Source of the DNA: Candidatus Moraniibacteriota bacterium | GTDB taxonomy: Bacteria; Patescibacteriota; Minisyncoccia; Moranbacterales; GCA-2747515 | NCBI GenBank assembly: GCA_046116545.1 | Contig: CP175956.1 | Location: 577,734 to 641,733 of the forward strand | DNA length: 64,000 bases | Reading direction: 5' to 3' | In this document: piece after piece, positions 1-64,000 of the stretch | Position numbering within the stretch: position 1 is the stretch's first letter | Layout: each line of letters starts with the position of its first letter | Notes under the pieces: model-generated | The model's input: the letters and a program-made list of their open reading frames with translations, nothing else | Databases searched by the model: none | What the model was told of the DNA's origin: nothing | Made by a program: the position numbers and the translations under genes

Positions 1-507
1 CTTATTCTTTTTGCTATAATAATTGGGGGATTTTTTGTATTTTATGAAAAAAATAATTTAAATGATGGAATAGTAGTAGAAGCAGATAACGTGCCGTATC
101 AGGAATATAATAACAAATCACAAATAGCAGATATAAACAAAAGTAATACAAATATTTTAACAATAAATGAATCAGAAGAAATAATAAAATCATTTTTTCT
201 TTTTTTAGAAGAGCAAAATGGACTTCACGGTGATCCAGAATATTATAAAAACCTAGACTTATATATAGATGTTGATAAAAAAACAGATGATAATCTTAAA
301 GGAATGATTAAAATTAGTAACGTTGAACGACATAGTACCCCGTATTTTTTGGCTACAAAAATTGATGATGAATGGAAGTTTATTTTTCAAGGACAAGATA
401 TGCCAAGTTGTGATTTAGTGGATAAATATAACATTCCAACAAAATTATTTTGGCCAAATACAGATAATGCTTGTTTTATAACAAAAACAGAAGTTAGAAG
501 ACATTAA
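1..507 (+). CDS. 5-prime-truncated CDS; membrane-anchored hypothetical protein (ORF-track start 91 is an internal GTG)
   Basis: The frame of ORF 91..507 stays open back to position 1 and encodes a hydrophobic helix (LILFAIIIGGFFVFY) ahead of the soluble domain. No recognisable family. Confidence 0.4.
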   Translation, partial: LILFAIIIGGFFVFYEKNNLNDGIVVEADNVPYQEYNNKSQIADINKSNTNILTINESEEIIKSFFLFLEEQNGLHGDPEYYKNLDLYIDVDKKTDDNLKGMIKISNVERHSTPYFLATKIDDEWKFIFQGQDMPSCDLVDKYNIPTKLFWPNTDNACFITKTEVRRH

Positions 508-611
508 AGGGGGTGTTTTTATGAGTTAGTGAGATGAAATAAAAGCTTTTAGAGTAGATGTTTCACCACAAAAAGTTCGAACGTCATTACCTACTCGGCT
601 CATCGATAAAA

Positions 612-635
612 AGCCCCATTTAATGGGGCTTTTTG
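612..635 (+). terminator. Rho-independent terminator hairpin inside repeat A1 (agcccca-ttta-tggggct + T-run)
   Basis: Perfect 7-bp GC-rich stem followed by TTTTT. Also reads as a hairpin on the minus strand. Confidence 0.7.
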
Positions 636-675
636 AGTACCCACTATGACAGGATCGAACTATTTTGAATTTTGA

Positions 676-704
676 TTGACTTTTTGTATATTTTATGCTA
701 ATAT
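676..704 (+). promoter_or_regulatory. Sigma70-like promoter TTGACT-17nt-TAATAT driving helicase gene 770..3013
   Basis: -35 TTGACT (676-681), 17-nt spacer, -10 TAATAT (699-704). A GGAGG RBS lies at ~759 ahead of ATG 770. Confidence 0.65.
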
Positions 705-769
705 TTAACGTTAGTATTTTTAACAAAAGAATATAAATTTTTCAAGAATTTCATATACGGAGGAGTAAA

Positions 770-3013
770 ATGATTGAATTATATCCAGAATATCAGGCAC
801 CAGCCTTTAAAAAGCTGGTTAAGCATTTTGTAAAGAATGTAGTTGGTCTTATGGTTATGGCAACAGGTCTAGGAAAGACAATTGTTGCTGCATTTTGGGC
901 TAAACGTGAATACAAAAAAGGTCGAAAGGGACTTTTCTTGTGTCACGATACAGGCATTCTTGATCAAGCAATGGATGAGTTTCAAAAAGTATTTGGGAGA
1001 AAAGTATCTCTTAAAACATTTTTTGGAAGTGATAAAGATTGGGATGCTGATAAAGGCGATATCGTTTTTGCAACATTTCAAACTTTACGTGAATCAAATC
1101 CATTTTTTAAAGATGAATTTGATTTTATTATTGTTGATGAGTCACATCATGCTCAGGCAGATACGTACAAAAAAGTGATTGAATATTTCAATCCAAAAAA
1201 ACTCTTAGGTATTACTGCTACTCCCAATAGGGAAGATGAACAGGATATTAGAGAGATATTTGGTGATGAAGTTGTAAACATCCCTTTGGAAGAAGCAATG
1301 GCTAAAGGGTGGTTGTCACAAGTTGAATATCACATTCTCAATGACAATTTAAGTCATTGGAAACTTAAAAAGATTGTTAAAGAGGTGCTTGAAGAGGGAA
1401 GAAGAATCTCTCGGAAACAACTTAATGAAACAATTTTTGTTAAAGCTCGTGATGAAGTAACTGCTCAGACGATTCAGGAATATGCAATTGGTAACAAAAA
1501 GGCGATAATCTTTTGCGAGAGTATCCCTCACGCAGATAACTTTCAAAAGTTTTTACCAAATGCACAAGTGTATCATTCAGAGAAATCAGAAAAGTACAAT
1601 CATAAAGTACTTCAAGATTTCAGAGAAGGTAATATCCAATATATCCTTACAATCAATAAGATGAATGAGGGTATTCATGTTTCTGATGCTGAGATTATCG
1701 TATTTCTTAGATGTACAGATTCAAAAACAATATTTTTTCAACAATTGGGCAGAGGATTAGAGAAACCTTTGAACAAGAAAAAAGTTATCGTTTTAGACTT
1801 TGTCGCAAATTGCGATAGAGTTGCAATGATTAAGGAGTTTTCACGAGAGATTAAGAAACGTGCAGGAAACAACTTTGAACTTACGAAGGATGTCCTTCAC
1901 GTTACTGGTAAAGCTTTTGATTTCATCTTTAATGATGAGCAAATTGATATTTTGGAGGTGATAAGAAAGATAACGACCAAAATTTATGTTTCAGATATTC
2001 CGCACTTACTTGCTGAGTATTCACTAAAGAATGATTTACTAGCAGATCAAGTGATTGCTGGTACGAATAAAAAACTTTGGTGGGTATGCTCTGCGTGTAA
2101 GTATGAATGGCAAGCACCTGGGAATAACCGTGTTACAGGAATCGGTTGCCCAGCATGTTCTGGTAGAGTTGCTACCAGAACCAATAATATTACCGTTACT
2201 CATCCTGAACTTACAAAAGAATATTCATCAGAGAATGAGTTGCTTGCGGATCAAATAAAATCTGGATCAAGTAAGAAGGTTTCGTGGATTTGTTCGAAAT
2301 GTGAACATGAATGGCAAGCAGTAGTGAATAGTCGAACTAGTGGCTGTGGTTGCCCATCTTGTAGAGGGATGGTTGTTACAAAAGCAAACAATCTTGCAGT
2401 TACCCATCCTGATCTTGCAAAGGAATATTCACCAAAAAATAAGTTACCAGCAAATCAGGTAATTGCTGGTACTGGTAAAAAGCTTTGGTGGATTTGTTCG
2501 AAATGCGAACATGAATGGCAGACAACAGGAGATAGTCGTAGTAAGCAGGGAACAGGTTGTTTAGCGTGTTTAAGAAGAATAGCTACAAAAGCAAACAATC
2601 TTGCAGTTACACATCCTGATCTTGCAAAGGAGTATTCATCAAAAAATAAATCATCAGCTGATCATGTAATTTCTGGATCACACGCAAAGCTTTGGTGGAT
2701 TTGTTCGAAATGTGAACATGAATGGCAAGCACCCGTAAGGAGACGTGCGGGAGGATCTGGTTGTCCTGCTTGTGCTAATCAAGTTGTAACAGATAAAAAC
2801 AATCTTACGGTCACCCATCCTAATCTTGCAAAGGAATATTCACCAAAAAATAAGTTACCAGCAAATCAGGTAATTGCTGGCACTGGTAAAAAGCTTTGGT
2901 GGATTTGTTCGAAATGCGAACATGAATGGCAAGCGACTGGAGCAAATCGAAGAACTGGTAGAGGATGTCCAGAATGTAAACGATGCAATAGCAGAAAAAA
3001 GAAGAAATCTTGA
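770..3013 (+). CDS. SF2 DEAD/DEAH-type helicase (type III restriction res-subunit-like ATPase core) with 5 C-terminal tandem zinc-ribbon-like repeats
   Basis: Walker A MATGLGKTIVAAF, DExH IIVDESHH, motif III GITATP and motif VI QQLGRGLE. The C-terminus carries 5 x ~68-aa units W-[WI]-C-S-x-C-E/K-H/Y-E-W-Q ... G-C-P-x-C. Confidence 0.75.
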   Translation: MIELYPEYQAPAFKKLVKHFVKNVVGLMVMATGLGKTIVAAFWAKREYKKGRKGLFLCHDTGILDQAMDEFQKVFGRKVSLKTFFGSDKDWDADKGDIVFATFQTLRESNPFFKDEFDFIIVDESHHAQADTYKKVIEYFNPKKLLGITATPNREDEQDIREIFGDEVVNIPLEEAMAKGWLSQVEYHILNDNLSHWKLKKIVKEVLEEGRRISRKQLNETIFVKARDEVTAQTIQEYAIGNKKAIIFCESIPHADNFQKFLPNAQVYHSEKSEKYNHKVLQDFREGNIQYILTINKMNEGIHVSDAEIIVFLRCTDSKTIFFQQLGRGLEKPLNKKKVIVLDFVANCDRVAMIKEFSREIKKRAGNNFELTKDVLHVTGKAFDFIFNDEQIDILEVIRKITTKIYVSDIPHLLAEYSLKNDLLADQVIAGTNKKLWWVCSACKYEWQAPGNNRVTGIGCPACSGRVATRTNNITVTHPELTKEYSSENELLADQIKSGSSKKVSWICSKCEHEWQAVVNSRTSGCGCPSCRGMVVTKANNLAVTHPDLAKEYSPKNKLPANQVIAGTGKKLWWICSKCEHEWQTTGDSRSKQGTGCLACLRRIATKANNLAVTHPDLAKEYSSKNKSSADHVISGSHAKLWWICSKCEHEWQAPVRRRAGGSGCPACANQVVTDKNNLTVTHPNLAKEYSPKNKLPANQVIAGTGKKLWWICSKCEHEWQATGANRRTGRGCPECKRCNSRKKKKS
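1990..3000 (+). repeat. In-frame tandem repeat array, 5 copies of ~204-207 bp (zinc-ribbon-like module) inside helicase 1
   Basis: THP[DE]LAKEYS...KLWWICSKCEHEWQ...GCPAC repeated. Copies starting ~2405 and ~2816 are almost identical at the DNA level. Confidence 0.85.
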
Positions 3014-3030
3014 AAAGGAGGAACATAAAG

Positions 3031-3068
3031 CCTCACCAATCATAACAATGATTGGTGAGGTTTTTTTT
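3031..3068 (+). terminator. Rho-independent terminator after helicase 1 (cctcaccaat ... attggtgagg + T8)
   Basis: 10-bp perfect stem followed by TTTTTTTT. Preceded by the conserved 3-prime flank AAGGAGGAACATAAA that is also found after helicase 2. Confidence 0.8.
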
Positions 3069-3074
3069 ATTATA

Positions 3075-3230
3075 TTTTAAGTGATTTTGTAGCAATAATG
3101 TAAGCTTTTAGCGAAGAATGAGCAATGCAAAAAGTTCGAACGTCATTACCTACTCGGCTCATCGATAAAGAGCTCCATTTAATGGAGTTTTTGTATGTTC
3201 CGCTATGGTATGGTTGAACTTTGAATTTGA
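3075..3230 (+). repeat. Family-A intergenic repeat, copy A2
   Basis: ...gtaagcttttagcgaagaatgagcaatgcaaaaaGTTCGAACGtcattacctactcggctcatcgataaagagctccatttaatggag...tggttgaactttgaatttgatcac. The internal hairpin is degenerate (agctccattt/aatggagtt). Confidence 0.8.
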
Positions 3231-3611
3231 TCACATTTTTAAATCAGTTGGTTTTACGTTGCAGTTTCTTTTTTTGTAATCTTTTATTAGTTGGGAGATG
3301 TGTTTTTTCATTTTTTTTAAAGTGATAATTTTTTCTTCAATGTCTTCTAAGTTGTTTTCTAGATAAGGCAGTAAGGATTGATGCTTGCACTTTGATGTAT
3401 TTAATTGTGTTGCCATTTCTTTTATCTCATTTAGAGAAAACCCGATTTTTTTTGCTTTCTTAATAAATAAGATAGCCTCTACATCAGCAGTGGAATAAAT
3501 TTTATAATTATTTGTACTATTTATAGTAGGCTTAACTAAATCGAGGTCGTTGTAGTGGCGAAGAGCGTCTTTGGTTATGTTCGTTTTTTGGAGCAAATCT
3601 TTTGTATACAT
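3231..3611 (-). CDS. MerR-family transcriptional regulator (CueR-like)
   Basis: N-terminal MerR HTH (MYTKDLLQKTNITKDALRHYNDLDLVKP...) with a coiled-coil C-terminus. Divergent from a MerR-type promoter with a 19-20 bp spacer. Confidence 0.8.
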   Translation of the reverse strand: MYTKDLLQKTNITKDALRHYNDLDLVKPTINSTNNYKIYSTADVEAILFIKKAKKIGFSLNEIKEMATQLNTSKCKHQSLLPYLENNLEDIEEKIITLKKMKKHISQLIKDYKKRNCNVKPTDLKM

Positions 3612-3617
3612 AAATAC

Positions 3618-3649
3618 TTGACAGTGGGGTTAACCCCATGGTTTATAAT
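3618..3649 (+). promoter_or_regulatory. MerR-type promoter/operator: TTGACA - 19/20-bp spacer containing palindrome TGGGGTTAACCCCA - TATAAT
   Basis: -35 TTGACA 3618-3623 and -10 TATAAT 3644-3649. The over-long spacer with a perfect dyad is the hallmark of MerR/CueR-activated promoters. It sits between the divergent merR-like gene and the HMA/copA genes. Confidence 0.8.
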
Positions 3650-3678
3650 GAAGTTAGTTTAGCATAATTATAAATAAT

Positions 3679-5049
3679 ATGACAGCAAAAAAGAATAAGT
3701 CACAAGAAAGAAAATTTTATATTAGTGGAATGCATTGTGCTTCTTGTAAAGGAATTGTAGAAGATCGTCTTCAAGAACAAAAAGAAGTACAAAGTGCAGA
3801 TGTTGATTTGAAAAAGGGAACAGTTGAAATTGTGTTTGAAAGTAGAGTATTAGAAGTAGATGAAATTACAAAAAAGTTTGAGGATGTAGGGTATTTTTTT
3901 TCAGAGCAACCTTTTAAGAAAAAAGCATATAAAAAGGTTGGGTTGGTCTTGCTTGTGGCTTTGATGGTAAGCTTTGTATTGATACAAAATGAACAGTTCA
4001 TGTTGTTTAGTGGAACAAATGTTGATGAAAATTCATCATTGATGGCATTTGTTGTGTTGGGGATAGTGGCTAGTTTATCTAGTTGTGTAGCCTTGGTGGG
4101 AGGAATCTTATTAGCTATGACAAAAAGTTGGACAAAGACAGTAGGCAAAGAAGCTTCACTTTCAAAAAAAATGGAACCACATATGAAATTTCATATTGGA
4201 AGGTTGGTGGCTTATTTTATAGGTGGTGGAATTTTGGGCTCTATCGGAAGTTTTATAACATTTGATAATCCAAGTGTGTATGCAGTACTTACTGCTTTAG
4301 TTGCAATTATAATGTTGTTGGTAGGATTGCAAATGTTAGGTGTAAAATGGGTTTTGAGAATGTATGTTTTTGCGTATGACAATACACTGAAAAAAATTCA
4401 TATTAATGATAACGTGAAAAATAAATCACCCTTTATTGCAGGTGCGGCAACATTTTTTATTCCTTGTGGATTTACCTTGATTGCACAAGGAGTGGCATTG
4501 ACTGCGGGCAGTTTTATGTCAGGAGCCGCAATTATGTCAGCATTTGCAATTGGAACATTACCAGTATTAATAGGTGTGAGCTTAGGAGGTGCTACTATGA
4601 TTGGCAAAAAAGGATTTGAAGTAATTTTTAATACTATAATAGGAACGATTATAATAATATTTGCAATTTATATATTAAATGGTCAATTTAATGTTTTGGG
4701 ATTACCTAGCTTAAATGATATTAGCTTTGAAAAAACAGGAGCTGTTGAGCAAATTGAAAATAGTAAAACTAACCAAAAGAATACTCAGGAGTTAAATATT
4801 GTAGCAGATGGTTTTGAATATGTAGTTTTGGGATCAAAAATACTGAAGGCAGGCGTGCCAACAACCATTATTGTGGATAATCAGGGTATTGTGGGATGTG
4901 GTGTTTTTATGGCAGCTAGAGGTTTGTTTGAGGGCATGATTGAATTAAAGCCAGGCATTAATAAAAAAGAATTTATACCAGAGGCGGGAACGTATAAATT
5001 AACATGTACTATGGGAATGGTTGCACCAGTTACAATTATTGTTAAATAA
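3679..5049 (+). CDS. Heavy-metal-associated (HMA) domain fused to a polytopic membrane domain and a C-terminal beta-rich (cupredoxin-like?) domain; copper-handling accessory protein
   Basis: N-terminal GMHCASCKG HMA motif, ~8 predicted TM helices (FFIPCGF segment) and a C-terminal soluble domain with a TCTMGM motif. Immediately upstream of copA. Confidence 0.55.
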   Translation: MTAKKNKSQERKFYISGMHCASCKGIVEDRLQEQKEVQSADVDLKKGTVEIVFESRVLEVDEITKKFEDVGYFFSEQPFKKKAYKKVGLVLLVALMVSFVLIQNEQFMLFSGTNVDENSSLMAFVVLGIVASLSSCVALVGGILLAMTKSWTKTVGKEASLSKKMEPHMKFHIGRLVAYFIGGGILGSIGSFITFDNPSVYAVLTALVAIIMLLVGLQMLGVKWVLRMYVFAYDNTLKKIHINDNVKNKSPFIAGAATFFIPCGFTLIAQGVALTAGSFMSGAAIMSAFAIGTLPVLIGVSLGGATMIGKKGFEVIFNTIIGTIIIIFAIYILNGQFNVLGLPSLNDISFEKTGAVEQIENSKTNQKNTQELNIVADGFEYVVLGSKILKAGVPTTIIVDNQGIVGCGVFMAARGLFEGMIELKPGINKKEFIPEAGTYKLTCTMGMVAPVTIIVK

Positions 5050-5056
5050 TAAAATT

Positions 5057-7345
5057 ATGATTACACAAAAATATTATGTTTCAGGAATGCATTGTGCTTC
5101 TTGTAAGGTGAATATAGAAAATGAGTTAAAGAAAAATGAATTAATTGAGGAAGCTTCCGTGAATTATAGTGCTGAAACAATGCAAGTTACATTTAATGAA
5201 AAAGAATTAAGTGATGGTGATATTCAAAAATTAGTTAGAGGCATTGGTGATTATGATACGCGTCCAGATAATGATGGGGGGCGAAGTAAACATCAGAAAG
5301 AGAAAAATGAAAATTTAAGTAAGATGAAGCGAAATTTAATATATGTATCAATTGCTGCAGCACCTTTTATCATGAGTATGGCATTCATGCTAATAAATGG
5401 AATATTTGATTTAAATATTTTGGGTGGTTTTTCAACAAGGTTAGATAGTATAATGCTTTTTGGAATATCAGTTGTGAGTATAGCTCAAATTGTATTAGCT
5501 GGATTTGTTCTGTTTGTTGGCGGAAGATTATTTTTTGTTAATGCATTTGCAGCGATAAAAAAAGGTTCAAGTAATATGGATACATTGGTAGTGCTAGGTG
5601 CAACTACTGCTTGGATTTATTCTACGATTGTTACGATATTTTTTGCAGGCAGTGAACAGGAGTTTGTTGTGTTTTTTGAGGCATCTGTGTTTATTATATT
5701 TTTTATTTTAGTAGGTAGATATTTTGAAGAAAAAGCTAGGACAGCGACACAAAAAAGTGTGGAAAGTTTATATGCAATACAATCAAAAGTAGCTGTTGTT
5801 TTGCGGGATTTGAAAAAGGTAGAGATTGCAATTAAGAACGTTGTAAAAAAAGACAATGTTGTCGTTATGCCGGGACAAAAAATTCCTGTAGATGGAGTTA
5901 TAATTGAAGGTAAAACAGCAATTGATGAGTCAATGATCTCTGGAGAAGCTTTTCCGGTGGATAAAAAAGAAGGTGATGCTGTCATAGGTGGCACACTTAA
6001 TACAACGGGTTATATTGTTTTTGAAGCAACTAAGGTTGGTAAGGATACAATGCTTTCACAAATTATTAAAATGGTTGAAGAAGCTCAGGGGAGTAGTGTG
6101 CCAATTCAAAAACTTGCAGACAAAATTTCAAGTATTTTTGTACCCATTGTAATAATTATTGCTGTAGGCACATTTATCTTTTGGTATTTTGTTGCGCCAA
6201 ATATGAACTTGATAGAGGCTTCACAAGCATTGCCATTTGCGGTATATGTGACAATTTCTGTTTTGGTCATAGCATGTCCATGTGCGCTTGGACTTGCAAC
6301 GCCAACTGCGATAATTGTATCGGTAGGACATGCAGCCAGAAAGGGAATTTTAATTAAAAATGCACAAATTATTGAAAATGCATTCAAGATTAAAAATATA
6401 GTTTTTGATAAAACAGGAACAATTACGCAAGGTAAACCAGCTGTAACAGATTCTGTTTATTTTGACGATGAAAAAAAATACGCAAATTATGTGTATGCTT
6501 TGGAAAATAAAACAGAGCATCCTGTGGCTAAGGCGATAATAAATTTTTTGGAAGTTAGTGAAAATAATTTAAGTGAAGAAAAGGTTGAGGATTTTCATAA
6601 TTTAGAAGGCGTAGGCGTGAGAGGTATTATTGACGGAGAAAAAGTCATGATGGTGAAAATGAGTTCTGTTAAAGAATATGCAAAACTGACTTTGGAACAA
6701 AAAAATGTTACAAACAGTTTTCTTGAAAAAAAATATACAATATCAGTGTTTATAGTTGGAGATTCAATAAAGGCAATTTTTGCAGTAACAGATCCAATAA
6801 AAGAAACTAGTTACAAGGCAATTAGTGCATTGAAAGAAAAAGGAATTAAAACAACTATGGTAACAGGTGATAATGAGAATATTGCACAGTGGGTTGCTTC
6901 TAGTGTTGGAATAGATAATGTAGTAAGTGATGCAGTGCCGCTAGACAAAGATAGAATCGTGCAAAAAATTAAAAAGGAATCAAAAGAAGGTGAATTAATT
7001 GCAGTTGCGGGTGATGGTGTGAATGATGCACCAGCGCTGGCTAGAGCTGATATTGGAATTGCGATGGGTACAGGTTCAGACGTTGCGATTGAATCAGGAG
7101 ATATTGTAATTGTTAAGGGATCATTGCAAAAGATTGTTGATGCAATAAATTTATCTAAAAAAACAATGCACATAATAAAACAAAATCTTTTTTGGGCGTT
7201 TGGATATAATGTTCTAGCTATTCCGATTGCAATGGGGTTCTTGTATCCATTTTTTGGTGTAGTTTTGTCACCGACTATTGCAAGCGCTGCAATGGCACTT
7301 AGTTCCATAAGCGTTGTTTTAAATAGTTTGCGTTTGAGGCGATAA
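5057..7345 (+). CDS. copA: Copper-translocating P1B-type ATPase
   Basis: N-terminal HMA GMHCASCK, TM CPC motif (ACPCALGLATP), phosphorylation site DKTGTIT and GDGVNDAPAL. The start moves to ATG 5057 (after the upstream stop 5047-5049) rather than ORF-track 5021. Confidence 0.9.
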   Translation: MITQKYYVSGMHCASCKVNIENELKKNELIEEASVNYSAETMQVTFNEKELSDGDIQKLVRGIGDYDTRPDNDGGRSKHQKEKNENLSKMKRNLIYVSIAAAPFIMSMAFMLINGIFDLNILGGFSTRLDSIMLFGISVVSIAQIVLAGFVLFVGGRLFFVNAFAAIKKGSSNMDTLVVLGATTAWIYSTIVTIFFAGSEQEFVVFFEASVFIIFFILVGRYFEEKARTATQKSVESLYAIQSKVAVVLRDLKKVEIAIKNVVKKDNVVVMPGQKIPVDGVIIEGKTAIDESMISGEAFPVDKKEGDAVIGGTLNTTGYIVFEATKVGKDTMLSQIIKMVEEAQGSSVPIQKLADKISSIFVPIVIIIAVGTFIFWYFVAPNMNLIEASQALPFAVYVTISVLVIACPCALGLATPTAIIVSVGHAARKGILIKNAQIIENAFKIKNIVFDKTGTITQGKPAVTDSVYFDDEKKYANYVYALENKTEHPVAKAIINFLEVSENNLSEEKVEDFHNLEGVGVRGIIDGEKVMMVKMSSVKEYAKLTLEQKNVTNSFLEKKYTISVFIVGDSIKAIFAVTDPIKETSYKAISALKEKGIKTTMVTGDNENIAQWVASSVGIDNVVSDAVPLDKDRIVQKIKKESKEGELIAVAGDGVNDAPALARADIGIAMGTGSDVAIESGDIVIVKGSLQKIVDAINLSKKTMHIIKQNLFWAFGYNVLAIPIAMGFLYPFFGVVLSPTIASAAMALSSISVVLNSLRLRR

Positions 7346-7423
7346 ATTTTAAATTATGTAAATTTAAGTTTTTTCTGTTAACAATATTGCATATGTGTTA
7401 ATGACATCATTTACTATTATTTT

Positions 7424-7600
7424 GTAAAACTAAAGGTTTTCAGTGAAGAACTAGTGGTATAAAAAGTTCGAATGTCAGTAACTATTCAGCTCATCGATAA
7501 AAAGCCCCATTTAAGGGGGCTTTTTGAGTACCCACTATGCAAGGATCAAACTATTTTGTATTTCGATTGACTTTTTATGTATTTTATGCTAATATTTAAT
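7424..7600 (+). repeat. Family-A intergenic repeat, copy A3 (full length with outward promoter)
   Basis: ~90% identical to A1 across the GTTCGAAT...terminator hairpin (aagcccca-ttta-agggggct)...GGATCAAACT...TTGACT...TAATAT module. Confidence 0.85.
7567..7595 (+). promoter_or_regulatory. Sigma70-like promoter TTGACT-17nt-TAATAT driving helicase gene 7663..9618
   Basis: Same promoter module as 676-704. Downstream RBS GAAGGAGA at 7651-7658. Confidence 0.65.
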
Positions 7601-7662
7601 GTTTGTTGACTTAATAATTGAAGATAATAAAATACGTTTCTCATAAAAGGGAAGGAGATAAT

Positions 7663-9618
7663 ATGAGTATTTCTAATTTTTGTAAATCTGTTGCAAAACT
7701 TCTTGAAACTCATTTAGAGTTTTCAAAAAGTAGTTTGCGTAGTGTACAGGTAGGCGGTTTTGAAAAGCTTATCAATTTTATCAATTCTGGTAAATTGAGT
7801 GGCTTAGTAAAACATCCTACAGGTGCAGGCAAAACTCGTTTTTTTTGCGAAGTTTTGTCAGCACTTAATATGCCTTCGCTCATTCTTGTACCAAGAACGA
7901 ACCTTGTAGCTGATACAAAGGAATCACTTGTTGGTAACGAGATGAGAGATGTAGAAGGTGTGGGTTATTTGGAAGAAGATATATTTCTTTTGAGTGATGA
8001 ATTTGGAAAAGCAGCCATTGCTTTAAAAAGCATTTTTGATAATATCATTAAAATGCAGGATTTTGGAGGAGTTGTCATCATGTCATATCAGTCGTTTTTG
8101 AGTATTTCAAAGCATGATATGTATACTCTTGATGATTTTATGAAACTCATCAAGGTAGTCATATCTGATGAAGCTCATAGAGGACTTGGAGATGAAACGC
8201 AAGAGGTTATCAAGCAATACAATGATGACATCATTGGAGATGGTGTTGATCGAGTGCATTTGCACATGACAGCAACTCCACAATTGGGTCATAAAAATGT
8301 ATGTGACATATATGATATTGAAGTGATAGATTGGGTACGTGTACAAGATTCTGTTGAAGATGGAATCCTTATCATGCCACAATTTCGTCATTTTGGTACA
8401 GCCACATACAAAACTACTGATGATATTAAATTTTCTGACAAGTTCTTTGAAAGTCTTGCAGAAAGTGAGAAGTTCGTCATGGATAATGGCCAATCTGTAA
8501 CTGAGGCAGCTATAGATGAATACATTATGTTAAAAGAAAAGCATGATGGATATTTACCTGGAGTTGTATTTTGTGGAACTATTGCTCATGCAGAGGCCAC
8601 TAAACAATATTTACTGTCACGAGGACTAAGGGCAATTCGCTCTACAAGTTCTAATAAACAGTATGATTGTGGCGTAAATCCTGACAGAGCAAGAGAGATG
8701 TTTCACAGCGAAGAAATCGATCTTGTAGTTACAGTAAGTAAGGTTGGAGAAGGTTGGGATGTGCCAACACTTCGCTGTGCCATTTGGCTTAGGCCAGTAG
8801 GTTCATCTGCAGTATATCTTCAAGGTACAGGTCGTGTGATGCGAACACTTCTTGATAATACCGTACATGCATTTAAGGATCGTTCAAATACTTATGTGAT
8901 TGAACCACTTTGGGAACTTGTACGTGTAAGTAGTGTAACAGAAGACAAAAAAGAAGATGAACATGAAAAAGAAATCGTAGAGAATGATTTAGCTGATACT
9001 GATTCTGATGCACAAACAACTGTATATCCGTCAAGAAATGGATATGAACATTTTGTTACAGCAGATGAATTTGATGTTGAAGCGCTACGTTCAATTGTTG
9101 GAGGAGATGCGCGTATTCATATGGATATTGATTTTCATAATGATGAGCATCTTCGAATCCTGATTGGTAGTGTAGACAAGCTTATTGTTAAAGGTAAGGG
9201 TGTGAATTTAGTAAAAGTGACTTTCATTAATACTGAACAAGATTGGAAAGTAACAGGTCGTGTTATTGGCAGAGTTTTGTGGAATAACTCAAGTCCAAAA
9301 ATTTATGATGCAGAAAAACTGGCTAAACAGTTATGGCCAGAGGAAGTTGAGAATTTGTTACCAAAGGAAAGATTTAATCCTAAGGATGATAATCACCTTC
9401 GAATACTAATAGGAAATGTAGATAATCTTATTGTTAATGGTAAGGGTGTGAGTTTAGTAAAAGCAACTTTCATTAATGCTGAACGAGGTTGGAAAGTAAC
9501 AGGTGGTGTTATTGGTAATGCTTTGTGGAAAAAGAAAAGTCCAAATATAGCTGATGCAGAAAAACTGGCTAAACAACTTTGGCTTGAAGAGGCTGAGAAG
9601 TTGTTGGACAAAAAATAA
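7663..9618 (+). CDS. SF2 DEAH-type helicase (ResIII-like core) with a C-terminal duplicated ~82-aa domain
   Basis: Walker A HPTGAGKTRF, DEAH VISDEAHR, motif III MTATPQ and motif VI QGTGRVMR. The start is moved to ATG 7663 (strong RBS) from ORF-track 7618. The C-terminus has 2 x (HLRILIG.VD.LIV.GKGV.LVK.TFIN.E..WKVTG.VIG..LW...SP.I.DAEKLAKQLW). Confidence 0.75.
   Translation: MSISNFCKSVAKLLETHLEFSKSSLRSVQVGGFEKLINFINSGKLSGLVKHPTGAGKTRFFCEVLSALNMPSLILVPRTNLVADTKESLVGNEMRDVEGVGYLEEDIFLLSDEFGKAAIALKSIFDNIIKMQDFGGVVIMSYQSFLSISKHDMYTLDDFMKLIKVVISDEAHRGLGDETQEVIKQYNDDIIGDGVDRVHLHMTATPQLGHKNVCDIYDIEVIDWVRVQDSVEDGILIMPQFRHFGTATYKTTDDIKFSDKFFESLAESEKFVMDNGQSVTEAAIDEYIMLKEKHDGYLPGVVFCGTIAHAEATKQYLLSRGLRAIRSTSSNKQYDCGVNPDRAREMFHSEEIDLVVTVSKVGEGWDVPTLRCAIWLRPVGSSAVYLQGTGRVMRTLLDNTVHAFKDRSNTYVIEPLWELVRVSSVTEDKKEDEHEKEIVENDLADTDSDAQTTVYPSRNGYEHFVTADEFDVEALRSIVGGDARIHMDIDFHNDEHLRILIGSVDKLIVKGKGVNLVKVTFINTEQDWKVTGRVIGRVLWNNSSPKIYDAEKLAKQLWPEEVENLLPKERFNPKDDNHLRILIGNVDNLIVNGKGVSLVKATFINAERGWKVTGGVIGNALWKKKSPNIADAEKLAKQLWLEEAEKLLDKK
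9139..9618 (+). repeat. In-frame direct duplication (2 x ~246 bp) forming the C-terminus of helicase 2
   Basis: The protein repeats begin DDEHLRILIGSVDKLIV... and DDNHLRILIGNVDNLIV.... Confidence 0.8.
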
Positions 9619-9636
9619 AGGAGGAACATAAACTCA

Positions 9637-9670
9637 AAAGCCATTACAGGAATAACTGTAATGGCTTTTT
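9637..9670 (+). terminator. Rho-independent terminator after helicase 2 (agccattacag ... ctgtaatggct + T5)
   Basis: 11-bp stem + TTTTT. Preceded by the conserved AAGGAGGAACATAAA 3-prime flank. Confidence 0.8.
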
Positions 9671-9671
9671 C

Positions 9672-9830
9672 ATATTTTGAGTGATCTTGGAGTAATAATG
9701 TAGGCTTTTAGGGAAGAATGGGCAATACAAAAAGTTCGAACGTCATTACCTAGTCGGCTCATCGATAAACAGCCCCATTAAATGGGGCTTTTTGAGTATC
9801 CACTATGATAGGATCGAACTATTGTGATAG
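9672..9830 (+). repeat. Family-A intergenic repeat, copy A4
   Basis: ...gtaggcttttagggaagaatgggcaatacaaaaaGTTCGAACGtcattacctagtcggctcatcgataaacagccccattaaatggggctttttgagtatccactatgataGGATCGAACTattgtg. Confidence 0.85.
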
Positions 9831-9877
9831 TATTATGACTGAATGATATATAAATAAATTATAAAAATATAGTATAT

Positions 9878-10660
9878 ATGAACAATTATTTAGAATTTGC
9901 AAAAAGTGTTGCGGAAGGTGCATCTGAAATAGCATTGAAATATTTTGGTTTTGATGTTGCAAATACTTGGAAAAGTGATAATACACCGTTAACAAAAGCT
10001 GATACAGAAATTAACTCGTATGTAATCAAAAGAATATCAGAAAAATATCCTGAACATAGCGTGGTAGGTGAAGAGGAGAGTAAACTAGTAAACGATTCAA
10101 AATATATATGGGTGTGTGATCCGATAGATGGAACAATCCCATATTCTTGTGGACTGCCTATGTGGACTTTTTCACTTGCTTTGGTTGATGTTAAAACAGG
10201 TCAGCCAATTGTTGGTATTGTGAATGATGTTATGATGAAAAATATGTATTGGGCACATAAGAATGGAGGAGCTTTTCGGAATGGTGAAAAAATTCAAGTT
10301 TCAAATAAAGACAGTCTCAAAAAGACTTATTTAAATGTTGATGGAACAGGTAAAGATATGAATTTTTCTGGTATAAATACAATAAATTCTCTACAAAACA
10401 ATGGAGCAAAAGTTATGAAATTGTTATCAATTATATATGGTGGTGTGCAGGTATCTAACGGTAAATTTGTAGGTACTGTATTTTTTCATCCATATGCTCA
10501 TGATGTTGCTGCATTAAAAATTATAATTGAAGAAGCTGGAGGTAAGGTTACAGATTTAAATGGTGATGAACGCAGATATGATAAAGATGGGATTGGATGT
10601 GTAATTTCAAATGGAACTTTGCATAATGAAATACTATCGTGTGTAAGTAAGTTGAATTAA
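9878..10660 (+). CDS. Inositol monophosphatase-family phosphatase
   Basis: IMPase signature WVCDPIDGT (W-x-x-D-P-[IL]-D-G-T) and an upstream metal-binding EEE segment (VVGEEES). Confidence 0.75.
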   Translation: MNNYLEFAKSVAEGASEIALKYFGFDVANTWKSDNTPLTKADTEINSYVIKRISEKYPEHSVVGEEESKLVNDSKYIWVCDPIDGTIPYSCGLPMWTFSLALVDVKTGQPIVGIVNDVMMKNMYWAHKNGGAFRNGEKIQVSNKDSLKKTYLNVDGTGKDMNFSGINTINSLQNNGAKVMKLLSIIYGGVQVSNGKFVGTVFFHPYAHDVAALKIIIEEAGGKVTDLNGDERRYDKDGIGCVISNGTLHNEILSCVSKLN

Positions 10661-10668
10661 ATTTTTGA

Positions 10669-10697
10669 TTGACTTTTTATATGTTTTATATTAGAGT
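10669..10697 (+). promoter_or_regulatory. Promoter-module fragment homologous to the A-repeat promoter (TTGACT-17-TAGAGT)
   Basis: ttgattgactttttatatgttttatattagag aligns with ttgattgactttttgtatattttatgctaatat of A1/A3. Confidence 0.5.
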
Positions 10698-10702
10698 ATA
10701 GT

Positions 10703-10779
10703 GTCCATTAGAGGACAGCAACTAACTAGCGGAATGCTAGTTCTTTAACAAAACTGGCGGAATGCCAAAGGAGAAAGTC
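10703..10779 (+). promoter_or_regulatory. Structured 5-prime leader: three short hairpins, two with identical GGAAU pentaloops (ctagcGGAATgctag; tggcGGAATgcca), ending at the RBS
   Basis: gtgtcc-atta-gaggacagc, aactagc-ggaat-gctagtt and tggc-ggaat-gcca run directly into AAGGAGAAAGTC-ATG. Confidence 0.4.
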
Positions 10780-11949
10780 ATGGAACACAAAACTGAAACT
10801 CAGATTGCTAAATTAATTATGGATTTTCCAATTGTAGGTCTAATTCGATTTGCACAACGATCTGGGAATGGTAAATTGCCAAAAACAGATGTTCATATTC
10901 AGCGAGCTGATCCAGGAACTATGCACTTACAAGCAAGTAATTGCAGATATAAAGATCGTTCATATATTGGCGGAAAAAATAATCTACGGGGTACCAGGAC
11001 TGAATATATGATTGCTATTGATTGTGATGGCAAGCCAATGGAATATTTGGAATGGGATAGGGGTGATTTTGAAAAAATGTCAAAGGACATATTTGAAATA
11101 GCATCTCCAGAAAAAGTAGATTATTTGGTGTGGGCAAGTGCTATAAATTGGTATACGCCTTCATCTGAAGAGCGAGAAGAAAAAACAGGTGGAAACCTGT
11201 TTGATCAGTTTGTTGATGCGGAAGTTGATATTATTATTTTTCAACAACCCAAAAATCAGACTTTTGCCGAACTGATAAAGATAGCTGATGAACAGAAAGA
11301 GAGGCGTGAAAATGCATATAAATTTCTTCCTGATGTAATGCCTGAATTTACAGGCATTTACAAAGGACTTAAAGATGGTGGTGAAATCCATGCATTTTGT
11401 TCTGGAGGTGGCTTAAGAGTTGTATATATGCGTCGCGATGGTAGTGATGATAATATGGCATACGGTGAACATCCACACATTGAAGATGCTTTAAATCATC
11501 TTGAAGAAGACTTTTTGGCTGGTAGCAGAAAGTATAAAGATGTGTACGGAGGTTTGTACCCACACTATCTTACTGGTGAATCTATTGCTACTAGTAATTT
11601 GGATTCTTGGATTTTACAGGGACGTACCTTTGATTGTTTTCAAGTGAGAGATGAAATTCATTTTGTATTAAATGGTTGTGGAGAATCTAAAATGCCAAAG
11701 GACGTGTATAATAAGGTAATAGGAACATTTGAACCCGTGCAATGGAAGCATCGAGGTTTTATATTTTTATCAAAACCTTCAAGTATTGGTACCTGCATGG
11801 GTGTCAGTGTTAACGTGATTGCATCGCCAATAAATGGTAAAGGCCTTAATCCACATCGGTATAATTTTGTAAAGTTGGGAAAAAGTAAAACCTTTTGGGA
11901 AGCTGTAAAAAAAGCGTTTGAAGCACCAGAGACTGAAGTTCAACCATAA
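10780..11949 (+). CDS. Hypothetical protein (390 aa)
   Basis: Long ORF with good RBS (AAGGAG, 6-nt spacing) at the second ATG, used instead of ORF-track 10762. No recognisable motifs. Confidence 0.5.
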   Translation: MEHKTETQIAKLIMDFPIVGLIRFAQRSGNGKLPKTDVHIQRADPGTMHLQASNCRYKDRSYIGGKNNLRGTRTEYMIAIDCDGKPMEYLEWDRGDFEKMSKDIFEIASPEKVDYLVWASAINWYTPSSEEREEKTGGNLFDQFVDAEVDIIIFQQPKNQTFAELIKIADEQKERRENAYKFLPDVMPEFTGIYKGLKDGGEIHAFCSGGGLRVVYMRRDGSDDNMAYGEHPHIEDALNHLEEDFLAGSRKYKDVYGGLYPHYLTGESIATSNLDSWILQGRTFDCFQVRDEIHFVLNGCGESKMPKDVYNKVIGTFEPVQWKHRGFIFLSKPSSIGTCMGVSVNVIASPINGKGLNPHRYNFVKLGKSKTFWEAVKKAFEAPETEVQP

Positions 11950-11962
11950 ATTAAACTATGTT

Positions 11963-12004
11963 AATACCACCATTCGATTTAATATCGAGTGGTGGTATTT
12001 TTTA
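11963..12004 (+). terminator. Rho-independent terminator (ataccacc ... ggtggtat + T6)
   Basis: 8-bp stem with a long loop, then TTTTTTATT. Confidence 0.55.
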
Positions 12005-12088
12005 TTGTAAAACAAAGACTTTTAGTGAAGAATTAACATCACAAAAAGTTCGAACGGTAGTACCTACTATAGATAGGATCGAACTAAG
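12005..12088 (+). repeat. Family-A repeat, short copy A5 (both ends present, internal hairpin deleted)
   Basis: tgtaaaacaaagacttttagtgaagaatt...aaaaGTTCGAACGgtagtacctactatagataGGATCGAACTaag. The two inverted termini lie only ~25 bp apart. Confidence 0.75.
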
Positions 12089-12178
12089 ATAGACAAAAGA
12101 TGTAGTTTGATATAGAATAAATAGTCAGTTCATTAAATAATTATTTTATTACAAATTCAATTAAAGGGGTATCGAATT

Positions 12179-12406
12179 ATGATTTCAGTTGGTAATATTG
12201 AAAGATTTATTGATAATCATCCAGAACTTAATCTCGATAAAGATAAGATTATGAGACAGGCTGATGAATTAGCTCGTCAAGAGGTCTTGTCTGGCGGAGT
12301 AGTTGGAGATTTACTTGGCAATTTGGACGCATTATTTTTTCGTGAATTTCATTTTGACATAGAGCATCTTAAGGTTGCTGCAAAAGATGTAATAAATATG
12401 GAGTAG
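12179..12406 (+). CDS. Hypothetical small protein (75 aa)
   Basis: ORF with RBS-like AAAGGGG upstream. No family recognised. Confidence 0.35.
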   Translation: MISVGNIERFIDNHPELNLDKDKIMRQADELARQEVLSGGVVGDLLGNLDALFFREFHFDIEHLKVAAKDVINME

Positions 12407-12426
12407 TTATATCTAATAAATTTGAA

Positions 12427-13227
12427 GTGAGGGAGATGAAAATGAGAGAATCACAACGATATTCTAAAAAGCTTATTATTATAATTACGGTTGTTATTAT
12501 TTGTGGAATTGTAAGCACTCTGTGGATGATGTTTGGCAAGGATAGTATATCTTTTTCTGAGCATGATGCACGTGAGCAAATTGCAAAACATATTCCAACA
12601 ACCAAGATTGATACAATTGTTGGTATGGAATATTCAATTACCATTGATCAGGTAAGTGTTGATTTTGTTGAGGGTGATCGAATTGGTATTGAAGCAAGTG
12701 GCATTGTTGATAGTAGTAAGGGGGGTGTTAATTTTTCTGTTGTAACTGTAGGTGTTCCAGATCTTAGAAATAATGCTTTTTATTTTAGACCTAACTCCTT
12801 TGAGTTTACTGAATTTGTGTTTTCAAAAAAGGCTCAAAAAAGCAGTCGTGTTCTAGGTATTGTGGCAGCTAATACTATTAAAAAGTATACTGGTGATCTT
12901 TTTAAGGGAACTGATATTAAGATTGATAAAAAGGCAATAACGGAAAAGATTCAGGCTAAGATTAAAATAATGACTCATAGTGCTATTGTGGGATATCTAA
13001 ATAAAAATCCAATCAAAAAACTTGAAACTGGCAAAGAGAAAATTATAGGTGCAGCTATCAAAAAGATTAGCGTAGATGGCGATAATATCACCATTCACTT
13101 TTCTTTTTGGAATTTAGCAAAATATGTTTTAGTGTTTATATTGGCTTTTATTGCAGCTATTGGACTTTTAGTTTCTGCTCCATGGTGGGCAGCTGACCTT
13201 GCATTTCTTGCGGCTATTTTAAGTTAA
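12427..13227 (+). CDS. Membrane-anchored hypothetical protein (N- and C-terminal TM helices)
   Basis: N-terminal helix LIIIITVVIICGIVSTLWMMF and C-terminal helix VLVFILAFIAAIGLLV. Confidence 0.45.
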   Translation: MREMKMRESQRYSKKLIIIITVVIICGIVSTLWMMFGKDSISFSEHDAREQIAKHIPTTKIDTIVGMEYSITIDQVSVDFVEGDRIGIEASGIVDSSKGGVNFSVVTVGVPDLRNNAFYFRPNSFEFTEFVFSKKAQKSSRVLGIVAANTIKKYTGDLFKGTDIKIDKKAITEKIQAKIKIMTHSAIVGYLNKNPIKKLETGKEKIIGAAIKKISVDGDNITIHFSFWNLAKYVLVFILAFIAAIGLLVSAPWWAADLAFLAAILS

Positions 13228-13328
13228 TCTCCTGAATATTACTGACTAAACAGGACTTGAATAAATTCAAGTCCTGTTTTACTTTTTATAACTAATAATA
13301 AATACTTTTAAATAGTTATTTTCATTAT

Positions 13329-13364
13329 AAAAAGTTTGAACGTTATTACCTACTCGGCGCTAGA
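13329..13364 (+). repeat. Family-A repeat fragment A6 (left end only)
   Basis: aaaaGTTTGAACGttattacctactcggcgc matches the first 35 bp of the A element. Confidence 0.6.
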
Positions 13365-13590
13365 TATTATAAAAAAGATGATTATGTTATGATATTGGTA
13401 TATTAATTTAAATTATATGTATTTTTCAATTTTATTTTTGCAGAAAATATACAGGTTAGGATTTTTATTAGTGAGCATTCTTTTTATTGTAGATTTGATA
13501 ACCTTTTTTTATTATCCGTAAACTATTTTTGGAGATATTTTTTTAGCTACTCGTGAACAGACGCCACTTACATGGGTAAGCGCTCTAACT

Positions 13591-14094
13591 TTGTTTGCTG
13601 TTGCTATTGCGTGTTTTTGTATTTACTTTGAGACAAAAAAGAATATTTGGTTTTTTATATCAGCAGTATTTCTATTTTTCAGTATGGATGATGCTATTTA
13701 TTTTCATGAGCGATTTAGTGGATATTTGGTCAATAATGTAGATTTTTTTATTATTTTTCCTACATATATTTGGGCATTTATTTATTCACCTATACTTATT
13801 TTTGCTATAGGAATGTTAGTGTATTTACTTTGGCAAGAGGTTTCAAATAAAGATAAAAAAATAATAAGTATAATATTAATAATGCTGATAATGGCGATTT
13901 GCTTAGATCTTATTGATGGGGTGATTCAAAAAGATGAAACAATAGTATTGTGTATTAATGAATTTTGTAATAAATCTGCGATACATCTAATGAGATTGGT
14001 AGAAGAAGTTCTGGAAGTTTTAGCTATTGGACTATTGGGATATATTATTTTAAAAAATAATTGTGTGAAATACTATTTAGAAACTTCTAAATAG
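13591..14094 (+). CDS. Polytopic membrane protein, hypothetical (TTG start in ORF track; true start uncertain)
   Basis: Several hydrophobic helices. No in-frame ATG upstream. Confidence 0.4.
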   Translation: MFAVAIACFCIYFETKKNIWFFISAVFLFFSMDDAIYFHERFSGYLVNNVDFFIIFPTYIWAFIYSPILIFAIGMLVYLLWQEVSNKDKKIISIILIMLIMAICLDLIDGVIQKDETIVLCINEFCNKSAIHLMRLVEEVLEVLAIGLLGYIILKNNCVKYYLETSK

Positions 14095-14140
14095 TATCTA
14101 ATGTGGTACAATTATATTGTAATAAGTAAGACTTTCGATT

Positions 14141-14776
14141 ATGTTTAAAATAGAGTCAAAAATAGAAAAGTTTTTATTAGCGTCTATGAGTGTCTTATTA
14201 TTTATATTTGTTTTTAGTGTATTTAGTAAGAATCCAGTCACAACAACTATAGTAAATGCAAAAAGTGAAGAAGGGACTTCTGAAGAATCAAGTAATAAAG
14301 AAAAATCAGAAAATAGTGAAGAATCTGAAAATGATGAAAAGTCGGAATATAGTGAGAATTCAGAGACTTCAAGTTATGGTGAAAAATCTGAAGGTGATTT
14401 ATCTGAAGAATCATATGACAATTCGTCTACAGTAACTACTACTGGGACACCTTCAAAGTCTGTAACTTCTGTGGGTGGTAATGAAGATAAAAGTGAGGCT
14501 ATGATGAAAACTGAAATGAAAACTGAAACTTCAGAGGAAAAAATGCAAACAAAAAATGAATCTAAAGAACAAGTTAGAAATACTGTACAAACCATAGAGG
14601 GTTTTGATACGGTTGTGTTGATTGATGGCAATAAAGCAATTGTAAAAAATTATGAAAAGTTATTTGGAATCTTCAAAATTTCTATTGAATCTAATGTTGA
14701 GCTTGATGATAATGGAAATGTAAAAAACACAAGACAAAATATTTGGAATAAATTTCTTTCAATAATTAGTGTTTAA
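14141..14776 (+). CDS. Secreted acidic Ser/Glu-rich low-complexity protein
   Basis: Signal-peptide-like N-terminus followed by SEESSNKEKSENSEESENDEKSEYSENSETS... repeats. Confidence 0.5.
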   Translation: MFKIESKIEKFLLASMSVLLFIFVFSVFSKNPVTTTIVNAKSEEGTSEESSNKEKSENSEESENDEKSEYSENSETSSYGEKSEGDLSEESYDNSSTVTTTGTPSKSVTSVGGNEDKSEAMMKTEMKTETSEEKMQTKNESKEQVRNTVQTIEGFDTVVLIDGNKAIVKNYEKLFGIFKISIESNVELDDNGNVKNTRQNIWNKFLSIISV

Positions 14777-14802
14777 GATGCAATACATTTATATGGGTTA
14801 AA

Positions 14803-14836
14803 AAAGTCTCCAGTCTTTTGGGGGACTTTTTTTATA
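14803..14836 (+). terminator. Rho-independent terminator (aagtctcc ... ggggactt + T7)
   Basis: Stem with one mismatch followed by TTTTTTT. Confidence 0.6.
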
Positions 14837-14933
14837 GGCTAAATAATATACTAATTAAATTAACAGTAGTTCCATATTCTCCTTGTGGTAGAATGTAGGT
14901 ATCATTGAATAAGTATATTTAAACAATAAATTT

Positions 14934-15644
14934 ATGAAACTTGATTTAGAAGCAATAAATTTTCATTCAATTCCAACAAAAGAAAAAGAAGTTTTATCTA
15001 TGAATGAAAAAAGAGTGGAATTATTGAAAAGTGCAGAACATTTAGCTGAGGGGCTTTATGGAGATATTCCTTATCATAATTTTCAACATGCAATTGATGC
15101 AGTTGAGTCGGGATATGAGCTTATTGCCAAGTGTCAGGCTAGTGGAATTGAAGTTGATAGTGATTTAGTTAGGTATTCGTTGTTATTTCATGATGCTGGA
15201 TATCATGAGGATCATGGGAAAGAAGGCTTTGATAGTAAAGAGGAATATTCTGCTCATCTTGCAGAGCAATCTTTGAGAAGTTTGGATATTGCTGAGGAGA
15301 CTATAGAAAATGTGAAAAAATGCATAATTAGTACACATAAAGATAAGGAGTTTAATAGATTGGAAGAAAAGATTGTTCGGGCAGCTGATCTGGTTGGACT
15401 TGCGGGTGATTATGAACAGTTTAGGAAGAATGCAGTAAAGCTTAGAGAAGAGGCAGAAATTATTTCTGGAAATAAAATATCTTGGGAGGATTGGAAGAAA
15501 AGCGTAGAGGTAATCATTGGATTTTATCTAAAACAAGATATTAAATTAACTGAATGTTATATGGATAAAGATGGTAAGTCTATATTTCATAATGAGGCTA
15601 AGAAAAATTTAGAAATATTTATGCAAGAAAATATTGCAATTTGA
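14934..15644 (+). CDS. HD-domain phosphohydrolase
   Basis: H...HD motif (FQHAIDAV ... LFHDAGYHEDHG). Confidence 0.6.
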   Translation: MKLDLEAINFHSIPTKEKEVLSMNEKRVELLKSAEHLAEGLYGDIPYHNFQHAIDAVESGYELIAKCQASGIEVDSDLVRYSLLFHDAGYHEDHGKEGFDSKEEYSAHLAEQSLRSLDIAEETIENVKKCIISTHKDKEFNRLEEKIVRAADLVGLAGDYEQFRKNAVKLREEAEIISGNKISWEDWKKSVEVIIGFYLKQDIKLTECYMDKDGKSIFHNEAKKNLEIFMQENIAI

Positions 15645-15745
15645 TTGATTTTTGTTGTAAATTATGTATAATTACTACATTAAAAAAGTAGTTCATTATA
15701 AAACTGGTCTTTGGGAGAGATTAGAAAATTAGAAAGGGGAGCATA

Positions 15746-16249
15746 ATGCAAAAAATTATTACATGGCCAAATTGTATAACTGTAAGCAGAGGCTTTATTG
15801 GTATTTTGGGAATAATGATTGCTACACAGTCGGGTATGTTTATGATAGGTGCAGCAATTTTTTTCTTATTTGGAATGTTACCTGATTTATTAGATGGTTG
15901 GGTTGCTAGAAAATATAATCAGCGGTCTAGATTGGGTGAAATATTAGATCCTCTTACTGATAAAATATTGTTTTATGTGGCGATGGGCGTTGTTTTTGTA
16001 GACATTGTATGGATGCCAGCTTTAGTCATTTTATTTTTTTGTGATGTAGTATCAACCTATTTGCATTTTACAAAATCTGGAGGAGCTGTTTCATCAGGTA
16101 AAAGAAAATTTGTATTACAATGTGTTGCACTTGGATTGTTTACAGCTTCTATCATTATAAATGATGTATTGATTTCTTTTGGAAATATCGCATTAATGTT
16201 AGCTACTATTTTTGCTATTCAGTCACTTAAACAAAGATTTATAAATTAA
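15746..16249 (+). CDS. CDP-alcohol phosphatidyltransferase family (PgsA-like)
   Basis: Signature D-G-x2-A-R-x8-G-x3-D-x3-D seen as DLLDGWVARKYNQRSRLGEILDPLTDK. Polytopic membrane protein. Confidence 0.7.
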   Translation: MQKIITWPNCITVSRGFIGILGIMIATQSGMFMIGAAIFFLFGMLPDLLDGWVARKYNQRSRLGEILDPLTDKILFYVAMGVVFVDIVWMPALVILFFCDVVSTYLHFTKSGGAVSSGKRKFVLQCVALGLFTASIIINDVLISFGNIALMLATIFAIQSLKQRFIN

Positions 16250-16368
16250 ATAATAAACATTCATAAGAATATTTATATATTTGAGAGGTGATTTTAATTA
16301 ATTACCTCTCTTTTTTTATTAGTTACTATGTACTATAATTAAAATAATATAATTTATATCAGAACTGT

Positions 16369-17238
16369 ATGAAAATTATCACATGGAATGTTAATGGAAT
16401 CAGAGCTGTTGAGAGAAAGGGTGCTCTACAGGATTTAATCGAAAAACAAGAGCCAGACATTTTATTTTTACAAGAAATTAAAGGCAAAAAGGAACAATTT
16501 AGTAAATATTTAACTGATAGTACTAAGTATAGACAGTTTTACCATAGCGCTGAGAAGCCTGGATATGCAGGTACTGGAATTTGGATTAAATATGAATTAC
16601 TTCGAGATGCGCGACGTATTAAATTTAATATGCATGTACCACAGCCTACAGATTCTTATGTTGAAAATGACGAATTGTTTAAAGGCGTGGAGGAGAATAT
16701 TGGTATTTATATGACGGATTTACCAAATAGTGATGAGGGTCGTGTTTCACATCTTTCTTTTTTATATAAGGGAAAAATTTATGATCTAGCATCAATTTAT
16801 TTTCCTAATGGAGGTAAAAGTGAGCAGGCTTGGGAAGATAAGTTAATATTTTTTGATAAGGTGTTGGATTATATGAATGGACTAAGGAAGCTTGGTCATG
16901 AAGTTATAATTGGTGGGGATATGAATGTTGCTCACGAAGAAATTGATCTTGCAAGATCAAAAGAGAATGATGGTAAAATAGGATTTCATCCTCGAGAAAG
17001 AGCATGGATGGATAAAGTAATGGAAAGTAATTGGGTAGATGTTTGGAGATATAAAAATCCAAATATTCAAAGTGTATACTCATGGTGGGATATGAAGACG
17101 AGAGCACGTGATAGAAATGTTGGTTGGAGAATAGATTATTTTTTTATGGATCGAGAGTCAGTTGATAATGTGCAAGATGTAAAATATTTAGGGGATCATA
17201 TAGGCTCCGATCATTGTCCTCTTATGATGGAAATATAA
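16369..17238 (+). CDS. xth: Exodeoxyribonuclease III (AP endonuclease, EEP family)
   Basis: Canonical N-terminus MKIITWNVNGIRA and a C-terminal GSDHCP motif. 289 aa. Confidence 0.9.
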   Translation: MKIITWNVNGIRAVERKGALQDLIEKQEPDILFLQEIKGKKEQFSKYLTDSTKYRQFYHSAEKPGYAGTGIWIKYELLRDARRIKFNMHVPQPTDSYVENDELFKGVEENIGIYMTDLPNSDEGRVSHLSFLYKGKIYDLASIYFPNGGKSEQAWEDKLIFFDKVLDYMNGLRKLGHEVIIGGDMNVAHEEIDLARSKENDGKIGFHPRERAWMDKVMESNWVDVWRYKNPNIQSVYSWWDMKTRARDRNVGWRIDYFFMDRESVDNVQDVKYLGDHIGSDHCPLMMEI

Positions 17239-17255
17239 AAGATTAAAATAAATAA

Positions 17256-18005
17256 ATGAAACATAGAATTATACCATCATTACATAGTTTAGTTATAATA
17301 ACATTGTGTCTTAGTATCGCAGGTGCTTTCATATATCTTAGTACTAGAGAGTTGAATAAAGATGTAGAATTAGCAAATCAAACTATAGATATAGAAAATA
17401 TGTATGGGAATTGGAATAAGCCTAAATATCAGACAAAACAAATTGATGTGTCTTTCAAATATGATACTAGGCAGGTGGATGATGTGCATATAGTTAATTA
17501 TGATTTAACAAACAAGGTTGGTGAAGATATGATAACTCAAAAAGAAATTGAAATATTGTTAAATTGCTATAAAAATGAAATTTGTGAAGATATTGATATA
17601 TCAGCAAGAACTGAATATTTGATAAATAATTATAAAAACTTTCTAATCAAGGATGATTTTGTGATAGTGTATGGTTTGTATCCAGATATGAGAGAAGAAT
17701 CTTTTGGTGAAATTGAAAATAATATATTTATAATAAATGAGCAGATGTTTGCAAATATTGTAAATTCAATTTATTCAAAAACAAATAAAAAATATGATGG
17801 TGTGAGGAGGGATTTCTTGATTAATAATGTGGATATTGAGTATAGTGATTATACGAATCAACATAGAATTGAAAAAAAAGATGATATGATACAACTTGCA
17901 GTAGAAGAAATTTTGGAGGAAGAAACTAGTTATGTAAGGGAAGATATTGATTTATTGAAGATAATAGCTGAGTCAGTATCTTTTTTAGATAAAGAAAATA
18001 ATTAA
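17256..18005 (+). CDS. Membrane-anchored hypothetical protein
   Basis: N-terminal TM helix. No family motif. Confidence 0.45.
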   Translation: MKHRIIPSLHSLVIITLCLSIAGAFIYLSTRELNKDVELANQTIDIENMYGNWNKPKYQTKQIDVSFKYDTRQVDDVHIVNYDLTNKVGEDMITQKEIEILLNCYKNEICEDIDISARTEYLINNYKNFLIKDDFVIVYGLYPDMREESFGEIENNIFIINEQMFANIVNSIYSKTNKKYDGVRRDFLINNVDIEYSDYTNQHRIEKKDDMIQLAVEEILEEETSYVREDIDLLKIIAESVSFLDKENN

Positions 18006-18016
18006 GTTTTATAAAT

Positions 18017-18625
18017 ATGGCAAAAGGTAGCAGAATTAGACATCATGTGAATCCACTTTCGGATTTAACAGAACATGAGTTTAGTGGATTTGAAAATAAT
18101 AATCCCATTATTATTGATATTGGAGCTGATAGGGGAGAATTCATAGAACAATTGTTAGAAAAATTTGAAAATAATAAAAATTTTATAGTAAGCGAAATAC
18201 GGAAACCTCTAGCAAGGAAATTAGAGAAAAAATTTGAAAAACATGGTAATGTTGTAGTTTTTGATGGTGATATGACAAGAAATTTTGAGAATATTGTAAG
18301 GACATCAATTAAAAAAAACGTGTTGATAGAAGAAATATATATAAATTTTCCAGATCCTTGGTTTAAAGAACGGCATAAAAAAAGGCGTGTTGTAAATATA
18401 AAATTTTTGGAAAGTATTAAAAAATGGACACAAAAAGAAACTAAATGGATTTTTCAAACAGACCAACAACAATTGTTCGACGAGACAGTAGAGCTATTAG
18501 AAAGTATTGACTGGATAGGTATAGAATTTTTTGATGAGTCTCCTTATGGAGCAACTACAAAGTGGGAAAATGCAAAAGTTGAGGATGGATTTAAAATTAA
18601 TAGATTGAAATTTCAGTTTGTATAG
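18017..18625 (+). CDS. trmB: tRNA (guanine46-N7)-methyltransferase
   Basis: SAM-binding IIDIGADRGEF and the TrmB hallmark NFPDPWFKERHKKRR. Confidence 0.85.
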   Translation: MAKGSRIRHHVNPLSDLTEHEFSGFENNNPIIIDIGADRGEFIEQLLEKFENNKNFIVSEIRKPLARKLEKKFEKHGNVVVFDGDMTRNFENIVRTSIKKNVLIEEIYINFPDPWFKERHKKRRVVNIKFLESIKKWTQKETKWIFQTDQQQLFDETVELLESIDWIGIEFFDESPYGATTKWENAKVEDGFKINRLKFQFV

Positions 18626-19001
18626 TATGAAAAAAAGTATAATAATAGCCATTTTAATATCTATTGCATTCCTATTATTTTTTTGGTATCTGGTAGCAAG
18701 TTCTTTTTATGATAAATCTACTGCTATTCAAAAAGAATTCATAACAGACGGTTGTACATTATTTATTGAGTTCACTTGGAAAGAATGTTGTATGAAGCAT
18801 GATGAACAATATTGGTTAGGTGGTAATACGCAAAAAAGAAAAAATGTAGATACAGAATTTAAGAAATGTGTGTATGAAAAATCTAATCAAAAAGTAGTTT
18901 CTCAAGTAATGTATGGAGTCGTGCGAGTTATGGGAACTCCATTTGTAGTGACTCCTTGGAGATGGGGATATGGGTGGGAATTTGGACGCGGGTATAGGTA
19001 G
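18618..19001 (+). CDS. Small secreted protein with a secretory-PLA2-like C-C-x-x-H-D-x-x-Y motif
   Basis: N-terminal TM/signal (IIIAILISIAFLLFFWYLVA), then KECCMKHDEQYW. 8-bp overlap with trmB. Confidence 0.45.
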   Translation: MYSMKKSIIIAILISIAFLLFFWYLVASSFYDKSTAIQKEFITDGCTLFIEFTWKECCMKHDEQYWLGGNTQKRKNVDTEFKKCVYEKSNQKVVSQVMYGVVRVMGTPFVVTPWRWGYGWEFGRGYR

Positions 19002-19059
19002 TATTGTATATACTGCAAAAATATGGTATGATTTAATTTAATATTTTTTAGATATAAAA

Positions 19060-19635
19060 ATGGAGGTAACAAGAGCAGAATTTATAAAGAGTGTTGTAGG
19101 GTCACATAACCTGATTGTTGATGATTTGCCACAAATCTCGTTTGTTGGACGTTCAAATGTTGGTAAGTCTAGTGTAATAAATAAACTTGTTAATCAAAAG
19201 AAACTTGTTAAATCATCTAGTAAGCCAGGAAAAACTCAACATATTAATTTTTTCTTGATAAATGAAGATACTTATTTTGTAGATTTGCCGGGGTATGGAT
19301 ATGCAAAGCTGGGACTTAAGTATCGGGAGAAGTTGAGGAGACTTATTTTGTGGTATTTTATTTCTGGTGAAGCTCCAGTCACAAAAGTGGTAGTAATCAT
19401 TGATGCAAAGGCAGGATTGAGAGAATTTGATGTTGAAATGATTGCAGTACTTAGGGAACATAATCATCCATTCATAGTTGTTGCAAATAAGGTTGATAAA
19501 TTGAATCAAAAAAAATTGCATAAATCACTTATTCAGATACAGGGAAAACTTGGTGATGAAATAGAAATTTTTCAGTTCAGTGCCAAAACAGGTAAAGGAA
19601 GGGAAAAACTTTTAAATAATCTCTTGAGTGAATAG
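19060..19635 (+). CDS. engB: Ribosome-biogenesis GTPase EngB/YsxC
   Basis: G1 GRSNVGKSS, G3 DLPGYG and G4 NKVDK. 191 aa. Confidence 0.85.
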   Translation: MEVTRAEFIKSVVGSHNLIVDDLPQISFVGRSNVGKSSVINKLVNQKKLVKSSSKPGKTQHINFFLINEDTYFVDLPGYGYAKLGLKYREKLRRLILWYFISGEAPVTKVVVIIDAKAGLREFDVEMIAVLREHNHPFIVVANKVDKLNQKKLHKSLIQIQGKLGDEIEIFQFSAKTGKGREKLLNNLLSE

Positions 19636-19643
19636 CTAACAGA

Positions 19644-20939
19644 TTATATTTTCTTTAAAGATAGTCCAGCTAGAATGAAAAAAGAAAGCAGTCCGAAATG
19701 AGATGTCCAAGGCCAGTGGTCAAAAAGTGAGATAAATAAAAATGAGATAAATAGTAATATAAACATAAATTGTGAAAGATTTATGTTTTTTCTTTGTAAA
19801 TAAATGTTGTATAAAATATAAAAAATAAATGATGTAAAGATAATAATTCCAATAAGCCCAAGTTCAGAAATTATTAGTAGATAAACATTATGGACTGGTT
19901 GAGTTTGCCAAATAGGGTTTGTATTTTGTGATAGGGTATGCAATGTATTTGTATAATTTCCAACGCCTGTTCCTAGTAAAGGACTTTCTTGAAAAAGATT
20001 TTTTGATTGGTTGATGTATAAAGTTCTATCTGTAATTGAATTGTGGGTAAGTGTCGAGTCTTGAGATGTTCTTATTGAGAATATAGACTGATAAAAAACA
20101 AAGAGCAAGATAATTGTTGAAGCTGTGACTAATGAAAATGGTAGGACTTGTTTTAATTTATATTTTTTATTTTTATAAATATAAATAATTATAAAAAATA
20201 TACATAAGAGGGTTGTTATCCATATCGTTCTAGAAAAAGTTAATAAAATATTAGCTGTAAAAAATGAGGAAATTAATAGTAAAATAAATTTGTATAAATT
20301 TTGTTTTTCTTCTAGATATAAATATAGACTAACTAAAAGTGCACATAGCATAAATCCTGCAAAAATATTTGGATGAGGAAAACCACCATAAATTCTAAGC
20401 CATCTTTCAGTATCAGTGTTAATAATGGCTGTGCCACCATGCCAGACATCATAAGTATTTAAGCCAAGAAATTTTTGTGAGAAAGTCTGTTGTGTTATGA
20501 ATTGTAGTAATCCAAGAATACTTTGTAAAAAAGCACTGATTATAAGAATTATACTTATAGTTTTAATTTTGAGGGGTACAATTTGAATTAGAAAAAAGAG
20601 GTCTATAATAATCGATAGTTTGAGCGCAAAATAGAATGCAAGCATTTTGTCAGTTGCCCAAAAAATAGACAAAAAACTCCACAGTGACAAGATAATTGCT
20701 AGTATGATTAGTTTTTGATTTTGTGTAATATATTCAAAAATTTTATCTTTATATAAATAAATGCTGAGTATAATCCATAGGAATAAGCTTATATCAGATA
20801 GGTATATACCAATAGTCCCATATTGCCATTTTTCACTACCATAAAAAACTTCACGTACTATATAAATAGTGTGCCATGGAATCAAAAAAATGAATGTATA
20901 AAATAAATAATTATTTATTTTATGTAAATTGAGGTTCAT
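19644..20939 (-). CDS. Polytopic membrane protein, O-antigen ligase/polymerase-like (tentative)
   Basis: ~11 TM helices with a periplasmic loop. Family assignment is by architecture only. Confidence 0.4.
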   Translation of the reverse strand: MNLNLHKINNYLFYTFIFLIPWHTIYIVREVFYGSEKWQYGTIGIYLSDISLFLWIILSIYLYKDKIFEYITQNQKLIILAIILSLWSFLSIFWATDKMLAFYFALKLSIIIDLFFLIQIVPLKIKTISIILIISAFLQSILGLLQFITQQTFSQKFLGLNTYDVWHGGTAIINTDTERWLRIYGGFPHPNIFAGFMLCALLVSLYLYLEEKQNLYKFILLLISSFFTANILLTFSRTIWITTLLCIFFIIIYIYKNKKYKLKQVLPFSLVTASTIILLFVFYQSIFSIRTSQDSTLTHNSITDRTLYINQSKNLFQESPLLGTGVGNYTNTLHTLSQNTNPIWQTQPVHNVYLLIISELGLIGIIIFTSFIFYILYNIYLQRKNINLSQFMFILLFISFLFISLFDHWPWTSHFGLLSFFILAGLSLKKI

Positions 20940-20990
20940 TAAAAAATAACATTATAATTTAATATAATGTTATTTTATCATGAGTTGGTT

Positions 20991-22118
20991 TTAATATACA
21001 ATCACAGGCGTTCCAATTTCTGCCCAGCTATATAATGTTTGGGCAGGTCCTACTCCAAGTCGCATACATCCATGAGATACGGGTATCCCTAGGTGATTCT
21101 GACCTTCTTTGTAGCCACTAGGCCATTCAGGCAACTCATGAATCCCATATTTACCATTTGATGTGATAGCCATCCAATATGGCATAAATAGTTCATATTT
21201 TTTGGACCAAGGCCTAGGATGTTTATTGTAAATTTGATGAGTTCCTGTTGGTGTTGTCATGCCAGCTTTACCACTTGATATCAAAAATGTATTAATTACG
21301 TGCCCATTTTCAAAAATAGTCATTATCTGAGTGGTTAAATTCACATCAATATATTTGCCAGTTTCTATTTTTGCCTTGGTCAATTCTTTTGCTTCAATAA
21401 GTCTATCTTCTAATTTTTCTGACCATGTTTTTGGTTTTGGTGGGAGTGTTGTGAATGTTGTAGTGTGGAGTGGCGCATAATTTTCACTATCAGCACCATC
21501 AGCTTTTGCTCGTATGGTTAATGTGTATAATTGTCCAGCTACAAGAGGTTCTGTTGGCAAAATATCAAATTGTGTCTTTCTCGCATTGTTTTGGTATTCT
21601 AGAGGTACACTTGGTTCAAGATTGAAATCAATATAAAAACCTTCAGTTGATTTATCAAATTGAATTGTAATGGGATCTTCTATATCGAGTTGTACATTAG
21701 TTGCTCCAGAATGTGGAGTAATATCAATAATTTTTGGGTAATCTGTTGTTGTGAAGTTGAATGTACCATTTGTTATTTGTGTAAAGTTTTTTGCACGACC
21801 TTCGGGTATATTTACTGTATATGTTGTATTAACATCCCATCCTTTTGTAGGAGTTAATGTTATTTGTGTATGACTATCATTTATAATAGCTTGCATCGGG
21901 GTTTTGGGCAGTAGAGAAATATTATTTTGGTAGTATTTTTTTTCAATGGGTTTCTCAAAATTAATCGTGAATGATTCTGTAGGTAGTATTTCCTGATTGT
22001 TTTTATATGCTTGTGGAGAGAAAGAAAATGAGGGTGAAAATGCATATATATAAGCAGCTGTGAGCAGTGTAGGTAATAGTAGTATCATGAAAAAGAGTAT
22101 TTTTTTTGTTTTTGACAT
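20991..22118 (-). CDS. Secreted L,D-transpeptidase (YkuD domain) with N-terminal Ig-like domains
   Basis: C-terminal catalytic motif SHGCMRL preceded by HELPEWP. Signal peptide present. Confidence 0.75.
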   Translation of the reverse strand: MSKTKKILFFMILLLPTLLTAAYIYAFSPSFSFSPQAYKNNQEILPTESFTINFEKPIEKKYYQNNISLLPKTPMQAIINDSHTQITLTPTKGWDVNTTYTVNIPEGRAKNFTQITNGTFNFTTTDYPKIIDITPHSGATNVQLDIEDPITIQFDKSTEGFYIDFNLEPSVPLEYQNNARKTQFDILPTEPLVAGQLYTLTIRAKADGADSENYAPLHTTTFTTLPPKPKTWSEKLEDRLIEAKELTKAKIETGKYIDVNLTTQIMTIFENGHVINTFLISSGKAGMTTPTGTHQIYNKHPRPWSKKYELFMPYWMAITSNGKYGIHELPEWPSGYKEGQNHLGIPVSHGCMRLGVGPAQTLYSWAEIGTPVIVY

Positions 22119-22152
22119 ATTTATGGATTTGTAGAAATTAGGTTGTATAATC

Positions 22153-22890
22153 TTATTCTCTTGCTAAAACTAGGCAAAAGACTTTATCAGCACCAGCTTT
22201 TTTTAGTACCATAGCACATTCTTTTAGTGTTGTGCCTGTGGTTATCACATCATCTATTAGTAGTATGTTTTTATTAATGATTTTTGAAGTATCACTAATT
22301 ATAAATGCATTTGCTAAATTTTCTTGTCGTTTATTTTTATTTTTTACTTTTACTTGCGGTGCCGTATATTTTACTCTTAGTAGTATATCAGTATTTATAG
22401 GAATTTGTAAGTCAAGATTAATAGCTAGTAATTCTGCTTGATTGAAACCTCTCCATCGTAAACGTCTTTTATGTAGTGGTATGGGTATTATAATATCTGG
22501 AGATGGTAAAGATGAGTTTTGAAGTGATTGTGCTAACAGTAATGCTAACGGTTCAGATAGGGCATACACAAATCTATATTTGTAATAGTGGATAGATTTT
22601 TTTAGGAGTTTATCACTATAATGAGATGCAATAAAAACACCAGCTATAGAATTATTGGAAGATAATAAACATTTAGGACATACTTGTCCATTTTTTGTTT
22701 CATGTTTTTTGCAAATAGGGCAATGTTGCTCAGTCAAAATTGGAAGTGTTGAGTGACAGTTTGTGCAAATCCACTCATCAAATACTCCACATCCTAGACA
22801 CCTAATAGGAAAAAGACCATCCAAAATTATTTTTTGAATTCCATTTAAAAAAGCCTTCAAATTATTTAAGGGTGATTTTATTTTTGACAT
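22153..22890 (-). CDS. comFC: ComF-family phosphoribosyltransferase (ComFC-like)
   Basis: N-terminal 4-Cys zinc finger (CLGCG...CPICKK...CPKC) and PRTase motif LLIDDVITTGTTL. Confidence 0.75.
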   Translation of the reverse strand: MSKIKSPLNNLKAFLNGIQKIILDGLFPIRCLGCGVFDEWICTNCHSTLPILTEQHCPICKKHETKNGQVCPKCLLSSNNSIAGVFIASHYSDKLLKKSIHYYKYRFVYALSEPLALLLAQSLQNSSLPSPDIIIPIPLHKRRLRWRGFNQAELLAINLDLQIPINTDILLRVKYTAPQVKVKNKNKRQENLANAFIISDTSKIINKNILLIDDVITTGTTLKECAMVLKKAGADKVFCLVLARE

Positions 22891-25294
22891 AGTCTAATTT
22901 GATAGAAGTATTAGATGGATCTTCTATTATAGTATGAGCAATCTTTCCTTCTATGTGTTCTTGTATAAATTGACGTACTCCACGAGCACCATCTTTTTTG
23001 TCAAATGCAAAATTAGCAATATGTGAAATTAATTTTGGTGTAACTGTTAAGGTTTTACCTTTTGTTTTTAATCGTTTTTTTAATTCGTTCATTTCAATGC
23101 GTGAAATTTTTTGTAAGTCTTTTTTTGTAAGTTGATTGAATATTATTATATGATCCAATCTAGATAGTAACTCAGGGGATAAAATTTCTTTTGTGGCAGC
23201 ACTTATTTTTTTGTTGTATTGTTTTTTGTCAGGCTTTGCTTCTCCAAATCCTAAGTTTTTTATATTACTTATGTCAGTTCCACCTATGTTGGATGTTAAT
23301 ATTATAACCGTATTTTTGAAATTTATCTCTCTGCCACTAGCATCTGTTATTAATCCATCTTCTAGAATTTGTAGTAATATATTGAAAACATCAGGATGTG
23401 CTTTTTCAATTTCATCAAAAAGTACAACACTATGAGGATTGCGACGTACTTTTTCTGTAAGTGTGCCACCTTCGCCATATCCAACATATCCAGCAGGTGC
23501 TCCAAGAAGTTTTGATGTATTGTGTTTTTCCATTAGCTCACTCATATCAATGCGAATAAGTGCATTTTTGTTGTCATAAAGTTCATTAGCTAGAACTTTG
23601 GCTGTGAGAGTTTTACCAGTTCCTGTTGTTCCTAAAAAGAGAAAAGAGCCATTTGGACGATTTTCATTTCCGATGCCACTAGCACTACGTACAAGTGTAT
23701 CTGCTATTTTATGTAGTGCATTATCTTGACCAATAACATGGGCAGATAGTTGTTTTGATATATTTGATAATGTTTTTGTGGAGGTTTGTAATATTTTTGA
23801 AGCAGGTACACCAGTTTGTAATGAAACAGTTTGGGCAATATCATCACGATTCATTGTTAATGTATTTGATTGTATTTCTTTTTTCAAAAGATCTTGTTTA
23901 GCTGAAATTTCACATATCAAAGCATCCTCAGCTGCTTTGAATTGAGAAGCTTCTTCGTATTGTTCAGTCTGAACAAGGTCAGTTTTTTGCTCTATCAATC
24001 TTTTCAAATCAGTTTCAAGAGAAATTATTTGTTTACGTAAGTCACTTTTTGTATGTGCATTACAAAGTCTAGCAGCAGTTTCATCTAATATATCCAAAGC
24101 TTTATCTGGGAAAAATTGTTCAGGCAAGTATCTGTTGCTATACTCTACAGTTGCATCAAGGGCATCTTTAGTAATATTAATATTGTGATGGTTTTCAAAT
24201 GACTTTCGTACACCAGTTAAAATTTTACGAGTACTTGAAATATCTGATTCTTCTAAAACCAGTTTTTGAAAACGTCTTTCTAATGCGGGATCTTTTTCAA
24301 TGTGTTTTTTGTATTCACTTAGTGTTGTAGCTCCTATTATACGGACATTTCCACGAGCTAGAGCAGGTTTTAATATATTTGCAGCGTCTAAGCTACCTCC
24401 AATGTTACCAGTACCTATAATTGTATGAATTTCATCTATGAAAAGTATAATGTTTTTATTTTCTTGAGCTTCTGTTATTATATTTTTTAAACGTTGTTCA
24501 AACTCACCTCTAAAACTTGTTCCAGCAACTAATAATGTTAAATCAAGTGTGATTATTTCTTTGCCGTATAAGTAGTGGGGAGCATCAGGGCTTTTTGCCA
24601 GGTGGGCAATATGTTCAATGATTGCAGTCTTTCCAATTCCAGGTTCACCAATAATCATTGGATTATTTTTATTTTTTCTACCTAAAATTGTTGTGATCCT
24701 TTCGATATCGGAACTTCTGCCTATAAAAGGCTCAGCTTCACAATCAGAGATATTAGTACAAAATTGATCCAATGAAGAATCTGATGCAGTATCACCGCCA
24801 TTCATAAGAGCTGATAAATTTTCAATTCCAAAAAGACCTTGATTGTTGTGAGGCATTGGTGGTGACATATTAGGGTTTCCTTGTTGTTTTTTTGGTTTTG
24901 CCATTGCTAATATTTTTTGAACTGATGTATTCTCAGAATTAAGCAGTGCATAAACGAGATGTTCTGTGCCTACATAATTGTAACCAAATTCAGAAGCTAA
25001 AGCATGTGCATTAGTTATTATTTTTTTTACAGATTCAGATAATTTTATTTTAGACAAAACTTTTTTTTCAGTGATTTTAGTAGCAAAAATTTGTTGTTCA
25101 AATATTTTTTTAGAAAGTCCAATATTTTTTAAAACGGTTGTACCAACGCTGCCACGCTCCAAAAAAATACCATAAAGCAGATGTTTTGGTGTAATAGTAT
25201 TAGATTTATTGGCACTAGCAATTTTTTCAGCATGCATTAAGCTATTGCGTGCATGTAATGTTAATTTGTGTGTAATTGAATTTTTTTCAGACAT
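22862..25294 (-). CDS. clpC: ATP-dependent Clp chaperone/ATPase subunit (ClpC-type, two AAA+ modules)
   Basis: Clp_N repeats, D1 Walker A GEPGIGKTAI, UVR-like linker, D2 Walker A GTTGTGKTLTAK. 810 aa. Confidence 0.85.
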   Translation of the reverse strand: MSEKNSITHKLTLHARNSLMHAEKIASANKSNTITPKHLLYGIFLERGSVGTTVLKNIGLSKKIFEQQIFATKITEKKVLSKIKLSESVKKIITNAHALASEFGYNYVGTEHLVYALLNSENTSVQKILAMAKPKKQQGNPNMSPPMPHNNQGLFGIENLSALMNGGDTASDSSLDQFCTNISDCEAEPFIGRSSDIERITTILGRKNKNNPMIIGEPGIGKTAIIEHIAHLAKSPDAPHYLYGKEIITLDLTLLVAGTSFRGEFEQRLKNIITEAQENKNIILFIDEIHTIIGTGNIGGSLDAANILKPALARGNVRIIGATTLSEYKKHIEKDPALERRFQKLVLEESDISSTRKILTGVRKSFENHHNINITKDALDATVEYSNRYLPEQFFPDKALDILDETAARLCNAHTKSDLRKQIISLETDLKRLIEQKTDLVQTEQYEEASQFKAAEDALICEISAKQDLLKKEIQSNTLTMNRDDIAQTVSLQTGVPASKILQTSTKTLSNISKQLSAHVIGQDNALHKIADTLVRSASGIGNENRPNGSFLFLGTTGTGKTLTAKVLANELYDNKNALIRIDMSELMEKHNTSKLLGAPAGYVGYGEGGTLTEKVRRNPHSVVLFDEIEKAHPDVFNILLQILEDGLITDASGREINFKNTVIILTSNIGGTDISNIKNLGFGEAKPDKKQYNKKISAATKEILSPELLSRLDHIIIFNQLTKKDLQKISRIEMNELKKRLKTKGKTLTVTPKLISHIANFAFDKKDGARGVRQFIQEHIEGKIAHTIIEDPSNTSIKLDYVKNKITLK

Positions 25295-25421
25295 AAAATA
25301 TTGTTAAGTTAGTACTCTATTATGCGCATATTTAATTTGTTTGTCAATGATTTCTTTGTATGTTCCTAGTTGTGTAGATATGTTACAATAGTATTATAAA
25401 ATAAATTATTAAAAATAAAGT

Positions 25422-28400
25422 ATGAAATTTTTTCTATCTAGCATCTTCACAATGTTATTTTTGTTTAATATACAAAGTATTGTTGCACAGGAAGTTACGC
25501 AAGATGATGTTAATGTAGTAGATGATTTATCTTTGACAGGATCGTTTGAAAATATAGAATTTGTAGATAATCAGCCGCTGTTAGATAGTGATGTAGATGG
25601 TGCGACATATGGCAGTGATGAGATATATGTACCAGAAGTGGTGGTAGAATTAAGTGATATATTGTTTGATGAAAATACTTATGAGCTTAATACTGTAACA
25701 ACGGTGACAAATACTACTGATACATTTTTGGCTAATCTAGAGTATACGCTGGAATTGGGAAAAGGTGATGAATTGGTAGAAAATGGAGATATCTTTGGAG
25801 CTACTGAATATGTATATCAAGAAACACATGACCTCGGTAAGTTGGCGCCATACGAGAAAAAGGAGTTTGAGCTTACGATGACAGTGCCAAATAATATCGA
25901 TCCAGCAAATTATGTTTTGCAAATTTTTGTCAATGATAAGAATTTGAAATTTCAAAATGGTACATACACAGAACAGCCGTTTGAATTATCGGGAACTGGC
26001 GGTCGCTTGACGGGGCTCAAGGTGTATTTTTACGCAGATCGTTATGGTGAAAAAACGTTTCCAGCAGCTGGACTTTCAACAGAACCAGATGATTATGTGA
26101 TGCTTATGTTGCCGCTTGATGAAAATCAAAGCGTAAAAGATCTCGTGGATGCTGGAGAGCAGTTGCGTGCAAAGGTGCAGATCTTTCGTACAGTAAAAGA
26201 TGGTGGTATGGTCAAAGAATTTGAGACGGGATTTGATCGCAAAGATGTAAATGGCCAAAATTCTATCACTGTTGATCTATTAGCTGATAATGAAGAGCTC
26301 AAAACTGGTGGTTCGTTTGATGTACATATTGCAGTATTAAATGAAGATGGGACAGAGTTATATGAGAGAAATATGCGGTGGCTTATTGAATTTGGACAGA
26401 TTGTTGGACGAGTTTTGAGTGTAGAATCTGGAAAGAATATGTACAAAAAGGGTGAGGCAATTGATCTTATGGTTACAACTGCACTTTTTAATTCTGAGGA
26501 TAAAAAAGGAAGATTTGATATTGTGTTGAAAGGGAGGAATGGCTTTGAACAAAAAATTACAAAGACAGTTACATTTGTTGGTGATGATGTGGAAGAAGTT
26601 CTTTTTTCTGATAAGAAGATTGAATCTGATGCACACCTTACGGATGTTGAAGTATCGTTAGTTGATGTTGAAAACAATATTGTAGTAGATGCTTACAATA
26701 CGGATATTGATTTTGACGAGATGTATGGTAGAGAAGTAGAAAAACAAAATGTTTTTCTAGTATTTTTGCAAAACAATAGATATATCATTTGGGTAGTGGG
26801 TACTATAATTTTTGGACTTTTAGCAATCGTGATCTATAAGACTATGGTAGGACGAAAGATGATGCGTATGGTGATAATAGTTCTTTTGGGAGTAAATATG
26901 TTTTTTATTACATCGTATGCTGTAGAGGCAGCGTGTGATTGTTCACGAACTCCAAGTGCTAATATTTGGATCACGCGTGCACCACCATCACGTGTAACAT
27001 GTGGTACTAATGCACGGATGGAAGTAGCGCTGCGCGTATCATGTCGCTCATGTATTAATGGAGTGGCAACACGAATCACCACGAGTGCTGGTACCAGAAA
27101 AGATTGGTCATATGGACATTATAGTAGTGCAACAAGATATTATGCATTTACACAGCGTATCTCACGAAGTACGCGGATGTGGGCAAAAGCATGGTTTATA
27201 CGTAATGGTTGTCATTGTTGTCCACGACCTGGTGGTAGTGGTTGTCATCCGGGCGTAACGAACGGGTCAATGTGTGGGATCAATGTTCCTATTGGGCAAG
27301 TTGCAAAAACGGTTACTTGTACAAATCCAGCACGTAACGGGGTATGTGGCACAAGACATAAGAGAACATATAATTATGATGCAGTTGGATGGGGTGGTTA
27401 TAGTCGTTGTAGTGTGGGAACACCTGTGCCGACATGGCCTTCATTTCCAGCTCAAGGAGCAACAACAACATGGACATGTAGTGGTTCAAATGGAGGTAGC
27501 ACGGCAAATTGTTGGGCAAAGAGGAGTGAACCGCCAAGAATTGATGGTGTATGTAAGCTACAAACATCCCCGATTAATACATTAGATAGTAAGCCGACAC
27601 AATCAAATTCAACTTTATGTAGTTCTGGAACTGCAACAACAATAACAGGAGATGGTTCTGTAGCAAGTCCATGGAGGTGGGATTGTAATGGATCCGGTCC
27701 AGTCCATACAGATCAAACGGGTTGTATTGTACGAATGAATCCAGGTAGATGTGGAACAACATCAACTCCATATGATTATAAAAGTGACTGGAATGGAACA
27801 GAAACATTTTGTAGCTTTGGTGTTGCAGTTCCAACACAAAATTCAAGTACCTTTCCTCAAATCGATGTTAATAATCCACAACCAATATCAACATCATGGA
27901 ATTGTAGAACTGTTGGAGGAGATAGCCCTACTTGTACAGCAATAAATAATCCACCATCAATAAGTTGTGGAGTTGCAAATAATGAGACAGAAATAAATAC
28001 AACGCCATCTCCAAGTTCAAGTTTATGCAGTGCTAATGCAGCTGAAATTAATTCACCAGCATTAAACAGTATAGGTAGATGGGAGTGGAATTGTAAATAT
28101 AATGGATTAAATCTAACAGCTGGACCATGTAGTGCACCATCATGCCTAGCAGGAGATCTACTAAACTATTCATCAAATGTGTACCTAAAACAAGATCCAA
28201 ATGATCAAACAGTTAGTGTATCAGTTGTGTGTGATAATCCAAATCCTCCTAAAATATGTTGTGACATAGATGCAGTAGAAGTAGGTTCGAATCCAGTGAA
28301 TAATCCAACACATATATGTACAGGAGAAGGAACAAAAGAAATAGTTGTGCCAGTAGCAGGAAGTTATCCAGCACAATGTTATTTTGTAGATCCTTCTGAT

Positions 28401-28604
28401 CCAACATGTGAGGACGACGGATCATGTCCGGATCCAGTAACAAAAACAGTTACAATATCAACTATGTGTGCTCAAAAAGAATGTAATGCACAAGGAAGCT
28501 GCCAATCAACACCAATAGCAGCTTCAGATCTAAGTCAATGTTCAAGTACATGTAATTCAAATGCAGATTGTTCTAGTGGTAGGATTATTGAGACTAGGCC
28601 ATAA
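25422..28604 (+). CDS. Large secreted/surface Cys-rich protein (N-terminal domain, TM helix, internal signal-peptide-like segment, then repeated W-x-C / C-x-G-x-G Cys modules)
   Basis: Signal peptide MKFFLSSIFTMLFLFNIQSIVAQE. TM at IIWVVGTIIFGLLAIVIY followed by MMRMVIIVLLGVNMFFITSYAVEA (in-frame ATGs at 26859/26862). The C-terminal ~570 aa contains >50 Cys. Confidence 0.6.
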   Translation: MKFFLSSIFTMLFLFNIQSIVAQEVTQDDVNVVDDLSLTGSFENIEFVDNQPLLDSDVDGATYGSDEIYVPEVVVELSDILFDENTYELNTVTTVTNTTDTFLANLEYTLELGKGDELVENGDIFGATEYVYQETHDLGKLAPYEKKEFELTMTVPNNIDPANYVLQIFVNDKNLKFQNGTYTEQPFELSGTGGRLTGLKVYFYADRYGEKTFPAAGLSTEPDDYVMLMLPLDENQSVKDLVDAGEQLRAKVQIFRTVKDGGMVKEFETGFDRKDVNGQNSITVDLLADNEELKTGGSFDVHIAVLNEDGTELYERNMRWLIEFGQIVGRVLSVESGKNMYKKGEAIDLMVTTALFNSEDKKGRFDIVLKGRNGFEQKITKTVTFVGDDVEEVLFSDKKIESDAHLTDVEVSLVDVENNIVVDAYNTDIDFDEMYGREVEKQNVFLVFLQNNRYIIWVVGTIIFGLLAIVIYKTMVGRKMMRMVIIVLLGVNMFFITSYAVEAACDCSRTPSANIWITRAPPSRVTCGTNARMEVALRVSCRSCINGVATRITTSAGTRKDWSYGHYSSATRYYAFTQRISRSTRMWAKAWFIRNGCHCCPRPGGSGCHPGVTNGSMCGINVPIGQVAKTVTCTNPARNGVCGTRHKRTYNYDAVGWGGYSRCSVGTPVPTWPSFPAQGATTTWTCSGSNGGSTANCWAKRSEPPRIDGVCKLQTSPINTLDSKPTQSNSTLCSSGTATTITGDGSVASPWRWDCNGSGPVHTDQTGCIVRMNPGRCGTTSTPYDYKSDWNGTETFCSFGVAVPTQNSSTFPQIDVNNPQPISTSWNCRTVGGDSPTCTAINNPPSISCGVANNETEINTTPSPSSSLCSANAAEINSPALNSIGRWEWNCKYNGLNLTAGPCSAPSCLAGDLLNYSSNVYLKQDPNDQTVSVSVVCDNPNPPKICCDIDAVEVGSNPVNNPTHICTGEGTKEIVVPVAGSYPAQCYFVDPSDPTCEDDGSCPDPVTKTVTISTMCAQKECNAQGSCQSTPIAASDLSQCSSTCNSNADCSSGRIIETRP

Positions 28605-28628
28605 GCTTAAGAATAAAAAATATTTTTA

Positions 28629-28662
28629 AAACCTCACTTTTTGCAAAAAGTGAGGTTTTTGA
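28629..28662 (+). terminator. Rho-independent terminator (aacctcacttttt ... aaaaagtgaggtt + T5)
   Basis: 13-bp perfect stem followed by TTTTT. Confidence 0.8.
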
Positions 28663-28778
28663 CAAAACTGATTTTTTATGATATACTATGTGTAGTGAGA
28701 AATCGGGTGATTTGTATGAGCTTTTGTTCGTGCGATTACTCGATTTTTTTCTTTTGTAACTTGTCTAAAAACAAAAAT

Positions 28779-28949
28779 ATGGTTCATGATAAACATTGCT
28801 CTGTTTGTGATGGAGATAATGTGCAGGAAGAAGTTGTGAAGAAGGGGCATGAAAAAATAGAGCAAAAGGAGGATATATCTTTTGCAGCATTACTTGCACT
28901 TGTGCCAGCAATGACTATGACACTTTTTAATCTTATGGGACTTATTTAA
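28779..28949 (+). CDS. Hypothetical mini-protein with a CxxC motif and C-terminal TM helix (ORF-track TTG start 28641 lies inside the terminator and is rejected)
   Basis: MVHDKHCSVCDGD...ISFAALLALVPAMTMTLFNLMGLI. Confidence 0.25.
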   Translation: MVHDKHCSVCDGDNVQEEVVKKGHEKIEQKEDISFAALLALVPAMTMTLFNLMGLI

Positions 28950-29050
28950 AATAAGATTAATAAAAAACAGATAATCAAAGCATCTGTTTTTTATTTTGAA
29001 AGTTTATTATAATGAATAAGTATAGTAATATATAAGTTATTAATTTATTA

Positions 29051-29455
29051 ATGAATTTTTTCATGAAAGAATATAAGATGTTTATTTGGGTAGGTATTTT
29101 TATGGTTTTTGCTGTAGGAGGCCTAGTTTGGCTTGCTGGACAAAGTGAAGATATTGTAGCAGAAGATAAAATAGAGCTGAATATGGACGGGATAACTTTA
29201 TTTTATGGAGACGGATGTCCACATTGTGAAGATGTTGATAAATTTAATGAGGAAAATGCTATAAAAAATAAGGTAGTTTTTGATGAATTGGAAGTTTGGA
29301 AAAATAAAGAAAATGCTGATCTCTTAGAAGAAGCGGCAACTATATGTGAATTTGATTTGGATACGATAGGAGTTCCTTTTCTTTTTTCAGATAATGAATG
29401 TTATATAGGCGGTCCTGATGTACAGGAATTTTTTAAGAAGGAGGCTGGACTATAA
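29051..29455 (+). CDS. Membrane-anchored thioredoxin-fold protein (CPHC active site)
   Basis: TM helix, then FYGDGCPHCE. Confidence 0.55.
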   Translation: MNFFMKEYKMFIWVGIFMVFAVGGLVWLAGQSEDIVAEDKIELNMDGITLFYGDGCPHCEDVDKFNEENAIKNKVVFDELEVWKNKENADLLEEAATICEFDLDTIGVPFLFSDNECYIGGPDVQEFFKKEAGL

Positions 29456-29473
29456 AAAGTATGTGAGTAAATA

Positions 29474-29503
29474 AAAACCATGGAATTAATTCCATGGTTT
29501 TTA
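29474..29503. terminator. Perfect palindromic bidirectional terminator (aaaaccatggaatt / aattccatggtttt)
   Basis: 14-bp perfect inverted repeat flanked by A-run / T-run. Lies between the convergent thioredoxin-like (+) and efp (-) genes. Confidence 0.8.
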
Positions 29504-29530
29504 AAATAGGTATAATTTAAGAGACTGATT

Positions 29531-30094
29531 TTATTTGTCAGACCTACTTACATAAGTGCCACTTTCCGTATTTATTATGATATTTTCGCCAGTTTCTATA
29601 AAAAGAGGAGTTGTTATCTTTGCTCCAGTAATTACAGTTACTAATTTATCACCACCTGATTGAGTATCTCCTTTTAATCCAGGAGGAGCTTCTGTGACTT
29701 CTAATGTTACTTTTACAGGGAGTTCAATATTAATTGGATTATCATTAAAATTTAACATAGTCACTTCAAGACCTTCTGTGAGGTAATCTTTTGCATCACC
29801 AATAGCCTTTTCGCCAATCACGAATTGATCATAGGTTTCATTGTCCATGAAGTTAAAATTTTCTCCTTCAGTATATAAAAATTGAGCTTTTGATTTAGAC
29901 ATATCAGCTTCTTGGACTTTGTCAGAGCCTTGAAATGTTTTTTCCATTACAGCTCCGTTTGTTAGGTTCTTTAACTTTGTACGCATTACAGCTCCAGCTC
30001 GTCCCATCTTAGAGTGTTCATTATATATAATTGCATAAGGAGTATTATCTAGCACAATTTTTTTGCCAGTTTTTAAATCACTTATATTTAACAT
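29531..30094 (-). CDS. efp: Translation elongation factor P
   Basis: MLNISDLKTGKKIVLDNTPYAII...KMGRAGAVMRTKLKNL. 187 aa. Confidence 0.9.
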   Translation of the reverse strand: MLNISDLKTGKKIVLDNTPYAIIYNEHSKMGRAGAVMRTKLKNLTNGAVMEKTFQGSDKVQEADMSKSKAQFLYTEGENFNFMDNETYDQFVIGEKAIGDAKDYLTEGLEVTMLNFNDNPINIELPVKVTLEVTEAPPGLKGDTQSGGDKLVTVITGAKITTPLFIETGENIIINTESGTYVSRSDK

Positions 30095-30146
30095 AGTTTT
30101 ATTTTAGTTAAGACAAAAGGCGGACATAAGCCCGCCATCATAATAT

Positions 30147-30353
30147 CTATTTTACAGTAAATGGTAATAGAGCCATATGTCGTGAACGCTTTACAGCGCG
30201 TGAAATTTGTCTTTGTGAATAAGCATCAACATTATATCTCTTTGGTGGATATATCTTTGCTTGTGAGTTTAGGAATCGACGTAAGTAGATGCTGTCTTTG
30301 TAATCAATAGCATCTAATGTTTTATCGCCAACTCTGATTTTTCGTTTAGCCAT
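30147..30353 (-). CDS. rpsR: 30S ribosomal protein S18
   Basis: DAIDYKDSIYLRRFLNSQAKIYPPKRYNVDAYSQRQISRAVKRSRHMALLPF. Confidence 0.9.
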   Translation of the reverse strand: MAKRKIRVGDKTLDAIDYKDSIYLRRFLNSQAKIYPPKRYNVDAYSQRQISRAVKRSRHMALLPFTVK

Positions 30354-30376
30354 AATAAATTAATTTTAACTTTTAC

Positions 30377-30859
30377 TTAAAAAGGTACATCTTCTATCTT
30401 CACTTCATCTGCTTCATCATCTAGGTTGATTGTTGGAATTTCTTCTTCCTTGGGTTGTTCAGGTGCAGCTGCTGGAGCAGTGTTTTGGTTATTATTGTAA
30501 CCACCCTGTTGTCCACCTCCGCCGGCACCAGCCTTAGCTCCAAATTCAAAGTTTTCCATTACAATCTCAGTGCGGTACATTTTTTTCCCAGTATCTTTGT
30601 CATCCCAGCTACTAGTCTCTAGGCGACCTTCAACATAGATTTCTTGTCCTTTAGTCATGTATTGTGCAATTACTTCTCCTCGTTTTCCCCAAGCTATTAC
30701 ATTATGAAATTCAGTTTTTTCATTTTGTTGTCCATCTTGTCCCTTCCATTTGCTTGAAGTAGCAACAGAGAAGTTAGTTATAGATTGACCTGTTTGGGTT
30801 GTCCGTTTTTCGGGGTCACGAGTCAAGCGTCCTACTACAATTGCTTTATTTACATTCAT
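30377..30859 (-). CDS. ssb: Single-stranded DNA-binding protein
   Basis: OB-fold N-terminus (NKAIVVGRLTRDPE...), Gly/Gln-rich linker and acidic C-terminal tail ...DVPF. Confidence 0.9.
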   Translation of the reverse strand: MNVNKAIVVGRLTRDPEKRTTQTGQSITNFSVATSSKWKGQDGQQNEKTEFHNVIAWGKRGEVIAQYMTKGQEIYVEGRLETSSWDDKDTGKKMYRTEIVMENFEFGAKAGAGGGGQQGGYNNNQNTAPAAAPEQPKEEEIPTINLDDEADEVKIEDVPF

Positions 30860-30876
30860 AATTTTGTGTTTACTTT

Positions 30877-31320
30877 TTAGATGTTCAATGCTTTTTCTAA
30901 TTTGCCATCAATTTTTTCACCTTTTTCCTTCAATTGTGTTTTTCCATCTTTATTTTCTTCTGCCAATGCTTTTGCAAATGATTCAAGTGAAGGAAGTTCT
31001 TCTGCACTTACTACGATATAACGTAGGATATCTTTCCTAAGATTCATTTGTCGTGTAACTTCACCAATTACGTTTGGTGCCATTTCATCAGCTTCTAGAT
31101 TTTCTTCTTTTGTATCTTTGTCAGGCAATGTAAATCTTTGCACAAAATATGTGCCACGCCAGTTGTGGTTGATTTTATATGAAAGTTTTCTTTCAAACTC
31201 AATAGACTCACCAGCCCATTCACCACCTGCAGTTTCTACAAGTGCTTTTACCTCATCTTTGATGCGAGGAAAATCTTGGTTGTCTTTCTCAGAAATGAGA
31301 AACATCAATTCGTATTCCAT
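30877..31320 (-). CDS. rpsF: 30S ribosomal protein S6 with acidic C-terminal extension
   Basis: MEYELMFLISEKD... S6 N-terminus. The start is trimmed to the internal Met; ORF-track uses 31335. Conserved rpsF-ssb-rpsR order. Confidence 0.8.
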   Translation of the reverse strand: MEYELMFLISEKDNQDFPRIKDEVKALVETAGGEWAGESIEFERKLSYKINHNWRGTYFVQRFTLPDKDTKEENLEADEMAPNVIGEVTRQMNLRKDILRYIVVSAEELPSLESFAKALAEENKDGKTQLKEKGEKIDGKLEKALNI

Positions 31321-31751
31321 AAGAATAGTTATCAATTAATTAATAAAAAATGAATAATTAAATAAAAAATCCATTCAAATATACAAAAATCCTGCATATT
31401 TCTAAAATGGAAATATTTTGTATCCTATCCATACTTAAGTAAAAAAGTGGCGGGATACATAAGGACTTTTCAATTTGTTAAAAGAATTATATCATAAAAA
31501 AAGATTGAGCGCAATACTAAAATAACACTTTATTAATATATTTTTGTATGTATAAAATTAAAATATAAAAATTTGATTATAAATATTTAATAGTATTGGT
31601 ATTCTACTTAAGATTGCATAATTATGACATGAAAGAAAAAATATATAGTTACGTAATAAGAAGCAGAACTGGCCATTCTAAAAAATAATTAATGTAAAAT
31701 CTATATATTTTATAGCACTATGAAAATAGGATTATAAAGTAAAATAAGTAA

Positions 31752-32213
31752 ATGAAAAAGAATTATAAAACAACAATTGGTGTATTTGCTCTTGCAGCAA
31801 TAGCATTAACAGGATCACAAATCGCAGCAAATGCGTATCAAGGTGATTACACAAAGCAAGGACCGAATTATTCTGAGGAACGACATACTACGATGACACA
31901 AGCATTTGAATCAGGTGATTATAACACTTGGAAAGGACAAATGGATGGTCGTGGTCGTGTAACAGCTGTAGTAACAGAAGAAAATTTTGCTAGATTTGCA
32001 GAAGCTCATCGATTAGGGTTGGCAGGAGACACTGCTGGAGCAGATGCAATTAGAGCTGAACTTGGACTTCGTACAAGTAATGGAGAAAAAGGTGGACATG
32101 GTTATGGTAAAGGTGAAGGACAGGGTCGTGGACAAGGTGAAAATCGTGGACAAAACAAAGGTGGAAATTTTGTTGACGCTGATGGTAATGGGACATGTGA
32201 CAACATGAACTAA
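31752..32213 (+). CDS. Secreted Gly-rich protein
   Basis: Signal peptide, then GEKGGHGYGKGEGQGRGQGENRGQNKGGN. Confidence 0.45.
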   Translation: MKKNYKTTIGVFALAAIALTGSQIAANAYQGDYTKQGPNYSEERHTTMTQAFESGDYNTWKGQMDGRGRVTAVVTEENFARFAEAHRLGLAGDTAGADAIRAELGLRTSNGEKGGHGYGKGEGQGRGQGENRGQNKGGNFVDADGNGTCDNMN

Positions 32214-32286
32214 TTATCTTATTTAAGGGAGAAATACATTTTCTCCCTTAGCATAAGATCATTAATTAATAAATAACAAATGATTT

Positions 32287-33090
32287 ATGAACAAGAAAAA
32301 TATATATATGTATGTGGGCGTTGCTGCAATGGGAGTAATGGCAACAACATCAGTTCAAGCTATAGGAGGTCAAGGTGCAGGAGGTGGAATGGGTAATGGA
32401 AGTGGACAAAGAGGTATACAAAATATGATAGATGAAGATGGCAATGGAATAGCAGATGGCTTAGATGACTTTGATGGTGATGGAATAATTAATCGTGACG
32501 ATGATGATTATGAAAAGCAATATATAAATATGCAAGATACAGATGAGGATGGTATTGCAAATCGTATTGATGAGGATTACGAGCCTGCAGAAAATGGAAT
32601 TAATCGTTCAGATACAGTAGGACAGAAGCAAATGATACAAAACAGAGAACAAATACAACAGCAAGATGCTGATGATATAGCATCTGAAATTCAGAATCGT
32701 GTGACAAATCGTAATCAAAATCGTGTTGCAAATCAAAATGATGGAGTTTTTGGAGAAAAAGTACGTGCAATAGCACAAGAACAAGAGAGGTTGCAAAAAG
32801 GTATTGCAGATGATATAGCAACTTTACAAAAACAAAGTGGTTTCAAAAGAATGTTTGTAGGTGCTAATAAAGCTAATGTACAAAGTGCAGAAGATCAACT
32901 TGCAAGGCATGAGGAACGTATTGTACAATTAAAAGACATTAGTGCATCAACAACAGATTTAGAAGATAAATCACTTATTGATGAACAAATTGAATTAATG
33001 GAATCTGCTGGTTCTCGATTGCAAAAGCAAATTGCAGATAGTAGTGGAGGATTTAGTTTATTTGGATGGGCTATGAATTTATTTAATTAA
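32287..33090 (+). CDS. Secreted protein with Asp-rich calcium-binding-like (TSP3-like DxDxDG) repeats and a C-terminal coiled coil
   Basis: DEDGNGIADGLDDFDGDGIINRDDDDYE and DTDEDGIANRIDEDYE. Confidence 0.5.
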   Translation: MNKKNIYMYVGVAAMGVMATTSVQAIGGQGAGGGMGNGSGQRGIQNMIDEDGNGIADGLDDFDGDGIINRDDDDYEKQYINMQDTDEDGIANRIDEDYEPAENGINRSDTVGQKQMIQNREQIQQQDADDIASEIQNRVTNRNQNRVANQNDGVFGEKVRAIAQEQERLQKGIADDIATLQKQSGFKRMFVGANKANVQSAEDQLARHEERIVQLKDISASTTDLEDKSLIDEQIELMESAGSRLQKQIADSSGGFSLFGWAMNLFN

Positions 33091-33104
33091 TTATATTAGG
33101 CAGG

Positions 33105-34322
33105 GTGAAACAAGATAAGAAATCGATGTATGTTCACATCAAAACAATTGAATTAGCATGGAAGAGTTTACATAAAAATAAATTTCGGTCTTTTCTGACG
33201 TCTTTGGGAATTATCATTGGTGCTGCGACAATTGTTTTAGTAATAGAAATGGGGGCTGGTGCGAGTGAAAAAATTGAAGAGCAGTATTCAAATATGAGTG
33301 TTACAACAATTTTGATTAATGCACCATCAGGGGCTGATGGTAATAGGTCTAAATTAAGTGATGAAGATATCGATGCTCTCCTTATGAGTGAAAATATTAC
33401 AAATGCTGTTCCACAGTTATCAGGCAAAATGCAGGTAACTGGTGGAGACAATTCATATCAGTCAAATATTGTCGGTACTACTTCGGGATTTACAGATATT
33501 GCAAGCATTGAGATGAGTAGTGGGGAGTTTTTTACTGATGAAGATGAGGATGATCATACTAAGGTTGTTGTAATTGGAGCAACAGTTGCAGAAGAGTTGT
33601 ATGGAGATAGAAACGCAAAAGTAGTTGGTGAAGATATTATGGTTGGAAAAAAGCAATTTGAAATTGTAGGTGTTGCTGCATATAAAGGTGGGTCAATTGG
33701 CCCAACGTCAGTTGATGATAGCGTGATGATGCCGTACTCATCTGCATATAGGTATGCACTAGGTAAAAGTGGTAAGTTTAATTTAAACGTACAAGCTGCA
33801 GATGTAGATGTATTGGATCTTGCTATGGAGGACGCGGGTAATATTTTACGTAAAGAACATAATATCCGTGTAGGTATGACAGATGATTTCAGACTGCGTG
33901 ATATGGGTGCAAATGTGCAATCTGCAAAAGATAGTGCACGGACAATGTCACTCCTACTAGGTAGTGTTGGATTTATAGTTTTGCTTGTTGGAGGCATTGG
34001 AATTATGAATGTTATGCATATTATAGTAAAAGAGCGTACAAAAGAAATTGGTATAAGAAAGGCAATTGGAGCAAAACGAATATACATATTATTACAGTTT
34101 TTGTTTGAAGCTATAATTCTAAGTGCTTTTGGTGCTATTGTTGGTATAATTATTGCCACAGGATTATTCTATATATTAGCGGGGTATGGATTAGATATTG
34201 TGTTTGTGTGGTGGAGTTATGTATTGTCAATATTTTTTACAGTTGCTATTGGTGTATTTTTTGGATACTATCCAGCACTGAATGCTTCACGATTAAAACC
34301 AATAGATACATTGCACGAATAA
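33105..34322 (+). CDS. ABC transporter permease, MacB/FtsX family
   Basis: N-terminal TM, large periplasmic domain, and a C-terminal 3-TM FtsX module with KEIGIRKAIGAKR. Confidence 0.75.
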   Translation: MKQDKKSMYVHIKTIELAWKSLHKNKFRSFLTSLGIIIGAATIVLVIEMGAGASEKIEEQYSNMSVTTILINAPSGADGNRSKLSDEDIDALLMSENITNAVPQLSGKMQVTGGDNSYQSNIVGTTSGFTDIASIEMSSGEFFTDEDEDDHTKVVVIGATVAEELYGDRNAKVVGEDIMVGKKQFEIVGVAAYKGGSIGPTSVDDSVMMPYSSAYRYALGKSGKFNLNVQAADVDVLDLAMEDAGNILRKEHNIRVGMTDDFRLRDMGANVQSAKDSARTMSLLLGSVGFIVLLVGGIGIMNVMHIIVKERTKEIGIRKAIGAKRIYILLQFLFEAIILSAFGAIVGIIIATGLFYILAGYGLDIVFVWWSYVLSIFFTVAIGVFFGYYPALNASRLKPIDTLHE

Positions 34323-34486
34323 AACTTATGTGTTTTGCACATTTCTGCGTCAGAAGTAAATTAATTCAATCAGTGTATTTTCATACACTTCAATCATTAA
34401 TGTACTTCTTCCTTGAACTGAACAAAACACATAAGTTTTATAAAAAAGGTTAAATATATTTTTTAAATTAATAACATAACAAAAGT

Positions 34487-34978
34487 ATGAAGAACTATAT
34501 TGTAGGAACAATTGTTTTACTGGGTGCTGTCACATTTTTAAGTGGTTGTGGGACTGAAGAAAATAATGATCTTGCACAATTACAGGATATTGTATCAAGT
34601 GATACAGAGTCTTTGAGTACACCTAGTCGGCCAGCTGAAATAAATGGTACAATTGCATCAATGGAAGGTAATCAACTTGTTGTAAAGAATGAAGTAGGAA
34701 GAGAAGTTCTATCTGATGAAGAACGGGAAGCACGAAAGGCAGATCGAGCAAGTATGACTCAGGAAGAAAAACAAGCAGCACGTGCGCAAGAAATGGAGGC
34801 TGTAGAGGTTGATGATGTGTCAGTAGTTGTACCTGTTGGAGCTATGATGATAAAAGGGACTGGAACTGGTGACGGAGGAAGTATGAAAGCTATTTTTGAT
34901 GATTTAAAAGAGGGTGCTTATATTTCTGTGTGGATGGATGGAGATAACGTGGAGGCTATTAAGATAAAAGGTTTATAA
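34487..34978 (+). CDS. Lipoprotein, hypothetical
   Basis: Lipobox LSGC. Confidence 0.5.
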   Translation: MKNYIVGTIVLLGAVTFLSGCGTEENNDLAQLQDIVSSDTESLSTPSRPAEINGTIASMEGNQLVVKNEVGREVLSDEEREARKADRASMTQEEKQAARAQEMEAVEVDDVSVVVPVGAMMIKGTGTGDGGSMKAIFDDLKEGAYISVWMDGDNVEAIKIKGL

Positions 34979-34984
34979 TTTTAT

Positions 34985-36172
34985 ATGAAAAAAGCAAAAG
35001 TGATAAAAATTGTAGGAATAATCGTAACGATTAGTTTGATAGCTTACGGTATAATTTATTTTGGATTTTTGAAAAAGGATGTCCCAGAGTTGGAATATAC
35101 TACAGAAAAAGTCATAAAGGGTAATATTCAATCATCAATTTCAGTTGATGGAACTATTGTTTTTGATACGTGGAATTTAGAGTTTTTGAATTCTGGTATT
35201 GTACAGACAATTGATGTTGAATTAGGTGATGAAGTTAAAAAAGATCAAGTCATTGCGGTTTTAGATGCAAGTGCAGAAAGTAATCGTATAGCTCAGTCGA
35301 CAGCAGATTTAAATGCAAGTGTTGCAAATAGAGATCGTATGAGTGAGGATGGTGTTGATTATGAACTTCAAAAAAAGAAGTATAGTGCATCTAAAGATAA
35401 GGCAGACACAGAAGATGATTTATATGATGAATATGTAGATCAATATGGCAAGGAATCAACACAAGCTTTGTCTCAAAAAATCAAAAAAGAATCAGCAGAA
35501 GATGATGTGAAAATAACTAAAAAACAATTAGAACAAGTGGAGGTTAGTTACGATAATGCACAATATCAAGTTGATAAAAGTAGCTCCGCATACCAACAGT
35601 CGTTGCAGGCATATGATGATTATGAAATCACAGCTCCTGTAAGTGGTGCAATAATTGCACAGATAAATGGTACTGAGGGTAGTGTTATTTTAAATAATAA
35701 CAACAGTACAACAGAGCCATTTATTGTTATGGTTGATCCAGATAGCTTTTGGTTTGAAACTTATGTGGAAGATGTGGAAGCACTAAAAATTACGCCAGAT
35801 ATGAAAGCATATATAACTCTGGATGCATATCCAAATGAAGAGTTTGAAGGCCGTGCAATTTTTGTATCACCTGTAGCTGAGCTTGATTCAAATGATTTAG
35901 CAACATACAAAGTAATTATTGCCGTTGATGATATTGAAGAGCAATTATTGAGTGATATGTTTGGTTCTGCTGAATTAGTGTCAGAAGAGGTGCGGGATGT
36001 ACTTATGATTTCAAGTGCAGCTGTTACAAATAAAAATGGTAAAAAAATTGTTATTATCAAAACTTCAAATGGATTTGAGGAGAAAGAAGTAAATACTGGA
36101 TTTACAAATGGTAAAAAAGTTGAAATTACATCAGGACTAAAGTTGGGAGAAGAAATTGTAATTATAAAATAA
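34985..36172 (+). CDS. HlyD/membrane-fusion-protein family periplasmic adaptor
   Basis: N-terminal TM, coiled coil, ITAPVSGAII beta-barrel motif. Confidence 0.7.
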   Translation: MKKAKVIKIVGIIVTISLIAYGIIYFGFLKKDVPELEYTTEKVIKGNIQSSISVDGTIVFDTWNLEFLNSGIVQTIDVELGDEVKKDQVIAVLDASAESNRIAQSTADLNASVANRDRMSEDGVDYELQKKKYSASKDKADTEDDLYDEYVDQYGKESTQALSQKIKKESAEDDVKITKKQLEQVEVSYDNAQYQVDKSSSAYQQSLQAYDDYEITAPVSGAIIAQINGTEGSVILNNNNSTTEPFIVMVDPDSFWFETYVEDVEALKITPDMKAYITLDAYPNEEFEGRAIFVSPVAELDSNDLATYKVIIAVDDIEEQLLSDMFGSAELVSEEVRDVLMISSAAVTNKNGKKIVIIKTSNGFEEKEVNTGFTNGKKVEITSGLKLGEEIVIIK

Positions 36173-36175
36173 GAC

Positions 36176-36835
36176 ATGGAAAAATTAATTTCATTGCAAA
36201 AAATTCATAAAGGATATCAATTGGGCAAAAACTTTGTTCCAATTATTAAAGGTGTTGATATTGAAATTGTAAAGGGAGAATTCATTGTACTCATGGGTCC
36301 ATCTGGATCAGGGAAGACAACACTTATGAATGTTTTGGGTTGTTTGGATGTGCCAGAAAAAGGAAAGTATTTTTTGGATGGGCAAGATGTGTCGCATATG
36401 AGTGAAGATGAATTATCAGAAATACGTAATAAACATATAGGATTTGTGTTTCAAAGTTTTAATCTAATACCAGATTTAACTGTGTTGGAAAATGTTTCAT
36501 TGCCAAGCCTGTATGCTGGAAATGAAGATATTGATAAAGCAAAAAAGATTTTAGAGGAAATTGGACTTGGTGAAAGATTAGAACATCAACCAAATGAATT
36601 GTCTGGTGGGCAAAAACAACGTGTGGCAATTGCAAGAGCACTTATTAATAGTCCAGATATAATTTTTGCAGATGAACCAACGGGAAATCTTGATTCAAAA
36701 TCGGGTAAGGAAGTGATGGAAATCTTTCGTAAATTAAATGAAGGTGGTACAACAATTATTTTGGTAACACACGATGCATTTACAGCAAGTTTTGCATCAC
36801 GTACAATTGATTTAAAGGATGGTCTTATTATTTAG
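36176..36835 (+). CDS. ABC transporter ATP-binding protein (MacB/LolD-type)
   Basis: Walker A GPSGSGKTT, signature LSGGQKQRVAIARAL and Walker B IIFADEPTGNLD. Confidence 0.9.
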   Translation: MEKLISLQKIHKGYQLGKNFVPIIKGVDIEIVKGEFIVLMGPSGSGKTTLMNVLGCLDVPEKGKYFLDGQDVSHMSEDELSEIRNKHIGFVFQSFNLIPDLTVLENVSLPSLYAGNEDIDKAKKILEEIGLGERLEHQPNELSGGQKQRVAIARALINSPDIIFADEPTGNLDSKSGKEVMEIFRKLNEGGTTIILVTHDAFTASFASRTIDLKDGLII

Positions 36836-36905
36836 TTTGAAATAATTACGCATAATATGCGTATTAATTAACTGAAGGCAATAATTAAGTTAATTTTAAA
36901 TAATT

Positions 36906-37718
36906 ATGAAGAAGAAAAAAATTATAGTCGCAACAATGACAATGATGATGGTAGTTATTTTTGCAGGTTGTGAACAAATTCAAAAAGAAAGTGCGGTAGA
37001 ACAAGTGAAGGATTTAGCAAGTGATATGGCAGCAGTTGATGAATATGTTGTAGATCCAAGTGATAATATACAACCGCATACTCTAATTAGTGACATTGCA
37101 GCTGGAGACTTGAGTGAGGCTGAGGAAGCTGGATTAATTTTGATGCGGGAAGAAGAAAAATTAGCACATGATGTATACATGACATTGTATGAAAAATGGG
37201 GTCAAAATACATTTCAAAATATTGCAAAAAGTGAGCAAACACATACAGACACTGTAAAAGTATTACTTGATAAGTATGGCATTACAGATCCTGTGGTGAG
37301 TAGTGAAGTTGGTGTGTTTACGGCACCAGAGATGCAAAAGTTGTATGATGATTTGGTTGCAAAGGGTAATGTAAGTCTTGTAGAAGCCTTAACTGTAGGG
37401 ACAATTGTTGAGGATTTAGATATTAGTGATTTAAATAAACTTTTGGCAGAAACTGATAATGAGGATATTCAAATTGCATACCAAAATCTTAATAAGGGTT
37501 CACGTAATCATTTGAGAGCTTATGTACGACAGTTGGAGCGCAATGGTGGAGAATATACACCACAATATATTAGTCAGGCAGAATATGATGAAATTATTGC
37601 AGGAGAACAAGAGCGTGGAAGTGTGGATGCAAAAGGTCAAGGGCAAAATACAGGAAGTCGTCAAGGCGGGGGTAGAGGTAATGGTGGCGGTGGGCAGGGT
37701 ATGAATCGTGTACAATAA
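36906..37718 (+). CDS. Lipoprotein with ferritin-like (DUF2202-type?) domain and Gly-rich C-terminus
   Basis: Lipobox FAGC, then EEKLAHDVY...SEQTHTDTV di-iron-like motifs. Assignment is tentative. Confidence 0.45.
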   Translation: MKKKKIIVATMTMMMVVIFAGCEQIQKESAVEQVKDLASDMAAVDEYVVDPSDNIQPHTLISDIAAGDLSEAEEAGLILMREEEKLAHDVYMTLYEKWGQNTFQNIAKSEQTHTDTVKVLLDKYGITDPVVSSEVGVFTAPEMQKLYDDLVAKGNVSLVEALTVGTIVEDLDISDLNKLLAETDNEDIQIAYQNLNKGSRNHLRAYVRQLERNGGEYTPQYISQAEYDEIIAGEQERGSVDAKGQGQNTGSRQGGGRGNGGGGQGMNRVQ

Positions 37719-37748
37719 GTATGTAAAAAATTCTCACTAATATTTTTA

Positions 37749-38360
37749 GTGAGAATTTTGTTTTTGTATAATAATAAAATTATGAAAAAAATAATTATAA
37801 TAAGTGTATTTTTATTAATGCCGTTATTTACGTTTGCACAGTGGGATGATTGTCCCTTTGGCGAAACAGATGATAGCTGTTCAGCACCTGGTAAATGTGG
37901 TAGATATACAGATTCGAATAGTGATCAGATTTGTGATCATTCGCAAGATGCTCCGATTCAAGAAATTAAGATAACAAAAGATACTGTTATATCAAGTGTG
38001 CAAGATGTGACTAAAAATAATGAATCTCAAATAGAAACACAAACAAGAAATCAGTATCCATTGTTTATGATTGTTATAGTAACTAGTTTATTGTATAGCA
38101 TGACATATATCCTTGCACAAAATAAGACAATAACGGTAGTTATGCATAAAAAGATTTGGAATAGCGTGCTTACAGTAGCATTTTTGGCAACATCTATTTT
38201 GGGCATAATGTTGATTATGCGTATTAATTCTGGTAATACATCTACACCTCCATTTAATATAATGTATTGGCATGTAGTAACAGGAATTGTAATGATGACA
38301 GTCACAGCATTTCATATAGGATGGCATTGGAGATATTATAAAAATCTTTTTAAAAAATAA
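37749..38360 (+). CDS. Membrane protein with N-terminal Cys-rich extracytoplasmic segment
   Basis: DCPFGETDDSCSAPGKCGRYTDSNSDQICDHS followed by 3-4 TM helices. Confidence 0.45.
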   Translation: MRILFLYNNKIMKKIIIISVFLLMPLFTFAQWDDCPFGETDDSCSAPGKCGRYTDSNSDQICDHSQDAPIQEIKITKDTVISSVQDVTKNNESQIETQTRNQYPLFMIVIVTSLLYSMTYILAQNKTITVVMHKKIWNSVLTVAFLATSILGIMLIMRINSGNTSTPPFNIMYWHVVTGIVMMTVTAFHIGWHWRYYKNLFKK

Positions 38361-38494
38361 ATTTGAGATGTAATAAAAATTAAAAAAACGCTGAAATAAG
38401 GCGTTTTTTTAAATTATCTAAGGTGTAATTTTGGTTAGTACTTAGTACATGGTATAATGTGAAGAACTTTTATTAGAAAAACACACATAAAAAT

Positions 38495-41400
38495 ATGAAA
38501 AAAAATATTGTCAAGCTTTTGGGTGTATTTGTTTTTTTTGCGTACCTTGTATCAATGTCCACTACTACAACTTTTGCAGTAGATGAAACAACTATTGAAG
38601 AAATTATTCCAAATGAATTTCAAGGAGGTGGAATAGCGCAAGGATGGCAAGGGGATGATGATAATTGGGATTATGCACTTCCATTCACATTCAATTTTTA
38701 TGGAGTAGATTATACTAATATAAAAATAGGTTCAAATGGAGCTATTTGTCTGGATAATGCACAAAACTGTACATGGTATGCAGAAATAAATAGTAGTTGG
38801 ATGGGGCCAGTTATAACAGCTCTAGGTAAAGACCTTATAACGAATGATATATTTATAACAGAAAGTTCGGATAATGTTGTTATACGGTGGGCTGTAACAG
38901 AATATGGTACATCAAATCAAATAAACTTTGAAGTAGTATTGTATAGTGATGGAAATATAAAGTTTAATTATGGAAATTCTGATATAGCACTTTCAGGTGG
39001 CGCAGTAGTTGGAATTCTTAAAGGTGATGGCATAATATATACAGAATCAGTCTATCATCAAAATACAGAGTTTGATCAAGTGGATACATCAGCATGGGGT
39101 GAGTTTGGAATAGGTGTTGAGAGTTTTTTTCCAGCAGATAATGAAGCTGGTGTGTTTTTGGATACAGACTTAAAAATAACTTTTGATACTGAAATATATC
39201 AAGGAATAGGCAATATTGAAATAAAGAAAAAATCAGATAATTCTATTGTAGAAATGATAGATGTTACAGCAGGTCAAGTAACGGGCTTTGGAACAGTAGA
39301 TATTACAATTTCAACAAATATTGAATTACAAACATATACGCAATATTATGTAACAGTAGATGAAAATACATTTAAAGATATAGATGATGAAGCATATTTA
39401 GAAATAAGTGATAATACAACATGGAACTTTTCAACAGGGGACGGTTATATTATAAAAACAATTTCAGAGGGACGATGTTATGAAATTGGCTCTGCTGAAA
39501 CACAAAAGCCAACAAATACAGAATTATCATACTCAAATGATAATCAAGTGACTTGGACTTATGTGCCTGAAGATCAGGGTACTGGAGGGGACTGTAATAT
39601 TACGGATGTACGACTTAATGTTTTTGCAGATACACAAACAATTGGTGAAAACTTAGAAACCGAGTTTGTGGGAACACTTATAGATACACAAGTTACTAAT
39701 AATGATGATGGAGAAGTTGGTTTAGTATATAATAATGTGGGAACATATGTGTTTGGTAGCACAAACAGAGATGATGGGCAGAGTATTGTAGTAGATACAC
39801 AAAATAATGTATATATTGCAGGAGCCTTTAGTGACACGGTAGACTTCAATCAATCGGGTATCGGGTTACCAGACAACCATACTAGCACTGGTTATCAAGA
39901 TATTTTCATTACAAAATATAATGCAGATAGTTCATATGGTTATACTTATGCAATGGGTGGAACAAATAATGACGTTGGATATGACATCGCAACAGATTCT
40001 CAAGATAATGTTTATATAATTGGAAGCTTTCATTTGACAGTTGATTTTAATCAAACGGGTAGTGGATTGCCAGATATACACACAAGTAATAGTAGACGTG
40101 ATATTTTTATCACAAAAATAAATGCAGATGGTAGCTATGGCTACACGTATACATTTGGAGGACTTCCAGATACTTTTGGAAATAATAATTATGGGTATGC
40201 AATTGCAATAGATTCTCAGGACAATGTTTACGGTATGGGAAATTTTTCTAGAACAATAGACTTCAATCAAACAGGTAGTGGTTCAGTAGATAATCATGTT
40301 AGCAATGGTTATTATGACATATTTATCACAAAAATAAATACAGATGGATCTTATGGTCATACGTATACAATGGGAGGAGTAGGTTATGATTATGGACATG
40401 AGATTACGACGGATACACAAAATAATGTATATATTACAGGTGCTTTTAGTGGCACGGTAGATTTTAATCAAACTGGCAGTGGCTCACCAGATAGTCATAC
40501 GAGCAATGGTAGTAGAGACATATTTATAACAAAATATAACGCAGATGGCTCATATGGCTATACTTATACAATGGGGGATGTAACCTATAATGCTGGACGA
40601 GGTCTTGTGGTGGATACACAAAATAATGTATATATTACAGGAGAGTTTAGTGGCACAGTGGACTTTAATCAAACAGGTAGTGGGTTACCAGATAGTCATA
40701 CTAGTAATGGTATTTTAGACATATTTATTACAAAATATAACCCCGATGGCTCATATGGTTACACTTATACAATGGGTGGATTGGGTTATGATTATGGAAA
40801 TGGAGTTACTCTGGATATGCAGGACAACGTATATATTACAGGATCCTTTAATAACACAGTAGATTTTAATCAAACGAACGGTGGTAGTTCAGATGTGTAT
40901 GTGAGCAATGGCGCTTATGATATTTTTATTACAAAGATAAATGTAGATGGTTCTTATGGTTGGACTAATACATTTGGTGGAACAGATTCAGATTTTGGCC
41001 TTGGTGTGGCACTGGATGATTCCAATGATGTTCTTGTGACAGGGATTTTTAAAGGCACTGTAGAGTTTAATCAAACAGGTGCAGGATTGGCAGAATCATA
41101 TGTAAGTAAGGGTGATTATGATATTTTTATTACAAAATATAACGCAGATGGTTCATATGGAACATTTTTTTCAGATAGTTACAAGACAGTAGGAGATTAT
41201 CAAGTACAGATAGCACATAATGATTCTATGGCGTGGCAACAGTTAGAGATAATGAGCAATGATCCAATAGACACAAACTTGGAATATACAATATTAGATA
41301 ATACTTGTGCAAACACGCTCGTAGGGCCAATATCTGATACTATGATAGATTTATCGTCAATTGGAAATAGTGATGCGGGGTTATGTTTTCAGACAAATTT

Positions 41401-44400
41401 TACAACAATAGATACACAAGTAACTCCGCAAATAAATTCATGGACGGCAACATATGCAATAGAGAGAAATATTACAGACTTTAATTTTAATACAATTTCA
41501 CAAAGTACAATACAAAATTGTGATTGTTATGTGATAGGGTCAGCCGAAGCTGAACAGCCAGAAAATTCAATATTATATTTTTCAAAAGATGATGGATTTT
41601 CATGGGATTATATACCAGTAGACAACGGAGGAGGAATGGATTGTAATGTCACAAATGTAAAAGTGAAATACAATGATGATACTCGTGAAGTAGGCGAAGA
41701 CTTGGAAGGTGAGTTTACTGGAGTAATTACAGACACAGAAATCGTCAATGTTGATGGTGGAGAGATTGAAATAAAAAAAGGTGGAATGGGAACTTATTCT
41801 GTTGGTACTGGTGGTGAAGTGGGTTATGGTGTTGTAGTAGATGGTAACAATAATATTTATGTTACAGGAGAATTTGGAGATACTACGGATTTTAATCAAA
41901 CGGGGGTAGGTGAGTCAGATATACATACTAATAATGGAGCTTATGATATTTTCATTACAAAATATAATGCAGATGGTTCATATGACTATACATATACAAT
42001 AGGTAGTACTGGCGATGATACTGGATTAGATATTATTACAGATGATCAAAATAATGTATATATTACAGGACGGTTTGAGAATACTGTTGATTTCAATCAA
42101 ACGGGTTCTGGTAGTTCAGATGAACATACAGCCATTGGTAGCCTAGAAAATATTTTCATAACAAAATACAATGCCGATGGTTCATATGCATACACATACA
42201 CAATAGGTAGCACTGGATATGACTATGGAGAGGGTGTTGTAGTTGACAGTGTAGGTAATGTATATATGATAGGGTTTTTTGAAAATAGCGTTGAATTTAA
42301 TACAACTGGCTCAGGTGTATCAGATATACACACAAGTCATGGCTCTCGTGATATTTTCATAACAAAATACAATGCAGATGGTTCATATGACTATACTTAC
42401 ACAATGGGTGGTTCAAGTTATGATTATGGGTATGGCATAGCAGTGGATAGTTCGGATAATATATATATGACAGGCTCATTTAGTGGTACTGTTGACTTCA
42501 ACCAAACTGGTTCAGGTGCATCAGATACACATACCAATAATGGCTCTCGTGATATTTTCATAACAAAATACAATGCAGATGGTTCATATGACTATACTTA
42601 CACAATGGGTGGTTCAAGTTATGATGATGGTAAAGATATTATCATAGATAATTTTGGGAATGCATATATTACAGGATATTTTCGAAGTTCAACAGCAGAA
42701 TTTAATCAAACTGGTTCAGGTGCATCAGATATGCATACAACCAATGGATCGTATGATATTTTTATCACAAAAATAAATGCAGATAATGGCTATGGTTACA
42801 CATATACAATGGGGAGTTCTCAATCTGAACATGGGGAAGGTGTCACGGTAGATAATTTAGGTAATGTATATGTTACAGGATATTTTGGGGGAGATATGGA
42901 TTTCAATCAAACTGGATCAGGTGATCCAGATGTTCATGCAATTAGTGGAGGAGGTTATGATGTTTTTATAACAAAATACAATGCAGATGGTTCATATGGC
43001 TACACGCACACAATAGGTGATAACCAAACTGTTTTTGGATTTAGCATTACAACAGACAATTTAAATAACCTTTATACAACTGGATTATTTAATGCCACTC
43101 TTGATTTCAATCAAACTGGAACAGGTGAATCAGATATTCACACAGGCTATATGAATGCGACTATGTTTCTTACAAAAATTAATGCAGATGGAACCTACGG
43201 AACGTTGTATGAATATTACAAATCACCAGGAATCTACCAAACCAAAATCCCCTCAACAAACATAAAAGAATGGAAAGAATTAACAATAGATCAAAATACC
43301 CCAGATGACACAACAATCAAATACGAAATATTAGATCAATTATGTACAAATACGTTGATAAATGAAACAGAGAATACAACAATAGACCTATCAAGTATAA
43401 ATACAATCAATATAGAACTTTGTCTCGAAATAACCTTTGAAACAACAGATGTACAAGAAACTCCAATCTTAAACAGTTGGCAAGCAACCTACACAACAGA
43501 TCCAGAAACAGATGAAGAAGAAATAGATTTTCAGACAATGAGAAATCCAGAATGTGATTTAGTAATATTGCCTATTAATCCAGTAGATCCAATAATTCCA
43601 CCAGAAGAACCAGAAGAAGAAAAAGAATGCAAAACCGACAATATAAAAGAAATAACAAAAGATTCAGTAACTCTAAGAGTAGAAGTAGATGAAGAATACG
43701 CAGATGAGAAAATAAAATTCAAAGTAGAAGTAGAGAATCTATATACAAATGAAAAAGAAACAATAAAACTAACGGATAAACCATCTGATAGTGGAAGAGT
43801 AACTCTAGAGATAGATAACCTAGAAGAAGATACCCAATATAGGTTCAAAGTATCATATCAAGAAGATGATAGCTACGAATACTGTCCACATTCTAAAACA
43901 GCAACAACAGAAAAAACAACTCTAGGACCTACAAAAGAAATAGTAAATCCAGAATGTGGAGAATCAAGTAAAACATATACAGAAGATGAATCAGAATTCA
44001 CAGGAGACTTCTGTCAAACAGGAGAAGTATTAAATATACCAGAATTTCCAAATCAAGGAGAATCATCTTCATGGACATGTACAAATGATGATGAAGAAAT
44101 AACATGTAGCGCTAGTAGAGAAGAAAAAGAAATAGTAACTCCTCCAGTAGTACAAGGAGGAAGTGATCCTGAACCACCAGCACAAGAAGTAACAGATCCT
44201 CCTGTACAAGAACCAACAAAGGAACAACAAAAAGAAAAACAATATCAAGCAGCTGCAGTAGTAGGATTAACAACAGGAACACTAATAGCTCTAGCTTCAA
44301 CAACAATCCCTCTATTCACAACAATCCCAATGGCAGCAACAGATATATTCATAATGCCTTTCTTAGGAATATTAGCTAGAAGAAAAAATGAACAAAACTG

Positions 44401-45142
44401 GGGAACAGTGTTTGAACAAACAACAAAACAACCATTGCCTGGAGTAAAACTAGTTCTAACTGATATAGAGGGCTTTGAAATAGAAACAACATACTCAGAT
44501 CAACATGGAAGATTTGGATTCTTAACAACAAATGGAACATATCTGATACATCCAGAAAAACCAAAATATGAAGAAGACCTAACTCATAACCATGATTCAC
44601 TATACGGAGATGTATATACAGGAGAAGCATTAACAATAGAAGAAAACAAAGTTCTAGCAACAAATATTGCAATGAATGCCCTGAATATAAACTGGAATGA
44701 ATATGCAGATAAAAAAGTAAAAAGCTATACAGGAACTTTCTCAGCAATAAAGAAATGGAGCTTCATAATTCTTTTTTACGTAGGATTTATAGCTACAGCA
44801 GCAATAACTTACCTGTACCCATCAACTCTAAATTACATATTCCTATCTCTATATATGGCACTGTTCATTTATGATAACTTCATAAAACAAAAGAAATATG
44901 GAACAGTAACAAAACATGATAAAAACCCAGTACCTTTTGCAGTAGTATCACTCCATAACAAAGAAACAAATCAAAAAACAGGATTCGCTGTAACAGATGC
45001 AATAGGAAGATATTATCTTCTAGCAGAAAATGGAGATTACAATATGAAAGTAAAAGGACAACCAATATCAGGACAACCTTTTGAAAAACAAGGTAATATC
45101 AATGTTAGGAAAGGTCTTGTTAGGGAGGATATTAAAGTTTAA
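38495..45142 (+). CDS. Giant (2215 aa) cell-surface protein: two blocks of ~10 SBBP beta-propeller repeats inside a duplicated super-module, FN3-like domain, Pro/Glu-rich linker, 3 TM helices and 2 CarboxypepD_reg-like domains
   Basis: Signal peptide, then the repeat unit VDTQNNVYITG.FSGTVDFNQTGSG..D.HTSNG..DIFITKYNADGSYGYTYTMGG. C-terminal modules VKLVLTDIEGFEIETTYSDQHGRFGF and FAVVSLHNKETNQKTGFAVTDAIGRYY. Confidence 0.8.
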   Translation: MKKNIVKLLGVFVFFAYLVSMSTTTTFAVDETTIEEIIPNEFQGGGIAQGWQGDDDNWDYALPFTFNFYGVDYTNIKIGSNGAICLDNAQNCTWYAEINSSWMGPVITALGKDLITNDIFITESSDNVVIRWAVTEYGTSNQINFEVVLYSDGNIKFNYGNSDIALSGGAVVGILKGDGIIYTESVYHQNTEFDQVDTSAWGEFGIGVESFFPADNEAGVFLDTDLKITFDTEIYQGIGNIEIKKKSDNSIVEMIDVTAGQVTGFGTVDITISTNIELQTYTQYYVTVDENTFKDIDDEAYLEISDNTTWNFSTGDGYIIKTISEGRCYEIGSAETQKPTNTELSYSNDNQVTWTYVPEDQGTGGDCNITDVRLNVFADTQTIGENLETEFVGTLIDTQVTNNDDGEVGLVYNNVGTYVFGSTNRDDGQSIVVDTQNNVYIAGAFSDTVDFNQSGIGLPDNHTSTGYQDIFITKYNADSSYGYTYAMGGTNNDVGYDIATDSQDNVYIIGSFHLTVDFNQTGSGLPDIHTSNSRRDIFITKINADGSYGYTYTFGGLPDTFGNNNYGYAIAIDSQDNVYGMGNFSRTIDFNQTGSGSVDNHVSNGYYDIFITKINTDGSYGHTYTMGGVGYDYGHEITTDTQNNVYITGAFSGTVDFNQTGSGSPDSHTSNGSRDIFITKYNADGSYGYTYTMGDVTYNAGRGLVVDTQNNVYITGEFSGTVDFNQTGSGLPDSHTSNGILDIFITKYNPDGSYGYTYTMGGLGYDYGNGVTLDMQDNVYITGSFNNTVDFNQTNGGSSDVYVSNGAYDIFITKINVDGSYGWTNTFGGTDSDFGLGVALDDSNDVLVTGIFKGTVEFNQTGAGLAESYVSKGDYDIFITKYNADGSYGTFFSDSYKTVGDYQVQIAHNDSMAWQQLEIMSNDPIDTNLEYTILDNTCANTLVGPISDTMIDLSSIGNSDAGLCFQTNFTTIDTQVTPQINSWTATYAIERNITDFNFNTISQSTIQNCDCYVIGSAEAEQPENSILYFSKDDGFSWDYIPVDNGGGMDCNVTNVKVKYNDDTREVGEDLEGEFTGVITDTEIVNVDGGEIEIKKGGMGTYSVGTGGEVGYGVVVDGNNNIYVTGEFGDTTDFNQTGVGESDIHTNNGAYDIFITKYNADGSYDYTYTIGSTGDDTGLDIITDDQNNVYITGRFENTVDFNQTGSGSSDEHTAIGSLENIFITKYNADGSYAYTYTIGSTGYDYGEGVVVDSVGNVYMIGFFENSVEFNTTGSGVSDIHTSHGSRDIFITKYNADGSYDYTYTMGGSSYDYGYGIAVDSSDNIYMTGSFSGTVDFNQTGSGASDTHTNNGSRDIFITKYNADGSYDYTYTMGGSSYDDGKDIIIDNFGNAYITGYFRSSTAEFNQTGSGASDMHTTNGSYDIFITKINADNGYGYTYTMGSSQSEHGEGVTVDNLGNVYVTGYFGGDMDFNQTGSGDPDVHAISGGGYDVFITKYNADGSYGYTHTIGDNQTVFGFSITTDNLNNLYTTGLFNATLDFNQTGTGESDIHTGYMNATMFLTKINADGTYGTLYEYYKSPGIYQTKIPSTNIKEWKELTIDQNTPDDTTIKYEILDQLCTNTLINETENTTIDLSSINTINIELCLEITFETTDVQETPILNSWQATYTTDPETDEEEIDFQTMRNPECDLVILPINPVDPIIPPEEPEEEKECKTDNIKEITKDSVTLRVEVDEEYADEKIKFKVEVENLYTNEKETIKLTDKPSDSGRVTLEIDNLEEDTQYRFKVSYQEDDSYEYCPHSKTATTEKTTLGPTKEIVNPECGESSKTYTEDESEFTGDFCQTGEVLNIPEFPNQGESSSWTCTNDDEEITCSASREEKEIVTPPVVQGGSDPEPPAQEVTDPPVQEPTKEQQKEKQYQAAAVVGLTTGTLIALASTTIPLFTTIPMAATDIFIMPFLGILARRKNEQNWGTVFEQTTKQPLPGVKLVLTDIEGFEIETTYSDQHGRFGFLTTNGTYLIHPEKPKYEEDLTHNHDSLYGDVYTGEALTIEENKVLATNIAMNALNINWNEYADKKVKSYTGTFSAIKKWSFIILFYVGFIATAAITYLYPSTLNYIFLSLYMALFIYDNFIKQKKYGTVTKHDKNPVPFAVVSLHNKETNQKTGFAVTDAIGRYYLLAENGDYNMKVKGQPISGQPFEKQGNINVRKGLVREDIKV
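39470..43500 (+). repeat. Internal duplication of a ~2 kb super-module ([Cys module]-[~10 SBBP repeats of ~180 bp]-[~95-aa module]) within the giant surface-protein gene
   Basis: CYEIGSAETQKP.. / CYVIGSAEAEQP.. and YKTVGDYQVQI.. / YKSPGIYQTKI.. flank the two SBBP blocks (39780-41170 and 41810-43200). Confidence 0.8.
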
Positions 45143-45165
45143 AGTAAAACCAACCAAAAACACAA

Positions 45166-45200
45166 AAAAGAAATGGGATGATTTAATCTCATTTCTTTTT
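45166..45200 (+). terminator. Rho-independent terminator after the giant gene (agaaatggga ... tctcatttct + T6)
   Basis: Stem with one mismatch plus a T-run. Confidence 0.55.
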
Positions 45201-45336
45201 TAATTAGAATTATTTAAAAATAGGGCACTCTATTTTAAAAAGAGTATGTAATATGGAGTTGACTTTTTTGGTTATTATGCTATAATAGCAAGTTATCATT
45301 TTTGAGTGGTAATTGTAGTAATTAATAAGTATTTTT

Positions 45337-45756
45337 ATGAATAAGAATCAAATAATCGGCATAATAATCTTAGTAGCATTTATTTTTGTTGCTATATTTT
45401 TGTATGTTGTATTTCGTGCAAATAAACAAGAGGTTACAGAAGATATGCTAAATAATGAAGGAGAATATACGGTAGATATCAATAACGATGTTACTTTAGA
45501 TTCATTTTTGAATGAAGATTCAAAAAATAGTGGGGATATTGATATTATCTCAGAAATATCTGATGAAAATGCAGGTCAACAAGTTATAGTAGAAATAATT
45601 GAAGAAAAAGAAGATATGAAAAAACCAGCTGTTGTAGTTAATGAAGTGAAAACTTCTCCTCAAACAGGGCCTGGTGCAAATGCTGCTTCTGTAGCATTAT
45701 TAACATCAGTTATTATTTCTGCAGCTATATTTAAAACTCAAAAATCAAGTAAATAA
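45337..45756 (+). CDS. Small membrane-anchored acidic protein, hypothetical
   Basis: N-terminal TM and C-terminal hydrophobic segment. Confidence 0.4.
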   Translation: MNKNQIIGIIILVAFIFVAIFLYVVFRANKQEVTEDMLNNEGEYTVDINNDVTLDSFLNEDSKNSGDIDIISEISDENAGQQVIVEIIEEKEDMKKPAVVVNEVKTSPQTGPGANAASVALLTSVIISAAIFKTQKSSK

Positions 45757-45844
45757 TAGAGGTTATTATTACTTTTAAAAAAGCTCATAGCAATATGAGC
45801 TTTTTTGTTTGCTTAAAGTGATTTTTTCAGATATACTTACATTC

Positions 45845-47650
45845 ATGAAAAACATTAGAAACTTTTGTATTATTGCGCATATTGATCACGGAAAATCCAC
45901 ATTGTCGGATCGTCTTTTAGAAGTTACTGGAACTATTGAGGAGAGAGATATGAAAGAACAATTGTTAGATACGATGGATTTAGAAAGGGAGCGTGGAATT
46001 ACTATAAAATTGCAACCAGTCCAAATGGCATATAAGTATAATGATGTAGATTATACTTTGAATTTAATTGATACTCCTGGACATGTGGATTTCGCTTATG
46101 AAGTATCACGGTCACTTGCTGCAGTTGAGGGTGCTGTTTTATTGGTTGACGCTTCTCAGGGAGTGCAAGCTCAAACTCTTACAAATTTATATTTTGCACT
46201 TGAACAAGATCTTGAAATTATACCAGTGCTAAACAAAATTGATTTACCTAATGCTGATGTTGAAAAGGTAAAAAAAGAAATTGTGCATATATTAGGTTGT
46301 GATGCTGATGATATCTTGGCCGTTAGTGGTAAAACGGGGGAAGGTGTAAAAGAAATGCTTGAGAAAGTTATAGATGATACACCTGCACCAAGTGGTCAAG
46401 AAGACGGAGCAACTAGAGCACTTATTTTCGATAGTGTATATGATTCTTATAAGGGTGTGTTGGCTTATGTTAGAGTTGTAGATGGTAAAATAAATAAAAG
46501 AGATGACATACACATGCTTATGACAAAAGGTCAGAGTAGTATTGTGGAGCTAGGTCATTTAAAGCCAGGCCATGAAATTTGTGATGATTTACTAACTGGA
46601 GATATAGGATATATTGCCACTGGATTTAAAAGTGTATCAGAATGTAAGGTTGGTGATACAATTACACTTAAACAGAATTCAAAAACAGAAAATTATGATG
46701 AAATAAACCCACTAGCAGGTTATAAAGAAGTGCAGCCTGTAGTATATGCTAGCTTTTATCCACTAGATGGTAGTGATTATAATTTAATGCGGGATGCATT
46801 AGAGAAGTTAACTTTAAATGATGGCGCATTTAGATTTGAGCCAGAAAGCAATAAGGCTCTCGGTAGAGGGTTTAGATGTGGTTTTTTAGGACTTCTTCAT
46901 TTAGAAATCATACAAGCAAGACTTGATAGAGAATTTGATATGAGTCCAACTATAACAACTCCAAGTGTTGTTTACAAAATACACAAAAAGGATACAGATG
47001 AAACTGTGGATATATTTTCCCCTACAGAACTCCCAGATCCTTCAGTGGTAGAATCAATAGAAGAGCCTTATGTGAAATTAGAAATCATAGCTCCAAGTGA
47101 ATATTTAGGGAGCGTAATGGAGCTTATGGGAAATACTAGAGCAGAATATAGAACTACTGAATATATAGATGAATCTCGTGTGCAACTAGTTTTTGATGCA
47201 CCTCTTATGGATGTGATTGTTGATTTTCATGATCAACTAAAAAGCATTTCAAGTGGTTATGCATCTATGAACTATGAACCAATGGGTTACAGAACAAGTG
47301 ATTTAGTTAAATTAGATATATTGGTTGCTGGAGATGTTGTTGATGCATTTGCAAGAATTATTCCTAGAGATAGCGCTCATAAAGAAGGAAAAGCAACGGT
47401 CAATAAGCTTAAAGACGTATTACCAAGACAAAACTTTACAGTTGCAATTCAAGCTGCAATTGGAGCAAAAGTTATAGCTAGAGCAACCATAAGTGCATTT
47501 AGAAAAGATGTTACAGCAGGATTGTATGGTGGAGATATAACTAGAAAAAGAAAACTTTTGGAAAAGCAAAAGAAAGGTAAAAAAAGAATGGCACAATCAG
47601 GAAAAGTAGATATTCCACCAGAAACATTCTTGAAAGTTTTAAGAAAATAA
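45845..47650 (+). CDS. lepA: Translation elongation factor 4 (LepA)
   Basis: MKNIRNFCIIAHIDHGKSTLSDRLLE and DTPGHVDF. The start moves to the canonical Met; ORF-track uses 45809. Confidence 0.9.
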   Translation: MKNIRNFCIIAHIDHGKSTLSDRLLEVTGTIEERDMKEQLLDTMDLERERGITIKLQPVQMAYKYNDVDYTLNLIDTPGHVDFAYEVSRSLAAVEGAVLLVDASQGVQAQTLTNLYFALEQDLEIIPVLNKIDLPNADVEKVKKEIVHILGCDADDILAVSGKTGEGVKEMLEKVIDDTPAPSGQEDGATRALIFDSVYDSYKGVLAYVRVVDGKINKRDDIHMLMTKGQSSIVELGHLKPGHEICDDLLTGDIGYIATGFKSVSECKVGDTITLKQNSKTENYDEINPLAGYKEVQPVVYASFYPLDGSDYNLMRDALEKLTLNDGAFRFEPESNKALGRGFRCGFLGLLHLEIIQARLDREFDMSPTITTPSVVYKIHKKDTDETVDIFSPTELPDPSVVESIEEPYVKLEIIAPSEYLGSVMELMGNTRAEYRTTEYIDESRVQLVFDAPLMDVIVDFHDQLKSISSGYASMNYEPMGYRTSDLVKLDILVAGDVVDAFARIIPRDSAHKEGKATVNKLKDVLPRQNFTVAIQAAIGAKVIARATISAFRKDVTAGLYGGDITRKRKLLEKQKKGKKRMAQSGKVDIPPETFLKVLRK

Positions 47651-47737
47651 GTGTTGACAAAATGCTATTATTGTGATATCATATATTGTTATCATAAATT
47701 TTTTGATATCAAAAATCAAATAAATAAGGAGGCTCAA

Positions 47738-47956
47738 ATGAGTAAAGATGAGTTTTTAATGACAAAAGATGATATCGAAATTGTTCGAAATCATATGGAA
47801 TTGGAAGTATTTGAAGAGTATAGCTCTGCAAATAAGGCAACTTTATTAGCAAAGTGGCGCAAAGAAGGCAAAAAAATTCCAGTGCTTACTGCCCGTGATA
47901 TTCCAAGTTTGCATAATGATGGAGATGACATCATGCAAGAGGGGAGAGATTATTGA
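47738..47956 (+). CDS. Hypothetical small protein (72 aa)
   Basis: RBS AAGGAGG 7 nt upstream of ATG 47738. The ORF-track N-terminal extension from 47651 has no RBS. Confidence 0.4.
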   Translation: MSKDEFLMTKDDIEIVRNHMELEVFEEYSSANKATLLAKWRKEGKKIPVLTARDIPSLHNDGDDIMQEGRDY

Positions 47957-47967
47957 AATCCTCTTGT

Positions 47968-48011
47968 AACGACATATTACATTAACAAATGTGGTATGTC
48001 GTTTTATTTTT
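47968..48011 (+). terminator. Rho-independent terminator (aacgacata ... tatgtcgtt + T-run)
   Basis: 9-bp stem followed by TTTTATTTTTT. Confidence 0.7.
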
Positions 48012-48157
48012 TCACATGAATAAGTTGTTAAACCAGCTTTGACTATAGTATGAAAAAAGAGTATTATTAAGTGAGTGAAAAATAAAAATACAAGAGGGGA
48101 GAATATCGGTTGCAAAGTAACTGATTTTTGGCGTGTTTTGAATATTAAGACAAAAGA

Positions 48158-49252
48158 ATGAAAAGAATCGTAGAAAAGTTATCTAAAGTTTCTAAGAAAA
48201 TGAGTGGAAAGTTTTTTGGAAACCTTTCAAAGGATATTGGCATTGACTTAGGAACTGCTAATACTTTGGTGTATGTTAGTGGTAGTGGAATTGTTATAAA
48301 TGAGCCATCGGTTGTTGCTATGAATACTCGCACAGGTCAGATATTAGCAATTGGAAAAGAAGCAAAAAGGATGGTTGGAAAAACACCAGCTCATATTGTG
48401 GCAACTCGTCCACTTGTAGATGGTGTAGTTAGTGATTTTGAAGTTACGGAGCAAATGCTTAAGTATTTTTTTGAGAAAGTGCATAAAGACCAGTTTTCAT
48501 TTTTGCCAAGACCTAGAGTGTTAATAGGGATACCTTCTGGAGTAACAGAAGTGGAAAAAAGAGCTGTGATAGACGCAGCAATGAGCGCAGGAGCTCGAGA
48601 GGCTTATTTGATAGATGAGCCTATGGCTGCATCTATTGGTGCGCGGATGCCTGTTACTGAAGCAAATGGAAATATGATTGTGGATATTGGAGGTGGAACT
48701 AGTGAAATTGCTGTCATATCACTTGGTGGTGTTGTTGCTGCACGTTCACTTAGAACAGCGGGAGATGAAATGAACGAAGATATTATAAGGTATATGAGAG
48801 ATGAGTTCAATCTTCTTATAGGCGAGAGGACTGCGGAAGAAGTGAAGATTACAGTAGGAAGCGCGTATCAACAAAAGACACAACTAACAACAAAGGTAAG
48901 AGGTAGGGATTTAGTTACAGGATTACCAAAAGAAGTGAAAGTAACAGATGATAATATTAGAGATGCTCTTTCAAGAAGCATTCGAATTATTGTAAATACA
49001 ATAAAAACAATCATAGAAGAAACCCCGCCAGAGCTGCTTGCAGATATAATGCAAAGTGGAATTATTTTGGCAGGTGGAGGCGGACTTATACGCGGACTTG
49101 ATAAGCTTATAGCAAATGAAACAAAGATACCTGTTATGAAAATGGAGGATCCTCTTACAGCTGTTGTACGAGGAACAGGTATTGTATTAGAAGATTTAGA
49201 AAATTTAAGAGAAGTTTTAATTGAAACTGATGAGATGGCACCATTACGATAA
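48158..49252 (+). CDS. mreB: Rod-shape-determining actin homologue MreB (true start possibly ATG 48200)
   Basis: DIGIDLGTANTLVYV phosphate-1 motif and DIGGGTSEIAVIS. Confidence 0.9.
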   Translation: MKRIVEKLSKVSKKMSGKFFGNLSKDIGIDLGTANTLVYVSGSGIVINEPSVVAMNTRTGQILAIGKEAKRMVGKTPAHIVATRPLVDGVVSDFEVTEQMLKYFFEKVHKDQFSFLPRPRVLIGIPSGVTEVEKRAVIDAAMSAGAREAYLIDEPMAASIGARMPVTEANGNMIVDIGGGTSEIAVISLGGVVAARSLRTAGDEMNEDIIRYMRDEFNLLIGERTAEEVKITVGSAYQQKTQLTTKVRGRDLVTGLPKEVKVTDDNIRDALSRSIRIIVNTIKTIIEETPPELLADIMQSGIILAGGGGLIRGLDKLIANETKIPVMKMEDPLTAVVRGTGIVLEDLENLREVLIETDEMAPLR

Positions 49253-49277
49253 ATAAATTGATTAATATTTATTATTC

Positions 49278-50081
49278 ATGCAAATAGTACATAAGGCAAA
49301 AAGAAAAAAAAGAATATTTATCTATGTTGCTGTAGCTATTGTTTTGATTATTATAAATCCATTTAATATTTTTAATTCTATTAGAAATATTATTATGATT
49401 CCTGCTACACCTATTTTGAAAATTGGATTTGGACCAGGTTCTTTTGTGCAAGATAAAACAAAAATGATATTTAATATAGGTAGCTTATACAAGGAAAATG
49501 AACAACTTAATAATCAAGTTATCCAGTTAAAATCAGAAGTGGAATTCTTGAGTGATATAAAAAATGAAAATGAAATATTAAGAAATTCTGTAAATTTGTT
49601 ACCAAAAAATAATCAAGAATTAATTGGGGCAGATGTTGTGCTTAGGGATCCTGTTGGTGGTAATCAGTGGATAATGATAAATAGAGGTAGTGAAGATGGC
49701 GTTCGAAATGGTACTGCTGTTATCGTAAATGATAATGTATTTGTAGGTGTTATAGATGAAGTAGATAAAAATTCATCACGTGTAAGACTTATGACGCATC
49801 CAGACAGCAGTGTTAATGTTGCTTCATCTAGAACGGGATCAGAAGCCATAGCTCGAGGCAGACATGGATTATCATTGACTGTAGAAGATATAAAAAAGAA
49901 TGATGATGTGAAAAATGGGGATATGTTTATTACATCAAATATTGGCAATTCATTTCCTAGAGGTTTAAGTGTAGGAAATGTCCAGAATATAACTACATCA
50001 GAGGATAATTTATTTCAAACTGCAAGTATTAATCCTTTGGTTGAATTGGATGATTTGAGGTTTGTATTTATTATAAAATAA
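49278..50081 (+). CDS. mreC: Rod-shape-determining protein MreC
   Basis: N-terminal TM + coiled coil and a C-terminal beta domain. Follows mreB. Confidence 0.7.
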   Translation: MQIVHKAKRKKRIFIYVAVAIVLIIINPFNIFNSIRNIIMIPATPILKIGFGPGSFVQDKTKMIFNIGSLYKENEQLNNQVIQLKSEVEFLSDIKNENEILRNSVNLLPKNNQELIGADVVLRDPVGGNQWIMINRGSEDGVRNGTAVIVNDNVFVGVIDEVDKNSSRVRLMTHPDSSVNVASSRTGSEAIARGRHGLSLTVEDIKKNDDVKNGDMFITSNIGNSFPRGLSVGNVQNITTSEDNLFQTASINPLVELDDLRFVFIIK

Positions 50082-50083
50082 TT

Positions 50084-50590
50084 ATGATAAAATTTTTTGT
50101 ACGATTAATTATTCTTTTAATATCGTTAGCGCTAACAATAGGATTTGCAGCAGGTATAGATATTAATGCTTTTTTGTTAGCTGTTATATTTTTATGTGTA
50201 TGGGTAATCGTAGTGCCATTTGAAGATATATTTTGGTGGTTATTTACATATTCCATTATATTTTCTATATTGAGTTATGATTATTTTGGGGTTTATATAA
50301 TTATTTTACTTGGTGTAGCTCTGGCTTTTGATTTCATATATGGACTTTTAAAAAGAAGTGCAAATGATGGAAATTTTGTATTGTTTGGAATAATGTTTTT
50401 ACTTGCGGGAGCTTCTAGTATTATTTTGAGTTTAGTTAAATATGGATCAATATCATTTAATCCATCATCAATAATATTAGATATTCTTATTACTACATGT
50501 ATATTTTTTATATTTAAATTTGTAATACAAAAATTAGAAAGATTTATAAATTTATATACACATGGAACTGATATGCGTTGTCATACATAA
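50084..50590 (+). CDS. mreD: Rod-shape-determining protein MreD (polytopic membrane)
   Basis: 5 TM helices. Position between mreC and PBP2. Confidence 0.6.
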   Translation: MIKFFVRLIILLISLALTIGFAAGIDINAFLLAVIFLCVWVIVVPFEDIFWWLFTYSIIFSILSYDYFGVYIIILLGVALAFDFIYGLLKRSANDGNFVLFGIMFLLAGASSIILSLVKYGSISFNPSSIILDILITTCIFFIFKFVIQKLERFINLYTHGTDMRCHT

Positions 50591-50593
50591 AAT

Positions 50594-52513
50594 ATGAAAT
50601 TTAAGAAAATAGATTTACAAACAAATGAAATAGATGATGCGATTCTCACAGCTTCTGAAAAAGAAGCTGCAAGAATGGCTTTTGATTTTGATAAAAAGTG
50701 GTTTATTATTTTATTTTCTATAATAATACTGGTTGTTGTATCACTCCTAGGTAGAGTATTTTATTTATCTGTTATAAAAGGTGAATATTATTCATTTGTA
50801 GCTAGTGGAAATAGTGTAAGGGAGATACCTATAATTGCTCCAAGAGGGACAATTTATGATGTGCATGGAGAGGTTTTGACAAATAATATGCCAAGCAGAA
50901 GTGTAATAGTTTTATCAGACTTATTACCTAAGGATGATGCATTAGTGAAAGAGATTGAAAATAAGCTTTCTAAGGCATTAAAAATTGATACAGGTAAAAT
51001 AAATGCAATTTTACAGGAAACTATACAATCAAAAACAGAAGGTGTTATAGCTGAAAATATAACGCATGAACAAGCAATGGAATTTAGAGCTATTGAAAAT
51101 GATGTGCCAGGAATTAACTTACAACAAACAGCTGTTAGAAATTATGTGGATGGTGAAAAATTTGCACACATCTTGGGCTACGAGGGATTAATACAAAAAG
51201 AAGAAAAAGAAGAGAATCCAGAGTATTTACTTATAGATAGAATAGGAAAAACAGGGATAGAATATCAATATGAAAAGTATTTGCATGGCGTACATGGTGC
51301 GCAGCGATCATTAGTTGATAGTCGTGGGAGGATGGTGAAAGATTTAGTTGATATTGAGCCAAGAAATGGATTTGAAGTGCATTTGAATATAGACAAAGAA
51401 TTACAAAGTTTTTTATATGACAGATTAGAAAAAGAGCTAGATAGAGCAAAGACAAAAAAAGCAATGGCAATAATTCTAGATCCTCGTGATGGAGCTGTTA
51501 GAGCTATGGTTAGTTTGCCTAGTTATGACAATAATATTTTTGCCAAGGGAATTGATTCAGAAACATATAGTAGGTGGATAACAGATGAAAATAGGCCACT
51601 TTTTAATCGTGCTATAGGAGGTGTTTATGCGCCAGGTTCAACGGTGAAACCAGTAATGGGGATAGCAGTATTATCAGAAAATATTATTTCAGCAAGCCAT
51701 AAAATAGAAAGTCGAGGAGGACTTCAATTGGGAAATTTCTTTTTTGGAGATTGGCGTGCTCATGGATTTACTGATTTGAGAAGAGCTATTGCTGTTTCAA
51801 GTGATGTATATTTTTATACTATTGGAGGTGGGTATGGTGATATTACAGGACTTGGAATAGAAAAAATGAAATATTATATGACAAAGTTTGGTTATGGTGA
51901 AAAAACAGGCATTGATTTACCAAGCGAGGCAAGGGGTCTATATCCAGATAAAAAATGGAAGGAAGATTATATAGGTGAGCGGTGGTATATAGGAAATACA
52001 TATCATGCATCAATTGGGCAAGGTTTTATAACTTCTACAGTATTGCAAGTTGCCAATTCTATAGCTGCCATTGTTAATGGTGGGACTTTGTATGAACCAC
52101 ATGTAGTCTCTCATATAATAGACAAAGAAACTGAAAAGCAAATTGATATAGAAAAAAAGATATTAAAAGATAATTTAGCAACGGATGAAGAAATAAAGAT
52201 TGTACAAGAAGGTATGCGACAAACCGTAACAGAAGGGACAGCAACAATGCTTTCATCATTAAATGTTGAGGTTGCGGGAAAGACCGGAACAGCACAGTTT
52301 GGTGGCGGTGAAGAAGTGCATTCATGGTTTGTATCATATGCCCCATATGATAATCCAGAAATGGTAATGGTGATAATGGTAGAGGGTCAAACAGGAGAAA
52401 TATCATCAGCAACAGTACCTGTAGCTCATGATGTTTACAAGTGGTACTTCAATGGACGTAATGAAGCTGAAAAAGTTGTTGAAGCAACTAGTATTATTGA
52501 ACAAGTTGATTGA
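50594..52513 (+). CDS. mrdA: Penicillin-binding protein 2 (elongasome transpeptidase)
   Basis: N-terminal TM and transpeptidase motifs STVKP (SxxK) and KTGTAQ. Confidence 0.85.
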   Translation: MKFKKIDLQTNEIDDAILTASEKEAARMAFDFDKKWFIILFSIIILVVVSLLGRVFYLSVIKGEYYSFVASGNSVREIPIIAPRGTIYDVHGEVLTNNMPSRSVIVLSDLLPKDDALVKEIENKLSKALKIDTGKINAILQETIQSKTEGVIAENITHEQAMEFRAIENDVPGINLQQTAVRNYVDGEKFAHILGYEGLIQKEEKEENPEYLLIDRIGKTGIEYQYEKYLHGVHGAQRSLVDSRGRMVKDLVDIEPRNGFEVHLNIDKELQSFLYDRLEKELDRAKTKKAMAIILDPRDGAVRAMVSLPSYDNNIFAKGIDSETYSRWITDENRPLFNRAIGGVYAPGSTVKPVMGIAVLSENIISASHKIESRGGLQLGNFFFGDWRAHGFTDLRRAIAVSSDVYFYTIGGGYGDITGLGIEKMKYYMTKFGYGEKTGIDLPSEARGLYPDKKWKEDYIGERWYIGNTYHASIGQGFITSTVLQVANSIAAIVNGGTLYEPHVVSHIIDKETEKQIDIEKKILKDNLATDEEIKIVQEGMRQTVTEGTATMLSSLNVEVAGKTGTAQFGGGEEVHSWFVSYAPYDNPEMVMVIMVEGQTGEISSATVPVAHDVYKWYFNGRNEAEKVVEATSIIEQVD

Positions 52514-52591
52514 TTTTTGTTGAAAAATATTGTATGATAGTGTGTTAATCAAGTTAACAATTTAACATAATTTAACTAGTGAGGTTACATC

Positions 52592-53017
52592 TTGGAAACA
52601 GCTGATTTGGATAGGATTAAAAATTTAGTAGAAGACCTTAGGCAGTGTAGTGGTTCGCTATATAGTGAAAAAAAGCAGGATGAATTGCTTACTGAAATAC
52701 ATAAATTGTCTGCGGACTTAGTTATAAACCCAGATAAGATTATTAAGGTTATAGAAAACAATGGTTATAGTATTTTTCATACATTGCAGGCATGGATTAT
52801 AGATAGCTCAAATGTCACGAGTATTAGTGTTAAAAAAGATCTTATGGCAGCTTTGCCTGATTATATGCAGATGATGTCAGTTGATATGCAAGATATGTTT
52901 AGTGATACTGTTAATGTTATGGTAAGCACTATTATAAAAGTGATAAATAGAGATTGCAAACCAGTTGAGTGCAGTCTTTGTATTTTAAGAATGCATTGTC
53001 CACTCAGATGTAATTAA
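52592..53017 (+). CDS. Hypothetical protein (141 aa)
   Basis: ORF only. Confidence 0.35.
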   Translation: METADLDRIKNLVEDLRQCSGSLYSEKKQDELLTEIHKLSADLVINPDKIIKVIENNGYSIFHTLQAWIIDSSNVTSISVKKDLMAALPDYMQMMSVDMQDMFSDTVNVMVSTIIKVINRDCKPVECSLCILRMHCPLRCN

Positions 53018-53035
53018 TGATTGTAGAATATTAAG

Positions 53036-53078
53036 AACAACGACACCTATATAAGTATGGGTGTCGTTTTATATTTGA
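53036..53078 (+). terminator. Rho-independent terminator (aacgacaccta ... tgggtgtcgtt + T-run); stem sequence related to the terminator at 47968
   Basis: 11-bp stem followed by TTTTATATTT. Confidence 0.65.
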
Positions 53079-53161
53079 ATATGCAAGTAATAATTCAGTA
53101 GAAATAGCGGGAAGTATTTTTTCATGGTATTATAAAGATAATAAATCATAACAAAAGTAAT

Positions 53162-54097
53162 ATGAATAAAATTACATATTGGCTTAGGAAAGTTGGAATG
53201 TTACGTACTTCATCATATAAAGTTAGCGGTGATGCTGACAAATTAAATAAAATACAGGCAAATGATGGAGGAATGATTCAAAGTCCAAAAGAGATTGATG
53301 AAATGTATAAAGAATCAAATGTAGGACAAGAGAAACCACAACAAAAAAATGATACGGCATCACAAAATAATGACAATCAAAACAATGAAGATCCAAAGAG
53401 TAAAATTTTATTTTGGATATTTCTTGTAGTTGGAGTTATCCTTTCATGCATGGTTTTATTAATGGATTTTTCAATTTGGTTTGTTGTTACAGCTGTTTTA
53501 TGGGCATGGTTTTTACGAAATATATGGATAAAGACTGTAGCAAATTCATTAATAGTAGGAAAAACAATTCTTGTGGGTGTAATACTTATTTTTACATCTT
53601 TTGTTTTTATGGGAGTTGCGGTGTCGGGGTCAGAAGAGACTGAAAATGATGTGGTCGTAAAATCAGAAAAAACACAAGAGACTGAAAAAGCTAAAGCAGA
53701 GGAAAAGAATGATGTTGTAAAAAAAGAAGTGAAGCAGGATAAAATTTCACAATTTATGATGGACTTAAAAAAAGAAACAAATATCAATTTTGGTGAAATT
53801 GCAGGGGATAAAAATGTATTATGGACATCTACATCCATGGCACTTGTACCAACGGATGCAAAAACAATGATAGTAAATGATGTATCAGATAAAAAATGGT
53901 CCAAAATGAAAAGTTATTTCAAAGACAGGAAAGGTCATCATGGAACTATAGGGTTTGAATTTGTAGATAAAAGTGATAATAAACAGGATGGATATTTGTT
54001 TGATGATGGTGACTATAGACATTTGATGTGTATACTTACAAAAGCAGAAAAAACAATGAGTATAAGTTGTGGTTGGGGTCCAGGTGGAGGTGAATAA
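53162..54097 (+). CDS. Membrane protein, hypothetical (central 3-TM block, Lys/Glu-rich region)
   Basis: Hydrophobic helices at aa ~85-150. Confidence 0.45.
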   Translation: MNKITYWLRKVGMLRTSSYKVSGDADKLNKIQANDGGMIQSPKEIDEMYKESNVGQEKPQQKNDTASQNNDNQNNEDPKSKILFWIFLVVGVILSCMVLLMDFSIWFVVTAVLWAWFLRNIWIKTVANSLIVGKTILVGVILIFTSFVFMGVAVSGSEETENDVVVKSEKTQETEKAKAEEKNDVVKKEVKQDKISQFMMDLKKETNINFGEIAGDKNVLWTSTSMALVPTDAKTMIVNDVSDKKWSKMKSYFKDRKGHHGTIGFEFVDKSDNKQDGYLFDDGDYRHLMCILTKAEKTMSISCGWGPGGGE

Positions 54098-54130
54098 ATA
54101 TATTAAAAATAAATATTAAATATAAGTCTT

Positions 54131-55795
54131 ATGAATAATAAATATATATTTCCATTAGTTTTACTTGCAGTTGGTGCTTTTATTTTTGTAGCGTTTTTTA
54201 CGTTTAGTCCAACCGCTACAGATAACAATAATGTGCGTGTTTCAGAAGACGTGAGCACTCTGTTGCAGGAAGAACAACCAGAACCCACATATTTATTCAC
54301 ACATTCAACAGGCGGAGGAATATTTGAAAATATTGGAGGAGATAAATATATTTTGACATTGTCAAATCCAGAAAGTGATGTGATTTATTTTTCAGACAGA
54401 CCTTTTAGAGAGGTTGGACAAGAAAAGCTAGGAATATTTTTAAATACATTAGGATTTGAGGTAGGCGATGCTCCAAATGCAACAATCGTAGTAGAAAATG
54501 AAGACGGAGATAAAACGATGATTGTTGCAGAACTTACAGAGCCGATTTTCAATAGAGATGATAATACTCTTACATATACAGCAACAATTTTACGAGAAGA
54601 AACAGGTGAATTGGCAGAATATGGAGAAGCTAAGATACCAGAAAATTTTGCAAATGCTACATTATTTATAGATAGTTCAAAAAAGCACACTAACAAAAAA
54701 GATACATGGAAAGATCATAAAGATGAAAAATGTGGTAAAAAAGATTATAGAATGACACTGGGTGATGCGTATGACATAGCAAGCGGAACAGAAAGTGAGT
54801 GTTTGATTTATGATGATGCAAAGTTAAGCAAAACAGATTTCGAATGTAAGGATGATGTATGGAAAATTAATATGGACACAAGTCTGAAGGGTGAAGCAAG
54901 TAAGTGTAAAGCATATTGCATTGTTGTGCCAAATGAAAAATATAAAAAAGGAGAAGGTGTTGCTCGTATAGAATATGATTGCAAACATTCAGCTGATGAA
55001 AAAGGAGATAAAAATAAATATTGTTCTAGTCCAGATGTGAAAAAAGGACATGAATATGCGGATGCTAGAAGTGATTTGATTAGTGAATACCATCATATTT
55101 TAAATAAAGCAAAGGATAAAAAAACTAGTTATGAACATCATTATTGTGTAGAAACAGGAATGCCGTATTCATCAAATAAACATTGGGCAACAGATTGTTC
55201 TGGTCTTGGAGGCTATGCATTATTTCACAAATTACCATATCATTATAAGTTGTTAGATGACAGTAGGAAAGCACATGCAAAAGCAGATAGACCATTAGCT
55301 ATGGATTTTTATAATTTTATAGATAATGTAAATGATGATGGTAACAAAGAAGAAAAGTCTTGTTGGGAGAGAATTCATAAATTGGAAAATGCTAAACAGG
55401 GAGACTTCCTTGTAGTTAAATATAATGAACACACAAAAAGTAATTCAACAGGACATGTTATGTGGATTGATGAAGTTCATAGTAAAACAGGAGATCATCG
55501 TAAGATAACAGTAATTGATTCTGCAAATAGTGGTCATGGTAGCGATACAAGAAAAGATAAAAATACATACAACTGTAAAGGTGAACACGACTGCGGTATA
55601 GGAATGGGTGATATGTGGTTTTATACAGATGACAAAGGACATCCAACACAATACACATGGAAAGCACATCCAGGACAGCATACACGATATTGCAAATATG
55701 AAGACAAAGACTGTGATTGCAGTAAGAATGGTGATGATAAATGTGAGCTAGAAGGAATCGTTATTGGTCGCGTAAAAAATTGTACAGCTAAATAA
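54131..55795 (+). CDS. Secreted protein with C-terminal NlpC/P60 (CHAP-like) cysteine peptidase domain; putative cell-wall hydrolase
   Basis: Signal/TM N-terminus, then Lys/Asp/Cys-rich region. Catalytic Cys context HWATDCSGLGGYALFH and His context GHVMWIDEVH. Confidence 0.55.
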   Translation: MNNKYIFPLVLLAVGAFIFVAFFTFSPTATDNNNVRVSEDVSTLLQEEQPEPTYLFTHSTGGGIFENIGGDKYILTLSNPESDVIYFSDRPFREVGQEKLGIFLNTLGFEVGDAPNATIVVENEDGDKTMIVAELTEPIFNRDDNTLTYTATILREETGELAEYGEAKIPENFANATLFIDSSKKHTNKKDTWKDHKDEKCGKKDYRMTLGDAYDIASGTESECLIYDDAKLSKTDFECKDDVWKINMDTSLKGEASKCKAYCIVVPNEKYKKGEGVARIEYDCKHSADEKGDKNKYCSSPDVKKGHEYADARSDLISEYHHILNKAKDKKTSYEHHYCVETGMPYSSNKHWATDCSGLGGYALFHKLPYHYKLLDDSRKAHAKADRPLAMDFYNFIDNVNDDGNKEEKSCWERIHKLENAKQGDFLVVKYNEHTKSNSTGHVMWIDEVHSKTGDHRKITVIDSANSGHGSDTRKDKNTYNCKGEHDCGIGMGDMWFYTDDKGHPTQYTWKAHPGQHTRYCKYEDKDCDCSKNGDDKCELEGIVIGRVKNCTAK

Positions 55796-55929
55796 TAATA
55801 AATTAACATGTTAGTTTTTCTAACATGTTTTTTATTTACAATTTATATAAAATGTGTTAATCTTTTACATTGTTCTTTAATTTGAAAAGGGTTGTTTTTT
55901 TTATCAAAAAATTTATTGGAGGAGATATA

Positions 55930-56556
55930 ATGTCAAAAGCATCTCGCAGGAAGTCTAATAAGAATAAGAAACATAAACGTAAAAAACAAGAAAGAGAGCA
56001 ATCTTGTTTGAAGCATACTAAAGAAATGCGGCAGTTGAGGTTTGTGGCGTATATGTGGGAGGATGATGCTTGTGATTTTTCTGGTGTTTTGTGTAATATG
56101 AAGGTTGATAACATTATAAAAGCAAAATATCAAAACTTTTGTTTTGATGATGTTATGTATACCAGAATTTCCTTACATGTATACAATGACAATGTTTGTA
56201 AAGCTTATCAGCTTATGGAAAGTTCTGCATTGACTGCTGTCGGTTCTGAACAATTTATTTCGCCAAAGTGTAGAGGTTTGTTTTCACATCGAATTACACA
56301 GGAAAATCTTTGTGTAGTTGGCCAAATAACTCATGAAACTGTTGATCAATTTAATGGTGATGTAAAAGAATCTCAAGCCTTGTATGATTCTGAAATATTG
56401 TTTTATCAATTGCCCCATAGTGTAAATATTTTTGTGGAAATTTATACTAATGATATAAATCGTGAATCTGCCATAGCAGTGTTAGATGATGGTTGGATGA
56501 GTAATAAATGGGGTAGTCAATTCCAGCAAGTTAAACGAACGGGAGCATTGCAATGA
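55930..56556 (+). CDS. Hypothetical protein with highly basic N-terminus (start moved to the RBS-supported Met)
   Basis: GGAGG RBS 6 nt upstream of ATG 55930. SKASRRKSNKNKKHKRKKQEREQ. Confidence 0.45.
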   Translation: MSKASRRKSNKNKKHKRKKQEREQSCLKHTKEMRQLRFVAYMWEDDACDFSGVLCNMKVDNIIKAKYQNFCFDDVMYTRISLHVYNDNVCKAYQLMESSALTAVGSEQFISPKCRGLFSHRITQENLCVVGQITHETVDQFNGDVKESQALYDSEILFYQLPHSVNIFVEIYTNDINRESAIAVLDDGWMSNKWGSQFQQVKRTGALQ

Positions 56557-57137
56557 GTAAAAAAACTTTTTTGAGCAGAATGTATTTTAGTTCAACTTTG
56601 TCAAAAATGTTGTGCGACAAAAAGAGTCTTCAGGCACTTTTTTGTACCTATGGAAGTGTCATGGACTATGAAAAGGGTTGTGTAGAAACAGATGAGGATA
56701 ATCTGAATATAACTATTGTTGCAGACACAGAAGATGGTGTAAGCGCGCGACATCGGGCAGTTAACTCTATGGTGGATTATGCAAATGAAGACTTGACATT
56801 AGCAGCAGAGAAACAACAAGAAATGGAGGATTGTTTTCTGGGTGAAAAAGCTGGTGATTTCTGCAAAGCAGATGATGTTATGTTCGTCGTGTACATGGGA
56901 CTTAATGGCTTTGAAGCAACAGTCCAATTCTTGAATTTTTTGAGAATTAATTATCCGCAGGCGTGTATCATAACATTAACTTGTGATTGTAATATTAATT
57001 ATAAGGAAGCTGCTACAAGGATGCTTCAAAAAACTAATGTAGTTAATGCAAGTTTTGTAACGGGTGACTGTGGTGGTGCTGTTGTGATGAGAGAGATGAT
57101 TAATGACTTGATTGAGGTATGGTCAAATAAATCATGA
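56553..57137 (+). CDS. Hypothetical protein (194 aa), translationally coupled to the upstream gene (ATGA overlap)
   Basis: 4-bp overlap. No family recognised. Confidence 0.45.
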   Translation: MSKKTFLSRMYFSSTLSKMLCDKKSLQALFCTYGSVMDYEKGCVETDEDNLNITIVADTEDGVSARHRAVNSMVDYANEDLTLAAEKQQEMEDCFLGEKAGDFCKADDVMFVVYMGLNGFEATVQFLNFLRINYPQACIITLTCDCNINYKEAATRMLQKTNVVNASFVTGDCGGAVVMREMINDLIEVWSNKS

Positions 57138-57146
57138 ATTAAGGAC

Positions 57147-57190
57147 TAGAGCAATGAATCTATATAGATTTATTGCTCTTTATTTTTATT
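57147..57190 (+). terminator. Rho-independent terminator (tagagcaatgaatcta ... tagatttattgctct + T-run)
   Basis: 15-bp stem with one mismatch followed by TTATTTTTATT. Confidence 0.75.
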
Positions 57191-57217
57191 GACAGTAAAT
57201 ATAATTAGTTGTACATT
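57189..57217 (+). promoter_or_regulatory. Sigma70-like promoter TTGACA-17nt-TACATT upstream of the RT leader
   Basis: -35 at 57189-57194 and -10 at 57212-57217. Confidence 0.5.
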
Positions 57218-57224
57218 ATTGAGC

Positions 57225-57460
57225 AGGAGCCGATTTGTTGGGTTTGTTGATTTTTTACGCGACGCCCATAGAGGCTGTCTGTTATCGGATAGCTAAATAA
57301 GTGTAAGGATGATTCCAAGTATGGCAAAGACTATGCTGACTTAGTTTCTTGCAGAGTAATAAATACGGTGTGTTATTGACAATGGTGAATATCCAAAGCA
57401 CATAACTACCGTGCTAGGGCTCTATGGGAGAAAGAGAATTTATCTTTCTCCCATTTTTTT
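57225..57460 (+). ncRNA. Candidate retron non-coding RNA (msr-msd) / structured leader upstream of the RT
   Basis: ~235-nt untranslated region between promoter and RT RBS. Inverted 9-mers GCCCATAGAG (57264-57273) / CTCTATGGG (57420-57428). Perfect 10-bp hairpin gggagaaaga-gaatttat-ctttctccc (57426-57452). Confidence 0.3.
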
Positions 57461-57497
57461 AAAATAAAGGTACTTTAACATAAAAGGAGATTACAAA

Positions 57498-58529
57498 ATG
57501 ATAAGAGATGATGCGGTTGATATTTTATCAAATTTAATTGATGGGCAATATACATCAGTTCAAATTCATGATGTATTAGATAGTTGGGTGTGTTATCGTC
57601 AATTTTATCAAAGAAAGAAAAGTGGTGCTAAACGATTGTTGAGTGCACCAGATGATTCTTTGAAAAAATTGCAATATTACATTTTACGTTACATTTTATA
57701 TAGATTTCCTGTGCATAAAAATTTGTATGGATTTGTGCCAGGTGTCACCATGAAAGATGGCGTGTATACACATTTACTCAATCAGCACACAAGAGATGGT
57801 GGTATGCCGCGGTGGATATTGCATATTGATTTGAAAAACTGTTTTCCATCTGTGAAATCAGAAATTTTACAAAACATGTTTGAAGATATGTCTGCAGGCT
57901 TACTGTATGAATATGGCGTGCACAATACAGATGTATTTCTAGAGTTTTGTCGTATTATGGTAGAGCTTACTACATACAAAGGTAGGTTGACTCAAGGAGC
58001 ACCAACATCACCTTATTTGACGAATCTTGTAATTTCATGGTCGGGTATTGCAGATAATTTAGATGCTTATTGCAGAGAAAATAAATTACATTTTTCTATA
58101 TACGCAGATGATATCGTAGTATCTTCAGTGAATCATGAACAAATATCAAAACGTCAAATAATTAAATGTGTAGAAGCAAATAAAATATTTAGGGTTAATC
58201 CCAAAAAAACGCATTTAAACAATGTCAGACATAGATCACATTGTATTACAGGAATAATAGTTCACACACCTATAGTTGGTGTTGATAAGTGTGCCAGACT
58301 GACTCTTTCACAAAAAAAGCAGAAGTTTTATCGTGGTAGAATTTGGTATGCTACACGTTTTTTGCAACAAGGATATGAACCAAGTATACAGAATGATGGT
58401 ATTTCTGTAGAGCAGGTTAGGGGTTATATTGCGTGGATACGTCATGTCTGTGGTGGACATATCCCATCAAGCCTACAAAAACCAATTAGTTACTTTGAAA
58501 AAATCACAGCAACTTTAAATGACATCTGA
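57498..58529 (+). CDS. Retron-type reverse transcriptase (343 aa)
   Basis: RT motifs RLLSAPDDSLKKLQ (1), ILHIDLKNCFPSV (2), LTQGAPTSPYLTNLV (4), FSIYADDIVVSS (5, YADD), plus the retron-typical ITGIIVH (VTG) region. No maturase/X or endonuclease domain. Confidence 0.75.
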   Translation: MIRDDAVDILSNLIDGQYTSVQIHDVLDSWVCYRQFYQRKKSGAKRLLSAPDDSLKKLQYYILRYILYRFPVHKNLYGFVPGVTMKDGVYTHLLNQHTRDGGMPRWILHIDLKNCFPSVKSEILQNMFEDMSAGLLYEYGVHNTDVFLEFCRIMVELTTYKGRLTQGAPTSPYLTNLVISWSGIADNLDAYCRENKLHFSIYADDIVVSSVNHEQISKRQIIKCVEANKIFRVNPKKTHLNNVRHRSHCITGIIVHTPIVGVDKCARLTLSQKKQKFYRGRIWYATRFLQQGYEPSIQNDGISVEQVRGYIAWIRHVCGGHIPSSLQKPISYFEKITATLNDI

Positions 58530-58554
58530 ATCTCAGATGTCATTTTTGATTTTT
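58519..58554 (+). terminator. Rho-independent terminator spanning the RT stop codon (atgacatctga-atc-tcagatgtcat + TTTTGATTTTT)
   Basis: Perfect 11-bp stem. Its left arm supplies the spurious ORF-track ATG 58519 for recQ. Confidence 0.75.
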
Positions 58555-58584
58555 AAACAGATAGATTGTATTATAGTAATTACT

Positions 58585-60723
58585 ATGCAAAAACTTTTGA
58601 AAAAACATTTTGGACATGAAGATTTTCGTAGCGTACAAAAAGATGTGATTGATCATTTTGTAGCAGGAAATGATGTGGCAGTTATTATGCCTACTGGTGG
58701 TGGTAAGTCACTTTGTTTTCAGCTACCTGCTGTTATGCGTGACGGAGTTACTATTGTTATATCTCCACTTATTTCACTTATGAAAGATCAGGTGGATGCA
58801 CTAAATGCAAATGGTATAGCAGCGACGATGCTTAATTCATCTGTATCACATGAAGAGCTAGACCAGAGAATGCAACTAGCACAAATGGGAGGATATAAAC
58901 TCATATATCTCGCACCAGAGAGACTTTCAAATGATTATATACAAAACTGGCTAGGCAAGATAAACATCACAGCGCTTGCAGTTGATGAGGCTCATTGTAT
59001 TTCACAATGGGGACATGATTTTCGACCAGACTATAGAAATCTAAAGCTATTTCGCCAGAGATTTCCACAAGTCCCTATTATAGCTTTAACAGCGAGTGCA
59101 ACTGAGCGTGTGAGAGAAGATATTGTCAAAGAGTTAGCACTTACAAATCATAAGGTTTTTGTATCTGGATTTTATCGTGAAAACTTAAATATTACAGTAA
59201 TGCCAAAGTCTGGTGCAAATGACAAAATTTTGCATTTTGTAGAAAAATATAAAAATGAATCAGCAATTATATATTGTTTTTCTCGCAAAGAAACAGAAGA
59301 ACTTGCAGAAGTATTAAGAGAGGAAGGCATAAATGCAGGAGCTTATCATGCAGGGCTTACACAAGAAAAAAGAACTGAAGTGCAAGATGCATTTGTGCGA
59401 GATGATATAAATGTAGTGGTGGCTACAATTGCTTTTGGTATGGGGATAGATAAGCCTGATGTACGATTGGTGATGCATAAGACGTTTCCAAAAACTATCG
59501 AAGGATACTATCAAGAGATTGGGAGAGCTGGTCGTGATGGTTTACCAAGTGAATGCGTGATGCTCTTTTCTGCTGGAGATAAGATGAAATTAGATTATTT
59601 TCTCAGACAGATGGATGAGGCTAGGCGACAAAGTGAAGAAAAGAAGATTAGAGAGGTGATAGATTATGCAGAATCTAGAATTTGTCGTTGGCAATGGCTT
59701 ACTAGTTATTTTGGACAAGGTGGACTCCCAGCTTGTGGTACTTGTGATGTATGTACATCAAATGACGAAACAGAAGATGTGACAGAACTAGTACAAAAAA
59801 TTCTATCCGCAGTAGTAAGAACAGGGAATACTTTTGGCAAAGGTCATGTTGTAAAAGTGCTAAGGGGTTCACGAGATAAAAACGTACTTAGTAGGGGGCA
59901 TGAAGAGTTAACTGTGTGGGGAATTGCAAAAGAATATTCCACAGCAGAACTCATGGAGGTAATGACACATCTAGTAGCTCGAGGATTGATGGTACGGAAT
60001 ACTGGAGAATATGAAACATACAGAGTATCACAAGTAGGTGCAGATTTTTTGAATAATAGAGAATCAATAGAATTACCAAAGATAAAGAAAGAATATAAAT
60101 ATATTAGTTCAAATAGTCAAAAGCAAGAACTTGATTATAACAAGGAAATATTTGAAGCGCTTAGGGAATTAAGAAAAGAAATTGCAGATGATGTAGGTGT
60201 ACCAGCATTTGTGATTTTTGGGGATGTTTCACTGCAGGAGATGGCATATTATTTACCAACATCAAGAATTGCATTTTCAAATATATCAGGAGTAGGAGCT
60301 CAAAAATTGGAAAAATATTCAGAAACATTTACAGAATTTATAAGTGAACTAAAACAAGAAAAAGGACTAGAAAGCAAAGAACATAAAAAAAATAGAAAAC
60401 CAAAAAAATCAAAAGGAAATACATCCTCAGCAAAGCAACTACGATTGAATAGAACAAAAGAAATGCTGGAAGATAAATTATCAATGGAAGAAATGTCTGA
60501 AGAATTACAATTAGCACAAAGAACTATTATAAATTATATAGAAGAAATAGCAGAAAAAAATGATGTAGATGTAGAATATTTACTACCAAACAAAAAAGTA
60601 CAAAAAGAAATTAAAGAAGCATTCAAAAAACATGGCAATGATGCGCTTAGACCAATATTTGACCATTGTAATGAAAAATATAGTTATGATGAGATAAAGT
60701 TGGTTCAAATTGCAGATTTGTAA
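58585..60723 (+). CDS. recQ: ATP-dependent DNA helicase RecQ (helicase core, Zn-binding, RQC, HRDC, C-terminal HTH-like extension)
   Basis: MQKLLKKHFGHEDFRSVQ N-terminus, Walker A PTGGGKSLCFQ, DEAH VDEAHCISQWGHDFRPDY, Zn-finger CRWQW...CGTCDVC and HRDC FGDVSLQEMAYYLP. Start moved to ATG 58585. Confidence 0.85.
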   Translation: MQKLLKKHFGHEDFRSVQKDVIDHFVAGNDVAVIMPTGGGKSLCFQLPAVMRDGVTIVISPLISLMKDQVDALNANGIAATMLNSSVSHEELDQRMQLAQMGGYKLIYLAPERLSNDYIQNWLGKINITALAVDEAHCISQWGHDFRPDYRNLKLFRQRFPQVPIIALTASATERVREDIVKELALTNHKVFVSGFYRENLNITVMPKSGANDKILHFVEKYKNESAIIYCFSRKETEELAEVLREEGINAGAYHAGLTQEKRTEVQDAFVRDDINVVVATIAFGMGIDKPDVRLVMHKTFPKTIEGYYQEIGRAGRDGLPSECVMLFSAGDKMKLDYFLRQMDEARRQSEEKKIREVIDYAESRICRWQWLTSYFGQGGLPACGTCDVCTSNDETEDVTELVQKILSAVVRTGNTFGKGHVVKVLRGSRDKNVLSRGHEELTVWGIAKEYSTAELMEVMTHLVARGLMVRNTGEYETYRVSQVGADFLNNRESIELPKIKKEYKYISSNSQKQELDYNKEIFEALRELRKEIADDVGVPAFVIFGDVSLQEMAYYLPTSRIAFSNISGVGAQKLEKYSETFTEFISELKQEKGLESKEHKKNRKPKKSKGNTSSAKQLRLNRTKEMLEDKLSMEEMSEELQLAQRTIINYIEEIAEKNDVDVEYLLPNKKVQKEIKEAFKKHGNDALRPIFDHCNEKYSYDEIKLVQIADL

Positions 60724-60725
60724 TA

Positions 60726-60760
60726 GGTTGGCCCTATGGGAGGAAGTTTGAACTTTTTTA
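60726..60760 (+). repeat. Family-B short repeat, copy B1 (GGTTGGCCCTATGGGAGGAAGTTTGAAC)
   Basis: One of 4 copies of TTGGCCCTATGGGAKGARGTTCGAAC in 3.1 kb, all in the same orientation. Confidence 0.8.
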
Positions 60761-60828
60761 TGTAATGAATAGGATATTATGGCAAATTTTGATATAATTG
60801 GGGCATATAAATAATAACTTAATTATAT

Positions 60829-61173
60829 ATGAAACTTGATTCAGCTGTTTTTTATTCAAATAATCTTAATGTCACAATTCCTTTTTATAGAGATGTTTTA
60901 GGTTTGGATGTTAATTATATTCAAGAAAATAGATTTGCATCTTTTAATTTTGAGAATGGAAAAATTGGAATTAAGCAGAAAAAAGAAGATAGAGAAATTC
61001 CAGGACATCAAACAGTTTTTGTAGAAGTAGATAATATAGAAGAGGTATATAAAAAATTTCAAGAAAGAGGTATCATTTTTTTGAAAAAACTTACTAGGGA
61101 AGATTGGGCTATCAACTTTAGTTTGTTAGATCCAGACAAAAACAAAATTCAATTTATTTCAAATCAAATATAA
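60829..61173 (+). CDS. VOC/glyoxalase-bleomycin-resistance family protein
   Basis: FYRDVLGLDV and the paired betaalphabetabetabeta layout. 114 aa. Confidence 0.6.
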   Translation: MKLDSAVFYSNNLNVTIPFYRDVLGLDVNYIQENRFASFNFENGKIGIKQKKEDREIPGHQTVFVEVDNIEEVYKKFQERGIIFLKKLTREDWAINFSLLDPDKNKIQFISNQI

Positions 61174-61176
61174 AAT

Positions 61177-61206
61177 CAAAACCACCTTGCAAAGAGGTGG
61201 TTTTTG
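61177..61206 (+). terminator. Rho-independent terminator (aaaccacctc-tttgcaaa-gaggtggttttt)
   Basis: 9-bp stem + TTTTT. Confidence 0.8.
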
Positions 61207-61214
61207 TAAATAAT

Positions 61215-61250
61215 CAGTTAGTCCTATGGGATGAGGTTCGAACGGTTTTA
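61215..61250 (+). repeat. Family-B short repeat, copy B2 (TTAGTCCTATGGGATGAGGTTCGAACGG)
   Basis: See B1. Confidence 0.8.
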
Positions 61251-61288
61251 TTGTAATAAATATACAATTTATTTTTTTAGTATGAAAA

Positions 61289-61320
61289 AGCGATAGCTGA
61301 CTATTATGTCAGCTATCGCT
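61289..61320 (-). terminator. Minus-strand terminator for gene 61353..62483 (agcgatagctgaca-ta-tgtcagctatcgct, T-run on minus strand)
   Basis: 14-bp perfect inverted repeat. On the minus strand it is followed by TTTTTCATACTAAAAAAA. Confidence 0.7.
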
Positions 61321-61352
61321 TGGGGGTTCATTTTTTTGCTTAAGTTCTTACT

Positions 61353-62483
61353 TTAAGCAAAAATCTCTCTTCGTGCAGAATCAAAAATACCAAATTCTTC
61401 AAGTAATGCTATCTTCAGATGAGATGGAGCATGCTCAAATATAACATCTTCTTCAGTTAGGGCATCAGGCAAAACTTGAAGCATTAAACCTGTATATCCT
61501 TCAGCAACTTCTGCATCGTCTGATTTTGACAATTTTAAGATGTATTCAAGGTGGTTTCCTATTTGTGTAGGATTGTACTCTTGCAATACCTTCAATACCA
61601 ATTGCGCAGAAACATGTTTAGTCTGCTTGAGTTCGTGGTTATAACAAGTCGTCTCTTCATCCTCTAACTTTTCAATAGATAGTAGGTAGTTCAGATTTGA
61701 TTCCAAATCTCTTGTGTGTATCTCCATCAGGAGTGTCTTAATTCTTTTTTCATTGGCATCATCTGAAGCTCCTCCGATAAGATAACACTCAAAAAGATAC
61801 TTAATATGATCAGCCAAGTTCTCTTTCGGGAAGACATCTGACATTAGCACTTGTAAAACTAACCTTATAGAAGTCCTCTGTGCTATTGTGTCATATTCAT
61901 TTTTGCGAGCAACCAATTCATCAAACTGCGCAATAATATACCCTGAGGGTACTTTATTTATCAATTTCACAGTTATAGCTTGATGCTCACGTTGTTCACC
62001 ATCAAGCCATTGACAAGTAATAAGGTCCTGTAAGATATCACCAAGTTCCTCCGGAGAGAAATCAGCAACAGCCTTCAAGTAAGCTTTACCTAAGTGAGAC
62101 TCAAAATATTGATGCTCCCCAATATCATATCTCCAATACTTTGTAAGCAATGTTAAATCATCCTTAGTAAACATTTTGGCTGGTATTTTTTGAACCCACC
62201 AAAACAATTTATTTGCAAGTAAGTCAGGTAGCGCGTAGTATAGCTCTTCTCCAGAGACGTAGCCATCCAGTAATATTTTTGATAATTTGTTAACAGAAGG
62301 GTCTTCAGATTTCATACCACCTATAAGTGTCTTGATACATTCGATGTTGTTAACCTCAAATTTTAAAGATAACTTATTTTCTGGTGTCAGCGTTTCCAAA
62401 ATATGACTAACAACCATTGCGCCTTTTTCACCTTCTGCATTTTTTGCAAATAACTTTTTGACAATACTCATTTCACCCTCCAT
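61353..62483 (-). CDS. Hypothetical all-alpha (HEAT/ARM-like?) protein, 376 aa; visibly more GC-rich than its surroundings
   Basis: Long ORF on the minus strand between B2 and B3. No motif recognised. Confidence 0.45.
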   Translation of the reverse strand: MEGEMSIVKKLFAKNAEGEKGAMVVSHILETLTPENKLSLKFEVNNIECIKTLIGGMKSEDPSVNKLSKILLDGYVSGEELYYALPDLLANKLFWWVQKIPAKMFTKDDLTLLTKYWRYDIGEHQYFESHLGKAYLKAVADFSPEELGDILQDLITCQWLDGEQREHQAITVKLINKVPSGYIIAQFDELVARKNEYDTIAQRTSIRLVLQVLMSDVFPKENLADHIKYLFECYLIGGASDDANEKRIKTLLMEIHTRDLESNLNYLLSIEKLEDEETTCYNHELKQTKHVSAQLVLKVLQEYNPTQIGNHLEYILKLSKSDDAEVAEGYTGLMLQVLPDALTEEDVIFEHAPSHLKIALLEEFGIFDSARREIFA

Positions 62484-62561
62484 GAAGTTTTGTTATTCTT
62501 CCATTTAGTGGTGGAAGAAATTTGTTTTTTTATGAGACAGCTTTTGTTGCCTATTTTTAAA

Positions 62562-62587
62562 AGAACTATTCAATTATGAATAGTTCT
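62562..62587. promoter_or_regulatory. Candidate operator: perfect 10-bp inverted repeat AGAACTATTC-aattat-GAATAGTTCT, ~80 bp upstream of the minus-strand gene start
   Basis: Perfect dyad with 6-bp spacer in the promoter region of gene 61353..62483. Confidence 0.4.
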
Positions 62588-62716
62588 TTAGGTTATAACA
62601 GGAACTGGTTTGTGTCAATTCAAGGTTCAGGAATCATAATTTCTGAAAGCATATTATATCTGGTAGATTTATTTGAGACTACCGGGTTTTTAAATTTTAA
62701 AAACACAAAAAATCGA

Positions 62717-62750
62717 ATTGGCCCTATGGGATGAGGTTCGAACACTTTTA
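62717..62750 (+). repeat. Family-B short repeat, copy B3 (TTGGCCCTATGGGATGAGGTTCGAACAC)
   Basis: See B1. Confidence 0.8.
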
Positions 62751-62934
62751 AATTCAGTTTTGAAGTAGAGAATAAGTAGTAAAGGTTGTTAACAAAGGTT
62801 TCATCAAAAGATTTGGATTAGAATTTAAGTCATATGAGTTGACAAGTTGATGAATTTGTGACATAGTTAGATGTTGATTAAAATCAACTATTATGTGTAA
62901 TTTATACATGATAAAATTAGGAATTCTTTAATAA

Positions 62935-63720
62935 TTGGGAGATATTATGAAAAAGACATTGTTAAATGTATTAACTTTGTGTTTGTGTGGTTTGTTGTTG
63001 GCTGGATGTTCTGACGATTCTGTTGATTCTGATACCATTGGTTATCAGAGACCGCCAACTAAACAATTGGTACAATTCTTGGATGACATGGATCAATGGA
63101 TTGAGAATCAACCTGAAGACATTTCTTCAGAACAGTTCTTAGTGGAGGTTTACAGAATTTGGCCTGATATCGACCAGGAAATTTTGCAAAACTTGCGTGC
63201 CGAAAAGGTGATTGCTGAGGGCGAGTTACCTCGCATAGAATATCATTTTTTCAAAGATGGTAAATGCGATATGCAAGATGAAGACGGCGCTTATGTGCCC
63301 GTGCGTTTAGTGAGAGCAAATAAATTTGCTTTGAGACTTATACGTGAGGGTGTTGAAGATTCTTGGATTAGTTTGGCATGTCTGAATGGTATGCTAAATC
63401 TTGATAGAGAATCGGATGTAAATGCTATTGCTAGAATGGAGTTTGAGATTGGACCTGGTAAAGGACTATCTTACTACACTCAGGACAATTTACTCAGCAT
63501 TAGAATAGCTGAAGTATTTGGTCTTTGGTTATTTGAAGGCAAGGGCTACAATAAGCGGATTACGCCAGAAAAAGCTAGAGACATCGTAACTGCTGTTAAG
63601 CAAGTAACGGTTAAAGTGAAAACTGGCTGGAAATTTCGTATCAACGGCATAGATGATATGCAAATTTTTCTTCCACAGGAAGATTGGATGAGTCCTGAGG
63701 AATTTAAACAAAAACATTAA
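62935..63720 (+). CDS. Lipoprotein, hypothetical (lipobox LAGCSD); relatively GC-rich
   Basis: MKKTLLNVLTLCLCGLLLAGCSDDS. Confidence 0.5.
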   Translation: MGDIMKKTLLNVLTLCLCGLLLAGCSDDSVDSDTIGYQRPPTKQLVQFLDDMDQWIENQPEDISSEQFLVEVYRIWPDIDQEILQNLRAEKVIAEGELPRIEYHFFKDGKCDMQDEDGAYVPVRLVRANKFALRLIREGVEDSWISLACLNGMLNLDRESDVNAIARMEFEIGPGKGLSYYTQDNLLSIRIAEVFGLWLFEGKGYNKRITPEKARDIVTAVKQVTVKVKTGWKFRINGIDDMQIFLPQEDWMSPEEFKQKH

Positions 63721-63740
63721 TTGCAGGAAATCTGCGAAAA

Positions 63741-63771
63741 GCAATTCACTCAAATGAGAGAATTGCTTTTT
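63741..63771 (+). terminator. Rho-independent terminator (gcaattc ... gaattgc + T5)
   Basis: Stem + TTTTT. Confidence 0.7.
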
Positions 63772-63788
63772 AATTTGTCAAAATATAG

Positions 63789-63823
63789 AGTTGGCCCTAT
63801 GGGAGGAAGTTCGAACACTTCTA
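63789..63823 (+). repeat. Family-B short repeat, copy B4 (GTTGGCCCTATGGGAGGAAGTTCGAACAC)
   Basis: See B1. Confidence 0.8.
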
Positions 63824-63908
63824 TTGCAATAGTAATGGATATTTGATAGTATTTAGTATCGTTTATTTAACATATTGATAAGTCATCATTCAAAATAAGG
63901 AGTAGAGA

Positions 63909-64000
63909 ATGAAAAATATTAACCCAAAGGTGTTTTGGAGTGCTTTTCTATTCATAGGCTCCATTATCGGTGGACTAGTATTTGTTATGGTCGGTGTAGT
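63909..64000 (+). CDS. 3-prime-truncated CDS: membrane protein N-terminus
   Basis: RBS AAGGAG 7 nt upstream. MKNINPKVFWSAFLFIGSIIGGLVFVMVGV. Confidence 0.35.
   Translation, partial: MKNINPKVFWSAFLFIGSIIGGLVFVMVGV

Follow-up and report, generated by a model that had tools for sequence, protein, structure and literature searches.

Organization of the array

The window (the whole 64-kb stretch of DNA that was analysed) belongs to a Candidatus Moraniibacteriota chromosome and carries an accessory region in which six copies of one repeat separate unrelated gene modules. This layout had been described in an earlier note on the same DNA, and we recovered both the gene modules and all six copies (A1 to A6), which lie on the + strand at the places given there and form a real repeat family. 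The region has the following features.

1-507, + strand: 3′ part of the first island gene, encoding a predicted membrane protein of 181 aa; its start is 39 nt upstream of the window (positions 2843-3388 of metagenome contig L008)
531-769, + strand: junction A1; another species has this module at 84% identity
531-568, 569-602, 608-634 and 635-661: conserved upstream stretch, left arm L (ending in GCTCA and followed by the spacer TCGAT), hairpin and right arm of A1
676-704, + strand: promoter TTGACT-17-TAATAT of A1, followed by a conserved leader up to the Shine-Dalgarno (SD) site and an ATG at 770
770-3064, + strand: helicase 1 cassette, with ResIII, DEAD and Helicase_C domains, five DUF4379 zinc fingers and its own terminator (3027-3064)
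3090-3220, + strand: junction A2, with L at 3128-3161, terminator at 3167-3192 and a degenerate right arm to 3220
3231-7345: cassette with the next three genes
3231-3611, - strand: merR
3679-5049: HMA-DsbD_2 membrane protein gene
5021-7345: P-type ATPase gene, CopA type
7423-7662, + strand: junction A3, with L at 7460-7493, terminator at 7499-7525 and right arm at 7526-7552
7567-7595, + strand: promoter of A3, followed by a leader up to a probable ATG at 7663
7618-9669, + strand: helicase 2 cassette gene (ResIII, Helicase_C), with its own terminator (9636-9669)
9690-9823, + strand: junction A4, with L at 9728-9761, terminator at 9767-9793 and right arm at 9794-9820, without a consensus promoter
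9878-11999: cassette with the next two genes and its own terminator (11963-11999)
9878-10660, + strand: inositol monophosphatase-family gene
10762-11949, + strand: gene for a 395-aa protein, no family assigned
12011-12085, + strand: junction A5, a collapsed copy in which proximal L sequence (12042-12068) runs straight into distal right-arm sequence (12069-12085)
12179-13279, + strand: cassette with genes for 75-aa and 266-aa proteins, no family assigned, and its own terminator (13248-13279)
13322-13361, + strand: junction A6, consisting of the L arm only (13328-13361; 29/34 positions match the consensus), without terminator or right arm
13591-15644, + strand: three genes (167, 211 and 236 aa) with no or weak assignment, between the last repeat and the core genes
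16369-18625, + strand: right flank, core genome, with an Exo_endo_phos gene (16369-17238) and a TrmB-type methyltransferase gene (18017-18625)

The core of helicase 1 resembles a Type IV restriction/PbeA helicase, and the two helicases are only 21% identical to each other. No promoter follows A2, and the next gene, merR, is convergent. The three genes after the last repeat are probably the distal part of the island; the 236-aa product is weakly HD-phosphohydrolase-like.

Structure and distribution of the repeat

Four copies (A1 to A4) are full, with pairwise identities of 74-95% over 93 nt, and two (A5 and A6) are partial. A profile built from the full copies matched these at 531-664, 3090-3222, 7423-7555 and 9690-9823 (E-values 1e-40 to 1e-44) and the partial copies at 12011-12068 and 13322-13360. 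The profile found no copy in the other 50 kb of the window, and all six lie in one 13-kb array. A 25-nt core pattern, searched with at most 3 mismatches, gave 5 matches versus 0.00 expected by chance.

The repeat is 100-220 bp long. In order, a full copy has a 34-nt left arm “L” (CAAAAAGTTCGAACGTCATTACCTACTCGGCTCA) whose last five letters are GCTCA, then a two-way terminator hairpin, and finally a right arm, in part a mirror image of L. The left end, AAAAAGTTCGAACG, and the right end, GGATCGAACT, are as given in the earlier note. However, the conserved unit is longer than was described there. About 45 nt upstream of the left arm are also kept, and conservation in A1 and A3 extends through the promoter and a leader of ~65 nt to the Shine-Dalgarno site; window positions 568-785 match a copy in another species at 84% identity. 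All window copies have the spacer TCGAT (5 nt) after GCTCA, and other genomes have different spacers. The sequence GTTCGAAC occurs 7 times versus 0.5 expected, every time inside these repeats. The RAGTTCGAAC core recurs in a second family of repeats, found after gene ends at 60.7-63.8 kb.

The internal terminator hairpin, AAAAAGCCCCAT-TTA-ATGGGGCTTTTT, is 97% paired and shows 2 compensatory changes across a set of 13 copies taken from several genomes. It is the only structure retained by RNAalifold: the long hairpin of left and right arms is 81% paired in L-type copies and has 0 compensatory changes. As DNA, A1 and A4 have fold z-scores of -5 to -6. The outward promoters of A1 and A3 are exact TTGACT-17-TAATAT sequences with a preceding TG (extended -10). 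Genes upstream of the repeat also have their own terminators, as listed above. In A5, the terminator has been deleted between the direct 8-nt copies TACCTACT and TATCCACT.

The repeat is neither a generic terminator nor confined to this locus or this genome. In a set of bacterial and archaeal genomes with one genome per species, the L pattern is found only in Moraniibacteriota metagenome-assembled genomes (MAGs), and it is absent from the viral contigs, phage records and plasmid records searched. L has a mean identity of ~92% among 26 copies, spread over at least 11 contigs with FNR-like proteins that share only 52-81% identity, and the left arm is conserved far better than the right arm. In another MAG (L002), a helicase 1 homologue (58% aa identity) is followed by an L arm, and a merR homologue (64% aa identity) lies behind an L arm in L014. 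L is not strictly a feature of the array because solitary copies of L plus terminator, without a right arm, follow core genes in L003 and L004.

Anchoring at a tRNA gene

Contig L008 (2882-5339) is 100% identical to window positions 1-2458. Upstream of window position 1, at a distance of 190 to 117 nt, this contig carries a tRNA-Gly(TCC) gene (L008 2692-2765). The gene is followed by the terminator AAAAACCGCTT..AAGCGGTTTTT, then a TGTGATATAAT promoter, and then the first island gene. The upstream synteny (IF2, DUF4446, DsbA-like, FNR-like, tRNA-Gly) is common to at least six other genomes of the phylum. The succession of FNR-like gene, tRNA-Gly and repeat chain occurs in L001, L012, L021, L024, L026/27 and L028, and the chain begins at tRNA-Gly(TCC) in all genomes examined. 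While the genes upstream of the tRNA are common to all, the gene content downstream varies from genome to genome, with cassettes recurring sporadically.

One relative (L030-32) has an empty site with no repeat present. Its tRNA is located 2.3 kb from orthologues of window positions 16375-17229 and 18023-18619 (56% and 55% aa identity, respectively). In L024, an exact 56-nt partial copy of the tRNA adjoins the tRNA, an att-type trace. L itself is not demonstrably derived from the tRNA; its resemblance to the tRNA 3′ end is marginal (16/24 matches ungapped, p about 0.06).

Exchange of cassettes between relatives

Cassette polymorphism, which the earlier note had suggested looking for, exists between related genomes in the form of changed order and sporadic cassettes. 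L026 and L028, whose core DNA is 89% identical, both carry the Z1, 127-aa, 136-aa and 289-aa cassettes at differing positions and in differing order, and their common blocks start at a GCTCA junction. L001 and L028 have a Fic cassette in common that is 88.6% identical, compared with about 70% for their core DNA, which indicates horizontal transfer of this cassette. Among contigs of the same strain from several samples, no gain or loss of a cassette was seen.

Either the tRNA 3′ end or L can precede either of two terminator types. All four combinations were seen, and the switch is always directly after (G)CTCA. Homology blocks likewise begin at GCTCA, both behind the tRNA and behind an L arm. 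The breakpoints can be placed no more finely than L plus terminator, because these sequences are common to all joints, and ordinary homologous recombination between repeats would leave the same pattern.

The Z element is noncoding and ~160 nt long. L028 carries it behind the tRNA. L026 has a diverged copy behind the tRNA and also one behind an L arm. The last 17 nt of Z reproduce the tRNA 3′ end exactly, and its right arm is an inverted copy of that tRNA end. Since the right arm of Z mirrors Z's own tRNA-end copy, the arms match within a cassette, not across a joint.

Given this pattern of exchange, with blocks beginning at GCTCA, the repeat is best read not as a free miniature element but as a composite joint, in which L, closing one cassette at its 3′ end, meets the terminator, right arm and promoter that open the next cassette. 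We propose, with moderate confidence, that the repeats join up the gene cassettes of an additive island located directly 3′ of tRNA-Gly(TCC) in one Moraniibacteriota lineage. The earlier suggestion of a site-specific recombinase, with the repeat as its footprint or target, agrees with these data, in that the chains start at the tRNA and the junctions lie directly after GCTCA.

Alternative explanations

The arrays, the 2.9 kb upstream and the scanned ORFs of at least 100 aa in the 64-kb window yielded no recombinase, and neither a known recombinase nor a known site type was found for the array. The only item turned up by this search is a retron-type RT.

A less probable explanation than a site-specific island, though one to be taken seriously, is that the joints are linkers for RecA-dependent homologous recombination without a dedicated recombinase. 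The joints would be direct repeats of 100-220 bp with a nearly invariant 34-nt block, from which cassettes loop out as circles and re-enter any other joint. Cassettes would also be swapped after natural transformation, since natural competence is possible in Patescibacteria (PMC10633639), and the tRNA position would be a historical accident inherited by descent. The lack of a recombinase agrees with this, as do the direct, co-oriented repeats with 74-95% identity within a genome and the breakpoints of shuffled cassettes somewhere within the common joint. The deletion in A5 between short direct repeats points the same way, and the TCGAT spacer, uniform in the window and different between genomes, fits homogenization within a genome. 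However, four observations are left unexplained: Z, with its exact 17-nt tRNA 3′ copy, after two non-homologous left partners that share only GCTCA; the partial tRNA in L024; right arms that mirror the left arm at the other end of the same cassette; and the much better preservation of L than of the remaining repeat.

It is improbable that the repeat is an expression device only, i.e., a standard module of terminator, insulator, promoter and leader, retained for the insulation that accessory genes require, with the cassettes varying by unrelated means. L and the right arm would then be binding sites for a regulator or nucleoid protein recognizing RAGTTCGAAC, which is consistent with the enrichment of GTTCGAAC in these repeats alone and with the second family having this core after gene ends. 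Double terminators before the joints, promoters after them, a leader conserved to the SD before unrelated genes, and the core genes of L003 and L004 whose 3′ ends are formed by L plus terminator also suit such a role. Yet it accounts for neither the tRNA anchoring, the empty site and the change of cassette order between relatives nor the fixed GCTCA junction and the tRNA-end copy in Z. Moreover, L and the right arm lie between terminators and promoter, where little transcription is expected.

The reading of the repeat as a miniature inverted-repeat transposable element (MITE), part of the earlier note's interpretation, did not hold up, although the repeat family, its terminator and promoters and the separation of modules did. 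The 95-nt palindrome would have landed repeatedly between the region's genes, using a transposase encoded elsewhere. Its size is typical of MITEs, its terminal inverted repeats (AGTTCGA...TCGAACT) extend to CAAAA/TTTTG, A5 resembles an internally deleted copy, and the DNA folds of A1 and A4 are as strong as stated above. Nevertheless, this origin is very doubtful. The window copies are confined to one array, the arms do not covary, and many copies have a near-perfect left arm and no right arm. The tRNA 3′ end can stand in for the left arm before the same terminator and right arm. The unit that moves is a cassette bounded mid-repeat and not the palindrome, and no target-site duplication was seen at the repeat copies. 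No related insertion sequence (IS) with the repeat's ends was found; in L013, one IS with a weak rve-type transposase merely neighbours the repeat.

A classical integron cassette array or CALIN (attC cluster lacking an integrase), with the repeats as attC sites, is scarcely credible. In its favour, unrelated cassettes are co-oriented with imperfect palindromes of attC-like length between them, and the sites of one genome are uniform, as they are in sedentary chromosomal integrons. However, the attC core motifs (5′ RYYYAAC ... GTTRRRY 3′) are absent on both strands, and their order is reversed here, with GTTCGA... coming first (5′) and ...TCGAAC last (3′). The cassette boundary is mid-palindrome and not at the palindrome's 3′ end, cassettes bring their own promoters and terminators, no IntI or tyrosine recombinase is nearby, and a tRNA takes the place of attI as the anchor of the array. 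The likeness to integron or REP/BIME systems drawn in the earlier note is thus useful as an analogy only; with its swappable cassettes beside a tRNA gene, the array may be compared to an integron or a tRNA-seeded island.

Proposed organization of the cassette island

In the additive island that we favour, a cassette would begin at its 5′ end with the terminator hairpin, usually followed by the right arm and often by the extended -10 promoter and ~65-nt leader. The remainder would consist of one to three genes, often with their own terminator, the conserved stretch of ~45 nt and the 34-nt L. Recombination at GCTCA, or immediately behind it, would insert and excise cassettes and change their order. 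It would most probably be carried out by a recombinase encoded elsewhere in the genome, whose target may be the T-loop-like GTTCGA...GCTCA that is common to the tRNA 3′ end and L and is inverted in the right arm.

The array is a chain of gene cassettes grown next to tRNA-Gly in uncultured Moraniibacteriota (CPR bacteria). Transcription from the tRNA or the preceding cassette would halt at the terminator that heads a cassette, and promoter and leader would restart it, so that each captured gene would be an insulated transcription unit.

Repeat copies and joints in the window

A repeat search and a MAFFT alignment placed one shared block at six window positions, which we call A1 to A6. A profile of the four long copies recovered these at 531-664, 3090-3222, 7423-7555 and 9690-9823 (E 1e-40 to 1e-44), as well as the short copies at 12011-12068 and 13322-13360, with no further significant forward-strand match in the 64-kb window. 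A 25-nt core searched with at most 3 mismatches gave 5 matches vs 0.00 expected. All 6 copies lie within 13 kb, and the other 50 kb contain none. The repeat is 130-240 bp long, including a conserved 34-nt left arm that we call L. The four full copies (A1 to A4) share these parts:

Left arm L: CAAAAAGTTCGAACGTCATTACCTACTCGGCTCA, 34 nt
Spacer after L: TCGAT
Terminator hairpin: AAAAAGCCCCAT-TTA-ATGGGGCTTTTT
Right arm: GAGTACCCACTATGACAGGATCGAACT

Much of the anatomy proposed in the earlier note holds. Terminal inverted repeats are present (AGTTCGA/TCGAACT, with partial extension), and the predicted terminator is a G+C-rich stem-loop followed by a T run, as in intrinsic (Rho-independent) terminators. 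The promoter TTGACT-17-TAATAT, which is TG-extended, was found at 676-704 and 7567-7595. A5, described as collapsed, indeed joins proximal L to the distal right arm; its terminator has been deleted between two direct copies, TACCTACT and TATCCACT. A6 consists of L only, and the gene modules between copies are those that had been described. An A run ahead of the terminator hairpin means that it works in both directions. Behind every upstream gene, the gene's own terminator precedes the repeat.

Both helicase genes of the array contain internal repeats:

2015-2929: helicase 1 zinc-finger block, five tandem DUF4379 units with a 204-nt DNA period
9140-9605: helicase 2 internal duplication, 246 nt

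In short-read assemblies of the window's strain these repeats are collapsed, which yields a 568-aa call in one locus (L035) and a deletion in another (L017).

An island behind tRNA-Gly(TCC)

A metagenome contig (L008) that is 100% identical to window 1-2458 reaches 2.9 kb further upstream. It places a tRNA-Gly(TCC) 117 nt ahead of window position 1, with DUF4446, DsbA-like and FNR-like genes upstream of the tRNA. The FNR-like protein served as query, and we retrieved the gene neighbourhoods of eight homologues. All eight keep the gene order IF2, DUF4446, DsbA-like, FNR-like, tRNA-Gly(TCC), and nothing is conserved 3′ of the tRNA across them. Chains of repeats follow the tRNA in L001, L012, L021, L024, L026/27 and L028 (labels of fetched loci), and in L022/23 the tRNA is followed by a plain terminator, without repeats.

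Three further loci (L030-32) represent an empty site, in which NAD kinase comes directly after the tRNA. Their Exo_endo_phos and TrmB genes, 2.3 kb from the tRNA, are orthologues of window 16375-17229 and 18023-18619 (56% and 55% at the amino acid level). Given the shared upstream order, the absence of conserved content downstream and this empty site, the DNA from the tRNA to ~15.7 kb is an inserted island, which adjoins a full-length tRNA and has conserved flanks. An 86-aa GIY-YIG nuclease-domain gene lies between the FNR-like gene and tRNA-Gly in three array-bearing genomes (L021 10710-10970, L026 8360-8620, L027 8203-8463) and is absent from the window genome.

Relatives carry partial copies of the tRNA. 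In L024, 10805-10861 is an exact 56-nt copy of tRNA-Gly positions 20-75, head-to-tail after the complete tRNA and abutting it without intervening DNA (junction ...CCCGCTCA|TCATTATG...). Simple GCTCA microhomology fails for this junction, because 3 extra nt (TCA) are present. The other partial copy, of 17 nt, ends a noncoding element in L026 and L028 that is described in the next section. Neither ARAGORN nor Rfam detected a tRNA within the window. With Rfam 15, neither the repeat, L nor this noncoding element matched a known RNA family at the gathering threshold or at E <=1, the tRNA itself being the sole match.

The window is bacterial chromosome, encoding EF-P, LepA, a ClpB-type ATPase, PBP2, MreB/MreC and RecQ at a G+C content of 30-36%. 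We rejected a phage or plasmid origin, as no phage or plasmid record matched the region in megablast. When one genome per species was scanned with a degenerate L pattern, it matched only Candidatus Moraniibacteriota MAGs plus one chance match, and it was absent from the viral contigs scanned. In the MAG contig L001, at least 6 copies are chained at a spacing of 750-1,500 bp, with one or two genes between neighbouring copies.

Cassettes and their boundaries

The point of joining is constant, the cassettes vary and re-order, and the island that they form is anchored at the tRNA, with an empty site in a relative. Comparing genomes, we see two left partners at the joints, the tRNA 3′ end (...CCCGCTCA) and L (...CGGCTCA), and two types of right partner: type 1 is the terminator with or without right arm and promoter, and type 2 is a terminator AAAAACCGCT...AGCGGTTTTT with a TGTGATATAAT promoter. 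All four combinations were seen, and the switch always falls directly after (G)CTCA. In L021, the 26 nt behind the GCTCA of the tRNA match the window copies at 25/26 positions. The cassette boundary directly follows GCTCA, between left arm and terminator, which is the middle of the palindrome.

The clearest case for the boundary is a noncoding element of ~160 nt, which we call Z. It has a terminator at its head, a right arm GGAAGGGAATCGAATT that is an inverted copy of the tRNA's TTCGATTCCCTTC, and ~95 nt of G+C-richer sequence with three hairpins, and it ends in an exact 17-nt copy of the tRNA 3′ end, TTCCCTTCACCCGCTCA. Z follows the tRNA in L028, a diverged Z follows the tRNA in L026, and another L026 Z follows an L arm. 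The copies are:

L028 10832-11006: Z
L026 8830-9005: Z
L026 9672-9850: Z

The three hairpins keep their pairing between diverged copies, and Z may represent a small RNA gene that is carried as a cassette. In an alignment, Z homology starts at GCTCA regardless of the left neighbour. Because it does so behind different left partners, the mobile unit appears to run from one GCTCA to the next, that is, as terminator, right arm, ..., left arm, and not as the palindrome. The right-arm type of Z matches the left-arm type at the other end of the same Z unit, a layout expected if both ends meet in a circular form. With a terminator at its head and often a promoter and leader, each unit would be an insulated transcription unit.

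Units are cassettes of one to three genes, and their cargo includes defence-like and niche genes. As in integrons, unrelated cassettes are co-oriented, and their order and content vary between relatives. L026 and L028, whose core DNA is 89% identical, share Z1, 127-aa, 136-aa and 289-aa cassettes in changed order and position; the shared blocks begin at the GCTCA junction (L026 9844 with L028 16025; L026 10497 with L028 12026). Two cassettes of the window, helicase-1 and merR, are found again behind L arms in L002 and L014. Between L001 and L028, whose core DNA is ~70% identical, a Fic cassette reaches 88.6% identity over 1.76 kb. An identity so far above that of the core points to cassette transfer across lineages. 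From the joint to the Fic-domain gene, the intervening DNA has a dense cluster of AGGTATAA and TATACCTATA motifs reminiscent of iterons or operators (L001 5190-5295, L028 16760-16865), which is conserved in both genomes.

Variation between genomes thus concerns whole cassettes. At the strain level we found no cassette polymorphism: contigs with identical IMPase or FNR-like proteins belong to the same strain (99.98-100%), and such contigs from several samples share their cassette content and differ only by breaks or collapses at repeats, so no turnover is visible at this level. The only solitary copies are without a right arm and consist of L and the terminator behind core genes (L003, L004).

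Conservation and folding of the arms

L has a mean identity of ~92% among 26 uninterrupted copies from at least 11 contigs, and the FNR-like proteins of these contigs are 52-81% identical to that of the window. The right arm, by contrast, drifts. It consists of a direct copy of distal L followed by an inverted copy of proximal L. GTTCGA-N17-(G)CTCA can be read in both L and the inverted right arm, and the tRNA reads GTTCGA-N12-GCTCA. We considered whether L, or L with the upstream 45 nt, is a decayed tRNA-Gly copy. The similarity to the tRNA 3′ end is marginal (local alignment p ~0.3; best ungapped match 16/24, p 0.06, or 0.03 given the GTTCGA anchor), and we keep this origin as a weak lead. 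TTCGAA occurs at the expected frequency in the window, which argues against restriction-site avoidance.

In L021 and L028, a single fixed position of L, between GTTCGAACGTC and ATTACCTAC, accommodates G+C-rich hairpin insertions, which are 19 or 42 nt long. An insertion of ~29 nt in L002 is flanked by a CTCGG duplication. The insertions lie inside or at the end of L:

L021 12675-12693: hairpin insertion in L
L028 12007-12025: hairpin insertion in L
L028 16695-16713: hairpin insertion in L
L028 15972-16013: hairpin insertion in L
L002 2175-2203: hairpin insertion in L

As single strands, A1 and A4 fold into long hairpins (z -5 to -6). A conserved long hairpin was nevertheless rejected, as RNAalifold on 13 full copies retains the terminator only. 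In an explicit count over the 13 copies, the outer arms are 81% paired with no compensatory change, and the terminator is 97% paired with two compensatory pairs.

Search for a recombinase

Pfam searches found no recombinase among the ORFs of window 1-19.6 kb, nor in the 2.9 kb upstream (DUF4446, DsbA-like, FNR-like, tRNA). No integrase was detected among the scanned ORFs of the window or in the L001, L021, L024, L026 and L028 arrays, no integrase-bearing element was seen in some eight arrays, and no IntI, attI or Pc adjoins the array. A shared array protein was considered as the recombinase and dismissed, since the candidates of similar size (395, 389 and 397 aa) are not related to one another; searches of PDB, Pfam, PHROG and NCBIfam gave no match for the 395-aa protein. 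One transposase gene occurs directly behind a joint made of L, terminator and a short right arm:

L013 319-1623: gene for an HTH and rve-like (DDE) transposase, 434 aa

Its rve-type domain is sub-threshold in Pfam and it looks like a passenger, so we rejected it as the mover; it is probably an IS that landed in the array.

A second repeat family and other features

The window contains a second intergenic repeat family, (A)GTTGGCCCTATGGGAGGAAGTTCGAAC, with four copies vs 0 expected:

60732-60753, + strand: second-family repeat
61222-61243, + strand: second-family repeat
62722-62743, + strand: second-family repeat
63795-63816, + strand: second-family repeat

Each copy lies just behind a gene end or terminator, and the family and the L arm have a RAGTTCGAAC core in common. 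The window has 7 occurrences of GTTCGAAC vs 0.5 expected, and each of them falls within a copy of one or the other repeat family. The second family is absent from the other fetched loci, and it may be a second cassette array running off the window end. Just ahead of it lie two genes that possibly form a defence module:

Within 57498-60723: retron-type reverse transcriptase, 343 aa (Pfam RVT_1)
Within 57498-60723: RecQ-family helicase, overlapping the end of the reverse transcriptase gene and following it

The reverse transcriptase scores 131 bits with the NCBIfam retron St85 family, which is below the cut-off. Elsewhere, the window has very large ORFs of 1060 aa (25422-28604, no Pfam match) and 2215 aa (38495-45142).

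How cassettes might move

Cassettes probably move by recombination at or just after GCTCA. We favour a trans-acting, site-specific enzyme as the mover, in view of the tRNA anchor, the strict conservation of L and the occurrence of Z, with its copy of the tRNA end, behind two non-homologous partners. RecA-dependent recombination between direct repeats is a serious rival. It fits the failure to find a recombinase in any array or in the window, and cassette breakpoints are placed no finer than the shared joint, inside which they could fall anywhere. Such shuffling between direct repeats is the model proposed for the PeSL modules of phage T4.

A purely regulatory device is a less probable reading. 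It accounts for the terminator, promoter and leader, and for the solitary L and terminator behind core genes; however, it leaves the tRNA anchoring and the shuffling unexplained.

The reading with a trans-acting enzyme can be extended to a dedicated, previously undescribed gene-capture system of CPR bacteria, which we offer tentatively and consider rather improbable. The tRNA-Gly(TCC) 3′ end would be the primary insertion site, equivalent to attI, and the T-loop-mimicking 34-nt arm ending in GCTCA would be the cassette site, equivalent to attC. Every cassette would be equipped with a terminator, a promoter and a leader. The mover would be a recombinase encoded elsewhere that recognises GTTCGA...GCTCA, possibly in single-stranded DNA that has folded; we propose the folded form because the arms are mirrored and L tolerates hairpin insertions at one position. 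The system would operate in Moraniibacteriota and perhaps in other CPR bacteria, and the second repeat family, which shares the RAGTTCGAAC core, suggests that this is not the genome's only platform of the kind.

Comparison with known systems

The closest described systems are tycheposon-type islands and integron/CALIN arrays, and the array shares the architecture and dynamics of both. It differs from them in its site (a non-tRNA 34-nt arm and terminator), in its self-expressing cassettes and in having no recognisable recombinase. A full-text literature search turned up no account of arrays like these from Patescibacteria or Moranbacteria.

The tycheposon islands of Prochlorococcus are tRNA-seeded, additive islands built by integrative elements (10.1101/2020.12.28.424599). 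Like them, the present island starts at a full-length tRNA and grows away from it, with conserved flanks and variable content. Both have repeated att-type sequences between insertions, defence-like or niche cargo and mostly units without an integrase. Partial tRNA copies were seen in relatives of the window genome (L024, with 56 nt, and the Z end, with 17 nt), and the site in the window is a 34-nt sequence and not a partial tRNA, its tRNA similarity not being significant. The cassettes are of one to three genes with a standard head of terminator, promoter and leader, none of the roughly eight arrays showed an integrase-bearing element, and the host is a CPR bacterium.

In attC sites, an inverse core RYYYAAC lies 5′ and a core GTTRRRY lies 3′, and the cassette boundary is at G/TT of R′, the palindrome 3′ end. 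A complete integron requires intI, attI and Pc, and a CALIN does not. The array resembles both in its co-oriented, mostly single-gene, unrelated cassettes, its joints composed of the ends of two cassettes and its imperfect palindromes of ~90-100 nt, which are homogeneous within a genome; cassette order varies between relatives, and the same question arises of how unrelated ORFs gain common ends. However, we consider an integron or CALIN improbable. The element reads 5′-AGTTCGA...TCGAACT-3′ on both strands, with GTT 5′ and AAC 3′, and even the best attC-core matches, at 1-2 mismatches, follow each other in the wrong order. In addition, the boundary is mid-palindrome, cassettes have their own promoter and terminator, intI, attI and Pc are absent, and the anchor is a tRNA 3′ end.

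PeSL elements, in the hyperplastic regions of T4-type phages, combine a stem-loop terminator with a sigma70-type promoter and bracket small variable genes. They are ~50 bp, without extra conserved arms, and are proposed to drive modular shuffling by inter-repeat recombination. The array likewise has a short repeated terminator-promoter module around variable genes, but it lies in a bacterial chromosome, is tied to a tRNA and has longer repeats with the 34-nt arm.

In pdif modules of Acinetobacter plasmids and in IMEX elements, host-encoded Xer recombinases act in trans. These modules also lack their own recombinase and are bounded by short conserved sites. Unlike them, the array has no dif-like 11-6-11 site in L or the junction, its sites are direct and not alternately inverted, and it is chromosomal, next to a tRNA.

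MITEs with payload (Correia/CREE of Neisseria, RUP, ERIC) and REP/BIME/REPIN elements are small intergenic palindromes that, like the present repeat, are able to supply terminators or promoters. They are dispersed over whole genomes, in tens to thousands of copies (hundreds for REP/BIME/REPIN). Target-site duplications flank MITEs, and a RAYT transposase is associated with REPINs. The MITE-like character suggested earlier did not survive and is improbable: no copy has a target-site duplication (the flanks CAAAA| and |ATTTTG are complementary, not direct), there is no dispersal within the 64 kb plus flanks, the repeats form a single array at a tRNA with the left arm alone conserved, and the unit boundaries do not coincide with the element.

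Significance

CPR bacteria have tiny genomes and few recognised mobile elements, and how they gain accessory and defence genes is poorly understood. No integrons in CPR bacteria are reported in the literature that we searched. The array provides a concrete recombination site that is conserved and tRNA-anchored, with standard joints, a GCTCA junction, an empty-site control and natural shuffling. It raises the integron question of how unrelated genes gain common cassette ends. If homologous recombination alone acts, the array would be a bacterial counterpart of phage PeSL shuffling. Should there be a dedicated recombinase, the array would represent a new platform for gene capture, similar in kind to integrons, and its self-expressing cassettes would be attractive for engineering.

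Follow-up and report, generated by a model that had tools for sequence, protein, structure and literature searches.

A composite intergenic repeat frames two SF2 helicase genes and unrelated neighbours in a tRNA-Gly-anchored variable island of Candidatus Moraniibacteriota

Introduction

Why should two helicase genes that hardly resemble each other stand between nearly the same non-coding sequences? The question is raised by a 64-kb stretch of DNA (the window) from a Candidatus Moraniibacteriota MAG, that is, from an uncultured member of the CPR/Patescibacteria with a tiny genome. The genomes of the CPR/Patescibacteria are small and are usually called poor in mobile elements, and to our knowledge the way in which these organisms acquire accessory and defence genes is largely unexplained. 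A preliminary description of the window had proposed that the two genes, hel1 (770-3013) and hel2 (7663-9618), may be swappable alleles in near-identical frames, comparable to phase-variable specificity subunits, and had asked for a search for the same frames with different inserts in other genomes. Here we describe the frames, the genes between them and their counterparts in related genomes; the cross-genome evidence comes from about eight short MAG or metagenome loci.

Results

The first ~16 kb of the window form a hypervariable accessory-gene island directly 3' of a tRNA-Gly(UCC) gene, which spans ~117-190 nt upstream of window position 1. The tRNA lies at 2692-2765 of contig L008, in which position 2882 corresponds to window position 1; L008 and L019 belong to the same genome as the window and served as its upstream extension. 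All six copies of a boundary repeat found with nhmmer (four full and two partial) lie within 535-13361 of the 64-kb window, and a pattern for the left arm of the repeat matched six times in the window, against 0.00 matches expected by chance. The remaining 50 kb hold mostly housekeeping genes and no copy of the repeat.

The repeat belongs to a composite non-coding element of five modules that brackets both helicase genes. Its first module, the left arm (LA), is a nearly invariant sequence of 33 nt, AAAAAGTTCGAACGTCATTACCTACTCGGCTCA, that ends in GCTCA. A terminator hairpin of one of two types (T1 or T2) and a weakly conserved, inverted right arm (RA) come next, and two optional modules consist of a TTGACT-17-TGnTAATAT promoter with its 5' UTR (P) and of a 3' terminator module. 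Across 13 copies the T1 stem is 97% paired and contains compensatory changes; the helix that LA and RA could form is 68% paired, with no covariation beyond controls. Full copies end in imperfect terminal inverted repeats of 14-15 nt (CAAAAAGTTCGAAC versus the reverse complement CAAAATAGTTCGATC), and nhmmer gives self-reverse matches of the element. RA is degenerate in copy B of the window, in L001_3621 and in L028, and is absent from L004, L005 and copy F, while copies E and F of the window and L001_5120 are truncated or internally deleted.

Every repeat copy, promoter module, helicase gene and helicase 3' module of the island is on the + strand, as are the ORF next to the tRNA and the genes behind copy D. 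The island begins with cassette 0, whose 3' part (1-507) encodes an ORF of 177-181 aa (ORF181) that starts ~30-40 nt before the window and has no known domain (no match in Pfam or PADLOC). Copy A follows at 535-667 (nhmmer E 3e-46) and is made up of a short leader (535-569), LA (570-602), T1 (603-634) and an inverted RA (635-667). It is joined to the P module of hel1 (668-769), with a -35 element at 676-681, a TG-extended -10 element at 699-704 and the ribosome binding site GGAGGAG. Behind hel1, a gene for 747 aa, stands a 3' module (3014-3072) that consists of AAAGGAGGAACATAAA and then an intrinsic terminator (3027-3064). Copy B (3073-3226; E 1e-40) has a long leader (3073-3128), LA (3129-3161), T1 (3162-3193) and its degenerate RA (3194-3226). 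Between copies B and C lies a three-gene metal-resistance cassette (3231-7345), in which Pfam recognises a MerR regulator (3231-3611, - strand), an HMA-DsbD_2 protein (3679-5049) and a P-type ATPase (5021-7345).

Copy C (7426-7558; E 3e-43) repeats the layout of copy A, with leader at 7426-7460, LA at 7461-7493, T1 at 7494-7525 and RA at 7526-7558, and leads into the P module of hel2 (7559-7662; -35 at 7567-7572, TG-extended -10 at 7590-7595). The 651-aa hel2 gene is followed by its own 3' module (9619-9672), composed of AGGAGGAACATAAA and a terminator hairpin (9636-9669), and by copy D (9673-9826; E 6e-45), with a long leader (9673-9728), LA (9729-9761), T1 (9762-9793) and RA (9794-9826). Farther on are a gene of the inositol monophosphatase family (9878-10660), the promoter core for the third time (10663-10704) and ORF395 (10762-11949), which has no known domain. 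In the partial copy E (12008-12088; E 3e-9) the leader and LA are joined straight to an RA-like end with deletion of the central hairpin, and copy F (13294-13361, also found with nhmmer) is leader and LA only; its equivalent in L003 directly adjoins an xth-like gene, whose position in the window is 3 kb farther on, at 16369. The two partial copies and the third promoter indicate that the frames are not exclusive to helicases. Besides the helicases, the array carries as cargo the small ORF, the MerR/HMA/P-type-ATPase operon, the inositol monophosphatase gene with ORF395, and more. The order ORF181-copy A-hel1 is reproduced in the independent assemblies L017 and L019, and L019 runs on through copy B to the MerR gene.

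The similarity of the 5' flanks of the two helicase genes had been put at about 90% over about 180 bp. This similarity is real and the figure slightly high: 570-736 and 7461-7627 are 86% identical over 167 nt, or 78% over 254 nt if the diverged 5' UTRs are included. The TTGACT-17-TAATAT promoter is present in both flanks as described, in each case with a TG extension. Conservation of the 3' flanks, with a motif right after the stop codon, was likewise borne out; these flanks align at 81% identity over 211 nt, shorter alignments give 83% (155 nt) and 92% (65 nt), and all 14 bases of AGGAGGAACATAAA agree behind the two stop codons. Among all sequences examined this 14-nt motif is limited to hel1 and hel2, and the terminator hairpins that follow it (3027-3064 and 9636-9669) differ in sequence.

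Both proteins are SF2 helicases of the ResIII type and very different from each other, as the preliminary description held, with 21% identity over 303 aa that is confined to the motor region. Proteins P0001 and P0121, encoded on a Moraniibacteriota contig of 1.286 Mb, match hel1 and hel2 at 100% identity. Hel1 begins at once with the motor (ResIII at residues 7-154), which continues into Helicase_C and is followed by five DUF4379 treble-clef zinc-ribbon repeats (E 1.4e-78, period 204 nt). Hel2 has a divergent motor with the same two Pfam domains, ResIII and Helicase_C, and ends in two repeats of 82 aa that are 82% identical at the DNA level; the repeat is an orphan, confidently folded domain. 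Tandem repeats at both C-termini are confirmed; they may, as the preliminary description suggested, set the specificity of the proteins. The closest homologue of hel2 (49% identical, in L015) has no copy of the boundary repeat beside it, and among the loci examined we found neither a hel2 orthologue with frames nor an independent assembly of the hel2 cassette.

The motor of hel1 matches PADLOC mREase_IV (E 4e-47), and its best PDB sequence match covers residues 227-562 of 7clg (E 4.5e-44), again in the motor only. Hel2 matches the mREase_IV and 7clg families weakly, and the NCBIfam matches of both helicases are all far under the cut-offs. Searches for nuclease (including PLD), methyltransferase and SRA domains gave none in hel1, hel2 or the neighbouring genes, and the island contains no methyltransferase partner, as had been noted before. 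A type III (Res/Mod) or type IV (SauUSI-like) restriction enzyme was considered and rejected: the motor is there, but it comes without a nuclease, a Mod partner or a modified-base reader. Judged by their predicted domains, hel1 and hel2 are SF2 ATPases of the translocase type that stand alone and end in repeat domains, and are not restriction-modification components. They may act in nucleic-acid sensing or defence; the likeness of the motor to the one in SauUSI, a type IV restriction enzyme, only hints at a defence role.

In seven related lineages the left flank of the island is syntenic and comprises genes for IF2, a DUF4446 protein, a DsbA-like and an FNR-like protein and tRNA-Gly; loci L017-L032 show this conserved flank. 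The tRNA-Gly(UCC) gene is directly upstream in the window's genome and in L001, L016, L024 and L028-L032. Gene content after the tRNA differs in each lineage, yet it stands in the same frames, and an all-against-all BLASTP comparison of the cargo found only the hel1 orthologues and one other common family. In L001 six copies downstream of tRNA-Gly stand between ORFs for 233, 195, 128, 446 (a Fic protein), 138 and 159 aa. The order is tRNA|T1-RA-P, ORF397, repeat and ORF183 in L024; ORF211, repeat with P, ORF389 and repeat in L028; a zeta-toxin-like gene, ORF287 and repeat in L031 and L032; and repeat, mTERF-like ORF, repeat and xth in L003. Module P also stands upstream of unrelated genes in L001 (4460-4566 and 6790-6893) and L024 (11243-11344), and the 3' terminator module of the hel1 type is found behind unrelated cargo in L001, L003 and L028 and behind a hel1 orthologue in L002. 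Two cargo genes keep their own frames while their neighbours change, namely hel1 in the window, L016, L002 and L013, and the mTERF-like ORF in L003 and L028.

Direct comparison of the segments behind the tRNA gave the same frames with different inserts twice. The segment tRNA|T1-RA-P is 88% identical between L016 and L024 over 195 nt, up to the ATG, and leads to a hel1 orthologue in the former and to an unrelated 397-aa ORF in the latter. The segment tRNA|T2-P2, which has a hairpin of the second type with its own promoter, shows 85% identity between the window's genome and L029, where it precedes ORF181 and a zeta-toxin-like kinase, respectively; these proteins are unrelated. The preliminary description was accordingly right that conserved frames (85-88% identical) surround unrelated cargo, as is expected of exchangeable cassettes or defence islands; the frames are not specific to helicases. 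Between genomes LA is 94-100% and LA with T1 83-100% identical, and the frames show 84-100% identity, compared with 67-83% for the adjacent FNR gene. Isolated copies of LA with T1 also occur outside any recognised array, between ABC ATPase and LamG protein genes in L004 and between GT2 and CoiA-like genes in L005, which indicates that the element can exist as a dispersed intergenic repeat too. In our search of genome contigs the element was found in Moraniibacteriota only.

In the loci examined, the clearest comparison of a filled and an empty site is at the tRNA itself. In the close relative L016, whose hel1 is 83% identical at the DNA level, T1-RA-P-hel1 comes right after the tRNA; in the window's genome T2, a promoter, ORF181, a leader and LA are placed between the tRNA end ...GCTCA and T1. 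The difference is a whole cassette. The hairpin-RA-promoter part without LA abuts a functional tRNA in exact register in three genomes, and T2 is found behind a real tRNA in four lineages and behind LA variants in L002 and L003. The tRNA 3' end and LA are interchangeable left partners of T1 and T2, and the join always falls after GCTCA. These five nucleotides are the only solid sequence common to the tRNA and LA at the junction; pairwise alignments of the two are not clearly above shuffles, and with a profile built from 16 LA copies the tRNA scored no higher than 3000 shuffled sequences did. In L028 a perfect 56-nt duplicate of tRNA positions 20-75 lies right behind the tRNA.

Discussion

The element has a modular anatomy, is clustered in one island, is reused around unrelated genes and is better kept than the coding DNA beside it, and hel1 and hel2 are two unrelated cargo genes in different cassettes of one array. 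We favour, with moderate confidence, the reading that the island is a tRNA-anchored hypervariable array of self-expressed gene cassettes which turns over by recombination at the frames. A cassette would then run from the T1 or T2 hairpin through RA, a sigma70-type promoter with 5' UTR, the cargo, a 3' terminator module and a leader to LA. The hairpin would insulate the cassette from its upstream surroundings, and the frames would provide each incoming gene with a terminator-insulated promoter. Gain, loss and replacement of cassettes through the frames could follow either of two routes: site-specific recombination, in which a recombinase encoded elsewhere acts at or close to GCTCA, or homologous recombination, for which the frames, at 85-100% identity, would be the sole good homology arms in genomes with ~70% identity elsewhere.

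We found no gene for an integrase, a transposase or a recombinase of another kind in the island, in the other window ORFs that were tested or in the gene tables of the related loci, and nothing in the loci examined, such as a circular cassette junction, pointed directly to mobility. A narrower form of the cassette reading, which we advance as tentative and somewhat doubtful, is that Moraniibacteriota carry an integron-like but mechanistically distinct system. A recombinase acting in trans (possibly a host Xer-type or other chromosomal enzyme) would insert and excise single genes with their own promoter and terminator, bounded by the 33-nt site that ends in GCTCA; it would do so at the tRNA-Gly(UCC) 3' end and at the secondary sites that result.

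It is possible, though rather unlikely, that the repeat moves and the gene does not. A repeat of the MITE, REP or Correia type, which propagates itself or is amplified passively and is equipped with a terminator and an outward promoter, could pile up in a permissive, fast-evolving region, and its link with the helicases would be incidental. Such an element would account for the imperfect terminal inverted repeats and self-reverse matches of the full copies, for truncated or internally deleted copies such as E, F and L001_5120, for isolated copies between housekeeping-type genes (L004 and L005), for the restriction to the Moraniibacteriota lineage, and for frames more conserved than the adjacent coding gene, as recently spread elements should be. 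However, RA is poorly conserved and the LA-RA helix only 68% paired, the isolated copies are LA and hairpin without RA, and target-site duplications are not evident by eye in the flanks. Nor does a moving repeat readily explain why six of six window copies are packed into 13 kb of 64 kb, why hairpin-RA-promoter units that lack LA stand in register behind a functional tRNA in three genomes, why two cargo families retain both 5' and 3' frames amid changing neighbours, or why unrelated cassettes have 3' terminator modules and 5' UTRs in common beyond the palindromic core.

We consider it improbable that LA and the hairpin are kept by selection as a functional RNA or protein-binding element (a stability or processing signal in 3' UTRs, or a multicopy small RNA made of a single-stranded 33-nt part and a terminator) and not as a recombination site. 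The 94-100% identity of LA across lineages would fit such a role, as would its constant orientation on the strand of the flanking genes and the terminator-like, compensated hairpin that follows it at once; in copies A and C, moreover, LA lies inside the upstream gene's 3' UTR, where T1 is the sole terminator. Against this, copies B and D sit between two terminators, Rfam contained no match to the element even at E values up to 10, no consistent promoter was found 5' of LA, and the change of gene content exactly at the elements and the replacement of LA by the tRNA end are left unexplained. An RNA function of this kind is compatible with the cassette reading.

That hel1 and hel2 represent one helicase cassette, as paralogues or as alternative alleles, arisen by duplication, gene conversion or phase variation with the flanks as a pair-specific recombination substrate, is very improbable: their frames are the most similar within the genome, AGGAGGAACATAAA is limited to the pair, and copies B and D have long leaders with 92% identity, which suggests intragenomic homogenisation of the 3' frames, but 21% identity confined to the motors, with unrelated C-termini, is incompatible with co-divergence after duplication next to flanks of ~86% identity, the same frames around unrelated genes elsewhere largely refute the idea, hel1 orthologues and their frames are stable in three other genomes, and each gene is on the same strand with its own promoter, without inverted sites or a recombinase. 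Of the earlier proposal of swappable alleles, then, the swappable cassettes stand and the helicase alleles do not, since hel1 and hel2 were never seen as alternatives at one slot; of phase variation there is no sign.

If the integron-like form of the cassette reading were true, these organisms would share a common pool of plug-and-play genes for accessory and defence functions, which would pass between lineages whose divergence is too great for ordinary homologous recombination. A tRNA-anchored frame locus would be a concrete and testable mechanism of gene flux in the CPR radiation and a natural "landing pad plus expression cassette" design, and the 33-nt LA would serve as a simple probe for variable accessory genes in metagenomes with these organisms.

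The likeness of the helicases to known proteins is one of motors. Hel1, and weakly hel2, resembles the ATPase of SauUSI-type type IV enzymes, the motors of type I and III restriction enzymes and RadD/XPB-like SF2 helicases. Unlike the restriction enzymes, the two proteins have no PLD or other nuclease, SRA-like reader or methyltransferase partner, and they differ from all of these proteins in their C-termini, with five DUF4379 domains in hel1 and two orphan 82-aa domains in hel2.

Correia elements of Neisseria can give terminators and outward promoters to adjoining genes. Like these elements and MITE, REP and BIME repeats, the repeat described here is ~100-150 nt long, lineage-specific and intergenic, has inverted ends and occurs as full, truncated and internally deleted copies. 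It departs from all of these in having one nearly invariant arm and another that is weakly conserved or missing, in being clustered in one island at breakpoints of gene content with no target-site duplication seen by eye, and in being interchangeable with a tRNA 3' end.

Integron attC arrays, including attC clusters without an integrase, likewise consist mostly of single-gene units with unrelated cargo, each ending in a conserved imperfect palindrome of ~100 nt, and their cassette content also varies among close relatives. Here, however, no IntI gene stands beside the array, the arms (AAAAAGTTCGAAC and GATCGAACTATTTT) do not fit the attC R'' (RYYYAAC) and R' (GTTRRRY) sites, and long-range pairing is not conserved. 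The cassettes have a promoter and terminator each in place of promoterless genes with a common Pc, and the array is anchored at a tRNA gene.

In this last feature the locus resembles tandem islands at tRNA or tmRNA genes and CIMEs, such as the ssrA islands of Dehalococcoides, in which a variable region 3' of a small-RNA gene breaks conserved synteny and units are separated by direct repeats, many of them without an integration gene. CIMEs (integrase-less, cis-mobilizable elements) and their accretion have been defined (PMC5704250). In the ssrA islands a conserved motif just upstream of the repeat, which does not align with the RNA gene, was used to place the crossover (PMC3146451); the locus described here likewise has a conserved motif by the repeat that does not align with its RNA gene. 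Most units of the present array are single genes of 0.7-2.5 kb and not multi-gene islands, and no unit of the loci examined contains an integrase. Whereas the repeats of tRNA islands copy the tRNA 3' end, the present repeat shares only GCTCA with the tRNA and reaches ~60-165 nt past its end, through terminator, inverted arm and promoter, and the frames also hold common 5' UTRs and 3' terminators.

Two helicase genes in matching flanks

Pfam confirmed the two SF2 helicase genes of the preliminary description, hel1 (770-3013, 747 aa) and hel2 (7663-9618, 651 aa), with a ResIII + Helicase_C motor in each and different C-termini. The C-terminal part of hel1 consists of five DUF4379 treble-clef zinc-ribbon repeats, which have a 204-nt periodicity at the DNA level, and that of hel2 of two 82-aa repeats. 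The proteins are 21% identical over 303 motor residues and have no similarity elsewhere. Conserved frames, the non-coding modules around a cargo gene, were found on both the 5' and 3' sides of the two genes, but the 5' identity first put at ~90% over ~180 bp measured 86% across 167 nt (570-736 versus 7461-7627), or 78% across 254 nt with the diverged 5' UTRs counted. The 3' flanks are 81% identical across 211 nt, with sub-stretches of 83% and 92%. An identical AGGAGGAACATAAA directly follows both stop codons; the gene-proximal terminator hairpins (3027-3064 for hel1, 9636-9669 for hel2) are not alike in sequence. Within the window genome these two 3' frames are the most similar: the motif after the stop codon, 14 nt long, is unique to them and their leaders are 92% identical, which suggests that local gene conversion has acted between them.

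The frames are not confined to the helicases: partial copies of the boundary repeat lie at 12008-12088 and 13294-13361, and a third copy of the promoter core lies at 10663-10704. A degenerate 24-nt left-arm pattern matches six times in the window versus none expected, and all six repeat copies are confined to 535-13361.

Modules of the boundary repeat

Alignment of all repeat copies resolved a leader, in a short form or a long form of ~56 nt; a left arm (LA) of 33 nt, AAAAAGTTCGAACGTCATTACCTACTCGGCTCA, near-invariant across 13 copies drawn from about eight genomes; a hairpin of terminator type (T1), which has A and T tracts and is 97% paired with compensatory changes; and a poorly conserved right arm (RA), which repeats the LA start imperfectly in inverted orientation. 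An optional module (P) carries a promoter, TTGACT-17-TGnTAATAT, and a 5' UTR. A separate 3' module, ...ACATAAA plus the hairpin CCTCAYCRRTCA...TGATTGGTGAG, stands after hel1 and also after unrelated genes in three related loci (L001, L003 and L028). Pairing between LA and RA is maintained at only 68%; the long-range helix of an attC-like folded palindrome is not conserved, and that candidate was rejected. The whole window had no match in Rfam at gathering thresholds, and at E up to 10 only chance-level terminator-like matches appeared, on two repeat copies. A phage or plasmid origin of the element was likewise rejected, as the repeat pattern in IMG/VR, the 3' frame in a plasmid collection and the 5' frame in a phage collection were all without match.

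Related loci also contain variants of these modules. Iterated AGGTATAAT / GGTATAATTATACC separates the boundary repeat from the start of a Fic gene in L001 (5195-5295) and of a hel1 orthologue in L013 (~440-500, minus strand), and forms an alternative promoter module of the same frame system that possibly bears an operator. Left arms with insertions of ~20-45 nt occur in L024 (12660-12707; CCTCCAGAGGCGGACAGGC), L003 (~5160-5085, minus strand; a CCCTGTACCATCTGGTATAGGG hairpin, then TTCGGCTCA) and L002 (2148-2215), which suggests that the boundary element has layers that are nested or older.

The helicase proteins

The hel1 motor matched the PADLOC mREase_IV model (E 4e-47) and residues 227-562 of PDB 7clg, the type IV restriction ATPase SauUSI; judged by these matches, the SauUSI motor is the one that it most resembles. 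No nuclease domain, modified-base reader or methyltransferase partner was found for hel1, and its curated NCBIfam matches all fell far under their cut-offs. Homologues of hel1 number more than 4000, predominantly from Patescibacteria; their DUF4379 repeat number varies, and some have PHINT repeats in place of DUF4379. In another assembly of the same population (SWBY01006766.1; L019 3651-5357 versus window 2015-2929), hel1 has 568 rather than 747 aa through fewer DUF4379 repeats, which is either true repeat-number variation or a collapse of the 204-nt repeats in short-read assembly. A protein search returned only 11 homologues of hel2. Its 82-aa repeat has a confident predicted fold (pLDDT >90) without a PDB neighbour, and a search of 1.84 billion proteins gave only 16 cluster representatives that contain it. 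A 651-aa ORF in L002 is equal to hel2 in length, yet unrelated in sequence. In the literature we found only incidental mentions of DUF4379 helicases. A nucleic-acid-sensing or defence role for the helicases is plausible because of the cargo of sister arrays, among which are a Fic protein that matches SoFic, a GIY-YIG protein and a zeta-toxin-like kinase.

Position of the island and its junction with tRNA-Gly

A Candidatus Moraniibacteriota MAG encodes, on a 1.286-Mb contig, proteins identical to hel1 and hel2. A metagenome contig from this organism, L008/L019, shares sequence with the window and adds 2.9 kb upstream, in which a tRNA-Gly(UCC) ends ~117 nt before window position 1; ARAGORN found no tRNA within the window. 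Upstream of this tRNA are genes for an FNR-like oxidoreductase, a DsbA-like protein and DUF4446. The genes of the window from 16369 on are of ordinary housekeeping kinds (xth, TrmB-type methyltransferase, EngB-like GTPase, Clp ATPase, EF-P, SSB, S6, MreB, PBP2, LepA and RecQ).

In L016, L024 and L001, T1-RA-P directly follows the functional tRNA-Gly in exact register, so that ...CCCGCTCA is joined to TYGATAAAAAGCCCC...; in the repeats, LA takes the place of the tRNA and ...CTCGGCTCA is joined to TCGATAAAAAGCCCC... Compared with its close relative L016, the window genome has an extra block of a second hairpin type (T2), promoter, ORF181, leader and LA between the tRNA's GCTCA and T1. In four lineages T2 itself stands after the real tRNA, in L002 and L003 it stands after LA variants, and still other sequences follow the GCTCA of LA in the repeat copies at 13294-13361, L003_4247 and L001_7838. 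The varied sequences joined after the GCTCA of either the tRNA or LA mark GCTCA as a recurrent breakpoint, with the tRNA end and LA as interchangeable left partners. The equivalence of the two is positional alone and homology is not claimed: their resemblance, GTTCGA ... CTAC.C.GCTCA, is colinear, yet not significant against shuffles in pairwise and profile tests, and LA as a decayed tRNA-Gly 3' half was rejected. In L028 (10731-10860), positions 20-75 of tRNA-Gly(UCC) are repeated in tandem, as a perfect 56-nt duplicate, immediately after the tRNA, and T2 comes next; the pattern resembles a scar left by recombination or duplication at the island anchor, and shows that such events at this locus involve the tRNA end.

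Frames and cargo in related genomes

A scan of public genomes and metagenomes found the left arm in Moraniibacteriota MAGs only. Further loci were gathered through homologues of the FNR-like gene, and about eight short loci underlie the comparison. All FNR-recruited loci share synteny in the left flank (IF2, DUF4446, DsbA-like, FNR-like, tRNA-Gly), and the gene content 3' of tRNA-Gly differs in each lineage. The tRNA is followed by ORF181 and then hel1 in the window genome, by hel1 directly in L016, by a 397-aa ORF in L024, by 233-, 195- and 128-aa ORFs, a Fic protein and two further ORFs in L001, by 211- and 389-aa ORFs and then others in L028, by a zeta-toxin-like kinase and a 287-aa ORF in L029-L032, and by PEP-CTERM-type and NAD-salvage genes, without the repeat, in L025/L026. 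An all-against-all BLASTP of cargo proteins yielded just two shared families, hel1 orthologues and an mTERF-like ORF; both occur in more than one genome, where they retain their own frames and have changed neighbours. The 394- to 397-aa ORFs of L002 and L024 were rejected as relatives of ORF395 in the window, as their sequences are unrelated.

The expectation that the same frames would carry other inserts in other genomes was realized. The tRNA/T1-RA-P segment is 88% identical across 195 nt, reaching the ATG, between L016 (hel1) and L024 (ORF397), and tRNA/T2-P2, with promoter module P2, is 85% identical between the window genome (ORF181) and L029 (kinase). Between genomes in which the adjacent FNR gene is 67-83% identical at the DNA level, LA is 94-100% and LA+T1 83-100% identical.

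Other repeats and genes in the window

A second short repeat family, GTTGGCCCTATGGGAKGARGTTCGAAC, has one copy after each of the right-end genes RecQ (60727-60761), glyoxalase (61217-61251), ORF376 on the minus strand (62717-62751) and ORF261 (63790-63824). The related loci searched contained no copy of this family, which possibly marks another cassette-like array. It has the motif RGTTCGAAC in common with LA of the main repeat, and all seven sites of that motif in the window lie within the two families (0.22 expected). The start of RecQ (58519-60723) is overlapped by 11 nt by the end of a reverse transcriptase gene (Pfam RVT_1; 57498-58529, plus strand), whose best NCBIfam match, the retron St85 family, scores 131 bits against a cut-off of 235. 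A diversity-generating retroelement was rejected for this gene, as no template/variable repeat pair was found nearby. A 2215-aa ORF (38495-45142, plus strand) with ~13 tandem 201-nt (67-aa) repeats probably encodes a large surface protein.

Proposed cassette exchange and likeness to known systems

The best-supported reading of the region is a tRNA-Gly-anchored hypervariable island of self-expressed cassettes, and the preliminary idea of swappable cassettes in conserved frames is upheld by the unrelated cargo inside the same frames in related loci. The frames would insulate and express each cargo gene and would double as handles for cassette gain, loss and replacement. The main rival is a repeat of the MITE, REP or Correia type spreading on its own. 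It has in its favour the truncated copies and the LA+T1 copies that stand alone in L004 and L005; against it, the right arm is weak or absent, the copies are clustered, the repeat forms a junction with the tRNA, and cargo is co-inherited with its frames. Strict helicase alleles or phase variation, as proposed earlier for hel1 and hel2, are not supported, since the frames flank unrelated genes in other lineages.

Exchange of cassettes in such an island could follow two routes. A recombinase encoded in trans might carry out site-specific recombination at or near GCTCA, or homologous recombination might proceed via the frames, the sole stretches at which these lineages, ~70% identical elsewhere, reach 85-100% identity. 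Examination of the island sequences, in the window and the related loci, turned up no recombinase, and the mechanism therefore stays inferential. In the literature we found neither arrays of this kind nor integron-like systems described for Patescibacteria. Cis-mobilizable elements without an integrase and accretion arrays at tRNA/tmRNA genes have been described (PMC5704250; PMC3146451), and the site-specific route would be analogous to those integrase-less elements. The Moraniibacteriota array stands between tRNA-linked accretion arrays, integron cassettes and promoter- or terminator-bearing intergenic repeats.

Follow-up and report, generated by a model that had tools for sequence, protein, structure and literature searches.

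A superfamily II helicase with five tandem DUF4379 predicted zinc modules in Candidatus Moraniibacteriota, a member of a large family found mostly in Patescibacteria

A helicase carrying five DUF4379 units

The window analysed here, a 64,000-nt stretch of a Candidatus Moraniibacteriota genome, contains an open reading frame (770–3013, + strand; ORF call and Pfam) for a 747-aa protein in which an SF2 helicase is followed by five DUF4379 zinc modules. The first-pass annotation had described five tandem zinc-ribbon-like modules on a helicase, and Pfam bears this out, with DUF4379 found five times and ResIII, DEAD and Helicase_C in the N-terminal part. The observation is real but ordinary, since homology searches indicate that the design is common in Patescibacteria (candidate phyla radiation). 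That annotation had also called such a fusion uncommon, a view that did not survive the database search: 99 of the 120 best homologues, mostly from Patescibacteria, have the helicase + DUF4379 architecture. The protein is one more member of a large, uncharacterised family and is itself already in public databases, where an exact match from a Candidatus Moraniibacteriota MAG (NCBI/JGI) is labelled 'zinc-ribbon domain-containing protein'.

Signals of an independent gene surround the frame. A putative sigma-70-like promoter, TTGACT-17-TAATAT with a TG extension, was located by consensus scan at 676–704 (+ strand); a 90% identical copy lies upstream of a second helicase, at 7561–7602. Inspection of the sequence revealed a ribosome-binding site, GGAGGAG (759–765, + strand), 4 nt 5' of the ATG at 770. 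Downstream, 14 nt past the stop codon, an intrinsic-terminator-like hairpin of 17 pairs is followed by a T run (3027–3064, + strand). Judged by these predicted signals, the gene is a self-contained transcription unit. An Rfam search of its flanks gave no match. A mobile cassette bounded by flanking direct repeats was considered and not adopted: the repeats are present at this locus and at one homologous locus (L001), with only a marginal 15-nt match at L004, and are absent from five others (L002, L003, L089, L090 and L091).

The helicase core and linker make up aa 1–406 (770–1987, + strand; ResIII, 1.6e-35; Helicase_C, 9.5e-11). The protein begins with a helicase Q motif, and in the family alignment core motifs I (GLGKT), II (DESHH) and III (TATP) are all intact. 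A PDB sequence search matched 7clg (SauUSI) at 1.2e-44, as well as 3h1t and 6jde. The closest solved relatives were SauUSI, HsdR (the type I R subunit), RadD and XPB, and Foldseek returned the same set with the full model. PHROG 16, 'DNA helicase', matched the motor at 3e-68, while the RadD equivalog NCBIfam NF053632 scored 109.7 bits, below its cut-off of 720. From these similarities we class the motor as a stand-alone SF2 enzyme of the DNA-translocase type, with a SauUSI/HsdR/RadD/XPB-like core. Pfam, NCBIfam and PADLOC found no nuclease domain in the protein, whether T5orf172/GIY-YIG, EDxHD/Vsr, HNH or restriction-endonuclease-like. Nor is there space upstream for one at the N-terminus, because the reading frame extends no further upstream than nt 737.

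The five units and their fold

The array spans 1988–3010, within a few bases of the 1990–3000 first proposed for it, and consists of five units of 67–69 aa, close to the ~68 aa expected. Unit 1 (aa 407–475; 1988–2194) has its cysteine pairs at C440/C443 and C460/C463, and unit 2 (aa 476–543; 2195–2398) at C508/C511 and C528/C531. Unit 3 (aa 544–612; 2399–2605; C576/C579, C597/C600) has CLAC as its second knuckle. Unit 4 (aa 613–680; 2606–2809; C645/C648, C665/C668) was the source of a single-unit structure model, and unit 5 (aa 681–747; 2810–3010; C713/C716, C733/C736) ends in a basic tail, RKKKKS. All five lie on the + strand. Tandem Repeats Finder described the array as 3.2 copies of period 204 (score 771), and pairwise nucleotide identity between units was 61–80%. 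A six-frame scan found no further DUF4379 units elsewhere in the 64-kb window.

Membership in DUF4379 (PF14311, 'Probable Treble clef zinc finger domain') had been suggested in the first-pass annotation and was borne out by profile search: the protein scored 259.4 bits against a cut-off of 24.5 (E 1.4e-78), with five separately significant stretches. Both cysteine pairs, as predicted, occur in all five units, in the pattern W-x-C-x-x-C, 16–17 residues, C-[PL]-x-C. Across 413 units from 99 proteins of the family the four cysteines are kept in 409, 375, 412 and 398 units. The claim of invariant Trp and His residues was half right; Trp is present in 413/413 units, whereas His is found in 279/413, and unit 1 here has Tyr in its place (CKYEW). 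An Arg at unit position 47 is kept in 398/413, and around it positions 43, 45, 46, 48, 49 and 51 are hypervariable.

The AlphaFold2 model of unit 4 alone reached a pLDDT of 88. Its best solved fold matches were the DUF4379 proteins 7pua_Fd and 6sga_Fd (both mt-SAF33) and 9hny_Fd (TM 0.74–0.75, rmsd 1.3–1.6 A), and on the strength of the models the units have the fold of solved DUF4379 proteins. In the full-length model the unit blocks were mostly at pLDDT 90–96, with a pTM of 0.58 that makes the placement of units relative to the motor unreliable. Each module would run from short N-terminal helices to a beta-hairpin whose turn carries W-x-C-x-x-C, and on to a short helix and a C-P-x-C knuckle, the short helix bearing Arg47 between the hypervariable positions. 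The five units would be independently folded Cys4 predicted-zinc modules of the DUF4379 family, related to CapR.

A large family with a variable array

Unit number varies between lineages, from 1 to 9 in the helicase-fused homologues, and the family occurs in at least one archaeon. The array itself can be exchanged: in one homologue (P0061) the same core, at ~70% identity, is fused to six integrase-repeat units instead. A scan of GTDB genomes gave, among the matches listed, mostly helicase-only relatives, the array being covered in L004 and L005 only. Unit 1 of the Moraniibacteriota protein is nearest to first units of other proteins and unit 5 to their last units, which argues that the array is old. 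Comparison of the homologues shows a large family, mostly in Patescibacteria, whose first and last units stay conserved by position; the units between them have evidently been gained, lost and patched.

The neighbourhood of the gene was compared between the window and six homologous loci. Neighbours were mostly housekeeping or unannotated genes, and no conserved neighbour recurred that would point to a pathway. Our literature search found no paper on the helicase-DUF4379 fusion. The family is noteworthy for being common in genome-reduced Patescibacteria and for combining a DNA-motor core with interchangeable C-terminal arrays (DUF4379 or integrase-repeat).

A near-identical tract in units 3 and 5

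Aligning the DNA of the five units supported the observation that units 3 and 5 are nearly identical over more than 100 bp. The N-terminal half of unit 3 (2399–2520, + strand) matches that of unit 5 (2810–2931, + strand) at 119/122 nt, including uninterrupted identical stretches of 58 and 50 nt. In the initial 126 nt of each unit, 120 positions agree between units 3 and 5, compared with 97–105 for the other pairs among units 2–5. Past the tract identity falls to ~45%, and the two units have unrelated C-terminal halves. The two copies are offset by 411 nt, or 137 codons, so recombination between them would stay in frame.

Recent duplication by unequal crossing-over had been proposed from this similarity. 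The shared tract stands, but a recent duplication of a whole unit was rejected: identity collapses past 122 nt, and units 1 and 5 are closest to the units at the corresponding ends of arrays in other proteins. Because the tract spans only the N-terminal half of the units, gene conversion is the better explanation, and the tract looks like a recent conversion patch of ~120 nt.

The tract, or the count of five units, might instead come from assembly, through chimerism or a wrong join across the repeat. There are grounds for caution. A metagenome scan returned three loci: an independent contig (SWBY01006766.1), a 93%-identical fragment covering window positions 598–1229 only, and one distant relative. 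The independent contig is 100% identical to window positions 1–2458 and ends at 2458, inside the tract; two close relatives (P0006 and P0013) are likewise cut off within their arrays. However, the units are otherwise 61–73% identical to one another and hence distinguishable, and unit 4, together with the C-terminal halves in which units 3 and 5 differ, gives a single consistent order. The frame also remains open, and five-unit arrays are common in the family, being found in 21 of 120 scanned homologues. We regard an artefact as very unlikely, and keep the conversion patch as our account of the tract. A near-identical tract within a gene is nonetheless a warning for annotation and assembly, as unit counts for such genes in short-read MAGs can be wrong.

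Unusual residues in motifs V and VI of the motor

Two motor motifs depart from the family consensus in the alignment. Motif V reads NEGIHVS rather than NEGIDIP (D303H and P305S; 1676–1684, + strand), at positions where D is found in 71/73 and P in 72/73 aligned sequences. Of the best 120 homologues, those with the motif carry DP at the two positions in 111 cases and HS in one. In motif VI the second Arg is replaced, giving QQLGRGLE rather than QQLGRGLR (R331E, codon GAG; 1760–1762, + strand); homologues have R in 107 cases, H in four and E in one. All three substitutions are confined to the Moraniibacteriota copy among ~112 homologues, and even an 81%-identical relative (P0006) keeps the motif VI Arg. 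A single sequencing error is an unlikely cause of R331E, since R to E takes two base changes.

From general knowledge of SF2 enzymes, the ATPase of this copy may be impaired and its motor weakened or dead, and the substitutions make translocation by it doubtful. This raises the alternative that the gene copy is decaying or repurposed, its motor inactive and its protein either only a DNA-binding array or on the way to being lost. The uniqueness of the three changes, the consensus motif VI of its near relative and the two base changes behind R331E all speak for such decay. Yet the ORF is intact, motifs I–III and all 20 predicted zinc-ligand cysteines are retained, and promoter, ribosome-binding site and terminator are all present. 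The suspected effect on ATPase activity is moreover drawn from SF2 enzymes in general, and on balance we think decay rather improbable.

Possible functions of the array

The reading we favour, and consider somewhat probable, is that the array of predicted zinc modules tethers or targets a motor of the DNA-translocase type to DNA. The modules would bind nucleic acid, most likely double-stranded DNA, and would do so additively, while the array anchors or targets the ATP-driven motor on it. Additive binding is modelled on the DNA-binding domain of CapR and on modules that stand ahead of nuclease domains in phages and giant viruses. In CapR, a Cys to Ser change abolishes sequence-specific dsDNA binding (PMC8096241). 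Phage homing endonucleases carry CapR/DUF4379-like domains in tandem sets of 3–5, which have been interpreted as modules for binding DNA (PMC12350094), and a Lausannevirus protein has four DUF4379 domains with a restriction endonuclease domain (PMC5513546). Our own searches gave similar results. Phage protein mEp021_12 has five DUF4379/CapR units with T5orf172, and MEW1 gp45 has four units; two PHROG endonuclease families, 681 and 559, match the array; and the viral structure library BFVD yielded giant-virus 'restriction endonuclease' proteins at TM 0.74–0.88. Many endonucleases of phages and giant viruses are presumed to be targeted by this DUF4379-type module. The likeness to CapR has its limits. 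The CapR homology domain (PF21817) scored 34.4 bits over the whole protein, against a cut-off of 24.2, with no individually significant stretch, and the array units are spaced CxxC-16/17-CxxC, in place of the CxxC-24/26-CxC of CapR (PMC8096241).

Binding of RNA or protein has real precedent, since the solved DUF4379 structures are mitoribosomal and one of these proteins, mt-SAF33, sits on rRNA. The protein could accordingly be an RNA-directed helicase whose modules bind structured RNA or ribonucleoprotein, in the manner of kinetoplastid mitoribosomal DUF4379 proteins or of the C-terminal domain of RIG-I-like receptors. All solved DUF4379 structures (mt-SAF33, mS66 and 6yxx_E2) come from trypanosomatid mitoribosomes or their assembly intermediates, and mt-SAF33 touches h22/h23 of immature rRNA during trypanosomatid mitoribosome assembly (PMC8784144). 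The Pfam RIG-I C-terminal regulatory domain (RIG-I_C-RD, PF11648) scored 28.6 bits against a cut-off of 25.6, and LGP2 and MDA5 appeared among the Foldseek matches of the full model. That score came without an individually significant stretch, however, the LGP2 alignments had an rmsd of ~20 A, and the single-unit model matched no RIG-I, MDA5 or LGP2 C-terminal domain in the PDB; we therefore rejected assignment to the RIG-I C-terminal-domain family. The nearest sequence relatives of the motor are all DNA enzymes, and outside kinetoplastids the module accompanies DNA nucleases. We judge an RNA-directed role improbable. A restriction or anti-phage component, or the remnant of one, is a further candidate: a SauUSI-like type IV enzyme with its nuclease lost or encoded elsewhere. 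SauUSI is the closest solved structure, PADLOC reported mREase_IV (3.7e-47) and PbeA (6e-29), and modules of this kind are characteristic of nucleases of the selfish or defence type. Both PADLOC matches are limited to the motor (aa 25–351), though, and the protein has neither a nuclease domain nor upstream space for one. Across the window and the six homologous loci, neither nucleases nor methyltransferases are recurrent neighbours. We rejected a defence-system assignment, as PADLOC covers only the motor and no partner gene recurs at these loci, and hold the restriction or anti-phage candidate to be very improbable.

Tethering or targeting of the motor to DNA could take a stronger form, which we find unlikely, in which the array is a re-writable, modular DNA-recognition code that retargets a DNA motor in Patescibacteria. 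A few base pairs would be recognised by each 68-aa unit, by means of the hypervariable residues beside the Arg on its short helix, and gain or loss of units, or conversion patches such as the tract in units 3 and 5, would change the target. The array, if this is true, would be the prokaryotic equivalent of C2H2 zinc-finger and TALE arrays, mounted on a translocase or a viral nuclease. Should the units read DNA sequence additively, the family would be a compact, naturally occurring scaffold for modular recognition.

Comparison with known systems

The closest solved motor is that of SauUSI (7clg), an ATP-dependent type IV restriction enzyme, with 26% identity over ~430 aligned columns. SauUSI has 953 residues, compared with 747 here, and its motor region starts at about residue 227. 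It has in addition an N-terminal phospholipase-D-type nuclease and a C-terminal domain that recognises modified DNA. Both of these are absent from the Moraniibacteriota protein, which has the zinc-module array instead. RIG-I-like receptors share the layout in which a Cys4 zinc domain comes after an SF2 motor, along with the weak Pfam score. They differ in belonging to another SF2 group, in having one such domain rather than five repeated modules, and in the lack of any fold match to the unit.

On the side of the array, CapR of the Vibrio cholerae PLE satellite and the related phage homing endonucleases likewise use a small Cys4 module. In the phage enzymes the units are recognised by both the CapR and the DUF4379 models and stand in tandem arrays of 3–5. 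The partner in these proteins is a nuclease (T5orf172 or EDxHD/Vsr) or none; in the Moraniibacteriota protein it is a helicase. Homing and restriction endonucleases with DUF4379/CapR arrays accordingly have the tandem array in common with it and differ in their nuclease domain. The kinetoplastid proteins mt-SAF33 and mS66 are the best solved matches to the unit (TM 0.75, rmsd ~1.4 A, 30% identity), but kinetoplastid DUF4379 proteins have single or few modules, in rRNA-contacting ribosomal proteins or assembly factors without a helicase.

At the level of the domain the five units do not differ from Pfam DUF4379 (PF14311), sharing its W-x-C / C-P-x-C signature, four cysteines and fold. The helicase-DUF4379 proteins of Patescibacteria, labelled 'zinc-ribbon domain-containing protein' or 'superfamily II DNA or RNA helicase', have the same architecture at 40–81% identity, and their first and last units correspond by position. 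Within that family the Moraniibacteriota copy is distinguished by its five units, by an apparently fresh conversion tract shared by units 3 and 5, and by its unique substitutions in motifs V and VI.

Gene and array structure

The gene under study occupies 770..3013 on the + strand and encodes 747 aa. Pfam assigned residues 7–328 to SF2 helicase families (ResIII, 1.6e-35; DEAD; SWI2_SNF2; Helicase_C) and the C-terminus to DUF4379 (PF14311, ‘Probable Treble clef zinc finger domain’; E 1.4e-78), with five stretches each significant. The first-pass annotation had proposed a zinc-module array fused to a helicase and suggested the label DUF4379 for it, and was right on both counts. Motif and alignment placed the units, all on the + strand, at 1988–2194, 2195–2398, 2399–2605, 2606–2809 and 2810–3010; each is 67–69 aa long with the Cys pattern C-x-x-C, 16–17 residues, C-[P/L]-x-C. 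The histidine initially called invariant is tyrosine in unit 1. Tandem Repeats Finder gave a 204-nt period (score 771), and a six-frame scan of the 64-kb window with the unit profile found no further DUF4379 unit. A single protein combines an SF2 motor of the DNA-translocase group with five DUF4379 Cys4 modules.

The gene appears to have expression signals of its own, all on the + strand: a promoter-like site (TTGACT-17-TAATAT, 676–704) and a putative ribosome-binding site (GGAGGAG, 759–765) upstream, and a predicted 17-pair terminator hairpin (3027–3064) downstream.

History of the array

DNA identity between units is 61–80%. The tract 2399–2520 of unit 3 matches 2810–2931 of unit 5 at 119/122 nt (two of the three mismatches are synonymous, the third exchanges D and N), and past it the two units are only ~45% identical. 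Of the first 126 nt of the unit, 120 are shared by units 3 and 5 and 97–105 by the other pairs among units 2–5. At the protein level unit 1 most resembles the units that open the arrays of other proteins, and unit 5 those that close them; we therefore regard the array as old. A recent duplication had been suggested here; the near-identical DNA is real, but it covers only the N-terminal half of a unit in an old array, and a gene-conversion patch of ~120 nt accounts for it better than a new unit does. Because no unit pair in five homologous loci exceeds ~81% over at least 100 nt, the patch appears to be a local and recent event. Its copies are offset by 411 nt, or 137 codons; recombination between them would therefore remove two units and keep the frame, making such in-frame loss possible.

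Family frequency and architecture

Public databases already have the identical protein, encoded on a 1.29-Mb contig and titled ‘MAG: zinc-ribbon domain-containing protein [Candidatus Moraniibacteriota bacterium]’. The best 120 homologues were scored with a profile built from the units, and 99 had DUF4379 units: 95 as a helicase followed by 1–9 units (most commonly 4 or 5), and four (P0054, P0076, P0090, P0093) as arrays of 9–12 units without a helicase. These counts do not support the earlier view of the fusion as uncommon. In nearly all of the 21 homologues without DUF4379, the same core (58–70% identity) is followed by integrase-repeat units (PF14882); homologue P0061 has six. Helicases of this family can exchange their C-terminal repeat array, which is DUF4379 in some members and PF14882 in others. 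Source names include Patescibacteria, Paceibacterota, Moraniibacteriota and Azambacteria. The protein belongs to a large, uncharacterised family, mostly of Patescibacteria, in which unit number varies.

Genomic surroundings

Across this window and the six homologous loci compared, the gene has different neighbours, most with housekeeping roles or no annotation; it therefore appears to work alone or with unlinked partners. A second ResIII/Helicase_C protein (7618–9618, 666 aa) lies 4.6 kb from the first. Like the first, it ends in a tandem array, here two ~82-aa repeats (9140–9359 and 9386–9605, 82% identical) that have no Pfam match. The flanks of the two genes are 83–86% identical, the helicases themselves only 21%. 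Both genes are bracketed by a structured intergenic element of ~130 nt, whose only copies in the 64 kb are four on the + strand (545–665, 3104–3224, 7436–7556, 9704–9824). The core consists of GTTCGAACGTCATTACCTACTCGGCTCATCGATAAA and then the hairpin AGCCCCATTTAATGGGGCT, in which copy 2 has a compensatory change; the outer pairing is AGTTCGAAC/GATCGAACT, and there is no Rfam match. The two upstream copies lead into promoters that are 90% identical (670–711 and 7561–7602).

Between the helicases lies a copper or heavy-metal module (3231–7345), consisting of a MerR-family regulator (3231–3611, minus strand), an HMA-DsbD_2 fusion protein (3679–5049) and a P-type ATPase with an HMA domain (5021–7345). 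Its two HMA-coding segments (3711–3765 and 5068–5122) are 80% identical in DNA.

Other features were seen at homologous loci. At L001, the locus of a 59%-identical homologue, a perfect 27-nt direct repeat, CTTGTTGCACAGGTAGGACGGGATTGG (7766–7792 and 10744–10770), encloses the helicase gene and flanking intergenic DNA, and ~1.5 kb downstream (12241–12329) is a tRNA-like 5' sequence with a partial duplicate; together these could be an insertion signature. A flanking repeat was absent at five loci (L002, L003, L089, L090, L091), and the L004 flanks gave only a marginal 15-nt match. Near the P0015 homologue (L003, 1078–2940 and 6702–7550), two short ORFs have separate RNA polymerase beta pieces, Rpb2_45 (165 aa) and Rpb2_1 (171 aa), with small ORFs in between and a Bro-N protein directly upstream of the helicase; rpoB there could be fragmented or invaded. 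Upstream of the L090 homologue, 73-nt and 59-nt blocks are repeated (8034–8168 and 8815–8953; spacing 781–785 nt; 86–99% identity), the 59-nt block with a promoter-like TTGACT...TAATAT; these genomes may quite generally repeat promoter modules. In an archaeal genome (GCA_021107855.1, locus L091), the homologue P0063, with two units, lies beside aIF2, eIF-5 and diphthamide-synthesis genes; ~2 kb away are conjugation-type genes (TraC-like, T4SS pilin), a DNA methyltransferase and a phage-type integrase.

Fold and conservation of the unit

The structure of unit 4, predicted from an alignment of 84 units (mean pLDDT 88), has two short helices, a beta-hairpin with C-x-x-C at the turn, a short helix and a C-P-x-C loop. 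In the full-length model (pLDDT 89.6, pTM 0.58) the five units share one fold, mostly above pLDDT 90, in a mutual arrangement that is not reliable. W31 is present in 413/413 units, and the four Cys, R47, N14, L6 and E9 are nearly fixed; the most variable positions (43, 45, 46, 48, 49, 51) surround R47 on the short helix.

Assembly, motor and alternative readings

The array breaks short-read assemblies. Metagenome contig SWBY01006766.1 (L084) is 100% identical to window 1–2458 and ends there, inside the near-identical tract; P0006 and P0013, two close relatives, likewise break off within their arrays. The unit count of five rests on a MAG contig, and the independent stop at 2458 would fit a tract or unit count that is an assembly artefact, which we nonetheless consider very improbable. 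Nearest solved proteins to the motor by sequence are SauUSI (7clg, 1.2e-44), a type I R subunit (3h1t), RadD and XPB, all DNA-acting; Foldseek with the full model agrees, and PADLOC, NCBIfam and PHROGs point the same way, for the motor only and far below equivalog thresholds. A nuclease-less restriction-type component is a reading to which we give little credence; the 747-aa protein has no nuclease domain, nor is there space for one upstream. Motifs I–III and the full set of zinc ligands are preserved. Of 73 aligned family members this is the only one to carry H303 and S305 in motif V (NEGIHVS vs NEGIDIP; D303H, P305S; 1676–1684), and likewise the only one in which the second arginine of motif VI is replaced by E331 (QQLGRGLE vs QQLGRGLR; R331E; 1760–1762). 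Among the best 120 homologues the motif V pair is DP in 111 and HS in one, and the motif VI residue R in 107, H in four and E in one; the 81%-identical P0006 has R. In SF2 enzymes this arginine contacts the ATP gamma-phosphate, and because it is replaced the ATPase of this copy may be impaired. An outright dead motor, compatible with the other readings, seems unlikely.

A further alternative is a helicase directed at RNA or ribonucleoprotein. In the PDB the unit has good matches only among DUF4379 proteins from kinetoplastid mitoribosomes, namely mt-SAF33 (TM 0.74–0.75, rmsd 1.3–1.6 Å, 30% identity), mS66 and chain E2 of 6yxx. A PDB sequence search returned the same set, and no RIG-I-type C-terminal domain was among the good matches. 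The precedent for an RNA target is mt-SAF33, which touches immature rRNA (PMC8784144). We judge an RNA target rather unlikely.

Comparison with known systems

We think it probable that the array would bind nucleic acid, most likely dsDNA, and would tether or target the motor. A modular DNA-recognition code in the units is a decidedly doubtful extension. In a viral structure library the unit matched giant-virus proteins annotated as restriction endonuclease or endonuclease (TM 0.68–0.88; Marseillevirus, Port-miou virus, Terrestrivirus, mimivirus R635) and phage ‘treble clef zinc finger’ proteins. A tblastn search of phage genomes with the array found proteins with 4–5 units; in phage mEp021_12 the units precede a T5orf172 domain, and DUF4379 and CapR models match the same units. 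CapR, of the PLE satellite, binds DNA and thereby represses the ICP1 capsid operon; with Ser in place of its two Cys pairs it no longer binds (PMC8096241). Lausannevirus combines a restriction endonuclease domain with four DUF4379 domains (PMC5513546), and three to five ~60-aa CapR/DUF4379/DUF723-related domains, interpreted as modular DNA-binding domains, precede the EDxHD/Vsr nuclease of phage group II intron endonucleases (PMC12350094).
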